A stretch of 64,000 nucleotides of DNA, taken from the NCBI GenBank assembly GCA_020025635.1, contig JAHHRU010000003.1:33218-97217 (forward strand). The letters are read 5' to 3'. Position 1 is the stretch's first letter, and the number at the start of each line of letters is the position of its first letter. Below, in pieces: positions 1 to 64,000 of the stretch. A program made the position numbers and the translations under genes. Origin of the DNA: Allofournierella sp. Lineage in GTDB: Bacteria; Bacillota; Clostridia; Oscillospirales; Ruminococcaceae. The notes beneath the pieces were generated by a model. It saw only the letters and a program-made list of their open reading frames with translations, was not told the origin of the DNA and did not search any database.

Positions 1-1
1 A

Positions 2-1930
2 TTACTCTTCGTCGCCTTCAGCGGTCTCATTCAGCAGAGCCTTCATGGACAGGCTGATGCGCTTCTTGTCGAAGTCTACATCCAGCAGCTTCACGTTGAC
101 TTCATCGCCAACCTTCAGCACATCGCTTACCTTCTCAACGCGCTCGTTGCTGATCTCACTGATGTGAACCAGGCCGTCAACGCCGGGCAGGATGCGAACA
201 AAAGCACCAAACTTGGTGATGCTGACTACGGGAGCGGTGAACACGCTGCCAGCGGGATACTCGTTGCGCAGCTTCTCCCAGGGATTGTCCTCAGCCTTCT
301 TGAAGCCCAGAGAAACCTTCTGGTTCTCGGGGTCCAGAGCCTTGACATAAACCTCGATGGTATCGCCAACGCTCACAACCTCGCTGGGGTGCTTGATGCG
401 GTTCCAGCTCAGCTCGCTGATGTGGCACAGGCCGTCAACGCCGCCCACGTCCACAAAAGCGCCATAAGAGGTCAGGCTCTTTACAACGCCGGTGTAGGTC
501 TTGCCCACTTCAACGTCAGACCAGAAAGCCTCACGCTTTGCAGCGTTTGCCTCAGCGGTGACCTTGTTGATGGAGCCGATGATCTTGCGGCCGGCGCACT
601 CGGTGATAACCAGCTTTACGTTCTGGCCAACCAGAGCATTGATGTCCTCATCGCGGCGCATGGTAGCCTGGCTGCGGGGAACAAAGACCTTAACGCCCTT
701 GACCTTGGCGATCACGCCGCCCTTGTTGGTCTCGGTGATGACACCTTCCATAACGGTGCCTTCTTCAGCGGCCTTGGCAACCTCTTCCATACCCTTGCGG
801 GCTTCGAGCTTCTTGCGAGACAGGTAGGCAACGCCTTCCTGATCGTTGACCTTCTCGACGACGAGGTCCAGCTTGTCGCCAACCTTTACCAGATCTGCCG
901 CGTTCACAGAAGAATCATCGGTCAGCTCGGACAGCTTTACAAAGCCGGTGTGCTTGGTTCCGATATCAACCTGAACCTCATTGGGCGTAATGCTGGTAAC
1001 AGTGCCCTCCACTACTTTGCCTGCAAATACAGGCTTAAGGTTTGCTTCGCTCTCAGCAAAAAGCTCAGCAAAGCTCTGCTCTTCACGGATTTCTTCGCTC
1101 ATACTGTTAAGTACCTCCTCAATTATAGACGATGGCGTGGAAGCCCCTGCTGTGACGCCTACCGTTTTCACTCCCCGGAACCATTCGGGTTGTAGCTCTG
1201 CAGCTGTTTCAACCGTAACTGCTCCGGTGTGTTTTTCGGCGACCCTGACCAGCTTCTGGGTATTGGAAGAATGATGACCACCGATTACGACCATAAGATC
1301 GCATCGCCGGCTGAGGTCTTCCGCCTCCTGTTGCCTCGCCCACGTCGCATTACATATTGTATCAAAAATCTGGGCGTTTGTATAGTCTTTTTTTATAAAG
1401 TCTGTGCATTCCAACCATTTTGTCACTTGAAATGTCGTTTGAGCCACCACATATATTTCATTTTGACCATTTTTAGGCCCATTCCACGCTTTTAATTCGT
1501 TTAAATCTCCAAAAATGAAGCATTCTCCTTCGGTGTGTCCGGCAATGCCTTTCACCTCGGGGTGGGTCCGGTCGCCGGCAATCAGCAAAACGGCCCCTGC
1601 ATCGCTTGCTTTCTTTGCGATCCGATGGATCTTGGCCACAAAGGGGCAGGTGGCGTCGTGATATACAAGGCCCCGCTTTTCCAGCTCCCTGTACACCGCA
1701 GCCGGCACTCCGTGGCTGCGGATCACCACCTCATAGCCTTCTGGCACCTGGTCCAGGTTTTCGGCTGTGATGACCCCTTTGGATTCAAGATCCGCCACGC
1801 ACTGGGGGTTGTGGATCAGCGGCCCCAGCGTGGCAACTTTGTGACCTTCTTTTACAAGATCGTAGGTCAGCTTCACTGCCCGGTCCACACCAAAGCAGAA
1901 GCCGGCTGTTTTGGCCTTGATGATCTCCAT
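2..1930 (-). CDS. ispH: 4-hydroxy-3-methylbut-2-enyl diphosphate reductase (IspH/LytB) fused to C-terminal ribosomal protein S1-like (S1/OB) repeats
   Basis: 642-aa ORF. N-terminus [19 protein letters not shown]...ATCPFV...HHSSNT is IspH-like. The C-terminal half has several S1-type repeats (GxVxxVxxxGAFVxxxGxxGLxHISE). Confidence 0.9.
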
Positions 1931-1942
1931 CCAAAAGCCTCC

Positions 1943-2554
1943 TTAAAATTTATTTTCCTCATACAGCTCTTCCCAGGCATCCAGCAGCATCTGCTTGCAT
2001 TCGCGCAGCTTTGCAGCCGAGCGGTTTTCGCCCAGATACAGCTTTTCGGCCGGGATGGGTTTGCCAAAGCAGACACGCACCCGGCTGAACAACCGCATGG
2101 TCTTGTGGCTGTAAATGATGCGGCAGGGGATCATATCCACCCCGGCGGCGCTGGCCGCAACAAAGGCGCCGCTTTTCAGCTTGCCCGGTTCCCCGGTTTT
2201 GGAGCGGGTCCCCTCGGGGAAGATCAGCATCCCACGGCCGCCGCGCACCTCATCGATGGCATTTTCCAGCACATCGGTCTGGCCTTTTCCGCGGGCGATG
2301 CTCACCACGCCCACCTTTTTGAAGAACCAGGTCAGCGGCGGGGCGATCTGCATCAGCTCCTCCTTTGCAAGCACCACCATTTTTCTGCCAAAGAAGCGGG
2401 CGGTGATCACAAATACCGGGTCCATGCCGGAAATGTGGTTTGAGGCCAGCACAAAGCCGCCCTCCCTGGGCAGGTTCTCTCTGCCGATGACCTTGATGCC
2501 GAACATCAAATGCCAGATCAGCCAGGCGCCCGCCACAACAAATGCGTAAAACAT
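1943..2554 (-). CDS. plsC: 1-acyl-sn-glycerol-3-phosphate acyltransferase (lysophospholipid acyltransferase family)
   Basis: 203 aa. Has the HX4D motif (NHISGMDP), FPEGTRS block and an N-terminal hydrophobic segment. Confidence 0.85.
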   Translation of the reverse strand: MFYAFVVAGAWLIWHLMFGIKVIGRENLPREGGFVLASNHISGMDPVFVITARFFGRKMVVLAKEELMQIAPPLTWFFKKVGVVSIARGKGQTDVLENAIDEVRGGRGMLIFPEGTRSKTGEPGKLKSGAFVAASAAGVDMIPCRIIYSHKTMRLFSRVRVCFGKPIPAEKLYLGENRSAAKLRECKQMLLDAWEELYEENKF

Positions 2555-2557
2555 GGC

Positions 2558-3229
2558 TTACGCCTCCTTCACCCGGTCCAGAATGACCTTTTTCAGAGCT
2601 TCGAAGCTCTCATCAAAGCTGAGCTCGCTGGTATCCACCAGCACTGCATCCTCTGCCTGCCGCAGGGGGGCGGTCTCCCGGTGCATATCCTGCCAGTCAC
2701 GCTGTTCGATGTCTGCCAGAACGGTGTCGAAATCCGCCTTCACACCCTTTTCCAGCAGTTCCTTCTGCCGGCGCTGGGCGCGGGACCTGCTGCTGGCGGT
2801 GAGATAGATCTTCACCGTTGCATCCGGCAGCACCACGGTGCCGATATCCCGGCCGTCCATCAGCACGTTCTGAGTTTTCGCCATATCCCGCTGGGTATCC
2901 AGCAGAAAAGAGCGGACCGCAGGATAAGCTGAAATACAGCTGGCGGCCATGCCCACCTCTTCGGCCCGGATGGCCTTGCTCACGTCTTTTTCTCCCAGCA
3001 GGATATGCTGGGTGCCGTTTTCGTAGCACAGCCGGATCTTTACGCCCGGCAGCATTGCGGATACCTGTGCTTCATTTTTCAGCTCGCCGCCGTTTTCCAT
3101 CACATACAGCCCAATGGAGCGGTACATCGCCCCGGTATCCACATACACATAGCCCAGCTCCCCGGCCAGCCGCCGGGCAAGGGTCGATTTTCCGGCCCCG
3201 GAAGGCCCGTCGATCGCAACAGAGATCAT
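2558..3229 (-). CDS. cmk: cytidylate kinase
   Basis: 223 aa. P-loop IAIDGPSGAGKST followed by DTGAMYR, typical of Cmk. Confidence 0.93.
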   Translation of the reverse strand: MISVAIDGPSGAGKSTLARRLAGELGYVYVDTGAMYRSIGLYVMENGGELKNEAQVSAMLPGVKIRLCYENGTQHILLGEKDVSKAIRAEEVGMAASCISAYPAVRSFLLDTQRDMAKTQNVLMDGRDIGTVVLPDATVKIYLTASSRSRAQRRQKELLEKGVKADFDTVLADIEQRDWQDMHRETAPLRQAEDAVLVDTSELSFDESFEALKKVILDRVKEA

Positions 3230-3231
3230 AG

Positions 3232-4452
3232 TTACTCCTCCTCAAAATGTGCTGCGGCCGCCTGAGCCGTGCTCCAGGCGATCTGCAGATTGTATCCGCC
3301 GGTGTAGGCATCCACATCCAGCACCTCTCCGGCAAAATAAAGGCCGGGGCAAAGCTTGGACTGCATGGTGCGCGGGTCCACCTCACGCACATTGACTCCG
3401 CCTGCGGTGATCACCGCATGTTCCAGGTCTCCCCGCTTGGAAATGGGCACCCTCCAGTGCTTGATGAACTCCACCAGGCGGCGCTTTTCCTCCCGGGTCA
3501 CCTGGTTTGCCCGGGTGGCCGGGTCAACGCCCCAGCGCTCCACCATCACCGGCTGCATGCTTGCAGGCAGCAGCTTTGCCAGCGCCCCCTGCACGCTTTT
3601 GCCGGAAAGCAGGGCAAAATCATTGGTGATGCGCTTATACAGCTTTTCTTCATCAAGAGCCGGCTTCAAATCGATCTCAGCCACCCACTCGTGCCCCTTC
3701 ATCTCTTTGATATAGCTGGAAGCCGAAAGGGTCAGCGGGCCGGAAATTCCGAAGTGGGTGAACAGCATCTCGCCCAGCTCGCTGTAAACGGCCTTTTTGT
3801 CCCGGTAAAGGGTCAATGTCACATTTTTGAGGGCAAGGCCCATCATTTTGCGGCAGTCCGCATCCGGGCTGCACAGGCTGCACAGGCTGGCCACCGGCTG
3901 CACGATGCTGTGGCCGGCCTGCTTTGCCAGCTTGTAGCCGTCACCGGTGGAGCCGGTGCCCGGATAGGACACACCGCCGGTGGTAATGAGCACCGCATCG
4001 GCCCGGAAGGTGCTGCCTTCCCGGGTCTTTACGCCCCGGCAGCAGCCGTCTTCCAAAATAAGCGAAGCGGCTTCTTCATAAATGATATCCGCATCTTTCG
4101 CATATCGTTCCAGCGCCCGGCGGATGTCCTCGGCCCGGTCGCTCTGGGGAAACACCCGGCGGCCCCGCTCGGTTTTCAGGGGCACCCCCAGCCGGATGAA
4201 CAGCTCCATGGCCTTTTGGGGCGGGAACGCATAAAGCGAAGAATACAGAAAGCGGGGATTTGTGCGCACGTTCTGCAAAAAGGTCTGCTCGTCGCACTCA
4301 TTGGTCACATTGCAGCGGCCCTTGCCGGTGACCAAAATCTTTTTGCCGGGCAGCTCGCTGTGTTCAAGCAGGGTCACACGGCAGCCGTTTTCCAGGGCGG
4401 CCCCCGCCGCCATCAGTCCGGCAGCGCCTGCGCCCACGATCAAAATATGCAT
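3232..4452 (-). CDS. NAD(P)/FAD-dependent flavoprotein, HI0933/BaiN-like family
   Basis: 406 aa. N-terminal dinucleotide fold ILIVGAGAAGLMAA, TGKGRCNVTN block, and C-terminal GLYFAGEVLDVDAYTGGYNLQ typical of the HI0933 family. Confidence 0.85.
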   Translation of the reverse strand: MHILIVGAGAAGLMAAGAALENGCRVTLLEHSELPGKKILVTGKGRCNVTNECDEQTFLQNVRTNPRFLYSSLYAFPPQKAMELFIRLGVPLKTERGRRVFPQSDRAEDIRRALERYAKDADIIYEEAASLILEDGCCRGVKTREGSTFRADAVLITTGGVSYPGTGSTGDGYKLAKQAGHSIVQPVASLCSLCSPDADCRKMMGLALKNVTLTLYRDKKAVYSELGEMLFTHFGISGPLTLSASSYIKEMKGHEWVAEIDLKPALDEEKLYKRITNDFALLSGKSVQGALAKLLPASMQPVMVERWGVDPATRANQVTREEKRRLVEFIKHWRVPISKRGDLEHAVITAGGVNVREVDPRTMQSKLCPGLYFAGEVLDVDAYTGGYNLQIAWSTAQAAAAHFEEE

Positions 4453-4456
4453 TCAT

Positions 4457-6202
4457 TTACTCCTTTGGATGCCGGGCAGTTTCCGGCAAAGTCAAAATTC
4501 CCACAGCCGAATAGAGCAGCAGCAGCGGGTGCACCGTGGCAAGGTACATGGTATAGGTGCCGATGTTGAAGCTGGCCACCTCCACAAAGGCCACCATGAA
4601 GCAGCGCAGCAGCGCCATGCCCAACAGGCCGGCGATCAGGGTCCACAGCAGGGCATCCCCGGGGCGGATGCCGCCCTCTCTGCGCTGTTTGAGCAGCGCA
4701 AGGCCCTGGCGGATCTGAAGCCATGCAGCCAGCAGGAACAATATCGGCAGACCGATCATATAAACGAACCGAACCGCCTGCAAAATGCCGAAGGCCAGCT
4801 TCTGCAGGGGGCTGTAATAGGGCAGCGCCGTGCCCGCCTGGGCGGCGCTGTTGGTGCGGCAGCCCAGATACTCCTCCCACACTGCCAGGTCTTCCGGCAG
4901 GCCGACGGACATGTTCTGCGCATCATAGGGGGCGCAGTCCAGAAACAGAAGGGTGTGCGCAAAGCTTTTCAGTCCCTCTGCCAGAACCGGGGCCACATAT
5001 TCTGCCCGAACCGGCGGGGTGGTGCCCACCCGGCGGGGGCCGGAAGAAGGCAGCCGGCCCTCATCGCATAGCCGGTTGATGGCCTCGCCCACCTCTTTCC
5101 AGTAGGCATCCGCACCGGGGGCGGTGTCATAAATGCCCTCATACCAGGCCGCCTTGCGGATCGCCCAGTAAAAGCTTCCCGCCTGATAGTCCCCAAGCTC
5201 CGGGTTCCGGTAGCTGTTTTGCAGGTCTTCGTCCTCTTCCAGCCACTTTTCCAGCGGGGCCAGCTCGGGGACCGCATCATACAGCATTTCCCGTGTCTTC
5301 TGCGGCACAGTAACAAGCCTTGTATATTCCCCCGGGTCCACCCGGTTCATGGCGCCCATGGCCTGGGCAAAGCCGCCGCCGGAAAAATCGCTCACGGCCG
5401 CAAGGCCATAATGGAGCTGGTTCATGGCGCAGAAAGCGCCGATGCCGCCGGCCAAAACCAAAAACGGCACAAGCAAAACCCCGCACCGGGCAATTTTTTG
5501 GCCCAGGGGCTGCCGCTCACGCAGTGCGGTGATGACAAGGATCACGCTGCCCGCCAGTGCAAACGGCAGCAGCCACATGCCGTCTTCCCGGGTGAGCCAG
5601 GCCGCGGCAAGCCCCAGGCCGGAAAGCAAAAGCCAGGGCAGCCCTTTTTTGAAGGGCCGGCGGCAGCGCAGTGCATAGCCGCAAAGGCCCGCAAAAAACA
5701 GCATGCACAGCGCCGGGAAGATATTGTCCCGGTAAAAGCGCAGAGTGAACTGGGCGCTCACCGCCGGGTTAAAGGCCAGCAGCAGAAACACCGCCAGCCG
5801 GCTTTTCCAGCGTTTCAATACCGGGGCAAAGGCAAACGCCGCACTGAGCGCCGCCCCCGAAGCCAGCAGCTGGCCCGCCGCAAGATACGGGATATGCAGC
5901 GCATGGCACAGGGCCGCCCACACAGGAAAGAACATATGCTTTGAAAGGGTGAGCCAGTCATACTCCCCCAGCCACCGGCCGGCAGTGATGCTTTGGGCCG
6001 CCCGGAACATCAGCTCGTCATCAATGGGCGCACCATCGATCCAGGTGTAGACCATCTGAAACCGGCTCAAAATCACCTTTGCCAGCACCGCCAGCACCAC
6101 CAGCAGCCAGAAGGTCCGTTTGCTGATGTCTTTCTGCCAGCTTTTTTTGAGTTTCTGCAAGGTTCCCAGGTCCTCCGTTTCGTTACTTCTGAATTTTTTC
6201 AA
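4457..6202 (-). CDS. polytopic membrane protein, putative GT-C-fold glycosyltransferase
   Basis: 581 aa. About 10 or more hydrophobic helices in the N-terminal half. Acidic DDE motif after TM1 (GAPIDDELMFRAAQ). Large soluble C-terminal half. Last gene of a glycosylation operon. Confidence 0.6.
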   Translation of the reverse strand: MKKFRSNETEDLGTLQKLKKSWQKDISKRTFWLLVVLAVLAKVILSRFQMVYTWIDGAPIDDELMFRAAQSITAGRWLGEYDWLTLSKHMFFPVWAALCHALHIPYLAAGQLLASGAALSAAFAFAPVLKRWKSRLAVFLLLAFNPAVSAQFTLRFYRDNIFPALCMLFFAGLCGYALRCRRPFKKGLPWLLLSGLGLAAAWLTREDGMWLLPFALAGSVILVITALRERQPLGQKIARCGVLLVPFLVLAGGIGAFCAMNQLHYGLAAVSDFSGGGFAQAMGAMNRVDPGEYTRLVTVPQKTREMLYDAVPELAPLEKWLEEDEDLQNSYRNPELGDYQAGSFYWAIRKAAWYEGIYDTAPGADAYWKEVGEAINRLCDEGRLPSSGPRRVGTTPPVRAEYVAPVLAEGLKSFAHTLLFLDCAPYDAQNMSVGLPEDLAVWEEYLGCRTNSAAQAGTALPYYSPLQKLAFGILQAVRFVYMIGLPILFLLAAWLQIRQGLALLKQRREGGIRPGDALLWTLIAGLLGMALLRCFMVAFVEVASFNIGTYTMYLATVHPLLLLYSAVGILTLPETARHPKE

Positions 6203-7100
6203 TGCTCTCGATCAGGTAGTTCTGCTTTTTGAACACCAGCCGGACCAGCAGGTTGAGATATTTCACCGCAACGGTCAAAATGAAGAACAGGCCCGACATT
6301 CCCGCCGAGAGCACCAGCATGGTGGTGGTCCAGCCCTGAATGGGGTCACCAGTGACCCAGATCACGATGGTGTACACCAGAGCCACCAGCGTGAGCGCCA
6401 GCATTGCGCAGCTCACAAACAGGCTCAGCTTATAGCCCGCATCGGTATAAAGGGCCAGGCTGTCCATGGCCTTGTCCAGTCGCGCCTCTTCTCCGGAAGG
6501 GGCCCTGCCCTCAAAGCGGATGGTGGCGCAGGCAAGGCCGCTTGCCGCATAGGCCGCCTTGCGGTAGGCCAGATCCTCGCTGATGGCGTGCACCCGGTTG
6601 ATGGCTCTGCGGCTCACCAGCCGGAACACATCGGTGGTGAGCGGATAGGCGCTGTTGCTGAACCGGTTGAAAAGCTGATAGAACATCCGGCTGGTCGTTC
6701 TTGCCTTGGAGGGGCACACCGTGACCACATCGAAACCGGTCAGAGCCTTCTGATAGGCCTGCCAGATAAGTTCCGGGGCATAGCCGCCCTCCATGCCGTC
6801 AAATTCATACACAAAATCGCCGATGGCCGCATCCAGGCCTGCGTTCATGGCGGGCTCCACCCCCTGCCGCAGGCTCATGTTCAGCACAGTGAGCGGCGCG
6901 TTCAGCTGGCTGGCGGCCCAGCTTTTCAGCCGATCCACCGTTTCATCGGTGCAGCCGTCGTTCACGGCGATCAGCTCATAATGTTCAAAATGTTCGGCCA
7001 GCTGCCGGTCCAGATCCTCAAAAAAGCCCTGGACACGCTCCTGCTGATTCTGCAGGTAGACCACAGCCGAAACAAAGTTTTTTTCTTTATTCTCTGCCAT
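6183..7100 (-). CDS. family 2 glycosyltransferase with C-terminal TM helices (GtrB/CsbB-like polyprenyl-phosphate glycosyltransferase)
   Basis: SAVVYLQN...IAVNDGCTDET is a GT2 signature. Two C-terminal hydrophobic helices. I prefer the ATG at 7100 (GAGGTG RBS 8 nt upstream) to the track start at 7124. Confidence 0.75.
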   Translation of the reverse strand: MAENKEKNFVSAVVYLQNQQERVQGFFEDLDRQLAEHFEHYELIAVNDGCTDETVDRLKSWAASQLNAPLTVLNMSLRQGVEPAMNAGLDAAIGDFVYEFDGMEGGYAPELIWQAYQKALTGFDVVTVCPSKARTTSRMFYQLFNRFSNSAYPLTTDVFRLVSRRAINRVHAISEDLAYRKAAYAASGLACATIRFEGRAPSGEEARLDKAMDSLALYTDAGYKLSLFVSCAMLALTLVALVYTIVIWVTGDPIQGWTTTMLVLSAGMSGLFFILTVAVKYLNLLVRLVFKKQNYLIESIEKIQK

Positions 7101-8214
7101 TGCGAAGCACCTCGTCCAAATCATAAACCGTGTTGATCTTACCGGAAAGCACGCTCACAAAGGCCGGGTCTGAGGCGTACTGCCGAATGACCGTGGGACG
7201 GGAATCATCGATCTCGCTGGCCTTTAAAATGGGTTTCATGCTGAACAGGCTTTCCTTGTACTCAAACCCGTATTCCGGCTTCAGATACTTGCGGGCCAGC
7301 TGGCTCATCATGGGCCAGGCGGATCGGGGTTTTGCCGGGCAGCTGTTGCAGTTGTACAGGTCCCCCGGCCGGCAAAGGCCCTGGCTGTGCTGCTGGCATT
7401 CAAAGGCGGGCAGCGGATCATAGCTGGTAACGTGCGGGGTAAAGGTCACGCTGGTCAGGCTGTGAAGGCCGGTGCGGCCGAAGGGCATGATGGAGAAGAA
7501 GGGCCCGTCCATCACCGTGATGCCGGTATCCTTCAGCTTTTCATCCACCGTGCACAGAATGATCTCGCACAGCTCATATTTGATTTTAAACGGCTCAAAG
7601 CCCATCATCTGGTGCAGCTCGTTCACCCCCGCATAGGTGGCGTTGAGCAGAAACGGCGCCTCGGCCGTTACATCGCCGGCCTTCACCCGCCATACGCTGC
7701 CGGCACGCTCGATGACCTGCGGCTTGTGGTTATAGCGGATCTCCACTGTGGGCAGGGCCGTAACCTCCCGCAGGAAGTGATCCTTCAAAATCTGCGCATC
7801 GTAGGTATACTCGGTGGTGAGGAACGCTCCGTCACACTGGCCGTCGTTGAAATATTTGCCCGGGGCCACATCGTCACAGCGGATATTTGCCGCTTTGCAG
7901 AACCGTCGGAATTCCTCGGCATTTGTCCAGGAAAAATGGGCGCTGGTGGCATAGACCTGATCGAACTCCTTCAAAAGGCAGAAGGAATAATCCTTGCAGA
8001 ACCGTTCAAAATAGCCTGCGCTTTTGATGGCAGTGGAATAGCTGCGGGGGTAATGGTAGCCCATGTGCACCCGTGCCTGATTGATGTAGGTGGCCCGCAT
8101 AAAGGGGCTGGGGTCCTTTTCCAGCACCAGCACCTTTTCGCCCCGTTTGCCGCACTGATGTGCGGAATACAGGCCGTAAAGCCCGGCACCGATGATGATC
8201 TTGTCATAGATCAT
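7087..8214 (-). CDS. FAD-dependent oxidoreductase (DAO/GR2-like)
   Basis: 375 aa. N-terminal KIIIGAGLYGLYSA...VLVLEK Rossmann dinucleotide motif. Confidence 0.7.
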   Translation of the reverse strand: MIYDKIIIGAGLYGLYSAHQCGKRGEKVLVLEKDPSPFMRATYINQARVHMGYHYPRSYSTAIKSAGYFERFCKDYSFCLLKEFDQVYATSAHFSWTNAEEFRRFCKAANIRCDDVAPGKYFNDGQCDGAFLTTEYTYDAQILKDHFLREVTALPTVEIRYNHKPQVIERAGSVWRVKAGDVTAEAPFLLNATYAGVNELHQMMGFEPFKIKYELCEIILCTVDEKLKDTGITVMDGPFFSIMPFGRTGLHSLTSVTFTPHVTSYDPLPAFECQQHSQGLCRPGDLYNCNSCPAKPRSAWPMMSQLARKYLKPEYGFEYKESLFSMKPILKASEIDDSRPTVIRQYASDPAFVSVLSGKINTVYDLDEVLRNGRE

Positions 8215-8240
8215 GGGGATTTTCCCCCTTTCCGTTGTGA

Positions 8241-9038
8241 TTAAGGGTTGTATTTGCCCGCAAGGGCCGCAAACAGGATCTTCAAAAGGTTGGAATTTCC
8301 CTGAAAGCCCTTGATCTTGGTGGGCGTGGGCTCCGATTTGGGGTAAGCCCGCTCCACAGGCACCTCACAGGCCCTGAGGCCCAGCTGGGTCGCCCGCACC
8401 GAAAGGTAGGCAAGCAGCTCATACCCGGTAAAGATATCCCGAAGCGGCTGCACCAGCGGGTGGGTCAGATAAGCCCGGCTGTAACCCCGGTAGGCGTTGG
8501 TGGTATCGGTAAACCACTGCCGCGCCCCCAGGCTGATGAGCGGGGCGTGAATGAACCGCACCGCCAGCCAGCGGGAAACCGGCGTGTTCACCGCTTTGCC
8601 GCCCCGGATGAACCGGCTGCCCTGGATGAAGTCATAGCCTTCCTCCAGCTTTTCTATGAAGAGTGGCACGCTCTCGATGGAGTCTTTGTTGTTGCCGTCA
8701 ATGGTGAGGATGTTGTCGTACCCCTTTGCCAGCGCATAATGGATGCCCATGCGCAGCTGTGCCCCCTGTTTGCCGGGCCCGGTTTTGGTGAGCAGGGTGT
8801 TCACCTTCCTCGCCCGCAGTCCGGCAAGCTCCATGCTGCCGTCGGTGCTGCCGCCGTCACACAGGATGATGTCCGCCTGCTCAGGGATATCTGCCTTCAC
8901 CGCCCGGTCCAGCTCGGCCAAGATCCGCTTGCCCTCGTTGATAATCGGGATCAGGATGCAGCTTTTGCCGGTCTTTTTGGCCAGGCGCTCAATGGTATAG
9001 GAGGGCACGCCCGCCATGCCTTCAAACACTTCGCTCAT
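8241..9038 (-). CDS. family 2 glycosyltransferase (soluble, Dpm1/Ppm1-like)
   Basis: 265 aa. ILIPIINEG...ILCDGGSTDGS...TIDGNNKD motifs. Start overlaps the upstream stop by 4 nt (ATGA). Confidence 0.72.
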   Translation of the reverse strand: MSEVFEGMAGVPSYTIERLAKKTGKSCILIPIINEGKRILAELDRAVKADIPEQADIILCDGGSTDGSMELAGLRARKVNTLLTKTGPGKQGAQLRMGIHYALAKGYDNILTIDGNNKDSIESVPLFIEKLEEGYDFIQGSRFIRGGKAVNTPVSRWLAVRFIHAPLISLGARQWFTDTTNAYRGYSRAYLTHPLVQPLRDIFTGYELLAYLSVRATQLGLRACEVPVERAYPKSEPTPTKIKGFQGNSNLLKILFAALAGKYNP

Positions 9039-9817
9039 CCAAATACCTCCGCCACATATTCCAGGCAGTTTTTCAATGTGTCCCTATCCGCAGCCTTCAT
9101 TTCCACCGAAACAAAGCCCTGATAGCCCACTGCATTCAGCAGCATGGCCAGCTCTTTGTGAAGCGGCCGCTTCTCAATGGGCGCAAGGCCCGGCTCGCTG
9201 ATGTGCACATGGCTCACATGCTGCAATTTTGCCGCAAAATCCCGGGGCTGCTCGCCGTTTGCGATCATGGTGCCCACATCCAAATTCACCGCAAGGCCCG
9301 GGCTTTTGAGCCGTTCCACCAGTGCGAACGCATCGGTGGTGGTGTTGAGAAAATTGGTGTTGTACATGGGCGGGTTCGCTTCCAGAGCGATCACCGCATC
9401 CCGGCGCTGGGCAAGGTAGCCGATCTCTTCAAAAAAGCCGTCTGCCTGGGCAGCCCAGCAGCCTTCCGGGATATTCCGGTTTCGGGGGCATCCGAAAACA
9501 AGGCTGGGGCAGTGGCAGGCGTAGGCAAACTCCAATGCCTCGCCGGTATATTCGGCAAGGGCCTTTGCGCCTTCCTCATCAAAAATATTTTCCGAGCGGC
9601 CGTACCAGATGCTCTGCATGCTGGGGATGGAAAGGCCGTATTTCTGGAACATCACCCCGGTGAACAGTGCCGCGCCGGGCAGATTGTCATAAGGGTATTC
9701 CGGGAACACCCGGGTGGGGGCGATTTCCAGGCCCTGATAGCCCAGATTTTTCAAAAGCTCCCATACGGCCGGATCCTCCTGCTGGGTCCAGCCGATGTTG
9801 GATGCAGACAGTTTCAT
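9035..9817 (-). CDS. sugar phosphate isomerase/epimerase (xylose-isomerase-like TIM barrel)
   Basis: MKLSASNIGW...GYQGLEIAP...HVHISE pattern. I prefer the ATG at 9817, which gives a 4-nt ATGA overlap with the upstream gene. The track start at 9880 adds an unlikely extension. Confidence 0.7.
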   Translation of the reverse strand: MKLSASNIGWTQQEDPAVWELLKNLGYQGLEIAPTRVFPEYPYDNLPGAALFTGVMFQKYGLSIPSMQSIWYGRSENIFDEEGAKALAEYTGEALEFAYACHCPSLVFGCPRNRNIPEGCWAAQADGFFEEIGYLAQRRDAVIALEANPPMYNTNFLNTTTDAFALVERLKSPGLAVNLDVGTMIANGEQPRDFAAKLQHVSHVHISEPGLAPIEKRPLHKELAMLLNAVGYQGFVSVEMKAADRDTLKNCLEYVAEVFG

Positions 9818-10743
9818 GCCTCTTCCTCCCATTTTTTCATAAACCGGCAGATGTCCGAAAGCTCCTCTTCCCGGCTGCACAGATAGCCGTCCGCACCGCC
9901 CAAAAGATGGGCATAACGGGTGCGCAGATCGTAATCAAAGGGGGTGCCCCCGGTTTCGTTCACAAAAGGCCGGCCGGTCACCGCCTTGTGCACCTGTGCC
10001 GCACTCACCGGCGGGGTGGCCAGGTTCAAAATGCGCAGATCGTTTTCAAGGGCTGTCCGGATATCCTGCCAGAGCCGGCCCAGATCATAAAACTGATACA
10101 CCGAGCGGCTGTCGGTAAAATTGAGGGCGTTCCAATCGTTTTGGGCAAACCACTGCCGCAGAAGAGCCGGGTCGGTTTTGCCGTTCAGCTTGTAAAAGCC
10201 GTTTCCCCCATCGGAATAGCTCTCCTTCACAAGGGGGCTTTTCCCGCACAGCTGCTCATATTTTTCGGTTTTCAGCATGGCAGGGGTGACGGTGTGCAGA
10301 TCAAACAGAAAGTTCTTTTTTAAGCCCGCACCGTAAAGGGCCGGCAGACGAACGATCAGCGCATCGGGAAAATCCTGCCGCACCCAGTGCTCCAGCAGCA
10401 GGCGGTTTGCGCCGTAGGGGGCAAGGCCCTCCTCATCCGGCTCGTCCGCTTCGCTTTTTCCCCGGCTGTCGGCATAAACCGCAATGGAGGAGATCAGCAC
10501 CAGCTTTTGGGGCTTCATCCTGCGCATATTCTCCTGGGCAGCCTCCATCACGGCAAGGTCTGCCTTCGGGTCCTGGTTCGCAAGGAACATGGCAGCCGGA
10601 ACGCCCGAATAGACCACCAGCCCGTTTTCTCTGGAAAAGGCCTTTTCGATGTTGGAAGAATGATACTGTGCATCAAAGCGGTGGCTTTTTTTCAGGTTCC
10701 CGCCCACAAAGCCGGTGGAGCCCACCAGAACCGTTCGATCCAT
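9814..10743 (-). CDS. NAD-dependent epimerase/dehydratase family (SDR) protein
   Basis: MDRTVLVGSTGFVGGNL Rossmann motif. I prefer the internal ATG at 10743. First gene of the 10.7->4.4 kb operon. Confidence 0.72.
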   Translation of the reverse strand: MDRTVLVGSTGFVGGNLKKSHRFDAQYHSSNIEKAFSRENGLVVYSGVPAAMFLANQDPKADLAVMEAAQENMRRMKPQKLVLISSIAVYADSRGKSEADEPDEEGLAPYGANRLLLEHWVRQDFPDALIVRLPALYGAGLKKNFLFDLHTVTPAMLKTEKYEQLCGKSPLVKESYSDGGNGFYKLNGKTDPALLRQWFAQNDWNALNFTDSRSVYQFYDLGRLWQDIRTALENDLRILNLATPPVSAAQVHKAVTGRPFVNETGGTPFDYDLRTRYAHLLGGADGYLCSREEELSDICRFMKKWEEEA

Positions 10744-10877
10744 GGATTTTCCCTCCTGTTTTCTGCAAAAAGTCATAACAATTCAATTTACATTATACAC
10801 AAATCCCGACCCACCCACAAGGAAAACCACAAAAAAAGCCGAAACACACGCGGGATGCGTGCCCTTCGGCTCAAAGT

Positions 10878-11591
10878 TTATTCGAAATAATGTTCCGGGT
10901 CTTTGGGTGCGCCGCCTTCCAGCACCTCCAGGTGCAGATGCGGGCCGTCGGCCACCTCGGCCATTGCCTCACCAAGCTTTGCAAGAGGGCTGCCGGCCTT
11001 TACTTCATCGCCCACCTTTACCGAAACAGAAGCTGGGTCAAGGCCGGCATACCGCCAAACCCGCTCGCCTGCTTCCACTTCCACCACCTGGCCCCACATG
11101 CCGTCCTCATAAAGGTTGCACACCTTGCCGGCTGCTGCGCTTCGCACGGTCTCTCCCGGTTTGGCGGCAAGGTCCACACCGTTGTGGGTCCGCCAGTCGC
11201 CCAGGGTCTTGTTATATACCAGGTCTTCTCCGCTGAAGCTGTTTGTGATCTCGCCTTCTACCGGCCGCACAAAGGAAGGCTCGGCCAAAGCGGCAGATTC
11301 TTGCGGCACGGTATCCGCCGGCTGCTGTTCGGATAATCCACCCTGCGAAGACGGCCGCTGTGAGGGCGCGGCCGAGGGCTTGGGCACGTCGTTCACTTTT
11401 TCTTCCACCTGCATATGCGGCATCTGCCATGGGGTACCTCCCTTTTGTTCAACGGACGGTTTTTCCGTCTCCTGCATACTGCTGATCACATTGTGCACCG
11501 CCCACACGCTGGACCCCACCGCCGCAAGCACACAGGCCGCAATGGCCAGGTAAAAGCCTTTGTCTTTAAAAAATGAAATCATCCTGTTCAT
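10878..11591 (-). CDS. membrane-anchored M23 (LytM) family metallopeptidase
   Basis: 237 aa. N-terminal TM, low-complexity linker, HNGVD (HxxxD) and HLHLEV (HxH) zinc-ligand motifs. Confidence 0.85.
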   Translation of the reverse strand: MNRMISFFKDKGFYLAIAACVLAAVGSSVWAVHNVISSMQETEKPSVEQKGGTPWQMPHMQVEEKVNDVPKPSAAPSQRPSSQGGLSEQQPADTVPQESAALAEPSFVRPVEGEITNSFSGEDLVYNKTLGDWRTHNGVDLAAKPGETVRSAAAGKVCNLYEDGMWGQVVEVEAGERVWRYAGLDPASVSVKVGDEVKAGSPLAKLGEAMAEVADGPHLHLEVLEGGAPKDPEHYFE

Positions 11592-11800
11592 GCTACCGCT
11601 CCTTTATCTTGGTTGCTGCCCGGCCGGGCCTTACAAACCAGCCCAATTCCCGAACGGCTTCTTTTGCCTTAGTTTGCCGTGTTTTGAGGCCGTTTATACA
11701 TCCAGCTTGTAATTGATCCAGAGCCATAGTAAAATAAAGAAAAGCAGCAGGGCCTTCATGGGCCCTCTTATTCATTTCAGAAATAAAAAGGAGCAGTACG

Positions 11801-12721
11801 ATGAATTTGCATCGCTATCTGGACATTGCCACCGAAGTGCGCTCTGCCGTTGAATCAGGCAAACCGGTGGTTGCTTTGGAAAGCACCATCCTTTCCCAGT
11901 GCATCCCATACCCGCAAAACCTGGCCTTTTCGGCCGAGGTGGAGCAGATCGTGCGTTCCATGGGCGCGGTGCCCGCCACCATTGCCATTATTGACGGCCG
12001 CATGAAGATCGGCCTTTCCGCCGGCGAGCGGGAGCTGATCTGCAAGGGCGGGAAGGTGCGTTCGGTGAGCCGGCGTGACCTGCCCATCATTTTGGCCGAG
12101 GGCGGCACCGGCTCCACCTCGGTGGCCTCCACCATGATTCTTGCAAGCCTTGCAGGCATCCGGGTCTTCTCTTCGGTCGGTCTTGGCGGCGTTCACCGGG
12201 GCGCTGACCGCACCCTGGATATCAGCGCCGACCTGCAGGAGCTGGCCCACACCCCGATGGTTGTTGTCTGTGCCGGTGCCCGGACCTTTTTGGACATCGG
12301 CGCAACGCTGGAATACCTGGAAACCATGGGGGTCCCGGTGCTGGGCTACAAAACCGAAAAATTTCCCGCATTTTACTGCCGCAACAGCGGCCGTGGTGTG
12401 GACCGCTGCGTGGAAAGCGCTGCCGAGGCCGCCCGCATTGCTCGCATCAAATGGGATCTTGGCCTTCAGGGCGGCGTTCTGATCGGCAACCCGGTCCCGG
12501 AGCAGTATGCCCTGGACCCGGAGGAAACCCAGAATGCGGTAGACACCGCGCTTGCCAATGCCAGCAAAAACGGCATTCACGGGGCAGACCTTACCCCCTA
12601 CCTTCTGGCGCAGCTGGACGAACTGACCGAGCACCGCAGCATGACTGCCAACATTCAGCTTGCTTACAACAATGCCCGGGTCGCATCGGCCCTGGCCATT
12701 GAACTGAGCCGGCGCGCATAA
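11801..12721 (+). CDS. psuG: pseudouridine-5'-phosphate glycosidase
   Basis: 306 aa. VVALESTILSQ..., GGTGSTSVASTM and GLGGVHRG blocks are characteristic of PsuG/IndA. Confidence 0.9.
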   Translation: MNLHRYLDIATEVRSAVESGKPVVALESTILSQCIPYPQNLAFSAEVEQIVRSMGAVPATIAIIDGRMKIGLSAGERELICKGGKVRSVSRRDLPIILAEGGTGSTSVASTMILASLAGIRVFSSVGLGGVHRGADRTLDISADLQELAHTPMVVVCAGARTFLDIGATLEYLETMGVPVLGYKTEKFPAFYCRNSGRGVDRCVESAAEAARIARIKWDLGLQGGVLIGNPVPEQYALDPEETQNAVDTALANASKNGIHGADLTPYLLAQLDELTEHRSMTANIQLAYNNARVASALAIELSRRA

Positions 12722-12732
12722 TTCTGTTAAAG

Positions 12733-12773
12733 AAAGGCCCTCCTGCACCAAACCGGTACCGGAGGACCTTTTT
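12733..12773 (+). terminator. hairpin plus T-run between convergent psuG and the exporter gene
   Basis: AAAGGCCCTCC-17 nt loop-GGAGGACCTTT (one mismatch) followed by TTTTT. Confidence 0.55.
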
Positions 12774-12779
12774 CAGCTT

Positions 12780-13256
12780 TTATCGGTCAGATTTTTTGGA
12801 AATATGGGCCGGCTTTTTCAGCGGGACCGACATAACCAGGGCAATGCCCATGGCCAGAGCCACCGCAATTTTCAGGGTCTCGGTTCCCTTGGTGGAAAAA
12901 CCCGCACTGTCGCCGGTGATGAAACTGTAAGCGGTATAATAGATGCCCGCACCGGGCACCAGGGGAAAGATGCCCGGAATCAGGAAAATCGTGACCGGAG
13001 CCTTTCGAATGACTGCGGCAATGCGGGTGACCAGCGCCAGCGGGATCACTGCCACAAGGCTTGCCACGACCGCACTGCTCTGATACTGCATCATGCCCCA
13101 GTACACCAGCCACCCCAGCATCCCGGTGACGCCGCAGCACCACAGATGCCTGCGCGGAACGTGAAAAAGCAAAGCAAAGCACACCGTACTCACAAAGCTT
13201 GCCGCCAGGTTCACAATCAGTTCTGTCACAGGGGCATCACCCCCGCCGAGATCCAT
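12780..13256 (-). CDS. threonine/serine exporter family protein, small subunit (ThrE_2/YjjB-like)
   Basis: Four to five hydrophobic helices. Pairs with the upstream ThrE-type gene. An alternative GTG at 13229 would give a GTGA overlap with the upstream stop. Confidence 0.75.
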   Translation of the reverse strand: MDLGGGDAPVTELIVNLAASFVSTVCFALLFHVPRRHLWCCGVTGMLGWLVYWGMMQYQSSAVVASLVAVIPLALVTRIAAVIRKAPVTIFLIPGIFPLVPGAGIYYTAYSFITGDSAGFSTKGTETLKIAVALAMGIALVMSVPLKKPAHISKKSDR

Positions 13257-14002
13257 GCAGCCAAAAGCAGCACAAGGCCCGCTCCGCAGGCAATACAGGC
13301 CGCCGTGAGCAAAGCATCCAGCATACGGATCACCCCGGAAAGGAAATCGCCGTCAATCAGGTCCCGGATGCCCAGTGTGAGCGCCATGCCCGGCACAAGC
13401 GGCATCAAAGCACCGATGATGGCTTTGTCTGTATTGATCCCCATGCCGGTTCGAAACAGAACAAGGGTCATGCCCACCACAAAAATGGCACCCCAGAACC
13501 GGGTCAGCAGCCGGGCAACGCCCCATTCGCTCATTTTCAAAAGCAGGATCTGCAAAAGAAAGCCCACAAACAGGGCGATCACGCCATCCTGCCAGACACC
13601 GCCGAAAAGGATGGAAAATGCAGCACTGCCCACACCGCAGCACAAGATCTGCTGAGAGGCCGGCACATACGGGATATTTTTGATTTTTTCCAGCTCCTGA
13701 AAGGCACTGTCCAGGTTCACGGCCCCGCCGGCAATGCGGCGGGAAAGATCGTTCACCGCCTCCACCCGGCCCAGATGAACGGTGCTTTGAGGAACGCTTC
13801 GGATCTGTGCAGGGCATTCCTCATCGCTCCCCACGCTGGTGAAAAGGCCGTTGGTGAGCACATAGCCGTGAAAGCCGTCCACCCCAAAGCTTTTGGCCAT
13901 GATCTCCATGGTCTGCTGGGTGCGGCTCACCTCGGCCCCGTTCTGCAGCATGGTTTCCCCCGCAGCTGTCACAAAATCCAGCACCTTTTTCCGGTCGTTC
14001 AT
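13226..14002 (-). CDS. threonine/serine exporter family protein (ThrE/YjjP-like)
   Basis: 258 aa. N-terminal soluble segment LQNGAEVSRTQQTMEI, followed by TM helices. Confidence 0.8.
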   Translation of the reverse strand: MNDRKKVLDFVTAAGETMLQNGAEVSRTQQTMEIMAKSFGVDGFHGYVLTNGLFTSVGSDEECPAQIRSVPQSTVHLGRVEAVNDLSRRIAGGAVNLDSAFQELEKIKNIPYVPASQQILCCGVGSAAFSILFGGVWQDGVIALFVGFLLQILLLKMSEWGVARLLTRFWGAIFVVGMTLVLFRTGMGINTDKAIIGALMPLVPGMALTLGIRDLIDGDFLSGVIRMLDALLTAACIACGAGLVLLLAAWISAGVMPL

Positions 14003-14018
14003 GGATCATTCTCCCCTT

Positions 14019-14825
14019 TTACTTCCGGATCGCATCCCGAACCTGTGCAAAGGCAGGGAGATTGGCGTAAAGGTGTGCACCGATCACTTCCATCAGCTTG
14101 AAATCCTCTTCACTGTCGATATCCAAAATGCCGGTATCCATCATCTGGCTCACATGGATCTTTGCATCCCAGATGATGCCGGTGGTGTTTTCCCGCAAAA
14201 AGTCCCGCTTGTAAACATAGATGCTGGCGTTCACATCGTAAAAAACAGGGGCCATCTGGCGGGCGGTGCACACTGCCTCGCCCTCCTTCTGCTCAATGCC
14301 CTTTTCGATGTGATCGCCGCAGTCACGCACCATGTTGAAATAGGGGTTGCGGCGGGATTCGGTCACACTGAACACCAGGTCCAGATCCTGGCGGGAGGCT
14401 TTCAGGTCATACGCATTGCGGATGTCCTGCGCGGTGCGCAGGGGGCTTGTGATATCCAGATCCATCACATAATCGTACTGCCCGCCCTTTTTTTCTTCCA
14501 TACGGCGCAGGCTGTCCTGGATGACCGCCATCTTGGGGGCACGGTCGCCGCTCAGCTCTTCATTGCGGGGCAGGAACACCACTTCCGGGTATTTTTCGGC
14601 CACCAGCTTTGCAAGATCCTGGCTGTCGGTGTTCAGGCAGATATCCATCTGCACATCCGGCTTTTCCTTCGCAAACAGCTCGGCCGCCGCCAGGCTGTAA
14701 TAGACCAGCGGCTTTTCGCAGAACACCTTCAGATTTTTGTTTTTAAAACCCTTGCTGCCTGCACGGCCGCAAATGGTAACCAGCAGTTTTTCCACAGTCA
14801 GACACTCCTCTTTTGCTTCAAACAC
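14019..14825 (-). CDS. neuA: acylneuraminate (nonulosonate) cytidylyltransferase, NeuA/LegF family
   Basis: 268 aa. CGRAGSKGFKNKNLKVFCEKPLVYYS resembles the RxGSKgxxxKN motif of CMP-NeuAc synthetases. Last gene of the NulO operon. Confidence 0.85.
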   Translation of the reverse strand: MFEAKEECLTVEKLLVTICGRAGSKGFKNKNLKVFCEKPLVYYSLAAAELFAKEKPDVQMDICLNTDSQDLAKLVAEKYPEVVFLPRNEELSGDRAPKMAVIQDSLRRMEEKKGGQYDYVMDLDITSPLRTAQDIRNAYDLKASRQDLDLVFSVTESRRNPYFNMVRDCGDHIEKGIEQKEGEAVCTARQMAPVFYDVNASIYVYKRDFLRENTTGIIWDAKIHVSQMMDTGILDIDSEEDFKLMEVIGAHLYANLPAFAQVRDAIRK

Positions 14826-14826
14826 A

Positions 14827-15753
14827 TTATTCGCCCAGGGTCAGGCGCAGAACGTCCAGCGCCATGGCCGGGCTGTTCACGCTCTCACCGGTGCCGCTTT
14901 GAACATAGTCCAGAAAATATTCCATCTCCCGGATGTACCGCTCATTCACCGGCTCTTCGTAATGCTCCACCGTTCCATCCTCCAGTGTCAGGGTGCCCGC
15001 ACCGAAATCGGCGGTCACTGTGCCGTTTTTGCAGAACAGCTCGATGCTGCGCCGGTACTGGCGGCCGAAATAGTCCAGGTGGATCTCAGCCAGCATGGAG
15101 GGATACCGGGCAATGTAAACCGAAAGGTCATCGGAATCGATTTCCAAATCGGAGTAAGTCCCCTTGAAGTTATAGCATTCCAGCGGGGTCCCGAACAGGT
15201 CCACCATGTAATCCCACTCGTGGATCAGGTCGATGGTAACGCCGCCACCCATTTCCTTGTGGGCAGAATACACCTTGCGGTAATCCACACCCGGCCGCCA
15301 TTCCGGCAGATAGGAAGAGCAGATGACCCTTGCCGAATAGGGTTTGAGCTTTGGCATTTTATCCTTCAGCGCAAGGAAGGTGCCGCACCAGCGCATGGGT
15401 GCTGCCACATAAGCCTTTTGATATTCCCCAAGGCCCAGGGCTTCCAGATCATATCCGGTCGCCTCAAAGATGGGCTTTTCGATAAAGAAACAGTCCACCC
15501 GCCCCGAAAGCTCTGCCATGGTATGTGCGTGCAGATGGGTGGGGTTTGTGATGAAGGCGGCATCATAATGGCCCAGCTGATCAAAGGTGGTATACTGATT
15601 TCGCAGAAGCCGGGCAGTCTCCTGCGGCAGAGGGCGCAGGCTGGAACGCAGCGCATCGGCATGCAGCTCCATGCCCCGCTTCTCTGCAATTTCATGCAGG
15701 TTTTTGAGGTGTCGTGTGCCAATGGATCCAATGCCGACAAACAATACTTCCAT
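14827..15753 (-). CDS. Gfo/Idh/MocA family oxidoreductase
   Basis: 308 aa. N-terminal VLFVGIGSIGTRH Rossmann motif. Paralogous to 16554..17531 (shared YLPEWRPG / YLPDWHPW block). Confidence 0.8.
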   Translation of the reverse strand: MEVLFVGIGSIGTRHLKNLHEIAEKRGMELHADALRSSLRPLPQETARLLRNQYTTFDQLGHYDAAFITNPTHLHAHTMAELSGRVDCFFIEKPIFEATGYDLEALGLGEYQKAYVAAPMRWCGTFLALKDKMPKLKPYSARVICSSYLPEWRPGVDYRKVYSAHKEMGGGVTIDLIHEWDYMVDLFGTPLECYNFKGTYSDLEIDSDDLSVYIARYPSMLAEIHLDYFGRQYRRSIELFCKNGTVTADFGAGTLTLEDGTVEHYEEPVNERYIREMEYFLDYVQSGTGESVNSPAMALDVLRLTLGE

Positions 15754-15759
15754 GGAAAC

Positions 15760-16548
15760 TCAATCCTCCTCTGGGCCGTACGCATACCGGCCCTCGTCTT
15801 CATCCTCTTCCGGGTCCTGGGGCGGCGCCACAGAAGGCCGGCCGGGGGTCACAATAAAGCCGGTGAAGTCCGGCAGCTCCCGCAGGTCCGCTTCCAGGCA
15901 GCCGGCGCCGCTGGCGAGCTTCTCCTGCATTTCGTCGGTATAAACCGGCACCACCACATACAAAAGCACCTTTTTGCTCACCTTGATGGGCACCGGGTGC
16001 ACGGTTTTGGGGCCGTTTTTTTCAGCGGGCAGATACAGCACCGCACCGCTGAATTCGGTGTTGGGGGCAAGCGGCCGGGCCGGGTCTCCGTTGGGGATGG
16101 AATGGCCGCTGCCCAGCCAGGTGTGCTGCTTTTGCGGCATGCAGGCAAGATGATACAGCATCCGCAGCGGCCAGCAGGTTTCCGGGTCCGGGTCCTGCTG
16201 AGCCGGTTTTGCCAAAAGGCCTGCCATGGGCCAGCTTGCGGGCAGATACATCATCAGTTCCGCCGTGCGCAGATAGGCATACTGCCGGTTGTGGGCCATG
16301 TTGTCCAGTTCCATCAGATTGGCGCTCATGCCCACCGTATAAGCCACATAGTAGGGCTCCTGCTCGGTGGGTGCCATCAGGCGGATGCGCATGCCGTCCT
16401 TATCCGTCCATTCAATGGTGGTCCGGCCGGGAAAATTCTCTTCAAAATGGGTGATGATATTTTCCGCATAAGGGGTGTTGTAAAGGGGGCCCTCATGGGC
16501 CGGTTCTTCCGGCTCAGGGCCGCCGAACAGTCTGCTCAGAAACGACAT
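15760..16548 (-). CDS. suppressor-of-fused (SUFU)-like domain protein with acidic C-terminal tail
   Basis: 262 aa, no TM or signal peptide. The pattern ...YYVAYTVGMS...AELMMYLPASWP...WPLRML...GHSIPNG matches my recollection of bacterial SUFU-domain (PF05076-like) proteins. The coding call is solid; the family call is from memory. Confidence 0.55.
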   Translation of the reverse strand: MSFLSRLFGGPEPEEPAHEGPLYNTPYAENIITHFEENFPGRTTIEWTDKDGMRIRLMAPTEQEPYYVAYTVGMSANLMELDNMAHNRQYAYLRTAELMMYLPASWPMAGLLAKPAQQDPDPETCWPLRMLYHLACMPQKQHTWLGSGHSIPNGDPARPLAPNTEFSGAVLYLPAEKNGPKTVHPVPIKVSKKVLLYVVVPVYTDEMQEKLASGAGCLEADLRELPDFTGFIVTPGRPSVAPPQDPEEDEDEGRYAYGPEED

Positions 16549-16553
16549 TTGGG

Positions 16554-17531
16554 TCAGGCCTCCTCGATGCGCTGGATCAGCGCGATGGTTTCCCGGTCCT
16601 TTTCAAAACTGTAACGGGCCTCTTCCTTTCCGGCCAGAACGCCGAAGAAGTTCTGCAGCTCGTCCACATAGGCATTCTCCACGATATTGTCCGAATACCG
16701 GGGATCATGCTCAAAGCTTGCATAGGTATTCACCGGCTGCTTTTCGCCGGTTTCATGATCAAATTTGTACAGTGCGCGGGGGTTGCCCTCCCAGAAAAGA
16801 TGCAGGCCCTCGCCGAAGCATTCAAAATTGCGCACGGCCTTGGGGCTCACCACGTCCACGGCCAGCAGGCCCTTGGTGCCGTTTTTGTGGCGCAGGGTCA
16901 CAAAATAGCTGTCCGGGTAGTCGATTTCCAGCTGGCTGATCTTATCCTTTTCCACATGGACCTTTTCCACCGGGCCGAAGGTGTCCAGCAGCCAGGGCAG
17001 ATCCACACCGAAAATTTCCCGCACGCCGCCGGTGCGCTTGTCCCCCACAAAGAAATTCTTATAGCTTTCCCAGGGGTGCCAGTCGGGCAGGTACTGGCCG
17101 ATGTGATAGATGTAGTTGACCGGTTTTGCAAAGGCATCCACCTGCCCCTTGATATACTGGGTCTCACCCCGGTACAGCATGGTGGAGGAAAGGAAGAGCA
17201 CAAGGCCCTTTTCCTTTGCCTTGCGGATGTTTTCGGTGTAGCCGTCATCCACCAGGTTGAGCTCAGTGAACACCGAAAGCCCTGCATCCAAAAGCTGTGA
17301 GATGATGCCGGAATGGGTGATGGGTGCCGTGCACACCAGTGCCCCGTCAAAGCTTTCGGCCTTTACAGCCTGTTCGATGCTTTCAAAGGCACGGATGCCC
17401 AGCTTTTCCACTTCCTGCCGGCGCTCGGCGCTGGTATCCACACCGCACACTACCGCTTCAGGGTCAATGCCCCGGATGAGCCGTGCCCGGCGCTTGCCCA
17501 TGCTTCCAAGACCCACGATCAACAGTTTCAT
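16554..17531 (-). CDS. Gfo/Idh/MocA family oxidoreductase
   Basis: True start is the ATG at 17531 (MKLLIVGLGSMGKRRA). The 465-aa track ORF extends upstream into neuC and that extension is Arg/Gly/Pro-rich junk. Confidence 0.8.
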   Translation of the reverse strand: MKLLIVGLGSMGKRRARLIRGIDPEAVVCGVDTSAERRQEVEKLGIRAFESIEQAVKAESFDGALVCTAPITHSGIISQLLDAGLSVFTELNLVDDGYTENIRKAKEKGLVLFLSSTMLYRGETQYIKGQVDAFAKPVNYIYHIGQYLPDWHPWESYKNFFVGDKRTGGVREIFGVDLPWLLDTFGPVEKVHVEKDKISQLEIDYPDSYFVTLRHKNGTKGLLAVDVVSPKAVRNFECFGEGLHLFWEGNPRALYKFDHETGEKQPVNTYASFEHDPRYSDNIVENAYVDELQNFFGVLAGKEEARYSFEKDRETIALIQRIEEA

Positions 17532-17560
17532 TTCAATACACCTCGTATTTTTCAAAAGCT

Positions 17561-18760
17561 TTATTCCCCGTCGTAAAACTCTTTTGGGCTTCCGAACCCG
17601 GTACAGAAAAGCTTTTCTTCCAAAATATCCACAATGCGGCGGCTGGTTTCCCCGCCGTTGTAAGGGCTCACCGTGCGGCGGGCCTGCAAAACAAACTCCG
17701 GCTCCAGCGCCTTTTCCAGCGCAGCCTGGATCTGTGCTTTGTCCGCCGGGCAGCCGATCACGTTCTGGCAGAGGATGCGCCCCTTCTGCCGGTCGCCGAT
17801 GTTCACGGTGGGAACGCCCATGGTCGGGGTTTCCACAACCCCGGAAGAGGAGTTGCCAGCCACCAAAGCCGCAAGGCTCATGGCCGAAAGATAGCGCACC
17901 ACACCAAGGCTGGTGTATGCTGCCGCCGTGTCCCGGTTTGCCCCGGCCCATTCGTCGATCATTCTGTTCAGATCCAGGCCGCCGGCATCCGCATTGGATT
18001 TGGTGATAAGCCAGCGAAGCCCCGTTTTTTCGGTCACAGCGCTCATGGCTTTCAGCAGTGCTTCCATCTGGGCTTTGGGGTCTTTCCCGCCGGCAGTTTC
18101 CGGGTGGAAGGTCACAAGGCCGAAGGGCCGGGTCAAATCAAAACCCAGGCTTTCGGAAAGCTCTTGGGCATTCATTTTGGGCATGGTGCGCAGGTTTTCG
18201 TCCCCAAGGCCGCCCACATTGAACACCGTCTTCGGCGCTTCGCCCATGCGGATGACCCGCCGGGCATATTCCTCACAGCTGGGGAAATGCAGATGGGCGA
18301 TTTTGGTGATGCAGTGGCGGTACCAATCGTCCGCGGCACCCAGTGTCACATCGCCGCCGCTGATGTGCACCACCGGCACCCCGGCATAGGCGGCCGCCTG
18401 CGCCGCGGCAAAAATTTCATAGCGGTCGCCCAAAACCAGGGCCGCATCCGGCTTTGCCTGCAAAAACCAGCGGGTGAATTCCCGGATGGTATAGGCTACC
18501 GTATCGGCGGTGGCTTCTCTGCCCTGGCCGAATTTCAGGATGGGGATGCGGGCCGCAATGGGCATGCCGTCCCTTTCGATCTCCGAAACGGTGTTTCCGT
18601 AGGCCTCTTCCAGATGGGCGCCGGTCACGATCAGTGCGGGGGTGATTTTTTCCGATCGCAGCAGCTTTTCAAGCACCGGGCGCAGCAGGCCGTATTCGGC
18701 CCGGGTGCCGGTGACAACTGCCAGTGTCTTTTTTTCCATAAAAGCTGCCCCGCTCATCAC
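17561..18760 (-). CDS. neuC: UDP/GDP-N-acetylglucosamine-type 2-epimerase (hydrolysing), NeuC/LegG family
   Basis: 399 aa. LAVVTGTRAEYGLLRPV..., GDRYE and HISGGDVT motifs. ATGA overlap with the upstream neuB. Confidence 0.9.
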   Translation of the reverse strand: MMSGAAFMEKKTLAVVTGTRAEYGLLRPVLEKLLRSEKITPALIVTGAHLEEAYGNTVSEIERDGMPIAARIPILKFGQGREATADTVAYTIREFTRWFLQAKPDAALVLGDRYEIFAAAQAAAYAGVPVVHISGGDVTLGAADDWYRHCITKIAHLHFPSCEEYARRVIRMGEAPKTVFNVGGLGDENLRTMPKMNAQELSESLGFDLTRPFGLVTFHPETAGGKDPKAQMEALLKAMSAVTEKTGLRWLITKSNADAGGLDLNRMIDEWAGANRDTAAAYTSLGVVRYLSAMSLAALVAGNSSSGVVETPTMGVPTVNIGDRQKGRILCQNVIGCPADKAQIQAALEKALEPEFVLQARRTVSPYNGGETSRRIVDILEEKLFCTGFGSPKEFYDGE

Positions 18761-19758
18761 TCCAGCAGAACGATGGGCTCGTCCTCGCTGAAGGCCTTGC
18801 AGGCGCGCTTGCCCAGCACATCATACCAGCGCATGGGGCTGATGCCGGTGCCGGGGCGCTTGGTGGTCAGGTTTTCCTCGGTGAACACCTCACCGATCTT
18901 GATATCCCGGGCCGCCACGATGCTTTTGCGGGCGATGGGCTTGTTTTTGGCCTCAGAGTCGGTCACAGCCTTGTGGCCGGTGCCCAGAGCCTTTTCCACA
19001 TTGCGCACAGCCTTTATCATTGCGGCCAGCTCCTGCGGTTCCAGGCTGGCCTTGTGGTCCGGGCCTTCCATATTTTTATCCAAAGTAAAGTGCTTTTCGA
19101 TCACCACCGCACCCAGGGCCGCTGCGGCCGCGTCGCACTCCCAGCCAGGGGTATGGTCCGACAGGCCCACCGGAACGCCGAACTGTTCCGACAGGTCCAG
19201 CATGGCCAGAAGGTTTGCATCCTCGTAAGGGGTGGGGTATTCGGTATTGCAGTGCAGCAGTGTCACATACGGGCAGCCGCCGTTTTCAAGAACGCTCAAA
19301 GCATCCTCGATCTCCGAAAGGGTGCTCATGCCAGTGGAAAGGATGACCGGCTTTTTTGCCGCCGCCACCGCTTCCAGATAGGGCAGATTGGTAATCTCGC
19401 CGCTGGGAACTTTGAAATAGGGCAGATCCAGGCCCGCCAAAAACTGAACGCTGGGCACATCGAAGGGAGCCGACAGATACTGGATGCCGATGTGATCGCA
19501 GTATTCCTTCAGCTGACGGTGGCCGTCAAAATCAAAATGCAGCCTGCGGATCATTTCCAGCTGGCTCTCACCGTCGCCGGTCTGCTTTTTCTGGTATTCA
19601 GCCTTTTCGGCAAATTTGCTCACCACCAGCTCGGGCACGGCGGTCTGGTATTTCACCACATCCGCTCCGGCTTCCTTGGCGGCAAGGGCCATCTTTTTGG
19701 CAAGCTCCAGGCTGCCGTTGTGGTTCACGCCGGCTTCTGCAATTATCAAAACGCTCAT
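18757..19758 (-). CDS. neuB: N-acetylneuraminate/legionaminate synthase, NeuB/LegI family
   Basis: 333 aa. IIAEAGVNHNGSLELAKKM...DVVKYQT, LSDHT, and a C-terminal SAF domain. Confidence 0.92.
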   Translation of the reverse strand: MSVLIIAEAGVNHNGSLELAKKMALAAKEAGADVVKYQTAVPELVVSKFAEKAEYQKKQTGDGESQLEMIRRLHFDFDGHRQLKEYCDHIGIQYLSAPFDVPSVQFLAGLDLPYFKVPSGEITNLPYLEAVAAAKKPVILSTGMSTLSEIEDALSVLENGGCPYVTLLHCNTEYPTPYEDANLLAMLDLSEQFGVPVGLSDHTPGWECDAAAAALGAVVIEKHFTLDKNMEGPDHKASLEPQELAAMIKAVRNVEKALGTGHKAVTDSEAKNKPIARKSIVAARDIKIGEVFTEENLTTKRPGTGISPMRWYDVLGKRACKAFSEDEPIVLLE

Positions 19759-20804
19759 TGGTTTTCCTCCAGTTTTCTGCGCATCTTGTCCAGTTCTTCC
19801 ATCTGGCCCATATCCATCCAGCTTTGTTCGCTTACCGGGTAGACCCCGACCTTTTCGCCCAGGGCCCGGTAATGTTCAATGATATCGGTGAAGCCCTGGC
19901 ACTTGCCGTCCTCCAGCTCTTCGATCACCCGGGGCTCCACCGCATAAATGCCGGTATTGGTCCAGAAGTTCATCTCCGGCTTTTCCTGCATGGACTGGAT
20001 CGCACCGTTTTCACCCAGCTGGATGACCCCATAAGGCACAGTGAAGTGCTTTGCGGCGCACACCATGGTGATCACGTTGCCCTGCTTTTTGTGATATTCG
20101 GCAAGGTCGGCAAAATCCGCATCCAGCAAAATGTCACAGTTGGAAAGGAAGAAGGTCTTTTGGATCTGGCCCTTCAAAAGGCACAGGCCGCCTCCGGTGC
20201 CCATGGGGATATCCTCATCCACATAGCTCACCTGATAGGGCGGGTCAAGATCGTTGAAATAGCTTTTGATCATGCCCTTTTTGTAGTTCACCACCAGCCG
20301 GAAATCGGTGCAGCCGAAATCCCGGAACTTGTCGATGATGTGCTCCAGAATGGGCTTTTCCCCCACCGGGATGAGGGGCTTTGGCAGGATCTTGGTATAA
20401 GGATACAGGCGGGTGCCAAGGCCCCCCGCCATGATGACCACCGGGATCTCGGCACAGCTGCGGTTGTTCACATCCACGCCGCTGGTGAAGATGATATCCA
20501 CGATACGCCCCTTTGCATCCAGCAAAGGCAGTGCATCAATGGAATGCTGTTCGATATAGCTGCGGGCCAGGCCGCGCTGCCCCACCGGCAGGCTGAACGG
20601 ATGCCGGTTTGCCGCATCGGCCGCAAGGCCCTCCAAAGAGCCGCCCCGCAGGATGTATTTCCGAATATCCCCGTCGGTCAAAGCGCCCTTCAAAACCCCG
20701 TCCGGGGCCAAAAACAGGATGCGCTCGCCGGTTTCATCCAGGCGCTGCATCGCGCCCAGCACAGTCATTTCTTCGTTTATCAGAAACTGTTCGATTTGGA
20801 GCAT
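19755..20804 (-). CDS. CBS-pair plus sugar-phosphate nucleotidyltransferase (PtmE-like)
   Basis: 349 aa. N-terminal CBS pair (GALTDGDIRKY), then VVIMAGGLGTRLYPYTKILPKPLIPV, the NTP-transferase signature. Confidence 0.8.
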   Translation of the reverse strand: MLQIEQFLINEEMTVLGAMQRLDETGERILFLAPDGVLKGALTDGDIRKYILRGGSLEGLAADAANRHPFSLPVGQRGLARSYIEQHSIDALPLLDAKGRIVDIIFTSGVDVNNRSCAEIPVVIMAGGLGTRLYPYTKILPKPLIPVGEKPILEHIIDKFRDFGCTDFRLVVNYKKGMIKSYFNDLDPPYQVSYVDEDIPMGTGGGLCLLKGQIQKTFFLSNCDILLDADFADLAEYHKKQGNVITMVCAAKHFTVPYGVIQLGENGAIQSMQEKPEMNFWTNTGIYAVEPRVIEELEDGKCQGFTDIIEHYRALGEKVGVYPVSEQSWMDMGQMEELDKMRRKLEENQ

Positions 20805-20841
20805 GGCTTTCGCCTCGCCTTCTTAAAAAATAGATTTTTTC

Positions 20842-21999
20842 TTACAGCGACAGCAGCGTATCGATCACCCGCTGGCAGTCCTGCTCGGTCAGATGGGTGG
20901 AGCAGGGAATGTTCAGGATGCGCCGGCGGTATTCCCGGGCTTTTTCCATGTGGTATGCCTCGTTGCGGGGATAATCGCACTGCTCGTTGATGAGCGCCCA
21001 CACCGGGCGGGTCTGGATCTTGTTTTCAGTCAGGGCATCGATCACCGCATCCCGGTCCAGCCGCTCCGGCAGCTCCAGGCAGTAGAACCAGTGGTTCGAG
21101 CGGGTGCCCTCCCGGAATGGCAGGATCTTAAAGCCGTTCACCCCGTCCAGCGCAGCTTTATACTGCTCATACCGCTCCATCTTGTGCTGGATGAAGCCTT
21201 CCAGAAGTTCCATCTGGGCAAGGCCCAAGCAGGCATCCAGGTTGGTCATGCGGTAGTTGTAGCCCGGCTCGTCGTGATAGAACTGCACCACATCGGTTTT
21301 GGCCTGGGTGGACAGGTGGCGTGCATGGTTTGCCCAGTCCTCATGGTTGGAAACCAGGATGCCGCCGGTGCCGGTGGTGATGATCTTATTGCCGTTGAAG
21401 CTGTAAACGCCCACATCGCCGATGGTGCCGGCAAATTTTCCGGCCAGAGGGCCCTCGGTGTAGAGGGTGCCCAGCGCCTCGGCCGCATCCTCAATGAGGA
21501 TGAGCTTATATTTCTCTGCAATTTCCAAAAAACGGGGCATGTCGGCCAGATTACCGAACACATGAACCACCACAATGGCGCTCACATGGGCGCCGGTGTT
21601 TTTGTTGTAAAGGCCGTCTTCCTTCAAAGTGCAGTGGTTTTGGCAGAAGTCCTCCACCGCATCCGGGTCCAGGCAGCAGCTCTCATCACAGCCGATGAAC
21701 ACCGGCTCCGCACCCACATAACGGGTGGTGGGGTTCACCGAAGCAATGAAGGTAAGCGCCGGAACGATCACCTCGTCGCCCCGCTGAATGCCGGACACCA
21801 GAGCAGCCAGATGCAGGCCGGAAGAGCCGGAAGAGCAGGCCACTGCCTGGGGCATGCCCACATAATCGGCAACCACCTTTTCAAACTCGCCCACCTTTGC
21901 GCCGCTGGTGGAAACCCAGGCGCCTTCCAGCGCCTCATCCACATATTTTTTCTCGTTTCCGCAAAAATTCGGTACCGACAGAGGAATAAAATCTGCCAT
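20842..21999 (-). CDS. DegT/DnrJ/EryC1/StrS family PLP aminotransferase (LegC/PseC-like)
   Basis: FIPLSVPNF.GNE..YV.EAL......G..V.EFE pattern, and SFNGNKIITTG containing the catalytic Lys. I prefer the ATG at 21999 (MADFIPL). Confidence 0.85.
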   Translation of the reverse strand: MADFIPLSVPNFCGNEKKYVDEALEGAWVSTSGAKVGEFEKVVADYVGMPQAVACSSGSSGLHLAALVSGIQRGDEVIVPALTFIASVNPTTRYVGAEPVFIGCDESCCLDPDAVEDFCQNHCTLKEDGLYNKNTGAHVSAIVVVHVFGNLADMPRFLEIAEKYKLILIEDAAEALGTLYTEGPLAGKFAGTIGDVGVYSFNGNKIITTGTGGILVSNHEDWANHARHLSTQAKTDVVQFYHDEPGYNYRMTNLDACLGLAQMELLEGFIQHKMERYEQYKAALDGVNGFKILPFREGTRSNHWFYCLELPERLDRDAVIDALTENKIQTRPVWALINEQCDYPRNEAYHMEKAREYRRRILNIPCSTHLTEQDCQRVIDTLLSL

Positions 22000-22070
22000 G
22001 ATAAAAACCTCTTTTCCCTTTTTCAAAACATGTATTTCAGAGCCTGCAGCCGCCTGAAGGGGCCCGGCCG

Positions 22071-22706
22071 TTATTTCTTCCTCTTAGATTTATACCACAC
22101 ATACGCCTCCTGAGCAAGTGACAGGGCCGCTGCCGCCAGCGCCGGATAGAGGAGCATCCGGAAAAAGCCGTACCAGCCGGGGGCAAAATACATCCAGAAG
22201 GCCACCGGCTCGTTCACCTTGAAATCGCCGAACCGCATTTCCACGGTTTTTTCTTCATCCGGGCTGCAGGGGTCCAGCCGAAGGGCAGCGATATTGCCTG
22301 CCGGCAGGGTGTAAAGATAGGTGCCGTCGTTTTTCTGCTGCGCAAACACCCGCTTGTTCACCCCAAAGGGCTCATCGGGTTTGTTTGTGTAGTAAAGGCA
22401 CATCTCCCGGGGGCTGTGTGAAAACTCGGCTTCCATGCGCAGAGTGCGCAGAGTGATGCCGTCGGTATTCTGCCAGATCATCTGGGGGTCGCTGTTCTCG
22501 TTCACATACGGCCCTTCCGGGGCTTTGTGCATATTCACAAGCTCAAAATCCTGCGCCTGCATGGAAAATTCATAAAGGCTGCCGGTGCTTTTGGTGATCA
22601 TATCCCGCCCAAAGGACCAGATGCCGCCAATAAGCCACACCAGCACACACACCGCATAGCACAAAGCCGGAATGGAGAGCTTTTCTTTCCATTTATTCTG
22701 TTTCAA
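22071..22706 (-). CDS. bitopic membrane protein (N- and C-terminal TM helices, ~140-aa extracytoplasmic domain), unknown function; paralog of 24768..25385
   Basis: 211 aa. TTG start with GGAGGTG RBS. TTGA overlap with the upstream stop. Shares DPQ...LR[LI]DP motifs and architecture with the 205-aa ORF. Confidence 0.6.
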   Translation of the reverse strand: MKQNKWKEKLSIPALCYAVCVLVWLIGGIWSFGRDMITKSTGSLYEFSMQAQDFELVNMHKAPEGPYVNENSDPQMIWQNTDGITLRTLRMEAEFSHSPREMCLYYTNKPDEPFGVNKRVFAQQKNDGTYLYTLPAGNIAALRLDPCSPDEEKTVEMRFGDFKVNEPVAFWMYFAPGWYGFFRMLLYPALAAAALSLAQEAYVWYKSKRKK

Positions 22707-24727
22707 TTGGGCACCTCCATGGCCACCGGGGCAAACAGGCCGTCCTCCACCTTATAAAGCAGGGTCTCATGGTTTTCAGCCGCCGAAAGGCCGTCTTCAA
22801 ACAAGGCTCCGTAGGCCGCCGCAAAGCCGGGGTCCAGCTTTTCCACAAACACATAGCGGCTGCCGCTTTCCCGGATGGCTTTTTCCAGCTCCTCTGGGGT
22901 GTAGGAGTGGTAATAGATGGCACCAGGCTGCTCGGGGTCGGGGGTATTTTCCGGCAGGCCGAAGGTCCCGCCGCCGGCACCCCAGCGGCCGGTTTCCTTA
23001 TCCTGCTCCCAGCCGCTGTAATCCAGCACATTGGGCTGCAGATAGCAGCCGTAGGTGAACCATTTCAGGCCGTTGTCGCCCTGGGTAACAAGGAACACCC
23101 GGCTGTCGTCCCCCATGGCGGTTTTCACCGCTTCGGCCTTCTGCTGCATCAGCTTCTGGTCGGCAAATTCCGCATCCGAAAAGCCCAGAACGCTGAACTG
23201 GGGCAGCACCAGCATATTCACCCGCAGCAGCATCAGCACGCTGAAGGCCAAAAGGCCGGTGTTCAAAAGCAGGCGGCATTTTCCGGTCTGGATCACCCAG
23301 GCCAGCACCGCCGCCGCCATCAAAAACCAGCCGATGTAATAGGTGGTCATATAGCGGTTGTAGTCTTCCAGGCGCTCTGCCTGGAACTCTTTAAAGATAA
23401 AGCCGTAGCACAGGGTGAGCACATAATTGTAGGCGGCAAAGCCCAAAGTGCTGCCCACCATCCACATGGCCGCCCGCAGCCGGTCCCGGGCATTTTTCGC
23501 AAACAGCACCGCCGCCAAAAAGATGCACAAAATCAGCACCGCGACCACCACCCCCTGGCCGACGGCCGAAAGGGCTTTGTCCGGGCTGTAAAATTCCGCT
23601 TTCATCCGGCGGGCAACGTCAAAGAACCGCTCTGCCCGCACCTGGTAATATTCCGGCACCGGCAGGCCCAGCAAAAGCCGGGTGCCGTTGATGGCAACGC
23701 TGATGGTGTCCTCGCTGGTGGCGCCCATGCCGCCGGCCTCGCTGTTTGCGATCACCAGCCGTGCAATGTAGGAGCCCCAGATCTTGTAAAGCACCAGCGG
23801 CGATGCCATGCACAGGGCCGAAAAGCCCAGCCGCTTTGCCCAGCCAGTGCGCCATTTTTCTTCATAGCCGAAAAGGAAATAGTCAGCTGCGATCAAGGCC
23901 GCCGTGATGAGCGCCAGCGGGAAGGTATTGTCCTTGATGTTGGCAAGGAACGCCAGCACCGGCAGGATGGTCCAGAGAGGGCCGCCTTTTTTGCGCAGGG
24001 CAAACCAAAGCGCCGCCGCACCGCCAATGAGCATGCCGGCGGGGATATCGCCGTAAGCGCTCATGTAGACCTTGCTCACAAAAATGGTGCGGTTGTAGGT
24101 GGTGAGGAACCAGGGGGTCAGCCAGCCGATCACCGCAAGCGGCACCGCCAGCTTATAGTTTTTCATTTCCACCACGCCCACCAGCGCCGCAATGCAGGCA
24201 AACAGCATCAGGTCATAACCCAGGTAGACCTTGAAATGGGCAAACCGGCCGAAGAACTGGGCGAAATAGCCCAGCATCACAAGGCCCGGGTTCTGGCTGG
24301 GCAGCCAGGGGGTGCCGTATTCCCCCACCGTGTACAGCCGGTCGGTGGTTTTGGTCATCTGGGCAGCGGTGCCCCAAAAGCTGAATTCATCGAATTCGCT
24401 GAACATGGGCTGGCGCACCGAAAAGTAAACCGCAAAAAACACGGCCAGCACCCAAAACACCATCGCACCGGGGCTTATCAGCTGTTTCCAGCGGGCTTTT
24501 TCTCTGCACCCCCAAAAGGCCCAGATGCCAAGCCCCAGGCACACAAGATACAGCACCCAGCCGGCGGGCTTCAAAAGGTCTGCCACACCGGCAACCGCAA
24601 ACCAGCTGGAAATGCAGCTGAGCGAAACCAGCGGAGCCAGCGCACTGTGCAGCCCTGCTTTGAGGGTGAAGAAAGCACAGAGCAGGAACAGGGCCCCAAG
24701 GCTCAATACCAAATCAAAATAAAGCAA
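22703..24727 (-). CDS. polytopic membrane protein, putative GT-C-fold (PMT/ArnT-like) glycosyltransferase; paralog of 25382..27394
   Basis: Many TM helices. Loop-1 motif PMFSEFDEFSFWG. Soluble C-terminal domain. I prefer the TTG at 24727 (GGAG 7 nt upstream), because the track start at 24820 adds a Lys/Arg-rich extension overlapping the upstream gene. Confidence 0.6.
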   Translation of the reverse strand: MLYFDLVLSLGALFLLCAFFTLKAGLHSALAPLVSLSCISSWFAVAGVADLLKPAGWVLYLVCLGLGIWAFWGCREKARWKQLISPGAMVFWVLAVFFAVYFSVRQPMFSEFDEFSFWGTAAQMTKTTDRLYTVGEYGTPWLPSQNPGLVMLGYFAQFFGRFAHFKVYLGYDLMLFACIAALVGVVEMKNYKLAVPLAVIGWLTPWFLTTYNRTIFVSKVYMSAYGDIPAGMLIGGAAALWFALRKKGGPLWTILPVLAFLANIKDNTFPLALITAALIAADYFLFGYEEKWRTGWAKRLGFSALCMASPLVLYKIWGSYIARLVIANSEAGGMGATSEDTISVAINGTRLLLGLPVPEYYQVRAERFFDVARRMKAEFYSPDKALSAVGQGVVVAVLILCIFLAAVLFAKNARDRLRAAMWMVGSTLGFAAYNYVLTLCYGFIFKEFQAERLEDYNRYMTTYYIGWFLMAAAVLAWVIQTGKCRLLLNTGLLAFSVLMLLRVNMLVLPQFSVLGFSDAEFADQKLMQQKAEAVKTAMGDDSRVFLVTQGDNGLKWFTYGCYLQPNVLDYSGWEQDKETGRWGAGGGTFGLPENTPDPEQPGAIYYHSYTPEELEKAIRESGSRYVFVEKLDPGFAAAYGALFEDGLSAAENHETLLYKVEDGLFAPVAMEVPN

Positions 24728-24767
24728 TTTCGTTCTCCTTTGTTTCTGCCTCTTTTTGAAAGGCAGA

Positions 24768-25385
24768 TCAGGCTTCTTTTTTGAACAGCGCTTTTGCTTC
24801 CAGCCAGAAGGCCGCGGCAAAAAGCGGCAGCACCAGCAGCATCAAAAGCTGCTTTGCCCCAAAGCGGAAGGCCGTTTTGAAGGGGCTTTCGGGGTTCAGG
24901 GCAAAGCCGTCCATGCGGGTGATCACGCCACCGGCGCTGTCCGGGTCGATGCGAAGCTCGCTGACACGTTTTCCGCCCAGATCGAACTCAAAGCAGCCGG
25001 GCTCGGTTTCCTTTCCATAAACCGACTGCGCCTGGGAAAAATCGGCCTGGCCGGGCTCTTTCCAGTAAAGCACCGCCGCAAAGCCCTCCTGCTTTTGAAA
25101 AAGCCGCAGCCGGGCGCTGTCCAGATACAGTTCTCTTTTCAGGTGAAGCTGCGGGTCCTCATCGGTGGAAACATACCATTCTCCCGGCTCATCGGTTTCC
25201 AGCGGCTTCACGCTGATGGTTTCAAAGCTTGCAAGGCCCAGGGTTTCCTCTGCCCGAAGCCCCTTGCTTTCATAATAAACACCCCGCCCCAGGCGAAGAA
25301 TGCCCGCAAACAGAAAAATCAAAGCTCCTGCAAGATAGGCCGCCGCCAAAAGGCGGGCAGTGGGACGCATTTTTCCGTTTTTCAT
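24768..25385 (-). CDS. bitopic membrane protein, unknown function; paralog of 22071..22706
   Basis: 205 aa. N- and C-terminal TM helices. ATGA overlap with the upstream stop. Confidence 0.6.
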   Translation of the reverse strand: MKNGKMRPTARLLAAAYLAGALIFLFAGILRLGRGVYYESKGLRAEETLGLASFETISVKPLETDEPGEWYVSTDEDPQLHLKRELYLDSARLRLFQKQEGFAAVLYWKEPGQADFSQAQSVYGKETEPGCFEFDLGGKRVSELRIDPDSAGGVITRMDGFALNPESPFKTAFRFGAKQLLMLLVLPLFAAAFWLEAKALFKKEA

Positions 25386-27394
25386 CTTCCGTCCCCTCCG
25401 TTCACAAGGCTCCAGCCCACGGAATCGCCGGTGTACTCGATCTTCACCAGATAATCCCGGTCGGTCCGCTCCAAAGGCAGGCCCTCAAGCCCAAAGGCCG
25501 GCGCAAGCTCCTTTGAAAAATATTCATCCGGCGTATCCACCAGCAGGTAGTCATAGCGCTTGTCCAACAAAAAGAGCTTCAGATCCTCCACATCGCACAC
25601 CGTCTGGTAGGGGTACACCTCGGGGACATCCTCCCCTGCCGCATCCGGGCTCACGATGTTCATGTGGGTGGTGGGCCAGGTGTAATCGTCCGGGTGGCCG
25701 TAGCCAAAGCCGCCAAAGCCCCCCGAAAGGGTAGCATTCAGGGCATAGCCGTAATAGTTCCAGCCGGTGCCCCGCTCCCCCTGCTTGATGAGCAGCACCT
25801 TATCTCCCCAGGAAAGCTCCGGATTCACCTGCTGTGCTCGCCGGTCGATCTCTTCCCGCTCGGAGTAAAGGCTTCTGGGATAATCCAGAAAACCTGCCGC
25901 CGGGGTCCCTCTCAGGGCGATCAGCGCCCCAAAGGCAAGGGGCAGGCCCAGCAGCACAAGACGGCTGAGCCGGGGCAGATTTCCTTCTTCCCGGCTTTTT
26001 GAAAGAAAGCCCAGTGCCAACAGGAAAAAGCCCAGATAATAAGGCCCGATGTATCGGCTGTAATCTTTGAGCACCAGCGCCTCCTGCTCTGCAAACATGA
26101 AGGCATAAAGGAAAAAGTGGAAAACAAGAAAAGCCAAAAGCCCCAGTGTGAGCACGGCCGCCATCAGGATGGGCTGGTGCTTTTCTCCCTTGGGCAGGCA
26201 GAGGGCCGAAACGCCCATCACCGCAAAGATCAGCGCCAGGGCCAGCACACCGGCGCCCAAAAGGCAGACCGGGATATTGAAGGGCGAAGCCAGCATCCGG
26301 TCCCGCACTGCGGCCACCCGCTCGGTGGGCTCTTCCAGCCCCAGCAGCTGCCGGGTTCCGGTTACGACCATATCCACCGGGCTCAGCTGCTTTTCCCAGT
26401 TGCCCAAAGTGCCCTTGTCCAGCCCGGAAACCGAAGCCACATAGCGGCTCCACAAAAGATACACCACCGGCACCGGCACCGCCAGCCCAAGGCCGGCAGC
26501 CACGGTTTTTCCAAAGCGGCGCAGGGTGGGCTTTCCTGCCGCAAACAGATGATCCAGGCAGATGGTGCCCGCCGCGATCAGCGCATAGGCAAGGCCCATA
26601 TCTTTGATAAGGGTCAAAAAGCACAGCGAAACGCCGGTGAGCACAAAACCCGGGGTTTTGCCCCCGGAGTGCAGGTAGATGCACAGGCTGGCACCGAACA
26701 CACTGCCCAAAAACAAATCGCCCATTGCGGTGACATACACATTGGAAACGCCGCCCAGAGCCGGCTGCGCAAAAAAGAACGGAACCAAAAGCCCGGTGCA
26801 CAAAAGCAGCACCGAGGCCGGCCAGTTCTTTTTGCCAAGTGCAGCCGCCACAGCAGCCAAAGCCGCCGCAAACAGGCTGTCCAGCGCAAAATAAACGCTC
26901 CACTCAGAAAACCCGGAGCCGAAAAACTGGAAGAAATACGCAAGCACCGGCAGACCCGGGTTGTATCCCCTTGCCAGCAGCATCCCCTCGGCCGCAGGGT
27001 GCAGCACGTTCTGAAGCTTTGTCAGCCGGCAGGCCGTGCCCCAGAAGGTGAATTCATCCCAGCTGATGAACATGGGCTTTGTGATGCAAAACAGCCCAAG
27101 AAAAAAAAGCGACGTGCCGGCAAAGAACAAAACGCCGGGCACCAGCAGCTTTTTGGCCGCTTCTGCCAGTTCCTTTTTGTAAATGAGCCAGCCCAGCGAA
27201 AGCGCCGCCAGCGCCCAAACCAGAGCGCCGCCCAGCCAAAGAAAGCCGAAAATGCCCCAAAGCCAGATCCACAGGGCAATGCCCCCCATGACCGGCAGCA
27301 CCAGCAGTGCCGCATCCAGATCGAACCTTCGGGCCAAAAAGCCGCAGAAAACAAGTATCGCGGCAAGTGCCAGCAGCCCGTTCAAAACAGCCAT
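25382..27394 (-). CDS. polytopic membrane protein, putative GT-C-fold (PMT/ArnT-like) glycosyltransferase; paralog of 22703..24727
   Basis: ATG at 27394 preceded by AAAGGAGGTG. Loop-1 motif PMFISWDEFTFWG. The track start at 27574 overlaps the upstream gene and is rejected. Confidence 0.62.
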   Translation of the reverse strand: MAVLNGLLALAAILVFCGFLARRFDLDAALLVLPVMGGIALWIWLWGIFGFLWLGGALVWALAALSLGWLIYKKELAEAAKKLLVPGVLFFAGTSLFFLGLFCITKPMFISWDEFTFWGTACRLTKLQNVLHPAAEGMLLARGYNPGLPVLAYFFQFFGSGFSEWSVYFALDSLFAAALAAVAAALGKKNWPASVLLLCTGLLVPFFFAQPALGGVSNVYVTAMGDLFLGSVFGASLCIYLHSGGKTPGFVLTGVSLCFLTLIKDMGLAYALIAAGTICLDHLFAAGKPTLRRFGKTVAAGLGLAVPVPVVYLLWSRYVASVSGLDKGTLGNWEKQLSPVDMVVTGTRQLLGLEEPTERVAAVRDRMLASPFNIPVCLLGAGVLALALIFAVMGVSALCLPKGEKHQPILMAAVLTLGLLAFLVFHFFLYAFMFAEQEALVLKDYSRYIGPYYLGFFLLALGFLSKSREEGNLPRLSRLVLLGLPLAFGALIALRGTPAAGFLDYPRSLYSEREEIDRRAQQVNPELSWGDKVLLIKQGERGTGWNYYGYALNATLSGGFGGFGYGHPDDYTWPTTHMNIVSPDAAGEDVPEVYPYQTVCDVEDLKLFLLDKRYDYLLVDTPDEYFSKELAPAFGLEGLPLERTDRDYLVKIEYTGDSVGWSLVNGGDGR

Positions 27395-27434
27395 CTGCTG
27401 CACCTCCTTTGCAATCGGATTTGAAAGGGCCCCG

Positions 27435-29099
27435 TCACCGGATGGTGAACACCGGGCCGATGAAATAATGCTGGAACAAGAGCACGGCACCCACCGCGCC
27501 AAAGGCCGCCGAGGTGCCCAGGGCCAGCGTGTGGGCTTTTTTCTGCCCCTGCTCCAGGCGGGGCTCCAGCACATGGCTCAAAAGCGCCGCCAGCAAAACA
27601 AACAGCATGAGGAAGGCCGGCAGGAAATACCGGGCCTGCAGCCCGATGATGCGGATCATGCCCACCGGGGTGCTGGTGATATACATGGCCGTGGCCGCAC
27701 CCGCAATGTAAACAATGCTCAGCGCTCCAAGCCCCAGGGCAGGCCGCAGCCGCAGGCTGCTTTTTTCGTGCACCGAAAGGGCCGCCGCAAACAGCAGCAC
27801 CAGCGGGCTCATCCAGCTGATGAACCCCACTTCCAGATCCAGCGCGCCGAACAGCCCCAGCTGCCCGATGAAGAAATCGTTTTCATAAAAGCTGCCCAGC
27901 AGCACCGAAACGTAACGGAAGGGGTTCTGCAAAATGCCCAAAAGCTGAGGCACCTCGGCCGCACCGGCGATCTGCCGGCCCACATAGGGGTAGTTGTAGC
28001 GGAACACCGTTCCGTACCAGTCAAAAAACTTGCCCAGGGCAAACCCGCCCACAAGGCACACCGCTGCCAGCTGCCACTTTTTCCACCGGGTCTTCCAGGC
28101 GGTTTTGGGCAGCACCAGCGGCAGAGCGATCCACAACAGGTTGATATAGGGTTTTGCCAGGTTCATCATCACAAAGGCAAAAATGAACCAGCCGATGTCG
28201 CTGTCGGTGATCTCATCCTTGCAGTAGAAGCTGGCCACCAGGTAGTAAAAGCCCAGAAGGGTGGCATCATAGCTCACCGATGCCGCCATGTAAAGGCTCA
28301 GGGGCAGCAGCATGAATGCAAGGAACACCGGCTTATACCGCCGGCAGTTTTTAAGGGCCAGCCAGCAAAGCGCCGTGTATGCGGCAAGGTTTGCCAGCCT
28401 TGCGGCATACATGCAGCCAAGGGCGCCAAAGCCCAGCAGCCGGGCCGCCAGAATACCCAAAGCTTGGGGCAGCATGGAAACGGTCATAAAGAAATAGGGC
28501 TCGCCCAGCTGTTTTTCAGCGGGCACTCCGTTTCGGTAAGCGGAAAATCCATCCAAAATGCCTTCCACCCGGCCGTTTTCGCCCCGCTGTTTCAGGGCAT
28601 AGCCTGCCGTGGTGTAGCTTTTGGGGTTGCCGTCCCCATCCATGCCCATGCCCTGACTGGTGTGGGAGGCCACATACGCCCCGGGGAAGCTTTCCACCAG
28701 CTTTGCCACATCCTGCGGATAAATGCGCTGGGCATCAAAATCGAAATGCCCGCAGCTCAAGGACCAGCTGCGCAGAAAATGGTTGGTTTCATCCGGGGTC
28801 TGCAGCGGCGGGTTTGCAAAGCAGAACAAGGCGCCGCACAAAAAAATGGCCGCGGCGGCTTTGGCGTCCAACGTGGGGATAAAGCGGTGGCACAGGTACA
28901 CCGCCAATACACAAAGCAAAGCGAGGCCTGCCGCCGCCCCATACAAAGGCAGCGGGGCCACGCCCCGGGCATCCAGATAATAAAATACCCGCCAGTAATA
29001 AACCAGGGCCGCTGCCCCGGCCGCGGCGGCCAAGGCCCCCAGCAGCCAGCCCGCTGCCGGCAGGAAGCGCCCCGCCTTTTTGTTTTTCAGAGCTTTCAT
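27435..29099 (-). CDS. polytopic membrane protein, DUF2142-like (putative GT-C-type transferase)
   Basis: 554 aa. TM1, then NPPLQTPDETNHFLRSW (the PDE..H motif I associate with DUF2142), then about 10 or more further TM helices. Confidence 0.55.
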   Translation of the reverse strand: MKALKNKKAGRFLPAAGWLLGALAAAAGAAALVYYWRVFYYLDARGVAPLPLYGAAAGLALLCVLAVYLCHRFIPTLDAKAAAAIFLCGALFCFANPPLQTPDETNHFLRSWSLSCGHFDFDAQRIYPQDVAKLVESFPGAYVASHTSQGMGMDGDGNPKSYTTAGYALKQRGENGRVEGILDGFSAYRNGVPAEKQLGEPYFFMTVSMLPQALGILAARLLGFGALGCMYAARLANLAAYTALCWLALKNCRRYKPVFLAFMLLPLSLYMAASVSYDATLLGFYYLVASFYCKDEITDSDIGWFIFAFVMMNLAKPYINLLWIALPLVLPKTAWKTRWKKWQLAAVCLVGGFALGKFFDWYGTVFRYNYPYVGRQIAGAAEVPQLLGILQNPFRYVSVLLGSFYENDFFIGQLGLFGALDLEVGFISWMSPLVLLFAAALSVHEKSSLRLRPALGLGALSIVYIAGAATAMYITSTPVGMIRIIGLQARYFLPAFLMLFVLLAALLSHVLEPRLEQGQKKAHTLALGTSAAFGAVGAVLLFQHYFIGPVFTIR

Positions 29100-29225
29100 A
29101 GATCCTCTCGATCACAATCTTTTTACAGGCAGGAACCCGCCCCAAAATGCCGCAAAACCGGGCCGGCTTTAAAAAAAGTCAGCCCGGCTGTTTTGCTGGC
29201 AGGGCCCTGCGCTTTTTCGCAGAGC

Positions 29226-30209
29226 TTACAGGTTGTACACTTCCGGCTTGTACTGATCCAGATTTGCACGCAGGAATTTGATGGTTTCGGCAAGACCCTC
29301 CTCAAAGGTATAGGCCGGCTTCCAGTCGGTGAGCGACCGGATCTTGTCGGCGCAGCCCAAAAGGCGGTTTACTTCGCTCTTTTCCGGGCGCAGGCGCTGT
29401 TCATCACAGATGATGCGTGCTTCGGGGTTGATCTGGCGGATCAGCTCGTTTGCCAGATCTCCGATGGAGTGCTCAACGCCGGTGGCAATGTTCACTTCCT
29501 GGCCGATGGCCTTCTCGCAGCCGGCAAGGGCCATGAAGCCCGCAGCGGTGTCCTTCACATAGTTGAAGTCACGGGTGGGCGTCAGGCTGCCGAGCTTGAT
29601 CTCGGTCTGGCCGCTGAGCAGCTGGGTGATGATGGTGGGAATGACCGCACGGGCACTCTGACGGGGGCCATAGGTGTTGAAGGGCCGCACGATGGTGACC
29701 GGCAGATCGAAGCTGCGGTAAAAGCTTTCAGCCAGGCGGTCGGCACCGATCTTGGTTGCCGAATAGGGGCTCTGGCCCTGGTAGGGGTGCTTTTCATCAA
29801 TGGGAACATACTGGGCGGTGCCGTAAACCTCGCTGGTGGAGGTCACCAGCAGGCGCTTGGTGCCCACCTGGCGGGCAGCATTCAGCACATTGAGGGTGCC
29901 CTTGATGTTGGTGTCCACATAGCTGTCCGGGCTGTGATAGCTGAACGGGATTGCAATGAGGGCAGCCAGATGATACACGATGTCCTGCCCTTCCATGGCA
30001 TGGCGCACACCGTTGGGGTCACGGATATCGCCCATAAACACTTCGATCTCGTTTTTGATCTCAGAAGGCAGAGAATCCAGCCAGCCCCAGCTGCCAAAGG
30101 AATTGTAATAGCAAAAAGCCTTGACCTTCTCGCCCTTGCGTACCAGTTCTTCTGTCAGGTGGCTGCCGATAAAGCCGTCAGCACCGGTTACCATTACCGT
30201 ATTTGCCAT
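29226..30209 (-). CDS. NAD-dependent sugar-nucleotide 4,6-dehydratase, LegB-like
   Basis: 327 aa. VTGADGFIGSHL, YNSFGSWGWL, STSEVYG, YSATK and RPFNTYGPRQSARAVIPTIITQ resemble the Campylobacter LegB-type GDP-GlcNAc dehydratase subgroup. First gene of the minus-strand operon. Confidence 0.82.
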   Translation of the reverse strand: MANTVMVTGADGFIGSHLTEELVRKGEKVKAFCYYNSFGSWGWLDSLPSEIKNEIEVFMGDIRDPNGVRHAMEGQDIVYHLAALIAIPFSYHSPDSYVDTNIKGTLNVLNAARQVGTKRLLVTSTSEVYGTAQYVPIDEKHPYQGQSPYSATKIGADRLAESFYRSFDLPVTIVRPFNTYGPRQSARAVIPTIITQLLSGQTEIKLGSLTPTRDFNYVKDTAAGFMALAGCEKAIGQEVNIATGVEHSIGDLANELIRQINPEARIICDEQRLRPEKSEVNRLLGCADKIRSLTDWKPAYTFEEGLAETIKFLRANLDQYKPEVYNL

Positions 30210-30265
30210 AATGATATCTCCTTCACCCAGTGAATCGGGTTGTTGTTTTGTTATTAGCAGCTTTA

Positions 30266-30294
30266 AGTATAATATAAATCCCCCCCGATTTCAA
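30266..30294 (-). promoter_or_regulatory. sigma-A type promoter for the legB-led operon
   Basis: On the minus strand: TTGAAA-N17-TATACT, about 55 nt upstream of the legB-like ATG. Confidence 0.6.
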
Positions 30295-30308
30295 GAAAAA
30301 CACACCTC

Positions 30309-30337
30309 TTTACAGTAAAGCGGCCAGCCTGTATAAT
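30309..30337 (+). promoter_or_regulatory. sigma-A type promoter for the MBOAT-led operon
   Basis: TTTACA-N17-TATAAT, about 45 nt upstream of the TTG start at 30381. Divergent from the legB promoter. Confidence 0.65.
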
Positions 30338-30380
30338 AAATGGTTGAGAACTTATTCAATAAGAAAGGAGCTCCCGGCCC

Positions 30381-31946
30381 TTGAGTTTTCAGAGTCTTTC
30401 CTATTTTGCCTTTCTGCCGCTGGCAGCCTTCGTTTATCTGAAGCTTTCCCCAAAAGGCTGGCAGAACGGTGTTCTGCTGGCTGCAAGCCTTTTGTTTTAC
30501 TGGTGGAACCGGCCTTCTGGAAGTGCATTTTCCGGCATTTGGCCGTTTGTACCGGCGGCTTTGCTTATTTTGTGCAGTCTTTTCATCTGGAGGCTGGCGC
30601 TTTCCATCGAAAAGGCCCCGGCAAACCGCCGCAGGCGTTTGATCGGCCTTGGCATTGCCGTTCTGCTGGCGGTTCTGGCCCTTTTCAAATATTACAACCT
30701 GGTTTTGCCGATGCTGCCCATTGCGCCGGGTATGCTTCACCGGCTGCCCTTTCCCTTAGGCATCAGCTTTTACAGCTTTGCCGCCATCAGCTATCTGGTG
30801 GACGTGAGCCGAAAGGATATGCCCGCCCAGCGGGATTTTGTTTCCCTTGCTGCCTTCCTGTGCTTTTTCGGCTGCATCACCGCCGGTCCCATCTGCCGGG
30901 CCCGCCTGGTGCTGCCCCAGCTTGAGCAGGAGCACCGCTTCGATGCACAGCGCACCGTTCGGGCCATGCGGCTGTTTGGGCTGGGCCTGTTTAAAAAGGT
31001 AGCGGTTGCGGATGTGCTGATGGTTTATGTTTCCCAGGTTTTCGGGGATATTCCCGGCCACGGGGGGCCTGCCCTTCTGCTTGCCACTGTTTTTTACACC
31101 CTTTACCTTTATTTTGACTTTCTGGGCTATTCCGAAATGGCTCGTGCCAGCGCCCTTCTGCTGGGCCTTGAAATTCCGGAAAACTTCAAAACGCCCTTTT
31201 TTGCCACCAACTTCTCCGGCTTTTGGAGCCGCTGGCACATCAGCCTTTCCGGCTGGCTTCAGGATTATCTGTTCACCCCCCTTGTTTGGGCCGATGTTTC
31301 CAAGGTCCCGCTTTTGGGCCGCAGGGTGAGCCGCTTTTCGCCGGTGTTCTGCGTATTCACCGTGTTTTTTGTTTCCGGCTTTTGGCATGGCAGCACCCTG
31401 CCTTTTGTTGTGTGGGGCCTTTTGCAGGGCCTTTACCGGGCCGGTGAAGAGATCGCCCACCAAAAGCTGGGCAAGCCCCGGCGCAAGACTCCCGGCCGGG
31501 TGCTGTGGGCAAAGCGGGCCGGGGTGTTCTGCCTGTGGAGCTTTGGCATGGTGTTTTTTGCCATGGGCTCAAACGTGGGCGCAGCCGCAGGCGAAAGCCG
31601 GGGCATCCGGGATGCCTTTGCCATTCTGGCCGGCTGGTTCAAAGGCTGGTCTTTTCCCCGCTTTGTTTCGGAGAGCCGGCAGGCCGTTCTGGACGGTTTC
31701 TATGCCCAGCCCCTGATGGCCGCCGCCTTTGTGCTGTTCCTGGCGGTTTCGCTCATCCTTGCCGTTTGGCTGGATGTAAAACGGAATTTCAGCTTTAAAA
31801 ACAAGGATGAAGAGCAGGTGCTGGCTGCACAGAAGCCGGTTCTGCGCTGGGTGCTTTACTATGCACTGGTGCTTCTTTCCTTTGCCGGTCTGGTGATGCA
31901 GAACGGCGGTTTTGCCGGGGGCAGCTTTGCCTACGGCGGTTTCTAA
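30381..31946 (+). CDS. MBOAT family O-acyltransferase (AlgI/DltB-like)
   Basis: 521 aa, TTG start after AAAGGAG. Multi-TM, with WRRWHISLSxWLxDYLF-like block (FWSRWHISLSGWLQDYLF) and conserved His. Confidence 0.88.
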   Translation: MSFQSLSYFAFLPLAAFVYLKLSPKGWQNGVLLAASLLFYWWNRPSGSAFSGIWPFVPAALLILCSLFIWRLALSIEKAPANRRRRLIGLGIAVLLAVLALFKYYNLVLPMLPIAPGMLHRLPFPLGISFYSFAAISYLVDVSRKDMPAQRDFVSLAAFLCFFGCITAGPICRARLVLPQLEQEHRFDAQRTVRAMRLFGLGLFKKVAVADVLMVYVSQVFGDIPGHGGPALLLATVFYTLYLYFDFLGYSEMARASALLLGLEIPENFKTPFFATNFSGFWSRWHISLSGWLQDYLFTPLVWADVSKVPLLGRRVSRFSPVFCVFTVFFVSGFWHGSTLPFVVWGLLQGLYRAGEEIAHQKLGKPRRKTPGRVLWAKRAGVFCLWSFGMVFFAMGSNVGAAAGESRGIRDAFAILAGWFKGWSFPRFVSESRQAVLDGFYAQPLMAAAFVLFLAVSLILAVWLDVKRNFSFKNKDEEQVLAAQKPVLRWVLYYALVLLSFAGLVMQNGGFAGGSFAYGGF

Positions 31947-31976
31947 ACGACAAACAAACGGAAAGGAGTGCTCTGC

Positions 31977-32966
31977 ATGGGCCGCATCCTGAAAAAAACC
32001 GCGCTGCTTTTGCTGCCGGTGGCACTTTACTTCTGCCTTTTTGCAGCCTTTGAGCCCAACAATTATTTCGGGCTGCGCTCTGCCGGCGGCGGCGAGGCCC
32101 CCATTGCCCGGCTGAAAAGCTTTGAACAGCAGCCGGGCAGCCGCATCATCATCGGCGATTCCCGCCTTGCCCATTTCGATATGCAGCAGGTGGAAGCGGT
32201 AAGCGGCCGCCCCTGGCAGAACCTGGCGTTCGGCGGGGCTTCTCTGCGGGAAGGGGTGGACGTGCTGAACTGGGCCTTAGACCACAACCCGGAGCTTTCG
32301 GAAGTGGTGTTCGGGCTTTCGTTCTACACCCTCACCACCACCTATGATGCCGACCGGATGACCAGCCTGCAGAAAACGCTGGACAACCCCTTCGCTTACT
32401 TTTTCAACCTGGAATACAACGTGAATATGCTCACCCGGCTTTCCTCCTGGGTGCAGTGGATGATTTCCACCTCCGGCGGCAAAACCGGCCTCAGCTGGGC
32501 CCAGGCTCAAATGGAAAACGAAACCGGCGACTGGGTATCGCCAAAGGATTACACCGGCCCGGACGGCACGGTGTACCCGCTGCACACAAAGCTTGCCCTT
32601 TACCCCGGCGCACTGAAAGCCCGCTGCGAGGGCTGGACCCTCAACCGCCAGCAGCTGGACCGCTTTTACGCCGCCGCCCGCCGCTGTCAGGAGCAGGGCG
32701 TCCGGCTCACGGTGGTGCTGCCGCCCATGGCGGATATCGTGCTGACCGAAAGCTGCACCCCTTACGGCATCGACCTGGCCATGGAAAACGAGGTGCTGCC
32801 GGAGCTTCGGGCAAAAGCCGATGAGCTGGGCTTTTCGGTGCTGGACTATGAATGGCACAACCGCCCAAAATACGATGATGACCGCCAGTTCTTTGACGGT
32901 TTCCACCTGGATATGAAATACGGCCTGCCGGACTGGACAGCCCAGCTGTTCACCGATCTGGGCTGA
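31977..32966 (+). CDS. DltD/AlgJ-like SGNH-type partner of the MBOAT (putative glycan O-acyltransferase accessory protein)
   Basis: N-terminal TM anchor, IIIGDSRLAHF (GDS block). Sits immediately downstream of the MBOAT. ATG at 31977 with GAAAGGAG RBS. Confidence 0.6.
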   Translation: MGRILKKTALLLLPVALYFCLFAAFEPNNYFGLRSAGGGEAPIARLKSFEQQPGSRIIIGDSRLAHFDMQQVEAVSGRPWQNLAFGGASLREGVDVLNWALDHNPELSEVVFGLSFYTLTTTYDADRMTSLQKTLDNPFAYFFNLEYNVNMLTRLSSWVQWMISTSGGKTGLSWAQAQMENETGDWVSPKDYTGPDGTVYPLHTKLALYPGALKARCEGWTLNRQQLDRFYAAARRCQEQGVRLTVVLPPMADIVLTESCTPYGIDLAMENEVLPELRAKADELGFSVLDYEWHNRPKYDDDRQFFDGFHLDMKYGLPDWTAQLFTDLG

Positions 32967-32982
32967 GGGAGGCATTTTCACT

Positions 32983-34296
32983 GTGGGTCTTGATTTTCTG
33001 ATTTTATACGAACACACCGTTCGGGAATACGAAAGCGATCTGCTTTTAAAGCTGGAGCTGGAGCGCCGGGGCTACACCGCCGAGATCCGCCAGCTGCTGG
33101 ACCGCAAAAAGCTGAAATACTTCACCTGGAAAAAGCCCCGGGTGCTGGTTTCCAGCTGCATGTATGACAACGAAGCCATCAACAGCCATGTTTACAACAA
33201 CGTGGGAAGGCTTGACAAGATCGTGAACCTCCACTGGGAGCAGATGCTTTCGGACGATCAGGAGGAAGGCGACTGGTTCAACATGAGCGGCAACGCCAAA
33301 AAATGCGTGCAGACCTGCTGGGGCAGCCGCACCGCCGACCGCCTGGTGAGCCACGGCATGGAGCGTAAAAACTGCCCGGTGACCGGTGCGGTGATGATGG
33401 ATTTTCTGCGGCCGGAATTCAAGGGCTATTATGCAGACAAACAGCAGCTCTGCCAGGAATTCGGCCTTGACCCCAAAAAGGAGCTGCACCTTTACATTTC
33501 CAGCTTCGGCTATGCCAGCATGACCGAGCAGGAGGTAAAGGAGCTGAGCGAAATGGCCGGCACCGATTTCACCGGCTTTGCCGCCACCAACCGCATCAGC
33601 ATGAAAGAAACGCTGGACTGGTTCGACCGGTATCTGGAAAGCCACCCGGAGGTGGAGCTTGTCTACCGGCGCCACCCCAGCGAGTGGAACAGCCCCGCTC
33701 TTTCCCAGCTGAGCAAAAAACGGCCCAACTTCCATGTGATCTTTGAGCGCAGTGTGAAAGACTGGATCGTTGCGGCAGACTCCATCTCCATCTGGATGAG
33801 CACCGCCATTGCCGAGGTTTACATGGCCGGCAAAAGCTGCCACATCCTGCGCCCGGTGCCCATTGAGCACGAATATGACCCGGTCATTTACAAAGATGCC
33901 CGCTATATCACCAGCTACGAAGAATTCGCTTGTGCCATGGCCGAAAAGGACCCGCCCTTCCCCATCGCAAAGGATGTGATCGAGGGCTATTTTGACCCAA
34001 GCGATGCGCCCGCCTACAAGCGCATGGCCGATCTTTTGGAAGAGGTGCTCAAAAATCCCCCCCGGGCAAAGCCCATGGGTGAGGGCTTCACCCCTCATTT
34101 CAACTGGCTCAAGTTCTTTGCGCTCTGGGGCGTTCACATCCTGTTTTTCTTCCATCTCAAGCCCCAAAAGGTGTTTTTCTTCCACAAGGGCCTTGCCGAT
34201 TTTGCACAGCGCATCTACGGCTATGTGGAAAAAGCCTGGGTGCCCGGGGATAAGGCCAAAGCCATGGAAGACCGCATCCGTCCCTATGTAAAATAA
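32983..34296 (+). CDS. putative GT-B-like surface-carbohydrate biosynthesis protein (candidate CMP-nonulosonate transferase)
   Basis: 437 aa, soluble. The C-terminal half has a Rossmann-like pattern (LVYRRHPSE...VIFERSVKDWIVAADSISIWMSTAIAEVYMAGK) reminiscent of capsule/surface polysaccharide GT-B proteins. The family assignment is tentative. Confidence 0.45.
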   Translation: MGLDFLILYEHTVREYESDLLLKLELERRGYTAEIRQLLDRKKLKYFTWKKPRVLVSSCMYDNEAINSHVYNNVGRLDKIVNLHWEQMLSDDQEEGDWFNMSGNAKKCVQTCWGSRTADRLVSHGMERKNCPVTGAVMMDFLRPEFKGYYADKQQLCQEFGLDPKKELHLYISSFGYASMTEQEVKELSEMAGTDFTGFAATNRISMKETLDWFDRYLESHPEVELVYRRHPSEWNSPALSQLSKKRPNFHVIFERSVKDWIVAADSISIWMSTAIAEVYMAGKSCHILRPVPIEHEYDPVIYKDARYITSYEEFACAMAEKDPPFPIAKDVIEGYFDPSDAPAYKRMADLLEEVLKNPPRAKPMGEGFTPHFNWLKFFALWGVHILFFFHLKPQKVFFFHKGLADFAQRIYGYVEKAWVPGDKAKAMEDRIRPYVK

Positions 34297-34305
34297 GGAG
34301 GCTTC

Positions 34306-35535
34306 ATGGAAAAACAGCTTCGGAAGAATTTGCTCTTCAACACCGCCGGCAGCCTGCTGTTCTATGTGTGCCAGGCCTCCATGAACCTGCTGGTCACCGC
34401 CTTTGCGGGCATTGCCGCAAACGGGATGCTGGCCACCGCAATGACCATTGCCAATGTTTGTTTGAGCGTTGCCGCGTTTGGCATGCGCACCTTTCAGGTT
34501 TCGGATCTTGACGCAAAATACACCGACCGCACCTACCTTTTGAGCCGCTATGCCACCCTTGCCCTGGCCTTTGCCGGGTGCATGGGCTTTGCCTTTATCA
34601 ATGCCTATTCTGCCCGGCAGCGGTGGGTGATCCTGCTGTACACCGGCTACCGGCTGGTGGAAAGCTGGAGCGATGTGTGGCACGGCTATTTGCAAAGGGC
34701 CGAGCGGATGGACATTGTGGGCATCAGCTTTGGGGTGCGCGGCCTTGTGACCGCCGTCACCGTGACCCTGGGCCTTGTGTTCACCAAAGATCTGGTCCTC
34801 ACACTGGGCGCTTTGTTTGTACTCAACGCGGTCTATGTGCTTTTTGCGGACATCCCCCTTGCAAAAAAGCAGGCCGATTTTTCCCAAAAAGGCGGTCCCG
34901 GTGTGGGTGCCCTTTTGCTGGAATGCGCACCGCTTGCGGTTTACGCCAGCCTCAACACCTCCATTCCATCGGTCCCCCGCTATTTCTGTGAGCGGATCGC
35001 CGGTGAGGTGCAGCTGAGCTATTTTGCCAACGTGTTCCTACCGGTTATGATTTTGCAGGTGGCGGTCATCTACCTGTTCGTTCCCTTCATCACCACCTTT
35101 GCCCGCCTGTGGAACGGGCGTGACCGAACCGGTTACTACAAGGGCCTTGCCCTGCTGGGCGGTGCGCTGCTGGTCATCTGGGCAGCCGGTGCCGCCGGCT
35201 GTGCGCTGCTGGGCCGCTGGGGGCTTTCCATCCTGTACCCCACCACCCCGGAGATCCTGGACTATGCGGGCCTCCTGCAGCCGCTGGTTGCGGCCACCGT
35301 GCTTACCATTGCCGCCACCGTGCTGTGCAACCTGCTCACCATCGCCCGGGCCATGACAGGCCTGATCGTGAGCTGCCTTGCGGGCCTTCTGGCCGCGCTT
35401 GCGGCCAGCCCCCTTTTCATCCGGGCCGGCGGCGTTTGGGGCACAGCCTTTGCCACCATCGCGGGCATCGGCACCCAAAGCCTGTTCTTACTTGTTTTTC
35501 TGCTGGTGCGCTGCAAAAAGCAGTTTGCCGAATAA
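34306..35535 (+). CDS. oligosaccharide flippase, MOP/Wzx-like
   Basis: 409 aa, about 12 TM helices. N-terminus KNLLFNTAGSLLFYVCQ is typical of polysaccharide-transport (Wzx) proteins. Confidence 0.72.
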   Translation: MEKQLRKNLLFNTAGSLLFYVCQASMNLLVTAFAGIAANGMLATAMTIANVCLSVAAFGMRTFQVSDLDAKYTDRTYLLSRYATLALAFAGCMGFAFINAYSARQRWVILLYTGYRLVESWSDVWHGYLQRAERMDIVGISFGVRGLVTAVTVTLGLVFTKDLVLTLGALFVLNAVYVLFADIPLAKKQADFSQKGGPGVGALLLECAPLAVYASLNTSIPSVPRYFCERIAGEVQLSYFANVFLPVMILQVAVIYLFVPFITTFARLWNGRDRTGYYKGLALLGGALLVIWAAGAAGCALLGRWGLSILYPTTPEILDYAGLLQPLVAATVLTIAATVLCNLLTIARAMTGLIVSCLAGLLAALAASPLFIRAGGVWGTAFATIAGIGTQSLFLLVFLLVRCKKQFAE

Positions 35536-35544
35536 TCAAAAGCA

Positions 35545-35600
35545 GCCGATCCCCTTTTGACCTTTTTTCGCAAAAAGGCTGGTATGGGGGTCGGCTTTTG
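35545..35600 (+). terminator. compound hairpin plus T-run after the Wzx-like gene
   Basis: GCCGATCCCC...(inner hairpin CCTTTTTTCGCAAAAAGG)...GGGGGTCGGC, followed by TTTTG. Confidence 0.5.
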
Positions 35601-35683
35601 TGTTATACTGAATACATCAGCGGGCATATCGCCCGCGTTTTCTCTTGAAAAACAGATTTTCAATGAAGAAAGGAATCTGCGTT

Positions 35684-36805
35684 ATGAAATACTGCAAGAA
35701 ATGCACCATGCCGGACACCCGTCCCGGAATCACCTTTGACGAAGAGGGCGTTTGCAGCGCCTGCCGCCATTATGAGCACCGCAAAGAAGTGGACTGGGCC
35801 GCCCGCTGGAAGGAATTCGAAGCCCTTTGTGACAAATACCGCGGCTGCAACGGCCCCGGCGGCTATGACTGTGCCGTGGCTGCAAGCGGCGGCAAGGACA
35901 GCCACTTCCAGGTCTACATCCTGAAGGAAGTCATGCACATGAACCCCATCCTGTTCTGTGCCGAGGACAACTTCCCCATGACCGAAGCCGGCAAGCACAA
36001 CCTGAAAAACATCTCGGAGGCCTTCGGCTGCCCCATCATCAGCTGCAAGCCCAACATCAAGGCCCAGAAGATCCTGATGCGTGCCTTCTTTGAAAAGTAC
36101 GGCAAGCCCACCTGGTATATCGACCGTCTGATCTACACCTTTCCTTTGCACATGGCCCTCAAGTTCAACACCCCGCTTCTGTGCTACGGCGAGAACGTGA
36201 GCTTTGAATACGGCGGAAACGCAGACGAAGAGACTTACAGCGCCCGGGGCCAGATCGAAAACGGCGTGGCCGTCGGCTTCCCGGATGATGAGCTGGTCAG
36301 CTACGGCGTTTCGCTCAACGACCTTGCCCTGACCAAGGCCCCCACCCCAGAAGAGCTGCAGCGGCTGGACCCCTTCTACATGAGCTACTTTTTGCCCTGG
36401 AACAGCTACAAGAACTATATGATTGCCAAGGAGCACGGCTTCCACGATCTGACCCACGAGTGGGACCGCACCCATCACGCCGAAAACTTCGACCAGATCG
36501 ACAGCCCGGCTTATCTGGTGCACTCCTGGCTCAAGTACCCCAAATTCGGCCATGCTGCCGCCACCGATTACACCGCCCGCTACATCCGCTACGGCATGAT
36601 GACCCGGGAAGAAGCCATTCCCATCATCAAAGAGCGGGACGGCAGCCTGGACCCCCGCTGTGTGCGTGAGTTCTGCGAGTTCTGCGGCTACACCGAGAAG
36701 GAATTCTGGGCCATCATTGACAAATTCTACAACCGCGACCTCTTCTACAAAGATGAATTCGGCCGCTGGATGCTGAAAGAACCCATCTGGAACGAAAACA
36801 AGTGA
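35684..36805 (+). CDS. N-acetyl sugar amidotransferase (PP-loop ATPase; PseA/WbuX/WbpG family)
   Basis: MKYCKKCTMPDTRPGITFDEEGVCSAC zinc-ribbon N-terminus, then the AASGGKDS PP-loop. I prefer the ATG at 35684. Confidence 0.85.
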   Translation: MKYCKKCTMPDTRPGITFDEEGVCSACRHYEHRKEVDWAARWKEFEALCDKYRGCNGPGGYDCAVAASGGKDSHFQVYILKEVMHMNPILFCAEDNFPMTEAGKHNLKNISEAFGCPIISCKPNIKAQKILMRAFFEKYGKPTWYIDRLIYTFPLHMALKFNTPLLCYGENVSFEYGGNADEETYSARGQIENGVAVGFPDDELVSYGVSLNDLALTKAPTPEELQRLDPFYMSYFLPWNSYKNYMIAKEHGFHDLTHEWDRTHHAENFDQIDSPAYLVHSWLKYPKFGHAAATDYTARYIRYGMMTREEAIPIIKERDGSLDPRCVREFCEFCGYTEKEFWAIIDKFYNRDLFYKDEFGRWMLKEPIWNENK

Positions 36806-36813
36806 TTTGAAAG

Positions 36814-36852
36814 AAAACCTGCTTTCCCTTCAAACGGGAGGCAGGTTTTTTT
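36814..36852 (+). terminator. rho-independent terminator after the amidotransferase
   Basis: AAAACCTGCTTTCCC-loop-GGGAGGCAGGTTTTTTT. Confidence 0.7.
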
Positions 36853-37008
36853 ATCCGGCTTTGCGGCTTTCAGAAGAATTTGTCTTTTTGTGCGGATATT
36901 CGTCCAAATCTGCCGGTTTTATACATCCGCATAAAATTGACTCTGTTTTTTTTGCGGGGTTTCTTTTATAATAACTGTAACATCACAAAACACGGAAAGG
37001 AGCGCACC

Positions 37009-38136
37009 ATGAACATTCTGATCATGTCCTGCAATACCGGCGGAGGCCACAACGCAGCAGCCCAGGCGGTTGCTCAGGCCCTGCGCCGCCGCGGCCACAC
37101 CTGCAAGGTGGTGGACTTTCTGGCCCTTGCCAGCGACTTTGTTTCCAAAGAAGTCTGCGGGGCTTATGTTGCGGTGGTGAACCGGGCTCCCAAAATGTTC
37201 AACCTGCTTTATAAGGCAGGTGCGGCAGTGTCCACCCCCCATCACAAATCCCCCATCTACTATATCAACAAATGCTTTGTCCGCCGTCTGCGGCAGGAAT
37301 TTGCCGCAAACCACTATGATGCGGTTGTTGTGAGCCATATTTTTGCGGCACAGGCGCTCACTGCCCTGCGCAAAAAGGGCGAGCTGGACATTCCCTTTAT
37401 TTCCATCACCACCGACTACACCTGCAGCCCCTTCTGGGAGGAAGTCCTCTGCGACTGCATGACCATTCCCCACCCGGATCTGATCGAAGAATTCGTTCAG
37501 CACGGGGTAGACCCCAGCCTGCTGCTGCCCTGCGGCATTCCGGTGAGCGAGGAGTGCTCACAGGAGCTGACCCAGCAGCAGGCCCGGGAGATGCTGGACC
37601 TGCCGCAGGAGCGCCCGGTGGTGCTGCTTGCCGGCGGCAGCATGGGCCACGGCAACCAGAAGGACCTGATCGACGCCTTGCTTTCCCGCCAGCGCTTTGA
37701 GCCGTACATTGTTGTGGTCTGCGGCTCCAACAAAGCCGAAAAGGAGTCTTTGGAAAAGCGCTATGCAAAACGGGACGATGTCCAGATCCGTGGCTATGAG
37801 CGCCGCCTGCCTTTGCTCATGCGGGCAGCGGATGTGACCTTCACCAAGCCCGGCGGCCTTTCCAGCACCGAGGCAGCTGTGGTGGGCACCCCGCTGATTT
37901 TCCGAAATGCCATTCCCGGGTGTGAAACCTACAATCAAAACTTTTTTGTGAGCCGCGGCATGGCCTATGCGCCCGACAGCGCCCGCACCCAAAGCAAGGC
38001 TGCCCGCCTTCTCTGCACCGGCCCCGAGCACCGGGATGCCATGCTCACCGCCCAAAAGGGCATTCCAAACCGGGCGGCAGACGCCGTGTGCGACAAGCTG
38101 GAACAGCTTTGGGCCGAAAGGGGGAACCAGCCGTGA
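37009..38136 (+). CDS. MGDG-synthase family glycosyltransferase (GT28; diacylglycerol glycosyltransferase-like)
   Basis: MNILIMSCNTGGGHNAAAQA N-terminus, typical of UgtP/MGDG-synthase-like enzymes. ATG at 37009 after GGAAAGGAG. The track start at 36880 is rejected. Confidence 0.78.
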   Translation: MNILIMSCNTGGGHNAAAQAVAQALRRRGHTCKVVDFLALASDFVSKEVCGAYVAVVNRAPKMFNLLYKAGAAVSTPHHKSPIYYINKCFVRRLRQEFAANHYDAVVVSHIFAAQALTALRKKGELDIPFISITTDYTCSPFWEEVLCDCMTIPHPDLIEEFVQHGVDPSLLLPCGIPVSEECSQELTQQQAREMLDLPQERPVVLLAGGSMGHGNQKDLIDALLSRQRFEPYIVVVCGSNKAEKESLEKRYAKRDDVQIRGYERRLPLLMRAADVTFTKPGGLSSTEAAVVGTPLIFRNAIPGCETYNQNFFVSRGMAYAPDSARTQSKAARLLCTGPEHRDAMLTAQKGIPNRAADAVCDKLEQLWAERGNQP

Positions 38137-38759
38137 TCGTTCTGTTTGCGGTCCTTGGTTTTTTAAGCGGCAGCATTTTGTACAGTGCCTTTCTGCCCCT
38201 TGTGCTGAAAGGGGTGGATGTGCGCACCGAGGCTGCGGATCACAACCCCGGTGCAGCCAACGCCTTCAAATACGGCGGCAGGGCCGTGGGCATCCTGTCG
38301 CTTTTCTGCGATCTCGCCAAAGGGTATCTGCCGGTCTGGCTTGCGCTGAATTATGTAACAGCGGACACTCCCGGCTTTTCGCTGGTGATCGCCGCGCCGG
38401 TTCTGGGCCACGCTTTTTCGCCCTTTGCGCATTTCAAGGGCGGCAAGGCCATTGCCGCTTCGTTTGGCGCTTTGCTGGCTCTTCTGCCGCAGGATGCGGT
38501 GGTGCTGCATCTGGCATTCTGGTATATTTTCTTTTCTGTGCTGGTCGTGGTGCGCCCGCACGCCGTGCGCACCATCCTCGCCTTCGCTCTCACGGCTTTG
38601 TGGGCTCTCAAGGCTTCGGTGGCGCCCATTGCGTTCGGCGTGTTCCTTGTCTTTTGCACCACCGGCTGGCGGCATCTTCCGTCTGTGCACCAAGCTCCAT
38701 TCAGCATCCGGCTGATCGGGTTCAAAAGCCTGCCCCGGTTCAGTGCCGGTTCCCAATGA
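38133..38759 (+). CDS. plsY: glycerol-3-phosphate acyltransferase PlsY
   Basis: GSGNxGATN-like HNPGAANAFK, DxxKG (CDLAKGYLPV), FKGGKA. GTG start overlaps the upstream stop (GTGA). Confidence 0.88.
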   Translation: MIVLFAVLGFLSGSILYSAFLPLVLKGVDVRTEAADHNPGAANAFKYGGRAVGILSLFCDLAKGYLPVWLALNYVTADTPGFSLVIAAPVLGHAFSPFAHFKGGKAIAASFGALLALLPQDAVVLHLAFWYIFFSVLVVVRPHAVRTILAFALTALWALKASVAPIAFGVFLVFCTTGWRHLPSVHQAPFSIRLIGFKSLPRFSAGSQ

Positions 38760-38878
38760 GCCCTTCCCGGAAAGGAGCGCTTTGCGTGCCCTTTTTCGGG
38801 ATTTTTGTTTTTCACCCACAAAACTCTTTCCCTCTGTGTTACAATAGAACTATCCTGATCATAAGCGAGGTGCTTTTT

Positions 38879-39427
38879 ATGAACAATGAACTCCTGACCG
38901 AAACCGCCGCACAGGCGGCCCGGGAACTTTTGGAGGCCGCCCGGCTGAAAGCCGGTGACATCCTGGTGGTGGGCTGCTCTTCCAGTGAGATCGTCGGCGA
39001 GCAGATCGGCCACGGCTCCAGCATGGAGGCCGCCCAGGCCGTTTTCAACGGCATCTATCCGGTTTTGAAGCAGGCGGGGGTGTATCTTGCCGCCCAGTGC
39101 TGTGAGCACCTGAACCGGGCCATCATTCTGGAAGAAAAGGCCCTTCCCTATGGGGTCCGGCCGGTCAATGTGGTGCCTCAGCCCAAGGCAGGCGGCAGCT
39201 TTGCCACCACCTGCTGGCAGAATTTTGAAAACCCGGTGGCCCTGGAAGCCATTCAGGCGGATGCCGGCATGGATATCGGCGACACCCTCATCGGTATGCA
39301 CCTGAAGCCGGTGGCGGTGCCGGTCCGGCTTTCCATGCGCAAACTGGGCCAGGCAAATCTGGTATGCGCCCGCACCCGGCTCAAATTTATCGGCGGCAGC
39401 CGGGCAGCTTACCAGCCGGAGGTGTAA
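38879..39427 (+). CDS. TIGR01440/UPF0340 family protein
   Basis: 182 aa from the ATG at 38879. GDILVVGCSSSEIVGEQIG...AAQCCEHLNRA pattern. The upstream 300 aa of the track ORF overlap plsY and the intergenic region and are rejected. Confidence 0.8.
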   Translation: MNNELLTETAAQAARELLEAARLKAGDILVVGCSSSEIVGEQIGHGSSMEAAQAVFNGIYPVLKQAGVYLAAQCCEHLNRAIILEEKALPYGVRPVNVVPQPKAGGSFATTCWQNFENPVALEAIQADAGMDIGDTLIGMHLKPVAVPVRLSMRKLGQANLVCARTRLKFIGGSRAAYQPEV

Positions 39428-39431
39428 CACC

Positions 39432-40145
39432 ATGACGGAACTGGAACAGCTGCAAACCCGGGTGGAAAAAGTCCGCCGGCGGATGAACGCAGCCTGTGCC
39501 CGGGCCGGCCGGGACCCTTCCTCGGTTTTATTGTGCGCCGCCAGCAAGACCCAGACCCCTGCCACGGTGGCGCTGGCCGCCGGCCTTCCCATCGATCTTT
39601 TCGGCGAAAACCGGGTGCAGGAGCTGGTGGAAAAAAGCAGTGCCGGCGCCTACGGCAGCACTCCTTTGCATTTCATCGGCCACCTGCAAACCAACAAGGT
39701 GCGCCAGGTGGTGGGCACCGCAAGCCTTCTGCACTCCATCGACTCGGAAAAGCTTCTGCGGGCCGTGGAAAAAGAGGCCGCCCGAAAGGGCATCGTGCAG
39801 GATGTTCTTTTGGAAGTGAACCTTGCCGGCGAAGAAAGCAAAAGCGGCGTTCTGCCAAAGGATCTTCCCGCACTTGCCGCTTTGAGCGAAGATTTTCTGC
39901 ATCTGCGGGTGCTGGGGCTCATGTGTGTGCCGCCCCGCACCTGTGATGTATCCGCCCAGCACAGAGCCTTTGAAACCATGCGCCGACTTTCGGCCCAGAT
40001 TTCCGGGCTGGGGCTTTCCAGGGCTCGGATGCAGCATCTCAGCATGGGCATGAGCGGCGATTTTGAAGCCGCCATCGAAGAGGGGGCCACCATCATCCGG
40101 GTGGGCACCTCGATTTTCGGCCCGCGCAGTTACCCCACCGTTTGA
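39432..40145 (+). CDS. yggS: YggS family pyridoxal-phosphate homeostasis protein
   Basis: 237 aa. ASKTQ (PLP Lys), FGENRVQE, HFIGHLQTNKV, and MGMSGDFE...GATIIRVGTSIFG. Confidence 0.9.
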   Translation: MTELEQLQTRVEKVRRRMNAACARAGRDPSSVLLCAASKTQTPATVALAAGLPIDLFGENRVQELVEKSSAGAYGSTPLHFIGHLQTNKVRQVVGTASLLHSIDSEKLLRAVEKEAARKGIVQDVLLEVNLAGEESKSGVLPKDLPALAALSEDFLHLRVLGLMCVPPRTCDVSAQHRAFETMRRLSAQISGLGLSRARMQHLSMGMSGDFEAAIEEGATIIRVGTSIFGPRSYPTV

Positions 40146-40392
40146 GTTTTCACCAATTTTCCAAAGATGGCGGGAATTTTGGCCGTGCATTGTGCCAAAC
40201 CTTCGTTTCCCCCTTGAAAAGCGGTTGGCGGTATGTGTATTATTATAGAAATAAGGTTTACCGTTTGACGATCTCAAACTGTATGCACCCACCAATTCCT
40301 TTGAGATTTTGTCCGCAACAGCGGCAGGCCCCTGCGCCTGCCGCTGTTGCCTGTATTACCGCCCGCTTTACCAGACCAAATCGAGGTACATC

Positions 40393-41259
40393 ATGAAGCA
40401 CAGTACATTTTCTCACCAACTGAAAAACCTGCTGCTGGTCCTTTCCGGCAATGCTCTGTATGCGCTGGCTGTGAGCATGTTCATCCTTCCAGCCGGGCTC
40501 ATCACCGGCGGCACCACCGGCCTTGCCCTGCTGGCGCAGTATTATCTGCATATCCCGGTGCCTGTTTTTGTCATGTTCTCCAATGTGATCATGTTCCTGC
40601 TGGGCGCTTTGGTCATGGGCCGGTGGTTTGCCTTCAACACCGCCATTTCCACCTTCTGCTATCCGCTTCTGCTGGAGCTGTTCTGCTCGATCCCCGGCAT
40701 CGATCAAGTAACCGATGACCGGCTGCTTGCCACCATCTTCGGCGGTCTGATGGTGGGTGTGGCCATCGGCATGGTGATCGGTGCGGGCGCTTCCAGCGGC
40801 GGCATGGACATCCCTCCCATCATCCTGAACAAATTCTTCGGCATCCCCATTTCGGCCTCCATGTACACCATAGACTTTCTCATCCTGCTGGGCCAGATGT
40901 TCTTTGCCGATAAGGACCAGATCCTTTACGGCGTTCTGCTGGTGCTGCTGTACACCCTGGTTCTGGAAAAAGTGGTGCTGATGGGCCACTCCAAAATTCA
41001 GGTGAAGATCCTCAGCGATAAAAGCGAGGATATCCGCAAGCTGGTGCTCACCGTTCTGGACCGGGGCTGCACCCTGCTTCATGCCAAAACCGGCTTTGCC
41101 CAGGAAGAGCGGGACATGCTGCTCACCGTTGTGACCAACCGGGAGCTGGCAAAGCTCAACCATCTGGTCCTTGAGATCGACCCGCAGGCCTTTATCATCA
41201 CCAGCTCCGTGAACGAGGTGCACGGCCGGGGCTTTACCATGTGCAAAATTTACAAGTAA
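40393..41259 (+). CDS. YitT family membrane protein (with DUF2179 C-terminal domain)
   Basis: MKHSTF...LSGNALYALAVSMFILPAGLITGGTTGLAL, and C-terminal TVVTNRELAKLNHLVLEIDPQAFI. ATG at 40393. Confidence 0.82.
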   Translation: MKHSTFSHQLKNLLLVLSGNALYALAVSMFILPAGLITGGTTGLALLAQYYLHIPVPVFVMFSNVIMFLLGALVMGRWFAFNTAISTFCYPLLLELFCSIPGIDQVTDDRLLATIFGGLMVGVAIGMVIGAGASSGGMDIPPIILNKFFGIPISASMYTIDFLILLGQMFFADKDQILYGVLLVLLYTLVLEKVVLMGHSKIQVKILSDKSEDIRKLVLTVLDRGCTLLHAKTGFAQEERDMLLTVVTNRELAKLNHLVLEIDPQAFIITSSVNEVHGRGFTMCKIYK

Positions 41260-41272
41260 CCGAGGCTTTTTT

Positions 41273-42637
41273 ATGAAAATGGAAAACGATCTGGGCCGTG
41301 ACCCCATTCCCCGTCTGGTTTTGCGTGTGGCACTGCCCAGTATGCTGGCGCAATTCGTAAGCGTTCTTTACAGCATTGTGGACCGTATGTACATCGGCAA
41401 CATCCCCCAGGTCGGCAAGCTGGCCCTGGCCGGTGCCGGTGTGTGCGGCCCCATTGTGACCATGGTCGGCGCTTTTGCCTTTCTGGTGGGCATCGGCGGC
41501 TCGCCTATGATGAGCATCCGCATGGGCAGCGGCGACAATGAAGGTGCCAGGCGCATCCTTTCCAACTGCTTTCTGCTTTTGTGCGGCCTTTCGGTGGTGC
41601 TCATGGGCGGCGCTTACCTTACCCGCAAGCCGGTCCTGATGATGTTCGGTGCCAGCGAGGCCACCCTGCCGTTTGCTTTGCGGTACTACACGGTTTATCT
41701 CAGCGGCACCCTGTTTGCCCTGCTGGCAACAGGCCTCAACCAGTTCATCATCTGCCAGGGCTACTCCCAGAAGGGCATGAAATCGGTGCTGCTGGGCGCT
41801 GTTCTGAACATTGTTCTGGACCCCCTCTTTATTTTTGTTTTTAAAATGGGTGTTTCCGGTGCGGCTGTGGCAACGGTGCTCAGCCAACTGGCCAGCTGCA
41901 TCTATGTGCTGCACTTTCTGTTCGGCCCCACCCCGCCGGTGCGCATCACCTTCGGCGGCTATGATATCCGGCTGATGGGCCGGGTGATTGCACTGGGCTT
42001 TACCCCCTTTGCCATTGTGGTAATGGACAACCTGATGTTCATCGGCCTCAACACCCTTTTGCAGAAATACGGCGGCCCGGCCGAGGGGGACCTGCTCATT
42101 GCGGCCGCCACCGTTGCCCAAAGCTTCATGCTGGTGGTGAACATGCCCATGTCCGGCATCACCGGCGGCACCGGCTCCATTTTGGGCTATAACTACGGTG
42201 CCGGCAACCCGCAGCGCATCCTGCAGGCGCAGAAATGGATCCTGGGCCTGTGCCTGATCTACACCAGCCTTTTGACCCTTGCCGGGCAGCTGATTCCCGG
42301 GCCGTTCGTTTCCATCTTTACCAGCGACCCCGCGGTGGCCCAGCGGGCGGTGTCTGCCATCCGCATCTGCGCCTTGGGGCTCATCCCCCTTTCCATTCAG
42401 TTCACCGTTGTGGACGGCTTTACCGGCATGGGCATGATGCGCTATGCGCTGCCCCTTTCGCTGTGCCGCAAGCTCATCTATTTCGTTCCGCTTTTCATTC
42501 TCCCCGCTCATTTCGGGGCCATGTCCATCTTCTATGCAGAGCCTATTTCGGATTTTCTCGCCCCTATGATCGGCCTTGCCGTTTATCTGTGGCGCATCCG
42601 CTATGTGATCGGCATGAAGCCCAAGGATCCCGACTGA
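41273..42637 (+). CDS. MATE family efflux transporter
   Basis: 454 aa. LALPSMLAQFVSVLYSIVDRMYIG N-terminal signature, 12 TM helices. Confidence 0.88.
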   Translation: MKMENDLGRDPIPRLVLRVALPSMLAQFVSVLYSIVDRMYIGNIPQVGKLALAGAGVCGPIVTMVGAFAFLVGIGGSPMMSIRMGSGDNEGARRILSNCFLLLCGLSVVLMGGAYLTRKPVLMMFGASEATLPFALRYYTVYLSGTLFALLATGLNQFIICQGYSQKGMKSVLLGAVLNIVLDPLFIFVFKMGVSGAAVATVLSQLASCIYVLHFLFGPTPPVRITFGGYDIRLMGRVIALGFTPFAIVVMDNLMFIGLNTLLQKYGGPAEGDLLIAAATVAQSFMLVVNMPMSGITGGTGSILGYNYGAGNPQRILQAQKWILGLCLIYTSLLTLAGQLIPGPFVSIFTSDPAVAQRAVSAIRICALGLIPLSIQFTVVDGFTGMGMMRYALPLSLCRKLIYFVPLFILPAHFGAMSIFYAEPISDFLAPMIGLAVYLWRIRYVIGMKPKDPD

Positions 42638-42640
42638 ACC

Positions 42641-42682
42641 AAAAAACACCCTCTGGAACAGATCGCTCCAGAGGGTGTTTTT
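42641..42682. terminator. bidirectional rho-independent terminator between convergent MATE and BlaR1-like genes
   Basis: AAAAAACACCCTCTGG-loop-CCAGAGGGTGTTTTT (A-run and T-run flank a 10-bp stem). Confidence 0.8.
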
Positions 42683-42687
42683 CCTGT

Positions 42688-44385
42688 TCAGCTGTTCTCT
42701 GCCGGGGTCTCTGTCCGGGCTGGCTGCCCATGGAGTTCCCCGCCGGTAAAAACAAATTTTTCCTTTACTTCCTTTGGCAGCACATCGCTTGCCGCTGCGG
42801 CGGCCTGCAGATAACCGGCCGGCTGCAAAAGACTCCCGTCCTTCAGCACCTCCAGGTGCAGGTGGCTGCCGGTGCTATTGCCGGTATGCCCCACCGTGGC
42901 GATCACATCTCCCGCTTTCACGGCATCGCCCTCCTTCACCTTCAGCTCTTTGCAGTGGGCGTACAGGGTGGAAAAGCCATCCGCACCTTCCAGCTCCACC
43001 CGGTTGCCATAGCTGTAATGGAAGCCGGCCGTTTTCACCGTTCCGTCCTGCATTGCCCGGATGGCCGTTTCCTCCGGGGCTTTGATATCGATTCCTTTGT
43101 GGTAGTTTTCCATCTTCCGGGATACTTCGCAGTCGCTCTCCGTTTCATCCAGCGGCCACACAAAGGCGGTTTCCGGCTGGGGCAGCTCTGCGTTCCCGGC
43201 CGGCAGTTCCAAAACTTCCGGCTGGGCTTTGCCTGCATCTTCTTTGCCTTCCGCCGGCTCTTCGGGCTGGTTTTCCGGTTCTTTTTGCGGTCTGCTTTCC
43301 GCTTCGCTTTCGGCATCCTTGGAGGTGCTCTCCACAAAAGCAGGCACAGCGGAAGATGTTTCAGCAAAAGTTTCCGGTTTGGGCGCACCGCAGCTTACCA
43401 GGATGCTGCCGGCGGCCACCAGAGCGGCCAAAGCGGCCAGCAGTGGGAGTCCCTTGCTCTTTTTGTTCAGTTCAAACATTTCCTGAAACCTCCTTTTCAG
43501 GTCTTTCCCAGCAGAAAATCCGGTGGAAAGGGTCAGCGCCCGCTCACGGCGCACCGTTTTAAGGCCGGCAAGCACCGCACTGCCATAGGCCTGCCTATAC
43601 GAAAGATCCCGCCCGGCCAGCACCGCTTCGTCGCAGCTCCGCTCCATATCCTGCCGGGCGGCCCGGGCCATCCAGTGCACCATCGGATCAAACCAGTGCA
43701 CCGCCTGGGCGGTCATCATCAAAAACTGGGCCGGAACATCCAGCCGCCGGGCATGGCAGGCCTCATGGGCCAGCACATAGGGCAGGTTTTCAGCACGCAC
43801 ACCCCCTTCGGGCAGGTACACCGCCGGGCGGCCCAGCCCCACCAGCATGGGGCTTTGGATGCCGCTTACCCGGTACACCCGCACCGGCCAGCCGAACTGC
43901 TGCTCTGCGGCCGCCTGCGTCTGCCTGTCTGCCAGCCGCCGCTTTTTCGCAAGGCGGATGCAGAACGCCCCATAGGCTGCAAGCCGCAGGCTCAAAAAAC
44001 CGGCAGCACCGGCCAGCCACAAAACAGGCAGCCAGTTCCGGTGTACCTCTGCCGGGGCAGGCATGGTGGCCGGCACGGGCCGCGGCTGTTCCTCTGCCTG
44101 CGGCAGCTTTTGTTCCAGCCGCATTTCGGGCATCGCCGGCGGGGCCTTTTCCAGCTCCTGCTGCACCAGCGTGGGCATGGGTGCCTTTACCGGCGCCTTG
44201 GGAAGGCTGAAATCAAAGGGCAGCGCCAGCCGCAGGGCCATCAGCAAAAATGCCAGCTGAAAAAAGCGGGGCGAAAGCCGTTTCCTGCCCGCCCTGCGCA
44301 GCCACAGAAGCGCCCCGATGAGCACCACTGCCCAGGGGGTGACTGCCAGCACCGCCGCAAACATCCCATTTAAGATGTGTTCCAT
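42688..44385 (-). CDS. BlaR1/MecR1-type M56 signal-transducing metalloprotease fused to a C-terminal M23 (LytM) peptidase domain
   Basis: ATG at 44385 (MEHILNG). Four TM helices with VLAHEACHARRLD (HEXXH). A TM plus Pro/Glu-rich linker. C-terminus has KGIDI...YAHC...GHTGNSTGSHLHLEV (M23 ligands). Confidence 0.82.
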   Translation of the reverse strand: MEHILNGMFAAVLAVTPWAVVLIGALLWLRRAGRKRLSPRFFQLAFLLMALRLALPFDFSLPKAPVKAPMPTLVQQELEKAPPAMPEMRLEQKLPQAEEQPRPVPATMPAPAEVHRNWLPVLWLAGAAGFLSLRLAAYGAFCIRLAKKRRLADRQTQAAAEQQFGWPVRVYRVSGIQSPMLVGLGRPAVYLPEGGVRAENLPYVLAHEACHARRLDVPAQFLMMTAQAVHWFDPMVHWMARAARQDMERSCDEAVLAGRDLSYRQAYGSAVLAGLKTVRRERALTLSTGFSAGKDLKRRFQEMFELNKKSKGLPLLAALAALVAAGSILVSCGAPKPETFAETSSAVPAFVESTSKDAESEAESRPQKEPENQPEEPAEGKEDAGKAQPEVLELPAGNAELPQPETAFVWPLDETESDCEVSRKMENYHKGIDIKAPEETAIRAMQDGTVKTAGFHYSYGNRVELEGADGFSTLYAHCKELKVKEGDAVKAGDVIATVGHTGNSTGSHLHLEVLKDGSLLQPAGYLQAAAAASDVLPKEVKEKFVFTGGELHGQPARTETPAENS

Positions 44386-44386
44386 T

Positions 44387-44767
44387 TTACTTCCTCCCGG
44401 CGTTTCGAATGATCTCCTCCAGCTCGGCCAGGTCGGCACCGGTGAGGTTTTCCTCGTTCACCAGCGCCGCCACCATGCTTTTCACGGAGTTTTTGTAATA
44501 CCGGCGCAGCAGGCCTTTGGTTTCGGTGCGCCGGTATTCCTCTTCGCTCACCAGCGCTTTGTAAAGGGTGAAGCGCCCCTTGCGGCTCACCTCTGCAAAC
44601 CCTTTTTCGGCAAGGCGTGTGAGCAGCGCCTTCACGGTGGAAAGGGTCCACTCCCGGTCGATTTCGGCCAGCACCTGTGCGGTGCGAATGGGCTCTTTGT
44701 GCTGCCACAGAACCAGCATCACCTCAAGCTCTGAATCCGGCAGCTTTGTTTTGGAAAGATCGTTCAT
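44387..44767 (-). CDS. BlaI/MecI/CopY family transcriptional repressor
   Basis: 126 aa. SELEVMLVLWQ...TVKALLTRLAEKG winged-helix pattern. Lies directly upstream of the M56 gene. Confidence 0.9.
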   Translation of the reverse strand: MNDLSKTKLPDSELEVMLVLWQHKEPIRTAQVLAEIDREWTLSTVKALLTRLAEKGFAEVSRKGRFTLYKALVSEEEYRRTETKGLLRRYYKNSVKSMVAALVNEENLTGADLAELEEIIRNAGRK

Positions 44768-44786
44768 GATATCAGCTCGCTTTCAT

Positions 44787-44798
44787 TGACATTTGTCA
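44787..44798. promoter_or_regulatory. candidate BlaI-family operator dyad 1
   Basis: Perfect palindrome TGACA-TT-TGTCA, 20 nt upstream of the blaI-like ATG. Confidence 0.5.
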
Positions 44799-44829
44799 TT
44801 GTAATCAGGATACCAATTTCATTTATATT

Positions 44830-44841
44830 TGTCAATGAACA
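44830..44841. promoter_or_regulatory. candidate BlaI-family operator dyad 2, overlapping a minus-strand -35 TTGACA
   Basis: TGTCA-AT-GAACA (4/5 symmetric). On the minus strand TTGACA-N17-TATCCT. The flanking decamers TTCATTGACA (44782..44791) and TGTCAATGAA (44830..44839) are exact inverted repeats. Confidence 0.45.
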
Positions 44842-44901
44842 TTCTGTGAAACTTCTCGTTTGCGTTCGTTTGCCGCAAAAGCCTTTTCGGTGTCCGCTGT
44901 C

Positions 44902-44930
44902 TTTACAACTTCCCGCTTTCTCCTTATAAT
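44902..44930 (+). promoter_or_regulatory. sigma-A type promoter for the M3 peptidase gene
   Basis: TTTACA-N17-TATAAT, about 38 nt upstream of the ATG at 44968. Confidence 0.65.
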
Positions 44931-44967
44931 AAGAATGATCTGTCTTTACGAAAGGAGAATTTGACCG

Positions 44968-46671
44968 ATGAAATTTTCTGAGATGAAATATGTCCGCCCG
45001 GACACCGACGCCCTGATCCAGAGCTACGGGCGCCTGACCGAGGCTGCCCAAAAGGCCGAAAACGGCCAGACCCTGCTGGATCTGTTTGCCGAGCACCGCA
45101 CCTTGAATGACGACTACGAGTGCAACTCCTGCCTTGCCAACATCCGCCACACCCTGGACACCCGTGACGAGTTCTATGACACCGAGAACAACTTCTTCGA
45201 CCGTGTGGGCCCCAGCGTTGGAAACGCCCAGCTGAATTTCTACCGTGCCCTGCTGGCCAGCCCCCACAAGGAGGCCCTTGCCCAGAAGTACGGCCAGATC
45301 CTGCTGGACAAGATGCAGATTTCCGTGAGCTCCGCCAGCGAGGAAGTTCTGGAGCTGATGCAGGAAGAAAACGAGCTGGTAAGCCGTTATCAGAAGCTGT
45401 ACGCCACCTGCACCGTGGAATTTGACGGCAAGACCCTGGCCATTCCCGAAATGGGCCCCTATAAGGAAAGCCTGGACCGCAATGTGCGCAAGGCTGCTTT
45501 TGAGGCCGAGGGCAAAGCTTTCGACAGCATCCGCAATGAGCTGGACGAGATCTACACCCGCATGATCGAAAACCGCAACGAGCAGGCCCGCCGCCTGGGC
45601 TTTGAAAACTATGTTCCCCTTTCCTACCTGCGCATGGGCCGCCTGGGCTATGATGCCAAGGACGTGAAGAGCTTCCGCGATCAGGTTGCCCGGGACGTTA
45701 CCCCTCTTGCCAACAAGGCCATGCAGGCCCAGTTCAAGCGTGTGGGCCTTTCCGATGCCAAGTTCTATGACTGCACCGTTGGCTTTGCCGATGGCAACGC
45801 CGCCCCGGTGGGCACTGCCGAAGAGCTGCTTGCCTTTGCAAAGCAGATGTACACCGAGCTTTCTCCCGAAACCGCTGAGTTCATCCAGATGATGACCGAG
45901 TCGGATCTGTTCGATTTGAAGAGCCGCACCGGCAAGGCCCCCGGCGGCTACGAGTGTCCCATCCCGGTATTCAATGTGCCGTTCATCTTCTCCAACTTCA
46001 ACGGCACCTCCGGCGATGTGGACGTTCTCACCCATGAGGCCGGCCACGCCTTCCAGGCCTGGGTCGCTTTTGGCCAGGATCTGTGCCAGGAGCTGGCAAG
46101 CCCCGGTCTTGAAAGCTGTGAGATCCACTCCATGAGCATGGAGTTCCTCACCGAGCCCTGGCACCACCTGTTCTTCGGCAATGATGCCCGCAAAACCGCC
46201 AAGTACGCCCTGGCCCACGCTCAGGAGGCCCTGACCTTCCTGCCCTACGGCTGCATGGTGGATGAATTCCAGCACATCGTATACGCAAAGCCGGAGCTTA
46301 CCCCCGATGAGCGCAATGCGGTATGGATGGAGCTTGAGCACAAGTACCGCCCCTGGAACGATTTCGAGGATCTGCCCTTCTACGGCCGCGGCGCCGGCTG
46401 GCAGCGTCAGCTGCACGTTTACCAGCACCCCTTCTATTACATTGATTACTGCCTGGCCCAGATGGTAGCCCTGCAGTTCTTTGCTGCCGAGCTCAAGGAC
46501 CCCAAGGACGCCTGGCAGCGCTACATGACCCTGGTAAAGCTGGGCGGCACCGAGACCTATGCAGGTCTTGTCCGTTCTGCCGGCTTTGCGGTGCCCTTCG
46601 AGCCGGGCGCCATCCAGCCGGTGGTGGAGCAGGTCGCCCAGTGGGTGGAAAGCAAAAATCAGCAGCTGTGA
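44968..46671 (+). CDS. pepF: M3 family oligoendopeptidase (PepF-type)
   Basis: 567 aa. HEAGHAF zinc motif plus a downstream E ligand (EIHSMSME). Confidence 0.88.
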   Translation: MKFSEMKYVRPDTDALIQSYGRLTEAAQKAENGQTLLDLFAEHRTLNDDYECNSCLANIRHTLDTRDEFYDTENNFFDRVGPSVGNAQLNFYRALLASPHKEALAQKYGQILLDKMQISVSSASEEVLELMQEENELVSRYQKLYATCTVEFDGKTLAIPEMGPYKESLDRNVRKAAFEAEGKAFDSIRNELDEIYTRMIENRNEQARRLGFENYVPLSYLRMGRLGYDAKDVKSFRDQVARDVTPLANKAMQAQFKRVGLSDAKFYDCTVGFADGNAAPVGTAEELLAFAKQMYTELSPETAEFIQMMTESDLFDLKSRTGKAPGGYECPIPVFNVPFIFSNFNGTSGDVDVLTHEAGHAFQAWVAFGQDLCQELASPGLESCEIHSMSMEFLTEPWHHLFFGNDARKTAKYALAHAQEALTFLPYGCMVDEFQHIVYAKPELTPDERNAVWMELEHKYRPWNDFEDLPFYGRGAGWQRQLHVYQHPFYYIDYCLAQMVALQFFAAELKDPKDAWQRYMTLVKLGGTETYAGLVRSAGFAVPFEPGAIQPVVEQVAQWVESKNQQL

Positions 46672-46741
46672 TCGTTTATCTTTTCACAGAATGCGCAAAC
46701 TCTGTATCCCACACACGCACAAAATGACATTCTCATACGGA

Positions 46742-46780
46742 AAGGCATCCGCTTTCAAAGCGGGTGCCTTTTCTGCTTTT
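46742..46780 (+). terminator. rho-independent terminator after pepF
   Basis: AAGGCATCCGC-TTTCAAA-GCGGGTGCCTT, followed by TTCTGCTTTTT. Confidence 0.7.
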
Positions 46781-46895
46781 TCCCGGTTTAAGGGGGCTGT
46801 GCGCCTTTTCTGCGTTCTTTTTGGGCTTTTTCGCCCCCTTCGGCCGGGCCGGAAAAAATTTCCCACAGAAATTTCAAAGAAAATTTTGTATTTCC

Positions 46896-46924
46896 TTGAC
46901 AAACCATTTCACCGCCCTTATAAT
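46896..46924 (+). promoter_or_regulatory. consensus sigma-A promoter for the Opp-like ABC operon
   Basis: Perfect TTGACA-N17-TATAAT. Leaves a ~100-nt leader with two predicted stems before the AAAGGAGG RBS. Confidence 0.75.
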
Positions 46925-47027
46925 ACTTTAGTATAGTAAGGTGTTATGTAGCTCGTGCACCTTGCTGAGGGGAAAACGGTCATTGTTTCTGGGCCGTTTC
47001 CGTCAAGTATAAAGGAGGAAAGTACAC

Positions 47028-49349
47028 ATGAAACAGTTTCTTGCACTGCTGCTGGCGTTCACCATGGGCCTGTCCCTGGTTGCATGCGGCGGCGAAAAGG
47101 CTCCCGAGCAGGCTTCCAGCCAGTCCGGCGCTGCAACTTCCGAAGTTGTTCTGGAAGAAGATGAGCAGCCCGGTGCGGATGCTCCCATCGCAGAGCTGAA
47201 GACCCTGAACGGCAAGGTATACGGCGAAGATTACACCGCCCTGTACCAGCAGTTCGGTAAGGACGTCACCATTGCTGACGTTATCGAGGATGAAGAGACC
47301 GGCACCGCTTACATCGTTCGCGACGGCAAGCGCCACACCCTGGGCCTGGACTTCCTGTCCCGCGCTATGGTTTACAACACCACTGTTCCCGAGGGCGGCG
47401 AGTGGGCCGACGAGAACGACGTCTACGCCGACTGGTGGAGACTGTACATCACCCGCTGGAACCAGATGCTGCCCGAAATCCCCCTGTACACCAACGAGTA
47501 CTATGATCTGTACAACGCACAGATCAAGGGCGTTACCGAGTTCCCCACCAACCCCTACTGGACTCCCGCTCAGGCCCTGATCGACTGGACCAGCGAGAAG
47601 AAGGAAAAGAACATCATCCTGGGTGCCTCCACCGAGCTGTCCGGCAAGTTCCGCTTTGCTGCTTTCGGTGCTACCAGCCCCGGAAGCTCTGACCACGATG
47701 TTCAGAAGCTGATCACCGGCCTTGGCACCATTGCACAGACCGTTGACGGCAACTACGTTTGGAACGACACCGTTGTTGCTGAGCACAAGGAAGTCACCAA
47801 CGAAGACGGCAGCCTGACCTATACCATCAAGCTGCACGATGACCTGAAGTTCTCCGATGGTTCCCCCATCACCGCCAAGAACTACCTGGCCGAGACCCTG
47901 GTCTTCTCCACTCCTGTTGGCGCTCAGGCCGCTTCCAAGGATCACATGGCCGGCATGAAGTATGTTGGCTTTGAGGAGTTCAACGTTTACACCGGCGCCG
48001 GCAGCCCCGCTGAGATGCCCCTGAAGGATGCTGACGGCAACGAAGTGAAGGATGCCGACGGCAACGTCAAGACCATTAAGACCAGCAAGGTCTTCTCCGG
48101 CCTGCGTCTGCTCGATGATCTGACCTTCTCCGCCACCATCGATGCTGAATATCTGCCCTACTTCTATGCTCTCACCTATGCCGACTTCCAGCCCCAGCCC
48201 CTGGGCCTGTACCTGGACAAGGCTGACATCAAGGATGACGGCGAAGGCGTTTACCTCACCGATGACTTCTATGCTATGAACGGCGATAAGTACGCTCTGG
48301 CAAGCCATATCTTTGACGGCGCCTGGAACACCAACAACGACTATCCCTACTCCGGCATGTACACCGTTGAGAGATGGAACAACAGCGACAAGTCTGTTGT
48401 TCTGGCTCTGAACCCCGAGTTCAAGGGCGACTACCGCGGCCACAAGCCCACCATCGAGAAGGTCGTTTACAAGCGCACCGTTCTGCAGACCCAGCTGGAG
48501 GACTTCAAGTCCGGCGGCATTGACGTTCTGATGGGCGTTACCGGCGGCGATTCCACCAACGAGGCGATCGCTCTGGCTGACAGCGCTCCCGACAAGTACG
48601 TTTACACCAGCTACTCCCGCGCAGGCTACGGCAAGCTCGCTTTCCGTGCCGACTTCGGCCCTGTTCAGTTCCCCGAAGTCCGTCAGGCCATTGCCTACTG
48701 CATGGACCGTGCAAAGTTCGCTAAGGACTTCACCGGCGGCTACGGCGGCGTTGTGGACGGCCCCTACTACTCCGGTTCCTGGATGTACAAGGAAGCTGTG
48801 AAGGACGGCATGATGCTGAACGCTTATGCTACTTCTGCTGACACTGCCATCAAGGTTCTGGAAGAAGGCGGCTGGGTCTACAACGAGAAGGGCGAAGCTT
48901 ACACCAGCGGCATCCGCTACAAGAAGATCCCTGCTGCCGAGATGGACGAGCGTGATATCACCTTCCAGTCCAAGGACGGCTCTTACAAGACCACCAAGGT
49001 CGGCGATGACTACTACATGCCTCTGTGCCTGAACTGGTACGGCACCCAGGACAACGACTTCTCTGACCTGCTGATGACCGGCTTCCTGAAGAACGACAAC
49101 CTGTCTACCGCAGGCTTCAACGTTCAGTACACTCTGGGCGACTTCAACCCGATGATTGATGAGCTGTCTCAGGCTGCTATCTACGGTTTCTATCAGGGCA
49201 CTCCTCTGTACACCTGCTTCAACCTGGCAACCGGCTACAACAGCGCAGTTTATGACTACTCCTACAATCTGACCATTGATCCGGATGAGTTCGACAACTA
49301 CAGCCTGTTCTACATCAAGGATGAGGCCGACGCTTACTGGTTCGAGTAA
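47028..49349 (+). CDS. ABC transporter substrate-binding lipoprotein, family 5 (peptide/nickel/oligosaccharide type), oversized
   Basis: 773 aa. Lipobox LSLVAC|G. Core block YTIKLHDDLKFSDGSPITAKNY is typical of SBP_bac_5. About 190 aa of extra N-terminal sequence. Confidence 0.85.
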   Translation: MKQFLALLLAFTMGLSLVACGGEKAPEQASSQSGAATSEVVLEEDEQPGADAPIAELKTLNGKVYGEDYTALYQQFGKDVTIADVIEDEETGTAYIVRDGKRHTLGLDFLSRAMVYNTTVPEGGEWADENDVYADWWRLYITRWNQMLPEIPLYTNEYYDLYNAQIKGVTEFPTNPYWTPAQALIDWTSEKKEKNIILGASTELSGKFRFAAFGATSPGSSDHDVQKLITGLGTIAQTVDGNYVWNDTVVAEHKEVTNEDGSLTYTIKLHDDLKFSDGSPITAKNYLAETLVFSTPVGAQAASKDHMAGMKYVGFEEFNVYTGAGSPAEMPLKDADGNEVKDADGNVKTIKTSKVFSGLRLLDDLTFSATIDAEYLPYFYALTYADFQPQPLGLYLDKADIKDDGEGVYLTDDFYAMNGDKYALASHIFDGAWNTNNDYPYSGMYTVERWNNSDKSVVLALNPEFKGDYRGHKPTIEKVVYKRTVLQTQLEDFKSGGIDVLMGVTGGDSTNEAIALADSAPDKYVYTSYSRAGYGKLAFRADFGPVQFPEVRQAIAYCMDRAKFAKDFTGGYGGVVDGPYYSGSWMYKEAVKDGMMLNAYATSADTAIKVLEEGGWVYNEKGEAYTSGIRYKKIPAAEMDERDITFQSKDGSYKTTKVGDDYYMPLCLNWYGTQDNDFSDLLMTGFLKNDNLSTAGFNVQYTLGDFNPMIDELSQAAIYGFYQGTPLYTCFNLATGYNSAVYDYSYNLTIDPDEFDNYSLFYIKDEADAYWFE

Positions 49350-49667
49350 GATTTCTGCAACATTTCGTTCAGAATACGCTTTTTCTGATGGCCCGGGGCT
49401 CTTGCTCCGGGCCATCAAAATATTAAGTCTTGAGTGCACGCGCGATTTATGGTAAAATAAGTCTTGCGTGTATGAAGTTTGCAATATCATCGTGCTTCAC
49501 AGGCGCCTTTCCAGGAGGCGTCTTCTTCCTGTATATCGTTGGAAACCTGTTTTATCGTTCCAAACGGTGTTCTTTGCGGAACGGGTTCCCAATGATATAC
49601 AGGATGTCGCGCAGCGCCGCTGGTCGGGAAAGCGGCGGCGAACCACCCATCCTGCAAGAAACGAGGA

Positions 49668-50717
49668 ATGAAAATGACAAAATACACCTTAAAGCGAATC
49701 GGGTATATGATGATCGTTCTGGTGATCCTTTCCTTCATCATGTTCATGATCTACAGCCTTGTACCCGCCAACCGGGCTTACACCGACGCCAAAGCTGAGG
49801 TGCAGGCCATGAAAAACACCATTCCCAAGGGTCAGATGAATCAATACTTTGATGATCTTTACCTGAAATATCAGCGTATGTACGGCACCGATACCGAAAA
49901 CAAGGTGGTGCGCTATCTGCGCTGGGTAGGCCTTGCCCCTCTTTACGACGGCAGCTACAACGGCCTGCTTCAGGGCAACCTTGGCTGGTCTTATGAAAAG
50001 AAGCTCCCGGTTCTGGACGTGATCAAGGCGCCCATGCTCAACACTATCAAGATCAATATCATCGCCACGATCCTTGCGCTTGGCATCACCCTGCCTTTGG
50101 GCATTCATTGTGCCGTTAAACGCGGTTCCAAAAGCGACCAGATCGTTCAGGTCTTTACCATTGTTGGTTACAGCCTGCCAAACTTCCTGATCGCGATCCT
50201 GTTTATCTGGATCTTCTGCTCCAAGCTGGGCTGGTTCCCCCCCAGCGGCATGCAGACCCCCGGTTCCCACTATGTGGGCATGCGCAAGTTCCTGGATGAG
50301 CTTTATTATCTTGCGCTGCCCCTGATCACCATGACCTTCTGCTCCTTGGGCGGCATGACCCGTTATGTGCGTGCCTCCATGATCGAAGCGCTGAGCATGG
50401 ACTGCATCAAAACTGCCCGTGCAAAAGGTCTGCGTGAGCGCGCCGTTATCTATTCTCATGCCTGGCGCAACGCTCTGATTCCCATTGTCACCCTGGTTGT
50501 GGGCTGGTTCCTGGGCATTTTTGCCGGCTCTCTTGTGATTGAGGAAATGTTCGCTCTGAACGGCATGGGCCGTTTGATGATCTCTTCTCTGCGCGCTGCT
50601 GACTATGACGTTGTGCTTTTGATGCAGATGTTCTATGTGTTCATGTCTCTGGTCGGCACCCTGGTCATTGACATCATCTACGGTCTGGTTGACCCCCGTG
50701 TTCGTGTTAACAAGTAA
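49668..50717 (+). CDS. ABC transporter permease, OppB/DppB-like
   Basis: 349 aa. YTLKRIGYMMIVLVILSFIMF N-terminus, EAA-type loop (YVRASMIEALSMDCIKTARAKGL). Confidence 0.88.
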   Translation: MKMTKYTLKRIGYMMIVLVILSFIMFMIYSLVPANRAYTDAKAEVQAMKNTIPKGQMNQYFDDLYLKYQRMYGTDTENKVVRYLRWVGLAPLYDGSYNGLLQGNLGWSYEKKLPVLDVIKAPMLNTIKINIIATILALGITLPLGIHCAVKRGSKSDQIVQVFTIVGYSLPNFLIAILFIWIFCSKLGWFPPSGMQTPGSHYVGMRKFLDELYYLALPLITMTFCSLGGMTRYVRASMIEALSMDCIKTARAKGLRERAVIYSHAWRNALIPIVTLVVGWFLGIFAGSLVIEEMFALNGMGRLMISSLRAADYDVVLLMQMFYVFMSLVGTLVIDIIYGLVDPRVRVNK

Positions 50718-50737
50718 TATAAGAGGAGGAACCCTTT

Positions 50738-52729
50738 GTGAGCAAAAAGAATAACAGCAAGACCTCCTCCAACAAGGGAGTCTTTGTCACCCTCGGCGGC
50801 TGGCTGCGCCGCCTGTGGCGCGGTGGCTCGAACGATCTTGCCATGCAGATGGAAGGCCGCACTGCAGCGGCTGCTGCCGATGTGGAAGAGATCGTAAGCC
50901 CCGGCCGGCAGATCCTGAACAATTTCATGGAGCGCAAACTGGCTGTCGGCGCTCTCATCACCCTGATCCTCATGTTCGTCGTCATGTTCGTGGGCCCCTT
51001 GATGATGCCCAAGTACTATGATGCCTATACCGAAGTTACCCAGAAGAGCATCCCTCCCACGATGTCCATGCTGAGCGTTCCCAGCCAGCTGAAAAAGGAA
51101 GGCATCAAGGAGATCGACGGCTTTGGCTCCTTCACGGTCGGCCTTTCCAATGAGGGCAACGTGTTTGTTTGGGGCTCCACCAAGATCGGCACCACCGGTA
51201 TCGATGTGGGTGATATCCCCGAAGAAGTGAAAAACAGCAAGATCGAAATGGTTGCGGCCGGCATCGACCACATTGTTGCCATCACCGAAGAAGGCAAGGT
51301 CATCTGCTGGGGCAACAACAAGCTGGGCCAGTACGGCACCGAGACCGAAGCCCGCGAGCGCGGCGAGGACCCCAACCCCAACATTGCTTACGAGCCTGAG
51401 ATCCTGGTAACCGGCATCGATGTTACCCGTGTCAAAAAGCTCACCGCCGGCTATCAGTGCAGCGCCATCATCCTGGATGACGGCACCCTGTACCTGTGGG
51501 GCAACAAAAACGCCTACGCCAACATGGATCTGTTCCTTTCTCTGGGCAACATCTATGACATGGACTTTACCCTGAACTACATTGTTGGTGTCAACGGCAA
51601 GCGCAACACCATTTACACCGGTTCCCGCGGCCTGTATGATGTGGTCCGCCCGAATGTGGACGGTGAAGCCTACCCCGCCAAGAAATACATCGGCAAGCGT
51701 AAGGTGGAAGAGATCGTTGCCACCTCCACCAGCATGGCCCTTCTGCTGAATGACGGTTCTGTCTGCTTTGCAGGTGACTTCCCTGCCGGTATGCAGCCTG
51801 CCCCGAATCTTCCCGAAGGCGAAAAATTCGTGGATATCGTGGGCGGTTCCTACCATTACAGCGGCCTGACCGATCAGGGCAATGTTTATTCCTGGGGCAG
51901 CAATCAGCTGAACCAGACCGCTGTTCCCAAGAAGCTTTCCAATGTGAGCGAGATTTACAGCGGTTCCTTCCAGACCTATGCGGTCGATGAAGAAGGCGGC
52001 CTGCTGGGCAAATGGGGCCTCAAGGGCTACCTCTTCGGCACCGATACCCATGGCGCTGACATCTTCCAGCGCATCATCAACGGCGGCCGTATGACCATGA
52101 CCATCGGTGCTGTTGCCGTTATCATCTCCTCTCTCATCGGTATCGTGATCGGCTGCCTGTCCGGCTACTTCGGCGGCAAGCTGGATATCTTCCTCATGCG
52201 TGTGGCCGAGATCTTCTCCGCCATCCCCTTCCTGCCTTTTGCCATGATCCTTTCTGCTGTTATGGGCCGTTCGACCCTCACAGAAACCATGCGCATCTTC
52301 ATCATCATGTGCATCCTGGGCGTTCTGACCTGGCCCGGCCTTGCCCGCCTTGTCCGCGGTCAGGTGCTGGTTGCCCGTGAAAGCGAGTACGTCACCGCCG
52401 CAAAGGCCATGGGCGTTAAGGAAAGCTCCATCGCCTTCAAGCACATCCTTCCCAACGTAATGTCTGTCATTCTGGTTACCCTGATGCTGGACTTCGGCAC
52501 CTGCATGCTCACCGAGTCTTCTCTGAGCTACCTGGGCTTCGGCGTGGCTTATCCCCGTCCCACCTGGGGCAATATGCTGAACGGCGCCAACAACGCCACC
52601 ATCATCAACACCTACTGGTGGCAGTGGCTGTTCACTGCGATCTTCCTGGCCGTTACCACGATCTGCATCAACATCGTCGGCGACGCCCTGCGTGACGTGA
52701 TGGACCCCAAGTCCAGTGTTGAAAAGTAA
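50738..52729 (+). CDS. ABC transporter permease, OppC/DppC-like, with a ~325-aa RCC1-repeat (beta-propeller-like) insertion in the first extracytoplasmic loop
   Basis: 663 aa, GTG start after GAGGAGG. TM1 at about aa 68-90. RCC1-type repeats (GNVFVWGST, GKVICWGNNKLGQYG, GTLYLWGNKN, GNVYSWGSNQLNQ) at about aa 105-430. Then the canonical OppC core: LFGTDTHGADIFQRII..., EAA loop EYVTAAKAMGV. Confidence 0.85.
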   Translation: MSKKNNSKTSSNKGVFVTLGGWLRRLWRGGSNDLAMQMEGRTAAAAADVEEIVSPGRQILNNFMERKLAVGALITLILMFVVMFVGPLMMPKYYDAYTEVTQKSIPPTMSMLSVPSQLKKEGIKEIDGFGSFTVGLSNEGNVFVWGSTKIGTTGIDVGDIPEEVKNSKIEMVAAGIDHIVAITEEGKVICWGNNKLGQYGTETEARERGEDPNPNIAYEPEILVTGIDVTRVKKLTAGYQCSAIILDDGTLYLWGNKNAYANMDLFLSLGNIYDMDFTLNYIVGVNGKRNTIYTGSRGLYDVVRPNVDGEAYPAKKYIGKRKVEEIVATSTSMALLLNDGSVCFAGDFPAGMQPAPNLPEGEKFVDIVGGSYHYSGLTDQGNVYSWGSNQLNQTAVPKKLSNVSEIYSGSFQTYAVDEEGGLLGKWGLKGYLFGTDTHGADIFQRIINGGRMTMTIGAVAVIISSLIGIVIGCLSGYFGGKLDIFLMRVAEIFSAIPFLPFAMILSAVMGRSTLTETMRIFIIMCILGVLTWPGLARLVRGQVLVARESEYVTAAKAMGVKESSIAFKHILPNVMSVILVTLMLDFGTCMLTESSLSYLGFGVAYPRPTWGNMLNGANNATIINTYWWQWLFTAIFLAVTTICINIVGDALRDVMDPKSSVEK

Positions 52730-52741
52730 GGAGGGTACGAC

Positions 52742-53755
52742 ATGCCATTACTGGAAATCAAAAACCTGCGCACATTCTTCAAAACCAAAAAGGGCATCGT
52801 CAAGGCCGTCAACGACGTGTCTTATTCCCTGGAGCCCGGCAAGACCATCGGCATCGTCGGTGAGTCCGGTTCCGGCAAGTCCGTTTCTGCAATGAGCATC
52901 CTGCGTCTTCTGGACGATAACGGATACATTGACTCGGGCGAGATCTATTTCGAGGGCCGTGAGCTGACAAAGCTTCCCATGGATGAGCTTTATTCCATCC
53001 GCGGCAACGCCATCTCTGTTATCTTCCAGGAGCCCATGACCAGCCTGAACCCGGTGTTCAGCATCGAGCGCCAGCTGTGCGAGCCTTTCATCATTCATCA
53101 GCACATGAAGAAGAAGGAAGCCCGCGAACAGGCCCTCAAGATGCTTTATGACGTGCAGATCCCCAACCCGGAAGCCGTTATGAAGCAGTATCCCCACCAG
53201 CTTTCCGGCGGTATGCGCCAGCGTGTCATGATCGCCATGGCCCTGGCCTGCCGGCCCAAGATCCTGATTGCTGACGAGCCCACCACCGCTCTGGACGTTA
53301 CCATCCAGGCCCAGATCCTGCGCCTGATGAACGACCTGCAGAAGGAAAAGGGCACCTCCATCATCTTCATCACCCATGACCTGGGCGTTATCAACGAGAT
53401 GGCGGACGATGTGGCCGTTATGTACTGCGGCCAGGTGGTGGAAAAGGCTTCTGCCCGCACCATCTTCAGCAACTGCACCATGAGCCACCCCTATACCGAA
53501 GGCCTCATGTACTCCATTCCCCGCATTGAAAACGTGGGCGCAAAGATCGAGCCCATCCCCGGCGTGGTGCCGCACCCCCTGGCTCTGCCCAAGGGCTGCA
53601 AGTTCGCCCCCCGCTGCAAATACTGCACCAAGAAATGCTTGGAAGAAGAGCCCACTCTTACCGATGTGGGCAATGGCCAGCAGATCCGGTGTTTCTATCC
53701 TGAAAAGGAGGTAAGACAGAGTGAAGAGCACAAAAAAATTACTGTCAATCACTAA
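52742..53755 (+). CDS. ABC transporter ATP-binding protein, OppD/DppD-like
   Basis: 337 aa. Walker A GESGSGKS, LSGGMRQR, Walker B ILIADEPTTALD, and a C-terminal oligopeptide-type extension with Cys cluster. Confidence 0.92.
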   Translation: MPLLEIKNLRTFFKTKKGIVKAVNDVSYSLEPGKTIGIVGESGSGKSVSAMSILRLLDDNGYIDSGEIYFEGRELTKLPMDELYSIRGNAISVIFQEPMTSLNPVFSIERQLCEPFIIHQHMKKKEAREQALKMLYDVQIPNPEAVMKQYPHQLSGGMRQRVMIAMALACRPKILIADEPTTALDVTIQAQILRLMNDLQKEKGTSIIFITHDLGVINEMADDVAVMYCGQVVEKASARTIFSNCTMSHPYTEGLMYSIPRIENVGAKIEPIPGVVPHPLALPKGCKFAPRCKYCTKKCLEEEPTLTDVGNGQQIRCFYPEKEVRQSEEHKKITVNH

Positions 53756-55328
53756 TTTAAAGAAATATTTCCCTGTCGCCAAATCCTCCATGTTCCAGAA
53801 AGAGCAGCTGTATGTCCGTGCCAACGAGGATATCTCTCTGGATATCTACGAAGGCGAGACCCTGGGCATCGTAGGTGAGTCCGGCTGCGGCAAATCCACT
53901 CTGGGACGTGTGCTGCTTCAGCTCTATCCCCAGACTGCCGGTACCACCATGTATTACGGTGTCACCCTGGAGGACATGCCCCCGAAGTATGTTCCCAAGA
54001 CCCTGAAAAACCTGGACAAATACAAGGCAGAACTGAAAAAGGCCCACGATAAGGCCGAAGAGCTGGCCAAAAAGGTCGAAGCAGCCGGCGGCGAAGATGC
54101 AGCAGACTTCTATCTGCTGCAGGAAGCAAACATTGCCCGCTGTGAAGAGCAGACCCAGCTGAGCCACCTGGCAAAGCTTTTGGGCGGTTTCTTTGCCGTG
54201 GATGAAGGCGGCAAGGGCTGCGGCCTTCTGCTGGAGCTGTATGAGCAGAACTGCAAGCGTGCTGCTGCCCGCAAAAAGCTCACTGCGGCCCAGACCGAGC
54301 GGAACCATCTGGCTCAGATTTCCGATGAAAAGAAGGCTGCCAAGAATGCCGAGAAGCTGGCCAAGCTGGATGCCGAGATCAAGAGCCTGAACGAAGAAGT
54401 ATCGGCCGAGACCAAGGCTTCCGCTGACCTGAACGCCCGTTTGGACGAGCTGCGCAGCCAGTATAAGGACAACGCAGAGTTCCAGAAATACGAGGCAATG
54501 CGGGATGACGGCATCGACCTTTCCCGTTTGGATTACGATGAAATGCGCCTGCTGCGTCAGGATCTGCAGATCATCTTCCAGGATCCTTACTCCTCTTTGA
54601 ACCCCCGGTTCACCATCGGCCAGATCATTGAGGAAGGTGTTGCTACCCACGGCCTGTACAAGCCTGGTTCTCCCGCTATGCGCCAGCATATCGTGGACAC
54701 TATGGTCAAGTGCGGCCTGCAGGAATACATGCTGCACCGCTATCCCCACCAGTTCTCCGGCGGCCAGCGTCAGCGTGTGGCCATTGCCCGTGCACTGGCT
54801 GTTGGCCCCAAGTTCATTGTGTGTGACGAATGCGTTTCCGCTCTGGACGTTTCCATCCAGTCTCAGATCATCAACCTGCTGCAGGAGCTGAAGGAAAAAG
54901 AGAACCTGACCTACATGTTCATTTCTCATGACCTGTCGGTCGTCCGCTACATTTCCGACCGCATCTGCGTGATGTATCTGGGCAACGTGGTGGAGCTGGC
55001 CGATGCCGCAACCATCTTTGATGATCCCCGCCACCCCTACACCGTGGCCCTGCTCTCTTCCATCCCCACCACCAATGTGGATGTGGCAAAGAAAGAGCGC
55101 ATCATTCTGGAGGGCAACATTCCCAGCCCCATCAAGCCGCCGGCAGGATGCAAATTCCACACCCGCTGCTACATGGCCTGCGAGAAATGTGCCCGCGTGA
55201 CCCCCGAACTGCGTGAGATCGAGCCCGGCCACTTCCTGGCCTGCCACTTCCCTGAGCGCAAGATCGATGCTGACGGCAAATACCTCTTCGAGCTTCCCAA
55301 GATGGCCCCCTCTGCAAAGGACAACTGA
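53721..55328 (+). CDS. ABC transporter ATP-binding protein, OppF/DppF-like, with a ~180-aa charged coiled-coil-like insertion
   Basis: 535 aa. Walker A GESGCGKST (about aa 52-60). The Q-loop IIFQDPYSSLNP appears only at about aa 284. LSGGQRQR, FIVCDECVSALD. The intervening segment is rich in K/E/A/L heptad-like sequence. Confidence 0.85.
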   Translation: MKSTKKLLSITNLKKYFPVAKSSMFQKEQLYVRANEDISLDIYEGETLGIVGESGCGKSTLGRVLLQLYPQTAGTTMYYGVTLEDMPPKYVPKTLKNLDKYKAELKKAHDKAEELAKKVEAAGGEDAADFYLLQEANIARCEEQTQLSHLAKLLGGFFAVDEGGKGCGLLLELYEQNCKRAAARKKLTAAQTERNHLAQISDEKKAAKNAEKLAKLDAEIKSLNEEVSAETKASADLNARLDELRSQYKDNAEFQKYEAMRDDGIDLSRLDYDEMRLLRQDLQIIFQDPYSSLNPRFTIGQIIEEGVATHGLYKPGSPAMRQHIVDTMVKCGLQEYMLHRYPHQFSGGQRQRVAIARALAVGPKFIVCDECVSALDVSIQSQIINLLQELKEKENLTYMFISHDLSVVRYISDRICVMYLGNVVELADAATIFDDPRHPYTVALLSSIPTTNVDVAKKERIILEGNIPSPIKPPAGCKFHTRCYMACEKCARVTPELREIEPGHFLACHFPERKIDADGKYLFELPKMAPSAKDN

Positions 55329-55342
55329 TCCGGGTGGCTTAA

Positions 55343-55549
55343 ATGAAGTTCTGGAATTCTGACCGGATGCCCGATCTGCCCACAGCAGAAGAAACCAAAA
55401 AGCGTGAGGAAGAACTTTCCAAGATAAAAATCAGTCTGTCGGACCGTTTTGTGATGGTGGGCACTGCATTTGTCTGCCTGTTTCTCCCCGCTGTTCTGAT
55501 CCTGCTTGGGATCGTTTTCGTGGTAATGCTTGTCTTTGGTCTGTTTTGA
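55343..55549 (+). CDS. small membrane protein (68 aa), hypothetical
   Basis: Charged N-terminus followed by one or two hydrophobic helices. Sits between the last ABC gene and a strong terminator. Weak RBS. Confidence 0.35.
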   Translation: MKFWNSDRMPDLPTAEETKKREEELSKIKISLSDRFVMVGTAFVCLFLPAVLILLGIVFVVMLVFGLF

Positions 55550-55567
55550 CCCGCAAACAGCATTTCA

Positions 55568-55610
55568 GCCGCCTTACTGCCCCGTGTGCAGTAAGGCGGC
55601 TTTTGATTTT
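55568..55610 (+). terminator. rho-independent terminator ending the Opp-like operon
   Basis: GCCGCCTTACTGC-7 nt-GCAGTAAGGCGGC, followed by TTTTGATTTT. Confidence 0.85.
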
Positions 55611-55616
55611 CATCCA

Positions 55617-55660
55617 TAAAAAAGTGCGCTGGAAGACTAGCATCTTCCAGCGCACTTTTA
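55617..55660 (-). terminator. rho-independent terminator for the minus-strand SIS gene
   Basis: AGTGCGCTGGAAGA-loop-TCTTCCAGCGCACT. On the minus strand it is followed by a T-run (AAAAAA on the plus strand at 55618..55623). Confidence 0.8.
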
Positions 55661-55705
55661 CTTTTTGAGTTTGTCGGAATCTTGGGTCAATTCGAAATCA
55701 GCCGT

Positions 55706-56449
55706 TTAATTCAGGTAGTGAATCTGATCCTTATATTTCTCCATAAGCTCTGCGTTGTAAGCGTTGGCACCATCAACGTTGCCGCTCTTGAAGATGGGCG
55801 GCTGCACACCGGCAGCCAGCATCTTCTCGGCTACCTTGATGACCAGAGAGTTCACCACATAGGCACCGCCAACCGTCGAAGTGGGAGCAGCCTTATAGCC
55901 CAGGCCTTCAATGGGAACACAGGCATCCCCCAGCTCTGCACAGTCATCGATCACGATTTCGCAGTGCTCCATCATCATAGTGCCCGACGGATCCAAAGAG
56001 GTTACCTTGCTGGCAAAGTCCTTGCTCACAATGCCGATCACATGGATGCCCTTCTCCTTTGCCTTCATGGCCATCTCGATCACGATGGGAATTCGTGCAG
56101 AAACCGAGTGGATGATCAGGCAGTCGCCGGGTTTAATGCCGGAACGCTCCAGGGTGATGGTTGCCAGACCGGGCAGACGTTCGATCTGGGTGGTCATTGC
56201 GTACGGGCGCACATTGGGCATCAGGTTCGGAACATGAATCGGGCTGATCAGGGCCAGTCCGCCTCCGCGGTAAACCATCTCCTCAACCATCATGCCTGCA
56301 TGAGAGGGGCCAAAAGCATAAATGCTCTTGCCAGCCATTGCAGTGTCAGCCATCAGCTGAGCTGCCTTGTCGATCTCTTCTTCCTGAGTCTCATAAATCT
56401 CATTCAGGATGCTGATCAGCTTGTCTTTGTACCATTCGATGTAGTTCAT
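55706..56449 (-). CDS. SIS (sugar isomerase) domain protein, UPF0309-like
   Basis: ATG at 56449 (MNYIEWYKDK...). SIYAFGPSHAGMM and GDCLIIHSVSARIPI blocks are typical of SIS domains. Confidence 0.7.
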   Translation of the reverse strand: MNYIEWYKDKLISILNEIYETQEEEIDKAAQLMADTAMAGKSIYAFGPSHAGMMVEEMVYRGGGLALISPIHVPNLMPNVRPYAMTTQIERLPGLATITLERSGIKPGDCLIIHSVSARIPIVIEMAMKAKEKGIHVIGIVSKDFASKVTSLDPSGTMMMEHCEIVIDDCAELGDACVPIEGLGYKAAPTSTVGGAYVVNSLVIKVAEKMLAAGVQPPIFKSGNVDGANAYNAELMEKYKDQIHYLN

Positions 56450-56593
56450 AATAAACGATCCTTTCTTTTCATTTTCCTGCAAATGGCAGGAAGTTTTTTT
56501 ATTTTGATTTTAAAATGCCAAAACAAGATATCTTTGTTGTTTTGGCTGCCATTCAATTTCCGAAACACGCTCAAACTCTGTCACTTCGACGCT

Positions 56594-56622
56594 AGTATAA
56601 CACGGTCGATATTTTATTTCAA
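56594..56622 (-). promoter_or_regulatory. candidate promoter for the SIS gene (extended -10)
   Basis: On the minus strand: TTGAAA-N17 (ending TGT)-TATACT. The -35 lies inside the palindrome ATTTCA-ATA-TGAAAT. Confidence 0.5.
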
Positions 56623-56654
56623 TATGAAATTAATAAATAATTTCAGTTTGGAAT
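56616..56654. promoter_or_regulatory. pair of 15-bp dyads ATTTCA-N3-TGRAAT (candidate ROK-regulator operators)
   Basis: 56616..56630 is ATTTCAATATGAAAT (perfect 6-3-6 palindrome). 56640..56654 is ATTTCAGTTTGGAAT (one mismatch). Centres are 24 bp apart. Confidence 0.4.
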
Positions 56655-56758
56655 TAAATCAGCGTTCCTGACAAAAAAAGTATTTCTTTTTGTCGTTTTT
56701 GCCATTATAATCTGTGATTTTTTACAACTTCTATTCATTTTTGTCAGCATTTTCACGA

Positions 56759-56787
56759 TTGACAGTGCAAATCATTCCTGATATATT
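56759..56787 (+). promoter_or_regulatory. sigma-A type promoter for the NitT/TauT-type binding-protein gene
   Basis: TTGACA-N17-TATATT. Leaves a ~150-nt leader before the AGGAGG RBS and the ATG at 56941. Confidence 0.6.
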
Positions 56788-56940
56788 TGTAATCAGAAAC
56801 AAACTTGTCACTTTACACCCAATGCACTTTTTTAAACGCACTCAGGTCTGCACGATTCGTATACAACACATATCTAGAGCCCTTTTCCCTCTCAGAAAGA
56901 TCGATTTTTGGCTCTCAAATTCAGGAGGTTTAAAATCATT

Positions 56941-58104
56941 ATGAAAAAAAGAACATTCTTAAAGAAAGCGGCTGCCGGCGTTGCTCTGTTGTCTTTGATG
57001 CTGAACTTGGCAGCTTGCGGCTCTGGCGAACCGGTGGCCAACGATCCCGCACAGCAGCCGGAAAAGGTCGAAATGCCCTGGCCCGATGTAAAACCGCTGG
57101 AAACGCCGGTCACTCTGAATGTTGCGCTGCTTGCCAACACCACACCTCACCTTCCCACTTACATTGCACAGCAGAAGGGTTGGCTGTCCGCAGTGGGCAT
57201 TGAGGTAAATCCCGTTGTGTTCAAGAACGGTCCCTCCATGACCGAGGCCATGGGCTCCGGCGCCTGGGATTGCGGTTCCACCGGCATCGGCGGTGTCATC
57301 ACCGGCGTTCTCAATCAGGATATGAAGGTCCTGGCTGTTGCCGCCCGCGACGAAGGCGGTTTCCAGGCTTTCTTTGCACGTCCTGATAACCCGATCGTAA
57401 AGGCCGGCAAGGGCAACGGAAAAGTTCCCGAACTGTATGGCACTGCCGACACCTGGCGCGGCCAGGAAATTCTTTGCGCTGTGGGCACCACAAACCAGTT
57501 CCTGCTTTATAAAACTTTGGACAATTTCGGTTTGACCTTGGATGATGTCAACGTGGTCAATATGGACTCTTCTGCCGCAAACACCGCATTCCTCTCCGGC
57601 CAGGGTGATGTGGGCGGCGTTTCCGGCCCCATCGTATTTTCCGATGACAAGAAAGATTTTGTGATGGTTTCTTCGGATGCATGGGCAAAAACCGGCATCG
57701 TTACCAGCTTTGTTGCTTCTCCGAAATCCTGGAGCGAAAAGCAGGAAGCGATCACCAAGTGGCTGGAAGTGATCGTTATGACCAATGAATGGATCGAACA
57801 GAACCGTGAAGAAGCCGCAAAGTATCTCACCAAGATGTATGAAGAAGACGGTTATCCTTCTACCGATGAGGCCAATCTGGATCTGATCACCAACAACCCC
57901 TTCAGCGGGCTGGATTATCAGAAAGACATCATCAGCAGCAACGAAGAAGGCACCATGAAGATGAAGCAGCAGACTTTGGATGCACTTAAGGGCTATGTGG
58001 CCATGGGCAACTACACCCAGGAGCAGTACGACTCGGTTGCCGCATCCACCTCCAACTTCCTGCCGGATGCAATTGAGCAGATCGCTGCAAACCACAGCAA
58101 ATAA
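56941..58104 (+). CDS. ABC transporter substrate-binding lipoprotein, NitT/TauT (NMT1/SsuA-like) family
   Basis: MKKRTFLKKAAAGVALLSLMLNLAAC|G lipobox. 387 aa from the ATG at 56941. Confidence 0.8.
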   Translation: MKKRTFLKKAAAGVALLSLMLNLAACGSGEPVANDPAQQPEKVEMPWPDVKPLETPVTLNVALLANTTPHLPTYIAQQKGWLSAVGIEVNPVVFKNGPSMTEAMGSGAWDCGSTGIGGVITGVLNQDMKVLAVAARDEGGFQAFFARPDNPIVKAGKGNGKVPELYGTADTWRGQEILCAVGTTNQFLLYKTLDNFGLTLDDVNVVNMDSSAANTAFLSGQGDVGGVSGPIVFSDDKKDFVMVSSDAWAKTGIVTSFVASPKSWSEKQEAITKWLEVIVMTNEWIEQNREEAAKYLTKMYEEDGYPSTDEANLDLITNNPFSGLDYQKDIISSNEEGTMKMKQQTLDALKGYVAMGNYTQEQYDSVAASTSNFLPDAIEQIAANHSK

Positions 58105-58112
58105 ACGATCCG

Positions 58113-58170
58113 GATTTCCGGCCAAGACTGCCGCTAAAACCGCCTGCTTGGCCGGAAATCTCGATGTTTT
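58113..58170 (+). terminator. long hairpin after the binding-protein gene (possible terminator or mRNA stabiliser)
   Basis: GATTTCCGGCCAAG-20 nt-CTTGGCCGGAAATC (14-bp perfect stem). The T-run is weak and offset (TCGATGTTTT). Confidence 0.45.
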
Positions 58171-58263
58171 ACTTGTTTAAGCACTGTATCCGTAATATTA
58201 TATAATTGTATTCAACTTATGTAGGCATTATGGATATAAAGACTTGAAAGGCGGTCATTCCTG

Positions 58264-59448
58264 ATGGAAGTAAACACCCCCGAAATCAAAACAGCTTCTC
58301 TGAGAGAAAACAACGTTAAAACTGTCATGCGCTGCCTGCGGAAATGCGGTCCGCTCTCCAGAAGTGAGATTTGCGACAAAACGCAGATTTCAAAGCCGAC
58401 CGCTACGCGGGTGATCAATGCGCTGATTTCCGATGGATGGCTGGAAGAGCTCAACAGCATCAAAACCGCCAGAGGACGTCACCCCATTGAACTGGACATC
58501 CGCCCTGATGCCGCATACAGCTTCGGCGTTAATATTTCCAAAACACACCTGAGCATCGCACTTGTGGATCTGAAGCTGAACATTGTAGATACCTTCAAGG
58601 CTTCCATCCGGAACCTGGAACATGTGGACCAGTTTTTGAAACTGATCGCAGATACGATTTTGGATATGCAGCAGCGCAATCATATCCCGAATGAAAAAAT
58701 TCTCGGAATCGGAGTCGGAGCTCCCGGCCTGATCGACACGCAGAATGGGGTCATGAAGGATTTTGCCCTTTGGGGCAAACTGCGCAACATTCCAATTTCC
58801 AGCTTTCTCAGTGAACACACCGCCTTTAAAACCAAGGTGGACAACAACTGCAATACCTGGCTTGCCGGTGAAATGTGGAACGGATATGCACAAGGCTGCA
58901 GCAATGCTTTGTTTATTTTAAACAGCGAAGGTATTGGCTGCGGCATTGCTGTGGACAATCTCATCCATAACATTTCGGGCGGTCTTGGCCATCTTTCGGT
59001 CAATTTTCGCGGCGACCTGTGTTACTGCGGCAGCCGCGGCTGCATCGAGACCTATTGCTCCACTGACAACATTGAACGCAAAGCAGAAGAAAAAATCAAC
59101 GCTCTGTGCCGTACCGGAGGTTCCTGCCTCTATTCACTTCCCATTGATTTTAAAACGGTATGCCAGAGCATCGATAACGGCGATATGCTTTTTGCCAATA
59201 TCCTGCTGGAAGCAGCTTCTGCCCTTGCCTGCGGAATCGTCAGTCTGATCAAAATATTCCATCCGCAGATCATCATTCTTTCCGGCGCACTTTTTGAGGC
59301 AAGCGATTTTTATTACAACAATGTTGTGATGGAAATTCAAAGCCAGCTTTCCTTTAATGTCAGTTCTCCGCAAATCGTGCGGCGCAATGTAAGTGATGCT
59401 CTTTTTGAAATCGGTGCAGCAACTTTGATCCTGAAGGAACTTTTTTAA
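58264..59448 (+). CDS. ROK family transcriptional regulator (NagC/XylR-like)
   Basis: 394 aa. N-terminal wHTH (NNVKTVMRCLRKCGPLSRSEICDKTQISKPTATRVINAL). ROK zinc motif GHLSV...CYCGSRGCIETY. Confidence 0.88.
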   Translation: MEVNTPEIKTASLRENNVKTVMRCLRKCGPLSRSEICDKTQISKPTATRVINALISDGWLEELNSIKTARGRHPIELDIRPDAAYSFGVNISKTHLSIALVDLKLNIVDTFKASIRNLEHVDQFLKLIADTILDMQQRNHIPNEKILGIGVGAPGLIDTQNGVMKDFALWGKLRNIPISSFLSEHTAFKTKVDNNCNTWLAGEMWNGYAQGCSNALFILNSEGIGCGIAVDNLIHNISGGLGHLSVNFRGDLCYCGSRGCIETYCSTDNIERKAEEKINALCRTGGSCLYSLPIDFKTVCQSIDNGDMLFANILLEAASALACGIVSLIKIFHPQIIILSGALFEASDFYYNNVVMEIQSQLSFNVSSPQIVRRNVSDALFEIGAATLILKELF

Positions 59449-59479
59449 AACATTCTCTCTTACAAAACGGAGTTGCACA

Positions 59480-60271
59480 ATGAAAAAAGAAAATGCTTTG
59501 TATAAATACCGTTTTCTGATCGCGTCCGTATTAACCGTTCTTCTTTTCATTGCATTATGGGCGTTTGTCGTAGAATCCGGTCTTGTATCAACGAAATATC
59601 TTCCTGCCCCCCGGCAGATCCTGAGCACGTTTGTCCAAAAGCTCACGGACCCAAAGCCTGAAGGCTCGACCCTGATCACCAACATCCTTTCCAGCATCAA
59701 AGTGGCAACGGTAGGCTTTCTGATCGCCGTTGTGCTGGGAATCACACTCGGCCTGTTTATGGGCTGGTACACTCCTGTTGAAAAATTTGTAAAACCTGTT
59801 TTCGAGATCATCCGCCCCATTCCGCCGGTAGCCTGGATCCCGATCACGATCATGCTGTTCGGCATCGGCTTCAAAGCCAAGGCCTTTATCATTTTCTTCG
59901 GCGGATTCATTCCGTGCGTCATCAACGCATACACCGGCATTCAGCTCACGAACCGCACCCTGATCAACGTTGCAAAAACATATGGTGCCAGCAGCTGGAA
60001 AATTTTCTGGTCTGTGGGCCTTCCTTCTTCTGTGCAGATGATTTTTGCCGGTATCCGGATCGCGCTGGGTGTTTCCTGGATGACACTGGTTGCAGCAGAA
60101 ATGCTGGCAGCTGATTCGGGCCTGGGGTACATGATTTTGATGGGCAGACAGTTCGCTCGCCCGGATGTTATTGTTCTGGGCATGCTGATCATTGGCGGCA
60201 TCGGAGCACTTCTCTCGTTTATCCTGACCCGCCTGGAGCACAAATTTGAACACTGGAGGGAGAAAAGATGA
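59480..60271 (+). CDS. ABC transporter permease, NitT/TauT family
   Basis: 263 aa, six TM helices. IRPIPPVAWIPI block and an EAA-like loop. Confidence 0.85.
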   Translation: MKKENALYKYRFLIASVLTVLLFIALWAFVVESGLVSTKYLPAPRQILSTFVQKLTDPKPEGSTLITNILSSIKVATVGFLIAVVLGITLGLFMGWYTPVEKFVKPVFEIIRPIPPVAWIPITIMLFGIGFKAKAFIIFFGGFIPCVINAYTGIQLTNRTLINVAKTYGASSWKIFWSVGLPSSVQMIFAGIRIALGVSWMTLVAAEMLAADSGLGYMILMGRQFARPDVIVLGMLIIGGIGALLSFILTRLEHKFEHWREKR

Positions 60272-61065
60272 CTGAAAATATCGAAAAAAGAACTCCCGCA
60301 AAGAAAGCATTCTATTTTCTTCTTTCCGTTCTTTCAATCGTACTTCTCATTGCCGGCTGGGCGCTGCTTGCCAAGGCAAAGCCCTATCTTTTCCCCAGCC
60401 CGGCGCGTGTATGGGACCGCTTTATCCTGATTCTTGAAAAGCCCACCGGACGATATCCCCTGTATATCCATATTCTGGACAGCCTTAAGCGTGTTGGCAT
60501 TGCCGTTGGCCTTGCCAGTGTTTTGGGCATCATGCTGGGTGTGCTTCTCGGCTGGAGCAAATGGTTCTCTGCAACGATCGGTGTTATTTTTGAGATTCTG
60601 CGCCCCATCCCCCCGCTTGCCTGGATCCCTCTGATCACGATCTGGTTCGGCATCGGTGAATTCCCGAAAATCCTGATCGTGTTTATCGGCACCTTCTTCA
60701 ACGTCGTTGTGAACACTTCCACCGGCGTTAAAATGGTGGATAAGCTTCAGCTCGATGTGGGACGCATTTTCCAGGCCAACCAGTTTCAGCTTTTGAAGGA
60801 GATCGTTCTGCCCGCTTCGCTGCCTGCCATCTTTGCAGGCATCCGCGTTGCGCTTGGCGCCGGCTGGGCGGTCGTTCTTGCCGCTGAAATGCTTGGCTCT
60901 CAAACCGGTGTCGGTTATTTGATCACCCTCGGCAACGATATTGGTGATACTGCGCTGATTTTCGTCAGCATGATTATTATCGGCGTGATCGGAGCTCTGC
61001 TCTCTTCTCTTGCCACTTTTATTGAAAGGAGGCTTTGCCCATGGATGGCCGGACAGCAAAGCTGA
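60268..61065 (+). CDS. ABC transporter permease, NitT/TauT family (second, paralogous)
   Basis: 265 aa. LRPIPPLAWIPL block. ATGA overlap with the preceding permease. Confidence 0.85.
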   Translation: MTENIEKRTPAKKAFYFLLSVLSIVLLIAGWALLAKAKPYLFPSPARVWDRFILILEKPTGRYPLYIHILDSLKRVGIAVGLASVLGIMLGVLLGWSKWFSATIGVIFEILRPIPPLAWIPLITIWFGIGEFPKILIVFIGTFFNVVVNTSTGVKMVDKLQLDVGRIFQANQFQLLKEIVLPASLPAIFAGIRVALGAGWAVVLAAEMLGSQTGVGYLITLGNDIGDTALIFVSMIIIGVIGALLSSLATFIERRLCPWMAGQQS

Positions 61066-61802
61066 CACTGAAACACATTTCCAAAACCTTTTATGATCAC
61101 AAAAAAGCTCTTCCCACCATTTCCGATGTGAGCTTTGAAGTATACAACAATGAGTTTCTTGTAATTCTCGGCCCTGGCCTTTGCGGCAAAACAGTCCTTC
61201 TGAACACCGTTTCCGGTCTTGAAGAACCGACTTCCGGCCAGATTTTCCTTGACGGGCGGGAAATTCACGGTACAGATCCCAGCATTGGCATGGTATTTCA
61301 GAAAAAAGCGATCCTGCCTTGGAAAACCGTTATGCAGAATGTTGAATTCGGCCCTAAAATGCGCGGTGTTCCCAAAGCCGAGCGTCGGGCCGCTGCTCAG
61401 AAATTCATCGACCTGGTCGGCCTTCAGGGCTTCGAAAATTCCTTTCCGCATGAACTTTCCGGCGGCATGAAGCAGCGTGTGGGCATTGCGCGTGCCTACG
61501 CCAACGACCCGGAAATCCTTATTCTGGATGAGCCCTTCGGCGCTTTGGATGCGCAGACCCGCTATTCCATGCAGGACGAGATCATCCGCGTTTGGAAAAG
61601 CGAAAAGAAAACCATTATTTTCGTCACCAATAACATCGAAGAGGCTCTCTATTTGGGCGATCGCATTGTCCTGCTTTCCAAGCAGCCTGCGACAGTCAAG
61701 GAAATTTACAACATTGATCTTCCTCGCCCCCGAGATATGTTGTCCCATGAATTCCTGGAACTTCGTGAGAAGATTTCCTCAAACATGGATATCACCGTGT
61801 AA
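61041..61802 (+). CDS. ABC transporter ATP-binding protein, NitT/TauT family
   Basis: ATG at 61041 after AAAGGAGG. Walker A GPGLCGKT, canonical LSGGMKQR, Walker B ILILDEPFGALD. Confidence 0.88.
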   Translation: MDGRTAKLTLKHISKTFYDHKKALPTISDVSFEVYNNEFLVILGPGLCGKTVLLNTVSGLEEPTSGQIFLDGREIHGTDPSIGMVFQKKAILPWKTVMQNVEFGPKMRGVPKAERRAAAQKFIDLVGLQGFENSFPHELSGGMKQRVGIARAYANDPEILILDEPFGALDAQTRYSMQDEIIRVWKSEKKTIIFVTNNIEEALYLGDRIVLLSKQPATVKEIYNIDLPRPRDMLSHEFLELREKISSNMDITV

Positions 61803-61816
61803 TGGAGGTGTGAACT

Positions 61817-62560
61817 GTGGAAGAAAATGTTAAAATCAAGGTTGAAAATCTCACCAAAAAATACGGAGATCTTTTGGTTCTGGACGACCTTTCCTTCAAT
61901 ATCAAAAAAGGTGAGTTTGTCTGCGTTGTGGGCCCGACCGGCTGTGGCAAAACCACCTTTCTGAACCTGCTTTCCTGCCTGATCGAACCCACTCAGGGCC
62001 AGATCCTGATCGACGGGGTCCCTGCAGATCCCAAAAAGCATGATATTGCATTCGTTTTTCAGGAGCCGTCTTCGTTCCCCTGGCTCAATGTGAAAGACAA
62101 CATTGAGTTCGGCATGAAAATGAAAGAATGGCCCAAAGAGAAGCGGGAGAAGCGCGCAGATGAGATCCTGAAGCTGATGGGCCTTGAGGATTTTGCCAAC
62201 GCCTATCCCAGCCAGCTGTCTGTCAGCACAGAGCAGCGCATGGTCATCGGCCGTGCCTTTGCAATGAATCCGGATTTGCTGCTTATGGATGAGCCCTACG
62301 GCCAGATGGACATTAAGATGCGTTTTTATCTTGAGGACGAAGTCATCCGTCTCTGGAAGGAAACCGGCACCACTGTTATCTTCATCACCCACAACATCGA
62401 GGAAGCCGTTTATCTGGCACAGAAGATTTTGATCCTCACCAACAAACCCGCTAAGATCAAAGAAGAACTGCCGATCGATCTGCCGCATCCGCGCAATGTC
62501 AGCGATGATGAATTCATCCGGCTGCGCAAGTATGTAACCGACCAGATCAAGTGGTGGTAA
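61817..62560 (+). CDS. ABC transporter ATP-binding protein, NitT/TauT family, with degenerate signature motif
   Basis: GTG start. Walker A GPTGCGKTT, Walker B LLLMDEPYGQMD. The signature position reads LSVSTEQR instead of LSGGxxQR. Confidence 0.85.
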   Translation: MEENVKIKVENLTKKYGDLLVLDDLSFNIKKGEFVCVVGPTGCGKTTFLNLLSCLIEPTQGQILIDGVPADPKKHDIAFVFQEPSSFPWLNVKDNIEFGMKMKEWPKEKREKRADEILKLMGLEDFANAYPSQLSVSTEQRMVIGRAFAMNPDLLLMDEPYGQMDIKMRFYLEDEVIRLWKETGTTVIFITHNIEEAVYLAQKILILTNKPAKIKEELPIDLPHPRNVSDDEFIRLRKYVTDQIKWW

Positions 62561-62670
62561 CCCTTGCGGCGCTGTCAGGCAGAGATTTTTTCTCTGCACT
62601 TGCGCCTTTCAGAAGATTTCTTCGCATTTTCTTATTTGAATTCTGATCGTATAAAGGAGGCTCATCTCTC

Positions 62671-64000
62671 GTGAACAAGCAATTCATCCTCATCATGGCA
62701 GATACCGTCCGCACCGATATGCTGGGCTGCTATGGCAACAAGGCCATGAAGACCCCCAACATCGACAAGCTCTGTGAGGAAGGCATCCGCTATGACACCG
62801 CATACAGCTGCCAGCCGGTGTGCGGCCCTGCCCGCAGCGCCATCTTCACCGGTGTATTCCCCCACTCCAACGGCATGGTGGCGAATTCTCTGCCGCTGGG
62901 TGACAACGTGAAGACCATCGGCCAGCGGCTCACCGATAACGGCATCCACTGCGGTTATGTGGGCAAATGGCATCTGGACGGCGGCGACTACTTTGGAAAC
63001 GGCCGCTGCCCGGAAGGCTTTGACGAAAAATACTGGTACGATATGCGCTGCTATCTGGAGGAGCTTTCTGAGGAAGACCGGCTGCGCAGCCGCCAGAGCA
63101 AGACCGCTTTTGACGAAGACTGGACCGAGGACATGACCTATGCCCACCGCTGCAGCGACCGCGCCCTGCAGTTTTTGGCCGACAATAAAGACACCGACTT
63201 CTTCCTCACCGTCTCTTACGATGAGCCTCACGGCCCCTGCCTGTGCCCCGCGCCCTTCAACACCATGTACGACGGCGTGACGATGCCGGACAGCAAAAAC
63301 TATGCCGATGATCTGAGCCAGAAGCCCTTCATGCAGACCCTTTGGGCCGGCAGGGATGCTTCCGCCGATCCGGATGACCTGCACATTGCCAGCACCGGCC
63401 TGAGCCTGTTCCTGGGCTGCAACAGCTTCATGGACTATGAAATGGGCCGTGTGATGGAGGTGATCAACCGGGATTTCCCCGATGCCATCGTGGTGTTCAC
63501 CTCTGACCACGGCGATATGCTGGGCAACCACCGGGTGCAGATGAAGAACTCCTCCATGTACAAGGAGATCGCCAACATCCCCATGATCATCCGCGGCGGT
63601 GCAAAGGGCAAGGTGGTCACCGCCCCCGCTTCTCACATCGACCTGGTGCCCACCATCATGGATTACATGGGCCTGCCCATTCCCCGCATCCTGGAAGGCA
63701 AAAGCATGCTTCGGCAGATCTATGACCCGGAAGTTCGTGTGAACGATTATGTTCATACCGAGTTCACCCGCTATGAGGTGGACCATGACGGCTTCGGCGG
63801 CCTGCAAATGATGCGCGGCGTCACCGACGGCCGCTACAAGCTGGTGATCCACCTGTGCGACACCGACGAGTTCTACGATCTGGAAAAGGACCCTGATGAG
63901 GTGGAAAACCAGATCGACAGCGAAGCGTATGCCGCCGAGCGCAACCGCCTGCATGAGGCCCTTTTGGATCACATGAACGCCACCCGGGATGTATACCGGG
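62671..64000 (+). CDS. Cys-type sulfatase (arylsulfatase/formylglycine family), no signal peptide, 3'-truncated by the window end
   Basis: My own translation from the GTG at 62671 (AAAGGAGG 9 nt upstream) is open to position 64000. VNKQFILIMADTVRTDMLGCYGN...PVCGPARSAIFTG contains the C-x-P-x-R motif. Later blocks are GKWHLDG and FTSDHGDMLGNH. This ORF is not in the supplied track. Confidence 0.85.
   Translation, partial: MNKQFILIMADTVRTDMLGCYGNKAMKTPNIDKLCEEGIRYDTAYSCQPVCGPARSAIFTGVFPHSNGMVANSLPLGDNVKTIGQRLTDNGIHCGYVGKWHLDGGDYFGNGRCPEGFDEKYWYDMRCYLEELSEEDRLRSRQSKTAFDEDWTEDMTYAHRCSDRALQFLADNKDTDFFLTVSYDEPHGPCLCPAPFNTMYDGVTMPDSKNYADDLSQKPFMQTLWAGRDASADPDDLHIASTGLSLFLGCNSFMDYEMGRVMEVINRDFPDAIVVFTSDHGDMLGNHRVQMKNSSMYKEIANIPMIIRGGAKGKVVTAPASHIDLVPTIMDYMGLPIPRILEGKSMLRQIYDPEVRVNDYVHTEFTRYEVDHDGFGGLQMMRGVTDGRYKLVIHLCDTDEFYDLEKDPDEVENQIDSEAYAAERNRLHEALLDHMNATRDVYR

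Follow-up and report, generated by a model that had tools for sequence, protein, structure and literature searches.

A candidate two-part system for free sulfated N-acetylhexosamine: a probably horizontally derived ROK and NitT/TauT-type ABC transporter block beside a cytoplasmic-type sulfatase gene

Introduction

Pseudomonas aeruginosa possesses a sulfate-ester transporter, AtsRBC, together with the arylsulfatase AtsA, as reportedly described by Hummerjohann et al. in 2000. This pairing of a TauT-family ABC importer with a signal-less Cys-type sulfatase provides uptake followed by cytoplasmic hydrolysis (PMC13015387). In Bifidobacterium breve UCC2003, the ats2 cluster (Egan et al. 2016, cited in PMC9599254 and PMC9239261) comprises AtsR2, a transporter, AtsA2 and AtsB2. 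AtsR2 is a ROK repressor whose effector is GlcNAc-6S (PMC9599254); alongside it and the transporter, the cluster encodes a sulfatase that acts in the cytoplasm and an anSME. A Streptococcus pneumoniae accessory island carries a ROK gene, a cellobiose-type PTS, a sulfatase and a sulfatase-maturing enzyme (PMC3283741). Desulfation inside the cell, which a preliminary description of the DNA analysed here took for a departure from the known paradigm, therefore has precedents in all three systems.

Here, we analyse a locus at the right end of a 64,000-nt stretch of DNA (the window) from Allofournierella sp., a gut member of the Clostridia. By description, it would share with ats2 a ROK repressor, uptake of a sulfated monosaccharide in free form, an anSME-matured cytoplasmic Cys-type sulfatase and a gut mucin-foraging setting. 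It differs from ats2 in its transporter, predicted to be a NitT/TauT-type ABC system that is heterodimeric and works with a lipoprotein of TauA/SsuA fold, in a NagS-like SIS_2 gene fixed to that transporter, in an anSME encoded on another contig, and in a sulfatase that appears to be a backbone gene apart from the mobile block. The Pseudomonas system likewise couples a TauT-family importer to a signal-less Cys-type sulfatase, but it belongs to the cys regulon, supplies sulfur from aryl and alkyl sulfates and has one permease and one ATPase, whereas the present locus has a sugar-type ROK protein, duplicated subunits, a SIS_2 enzyme and an amino-sugar context. The pneumococcal island also places a transporter and cytoplasmic sulfatase under a ROK repressor and is variably present, but it uses a PTS rather than an ABC transporter, holds its maturase internally and lacks a SIS_2 gene.

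Results

All eight genes of the preliminary description proved real by family profile matches and motifs (Table 1). The true start of the binding-protein gene is ATG 56941, with an AGGAGG ribosome-binding site. Several subfamily models scored under their cut-offs: TIGR01728 for the binding protein (84 bits), NF007545 for permease A (165 bits), and TauB and SaoA for ATPase A. The two permease genes share an internal 70-nt repeat (74% identical); as its two permeases differ from each other, and likewise its two ATPases, the importer is predicted to be a heterodimeric NitT/TauT-type ABC system.

Table 1 Features of the locus in window coordinates. GC3 percentiles are ranked among the ~1450 predicted genes of the genome.
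Feature	Position	Strand	Evidence	GC3 percentile
Terminator of Opp operon and small ORF (backbone)	55567..55601	+	14-bp stem then T-run	
SIS-gene terminator	55620..55659	.	perfect 17-bp hairpin between A-run and T-run	
SIS_2 / UPF0309 protein, NagS-like, 258 aa	55706..56482	-	PF13580 6.9e-37; NF002805 269 bits (cut-off 135)	19
A+T-rich divergent control region	56483..56940	.	two dyads, plus- and minus-strand promoters	
Lipoprotein substrate-binding protein (SBP), TauA/SsuA fold, 387 aa	56941..58104	+	PF09084, PF13379 (NMT1/SsuA-like), LAAC lipobox	13
ROK-family regulator, N-terminal winged helix, 394 aa	58264..59448	+	PF00480 2.9e-41, MarR/IclR HTH domains	2.8
ABC permease A (PermA), TauC/SsuC-like, 263 aa	59480..60271	+	PF00528	8
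ABC permease B (PermB), permease A paralogue, 265 aa	60268..61065	+	PF00528	6
ABC ATPase A (AtpA), canonical LSGGMKQ signature	61035..61802	+	PF00005 1.4e-31	4
ABC ATPase B (AtpB), degenerate signature LSVSTEQ	61817..62560	+	PF00005 1.9e-30	16
Cys-type S1 sulfatase, predicted cytoplasmic, 501 aa	62671..64000 (full gene 62671-64176)	+	PF00884 1.5e-51, CGPAR	88 (GC3 0.79)

The SIS_2 protein matches NagS (SCO4393; PDB 9eol, 4e-50), the Streptomyces GlcNAc-6P dehydratase (PMC12680351), belongs to the same UPF0309/SIS_2 family, and conserves the essential residues H53, R64, E94 and D179 as well as N228, S119 and S121. In contrast, Ser54, which binds phosphate and GlcNAc in NagS, is replaced by Ala in 23 of 23 transporter-linked orthologues. 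Because of this replacement, and because the distant NagS homologues assayed from outside Streptomycetaceae were inactive on GlcNAc-6P (PMC12680351), the protein is not a NagS orthologue and probably performs similar chemistry on a different substrate. For the binding protein, an AF2 model (pLDDT 83.5) gave TauA (6ssy) and SsuA (3ksx/2x26) as best PDB folds, placing its predicted fold closest to these sulfonate binders.

Against the Mlc and NagC models the ROK protein scored 157 and 152 bits, respectively, both under the cut-offs; inspection of its sequence revealed a Zn motif (CYCGSRGC) and no DxGxT kinase motif. The spacer between the divergent genes is as A+T-rich as first described (G+C 0.30-0.35). 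It contains two dyads, ATTTCAATATGAAAT at 56616-56630 and ATTTCAGTTTGGAAT at 56640-56654, along with a predicted plus-strand promoter (TTGACA-17-TATATT, 56759-56787) and a predicted minus-strand promoter (TTGAAA-17-TATACT, 56622-56594), and a 52-bp island (56594-56645) is 88% identical to its counterpart in another locus, L021. The dyad was found in 10 of 10 orthologous spacers with ROK and in neither of the two examined spacers without it; a third spacer lacking the dyad (L035) ends short of the ROK position and was left out of the ROK-less count. Among the spacers examined, the dyad is thus conserved in ROK-bearing loci only.

The sulfatase gene starts at GTG 62671 and stops beyond the window end at window-equivalent position 64176, with a terminator downstream. 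Its product is only ~25-31% identical to any solved sulfatase, and among PDB structures it comes closest to an S1_30 enzyme, not to the S1_11 GlcNAc-6-sulfatases; the 6-position proposed here for the sulfate is accordingly tentative. An anSME gene, which had been sought downstream, does not occur within 10 kb downstream of the locus and lies instead on another contig (C27:29588-30670, 364.7 bits, cut-off 349). Since no signal peptide is possible in the sulfatase sequence and the genome encodes an anSME, the proposed desulfation inside the cell is supported.

Compositional analysis upheld the suggested low-G+C block in part. G+C at 56300-62660 is 0.484, whereas the genome averages 0.565 (z = -2.4, among the lowest 2% of windows), but the full interval originally proposed reaches only z = -1.9 (lowest 5.6%). 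The dip is real but moderate, is confined to 55.6-62.6 kb and leaves the sulfatase outside; lower G+C and GC3 characterize seven genes, a weaker and narrower signal than claimed. AGA and AGG account for 17% of the block's Arg codons versus 8.6% genome-wide, and the block is one of 13 runs in the genome with at least four low-GC3 genes. The codon usage of the sulfatase gene is native, and this gene, counted at first as a member of the odd block, has a counterpart at the same site (81.5% nucleotide identity) in a block-less relative.

This relative (L090) is collinear and shares the Opp operon, the sulfatase and the DUF2975 backbone but not the seven genes; comparison with it confirmed that the block is variable but not that the sulfatase is part of it. 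A survey of 400 genomes (166 genera) of the same family and of 24 other families of the same order yielded no binding-protein orthologue exceeding 36% identity. Together with the arrangement in L090, this defines the variable unit as seven genes beside an apparently resident sulfatase. Both terminators said to bound the block exist, but its edge falls between them rather than after both: L090 has a terminator after its small ORF, at the position equivalent to 55567-55601, and no counterpart of the 55620-55659 hairpin, which marks the left edge. On the right, the junction falls in the interval from 62560 to ~62615, with ATPase B as the last block gene.

All eight genes occur in the same order in three contigs with unrelated flanks (L021, L022 and L031), where DNA homology begins exactly at the SIS stop and ends exactly at the sulfatase stop. 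The spacing from the last ATPase gene to the sulfatase is ~12-14 nt in L021 and L022 versus 110 bp here. In these two contigs the module has 50% G+C within flanks of 63-67%, and in L031 it contains an IS and has a DNA methylase gene at its flank. In the transporter tree, the sulfatase variant forms one clade (support 100) whose sister is a Lachnospiraceae nagA variant. The segment from the SIS gene to ATPase B (~55.61-62.61 kb) is probably a horizontally derived block, immediately preceding a sulfatase gene that appears native to the lineage. For this transporter block, the horizontal acquisition first suggested is well supported by the low G+C and GC3, the indel relative to L090 and the lack of orthologues in the family.

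SIS_2 and transporter cores with binding proteins 43-65% identical to the one here (in Enterocloster, Blautia and others) adjoin catabolic genes in nine distinct loci, their neighbours being NagA (289 bits, cut-off 226), GlmD/NagB-II-like, NagB-like, PPi-PFK, class II aldolase, TIM-like and LarA-like proteins; TauE is present in three of the nine. These neighbourhoods make a carbohydrate, as initially proposed, a better fit than a plain sulfonate or aryl-sulfate. Most orthologous cores have no sulfatase nearby, in genomes with 0-2 weak sulfatase matches, so the transporter may carry something other than a sulfate ester. Sulfatase orthologues (67-72% identity) sit in host-glycan loci, in line with the suggested host-glycan link: beside heparinase II/III in Ruthenibacterium, beside lacto-N-biose phosphorylase, a CUT1 ABC system and an anSME in Acetatifactor and H. 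hathewayi, and beside ROK, an SSF symporter, an anSME and TauE in Enterococcus florum. The genome studied here encodes NagA and TauE elsewhere, and sulfatases also occur both in its heparinase/Kdu locus and in its GH20 locus.

Discussion

We lean, by a little more than an even chance, towards a two-part system whose substrate is a free sulfated N-acetylhexosamine; the likeliest candidate is N-acetylglucosamine-6-sulfate set free from mucin, keratan or heparan sulfate. A possible but rather unlikely alternative is that the block imports another anionic N-acetylhexosamine (phosphorylated, sulfonated or otherwise modified), with the sulfatase working independently and its adjacency secondary. The sulfatase of L090, which has a TATAAT promoter of its own and no accompanying transporter, shows that the two parts are separable; codon usage differs between sulfatase and block, and nine cores have the full NagA/NagB-like/PFK/aldolase set without a sulfatase, in genomes with few or none. 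Set against this are the eight genes kept together with tight spacing in three other contigs, the recurrence of TauE in the nagA variant, the frequent pairing of distant TauT-type ABC systems with sulfatases (L044, L045, L060 and many Paenibacillus) and the sulfonate-binder-like fold; moreover, there is no 6-kinase in the nagA variant, in keeping with a substrate already bearing a 6-anion.

Sulfur scavenging in the manner of AtsRBC/AtsA, with aromatic or aliphatic sulfate esters hydrolysed in the cytoplasm under sulfur limitation, would account for the shared architecture (PMC13015387) and for the plain layout of sulfatase, permease, ATPase and binding protein in Paenibacillus relatives. We nevertheless regard it as improbable, because regulation falls to a NagC/Mlc-like ROK protein rather than to one of CysB or sulfur type, the NagS-like gene adjoins the transporter in every orthologue, and orthologues of the transporter and the sulfatase lie in amino-sugar catabolic operons and glycan loci, respectively. 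Equally doubtful is an ancestral eight-gene locus from which L090 deleted seven genes, with low GC3 reflecting weak expression instead of foreign origin. The sulfatase tree gives no order among the present copy, that of L090 and the copies linked to the module. The flanks of the block showed no integrase, repeats or attachment sites, and the genome has twelve further low-GC3 runs; yet such a history sits poorly with the missing binding-protein orthologues in the family and order, the G+C contrast in L021 and L022, the Lachnospiraceae sister sequences, and the IS and DNA methylase gene of L031.

In the favoured system for a sulfated N-acetylhexosamine, the lipoprotein would capture the anionic sugar outside the cell and the importer, with one degenerate ATPase signature, would carry it in. 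The sulfatase, matured to its formylglycine form by the anSME from the other contig, would then cleave the sulfate ester in the cytoplasm, and the freed sugar would enter NagA-type amino-sugar catabolism. The divergent SIS_2 enzyme may catalyse ring-opening or enolisation of the sugar or its 6-anionic form, and the ROK protein may repress both promoters through the ATTTCA-N3-TGAAAT dyads until released by the sugar. Importing sulfated sugars of host mucus and desulfating them inside the cell is a strategy already shown in Bifidobacterium breve; this locus would follow it with different parts.

Gene content of the locus

The window (C22:33218–97217) belongs to a 1.88-Mb MAG of 56.4% G+C and 80.6% completeness. 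An ORF listing combined with profile searches bore out each gene that the preliminary description had named between a divergent SIS gene and a sulfatase gene (see table); the seven genes from SIS to ATPase B are referred to here as the block. The cluster representative P0001 (387 aa) is identical to the binding protein over its entire, equal length. Since the sulfatase has no in-frame upstream start, a signal peptide is impossible. Its catalytic domain (176 bits, E = 1.5e-51, residues 5–334) carries the formylglycine motif PVCGPARSAIFTG (C/S-x-P-x-R; CGPARSAIFTG), and the segment ILIMADTVRTD holds the N-terminal metal-binding Asp residues.

Features of the locus and of the loci compared with it (window numbering unless a contig or locus is named)
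Feature	Coordinates	Strand	Length	Description
Opp operon	45778–55308			With RCC1-bearing permease; equals L090 5–9499, 80–83% nt identity
SIS gene	55706–56482	(-)		PF13580 and NF002805, 269 bits vs 135 cut-off
Binding protein	ATG at 56941		387 aa	AGGAGG site upstream; LAAC lipobox; NMT1/NMT1_2 domains
ROK gene	58264–59448			Winged-helix and ROK protein; top models Mlc and NagC, each below equivalog cut-off
Two permeases	after ROK gene			Paralogous; TauC/SsuC/NtrB-like
ATPase A	after ROK gene			ABC signature LSGGMKQ
ATPase B	61817–62560			Degenerate ABC signature LSVSTEQ
Sulfatase	GTG at 62671 to window-equivalent 64176		501 aa	PF00884; equals L090 10001–11506, 81.5% nt identity
Second indel relative to L090	L001:9993–14251 (window-equivalent 64993–69251)			Past the window end; Met-type ABC transporter (MetN/MetI/MetQ-like) and GNAT gene
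DDE transposase	L031:2799–3665			Between binding-protein and ROK genes
DNA methylase gene	L031:9817–10611			Flanks the sulfatase gene
anSME	C27:29588–30670			TIGR03942, 364.7 bits vs 349.45 cut-off
Heparin/heparan-type locus (L019)	C27:20000–31000			Contains the anSME gene
GH20 locus (L020)	C5:18000–27700			Contains a signal-less sulfatase

A NitT/TauT-family importer with doubled subunits

The binding protein matches PF09084 (47 bits) and PF13379 (31 bits), and thus has the NMT1/SsuA/TauA fold by which the NitT/TauT family (TC 3.A.1.17) is recognized. Consistent with this, a Foldseek search with its predicted model (pLDDT 83.5) places the structure closest to the taurine and alkanesulfonate binders TauA (6ssy, TM 0.81) and SsuA (3ksx/2x26, TM 0.75–0.81). 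The best NCBIfam matches of the permeases (TauC, SaoP, SsuC, NtrB) and of the ATPases (SaoA, TauB, NtrCD) all fall below the equivalog cut-offs, which indicates family membership and not orthology to any named system. We rejected plain taurine or alkanesulfonate uptake because of the gene context.

Whereas members of this family usually have one permease gene and one ATPase gene, whose products form homodimers, two paralogous permeases and two ATPases are encoded here, an arrangement common to all close orthologous loci; the ATPase genes are kept as a pair in every orthologous locus. Because the ABC signature is degenerate in ATPase B and intact in ATPase A, one ATP site of the importer is probably consensus and the other degenerate. 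Pairing with sulfatases recurs among more distant TauT-type systems (loci L044, L045 and L060, and many in Paenibacillus).

Composition, boundaries and origin of the block

The preliminary description proposed a horizontally acquired, lower-G+C island that extends through the sulfatase (55620–64000). The compositional shift is real and moderate: G+C averages 0.565 across the genome but 0.484 over 56300–62660 (z = -2.4, within the lowest 2% of windows of that size), and z is only -1.9 for the whole proposed interval. GC3 lies at 0.55–0.64 (percentiles 3–16) in the six genes that run from the binding protein through ATPase B and at 0.66 for the SIS gene, and AGA+AGG usage is doubled (17% vs 8.6%). 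The shift ends before the sulfatase, however, whose GC3 of 0.79 (88th percentile) equals that of the Opp and Met genes on either side. Low-GC3 runs of this kind number 13 in the genome.

A sulfatase homologue search led to P0057 (85% identity), encoded on L090, a 182-kb metagenome contig from a collinear relative. The Opp operon and the sulfatase gene align between the two at the nucleotide level (see table), and both continue downstream with DUF2975/HTH and then HflX. L090 lacks all seven genes from SIS to ATPase B: a mere 262 bp, containing a terminator and a TATAAT promoter, separate the small ORF behind OppF from the sulfatase gene, and the indel (~55610–62610) coincides exactly with the low-GC3 run. 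The sulfatase thus occupies the same site in the block-less relative. Both of the terminators described as back-to-back at the left edge exist, and the block boundary lies between them; the first belongs to the backbone and the second to the SIS gene itself. A second indel relative to L090 lies beyond the window end, where L090 has ~850 bp with two small ORFs in place of the Met-type transporter and GNAT genes.

The expected absence of the block from close relatives is confirmed by L090 and by the binding protein, for which no orthologue above 36% identity was found in 400 same-family genomes (166 genera) or in 24 other families of the order. The identical eight genes, in identical order, occur on three other contigs (L021, L022 and L031), which are homologous to the window's DNA between 55708 and 64179 and not beyond. 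The sequences around this eight-gene module are unrelated: L021 and L022 have fab/acc genes there, L031 a DNA methylase gene. The module looks foreign in L021 and L022 as well, at 50% G+C next to a left flank of 63–67% G+C. The L031 copy additionally contains a transposase gene, which together with the DNA methylase gene hints at a mobile setting in that genome.

Two histories can account for the block: either a donor carrying all eight genes recombined at a sulfatase gene already in place, or the L090 lineage lost seven genes. Sliding-window identity among the sulfatase genes of the window, L090, L021 and L031 displays no clear crossover, and in the sulfatase tree our copy, that of L090 and the module-linked copies form one clade (support 100/99) whose internal order is not settled, so that both histories fit. 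At the block we found no significant or meaningful direct or inverted flanking repeats and no integrase or transposase ORF (an IS is present only in the L031 copy), and thus none of the mobility genes, tRNA target or flanking repeats by which genomic islands are recognized. Composition and distribution nevertheless favour gain.

Sulfatase family, contexts and maturation

The best PDB matches of the sulfatase are an S1_30A enzyme (1e-43), 4upi, an exo-2S-iota-carrageenan sulfatase and the S1_11-type GlcNAc-6-sulfatase 5g2v (1e-35); at roughly 30% identity to several S1 subfamilies, the predicted protein is not assigned to one by sequence alone. It belongs to a tightly conserved clade of more than 100 cluster representatives (~501 aa, signal-less, 67–72% identity) carried by Oscillospiraceae-, Lachnospiraceae- and Clostridium-type bacteria and by Enterococcus florum. 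Its orthologues are found beside heparinase II/III in Ruthenibacterium, with lacto-N-biose phosphorylase, a CUT1 ABC transporter, an anSME (anaerobic sulfatase-maturating enzyme) and a second sulfatase in Acetatifactor and H. hathewayi, with anSME, TauE, ROK, an SSF symporter and SIS in E. florum, and with TauE and anSME in two same-family genomes. N-acetylglucosamine-6-sulfate (GlcNAc-6S) could plausibly be what heparan sulfate, sulfated lacto-N-biose and a NagC-like regulator have in common. The E. florum locus (L093, BJCC01000015.1; sulfatase 68% identical to ours) is compact and, by our reading, resembles the layout of the Bifidobacterium breve ats2 cluster in a culturable Firmicute. A sulfatase paralogue with 61% identity (L015, G001:C42, same-family genome) has a GH65 phosphorylase and a CUT1 ABC transporter on one side and a distant NMT1-type ABC transporter on the other.

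An anSME gene, sought downstream of the sulfatase, is absent there: the 10 kb 3' of the gene contain no radical-SAM/SPASM gene, and a 369-aa ORF behind the L031 sulfatase is not an anSME. The only full match above cut-off in the genome lies away from the sulfatase gene, on contig C27. Beside this gene, the only full-length anSME of the genome, stand two more sulfatases, a LacI-SBP fusion regulator and a heparinase/KduI/KduD/KdgK/KdgA set (heparinase II/III-like, KduI, KduD-like SDR, PfkB kinase, KDPG aldolase). Contig C5 carries a further locus in which a GH20 with a GH20C C-terminal domain, a CUT1 ABC transporter, an AraC regulator, a signal-less sulfatase and a GFO/IDH/MocA oxidoreductase may form a cytoplasmic 6-sulfo-hexosaminidase and sulfatase route. 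NagA and TauE are encoded elsewhere in the genome.

A putative ROK operator

The spacer between the SIS and binding-protein genes (458 bp, G+C 0.30–0.35) contains a near-consensus plus-strand promoter, a minus-strand promoter and two dyads, ATTTCAATATGAAAT and ATTTCAGTTTGGAAT. With up to two mismatches the window holds 8 matches compared to 2.7 expected; with fewer than two, these two dyads are the only ones. Around the first dyad, an island of 52 bp shares 88% identity with L021; elsewhere the spacer has diverged. A copy with at most one mismatch occupies the corresponding position in each of the ten orthologous spacers that have a ROK gene and is missing from both that lack one, a pattern that fits a putative ROK operator. 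The stretch from ATPase B to the sulfatase gene showed no terminator.

The SIS_2 partner and the imported substrate

The SIS_2 protein shares about 40% identity with NagS (SCO4393), the Streptomyces GlcNAc-6P dehydratase. The residues essential in NagS (H53, R64, E94, D179) are kept in the window protein and in 23 of 23 transporter-linked orthologues; N228, S119 and S121 are kept as well. Ser54, which binds phosphate and GlcNAc, is however Ala in all 23, so the phosphate site of three serines (S54, S119, S121) is incomplete, and the protein lies outside the Streptomycetaceae-restricted active clade. NagS homologues with 26–36% identity are reported to lack activity on GlcNAc-6P (PMC12680351). 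Given the S54-to-Ala change and these inactive distant homologues, we rejected NagS orthology, and we read the predicted protein as performing NagS-like chemistry on a related but different 6-substituted N-acetylhexosamine.

Three variants can be distinguished among the loci that carry a binding-protein orthologue. The sulfatase variant comprises ours, L021/L022 and L031. The bare variant consists of the SIS_2 gene, the transporter and a two-component system (Hungatella hathewayi, a Spirochaetales MAG and others). The nagA variant, free of sulfatase, occupies nine distinct loci (Enterocloster asparagiformis, E. lavalensis, Clostridiales VE202-15, Blautia, Ruminiclostridium, Clostridia MAGs) and encodes, by NCBIfam, NagA (289 bits vs 226 cut-off), a GlmD/NagB-II-like SIS deaminase and a NagB-like protein, PPi-dependent phosphofructokinase (478 bits vs 273 cut-off), class II ketose-bisphosphate aldolase, a TIM-like isomerase and a LarAH14-16-like enzyme (LarA-like, nickel-pincer), with the exporter TauE in three loci. 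These loci contain no hexose 6-kinase, and sulfatase matches in their genomes are weak and number zero to two. Related loci of this type (L023–L028, L030, L032–L036, L039) share a core of SIS_2, binding protein, ROK, two permeases and two ATPases, with or without TauE.

In a tree of the five transporter proteins, the sulfatase variant is monophyletic (support 100); its sister group is the Lachnospiraceae nagA variant, which makes the nagA state paraphyletic. By this topology, the sulfatase and the nagA-type enzymes look like alternative downstream fates of one class of imported molecule, which looks like an N-acetylhexosamine already bearing a 6-anion. That the substrate is a sulfated N-acetylhexosamine seems to us slightly the better bet, and we hold GlcNAc-6S specifically to be less probable. 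The nagA variant may represent an undescribed anion-retaining catabolic route, glycolysis-like, with 6-sulfate replacing 6-phosphate. GlcNAc-6S would be converted to GlcN-6S, then to fructose-6-sulfate and on to fructose-1-phosphate-6-sulfate; cleavage would yield DHAP and a C3 sulfate ester, and sulfur would leave via TauE. The literature searched contained no relevant paper on fructose-6-sulfate or glyceraldehyde-3-sulfate metabolism or on C3/C6 sugar-sulfate intermediates. It is a tentative and rather doubtful proposal that the SIS_2 and TauT-type core defines a so far undescribed family of operons by which gut Firmicutes use free 6-O-sulfated N-acetylhexosamine, with the window as a derived sulfatase version and the sulfatase-free version ancestral and commoner.

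Known systems and implications

Cytoplasmic desulfation had been described as a departure from the usual sulfatase paradigm, a view that precedents contradict. B. breve ats2 combines import of free GlcNAc-6S, a ROK repressor sensing GlcNAc-6S and a cytoplasmic anSME-dependent sulfatase (PMC9599254, PMC9239261); Streptococcus pneumoniae has an island of ROK, PTS and sulfatase (PMC3283741), and Pseudomonas pairs a TauT-type ABC importer with a sulfatase in the cytoplasm (PMC13015387). The concept as such thus has precedents. Like ats2, which has its ROK repressor gene with transporter and sulfatase, the locus encodes a ROK protein with an HTH domain, a putative repressor; unlike ats2, which includes its anSME gene, it has this gene on a separate contig. 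New here are the family of transporter that serves the presumed sugar, the doubling of its subunits with one ATP site degenerate, a constant NagS-like partner, the mosaic ancestry of the locus and the sister operons that lack a sulfatase. Taken together, the initial observation was partly borne out and its interpretation partly supported.

Sulfoglycosidases of gut bacteria free GlcNAc-6-sulfate from mucin, and Bifidobacterium bifidum does not consume it (PMC11186840). To our knowledge, both a consumer and a mechanism of GlcNAc-6S uptake are known for B. breve only. The operons described here are a candidate second, ABC-based uptake route among Clostridia (Enterocloster, Blautia, Hungatella and Oscillospiraceae-like MAGs). 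New players in mucus sulfate turnover and in the sulfate supply to sulfate reducers would thereby be named. The locus would also be an example of pathway assembly, with foreign genes for transport and regulation immediately 5' of a sulfatase gene native to the lineage, and its sulfatase-free relatives hint at a sulfate-retaining catabolic route.
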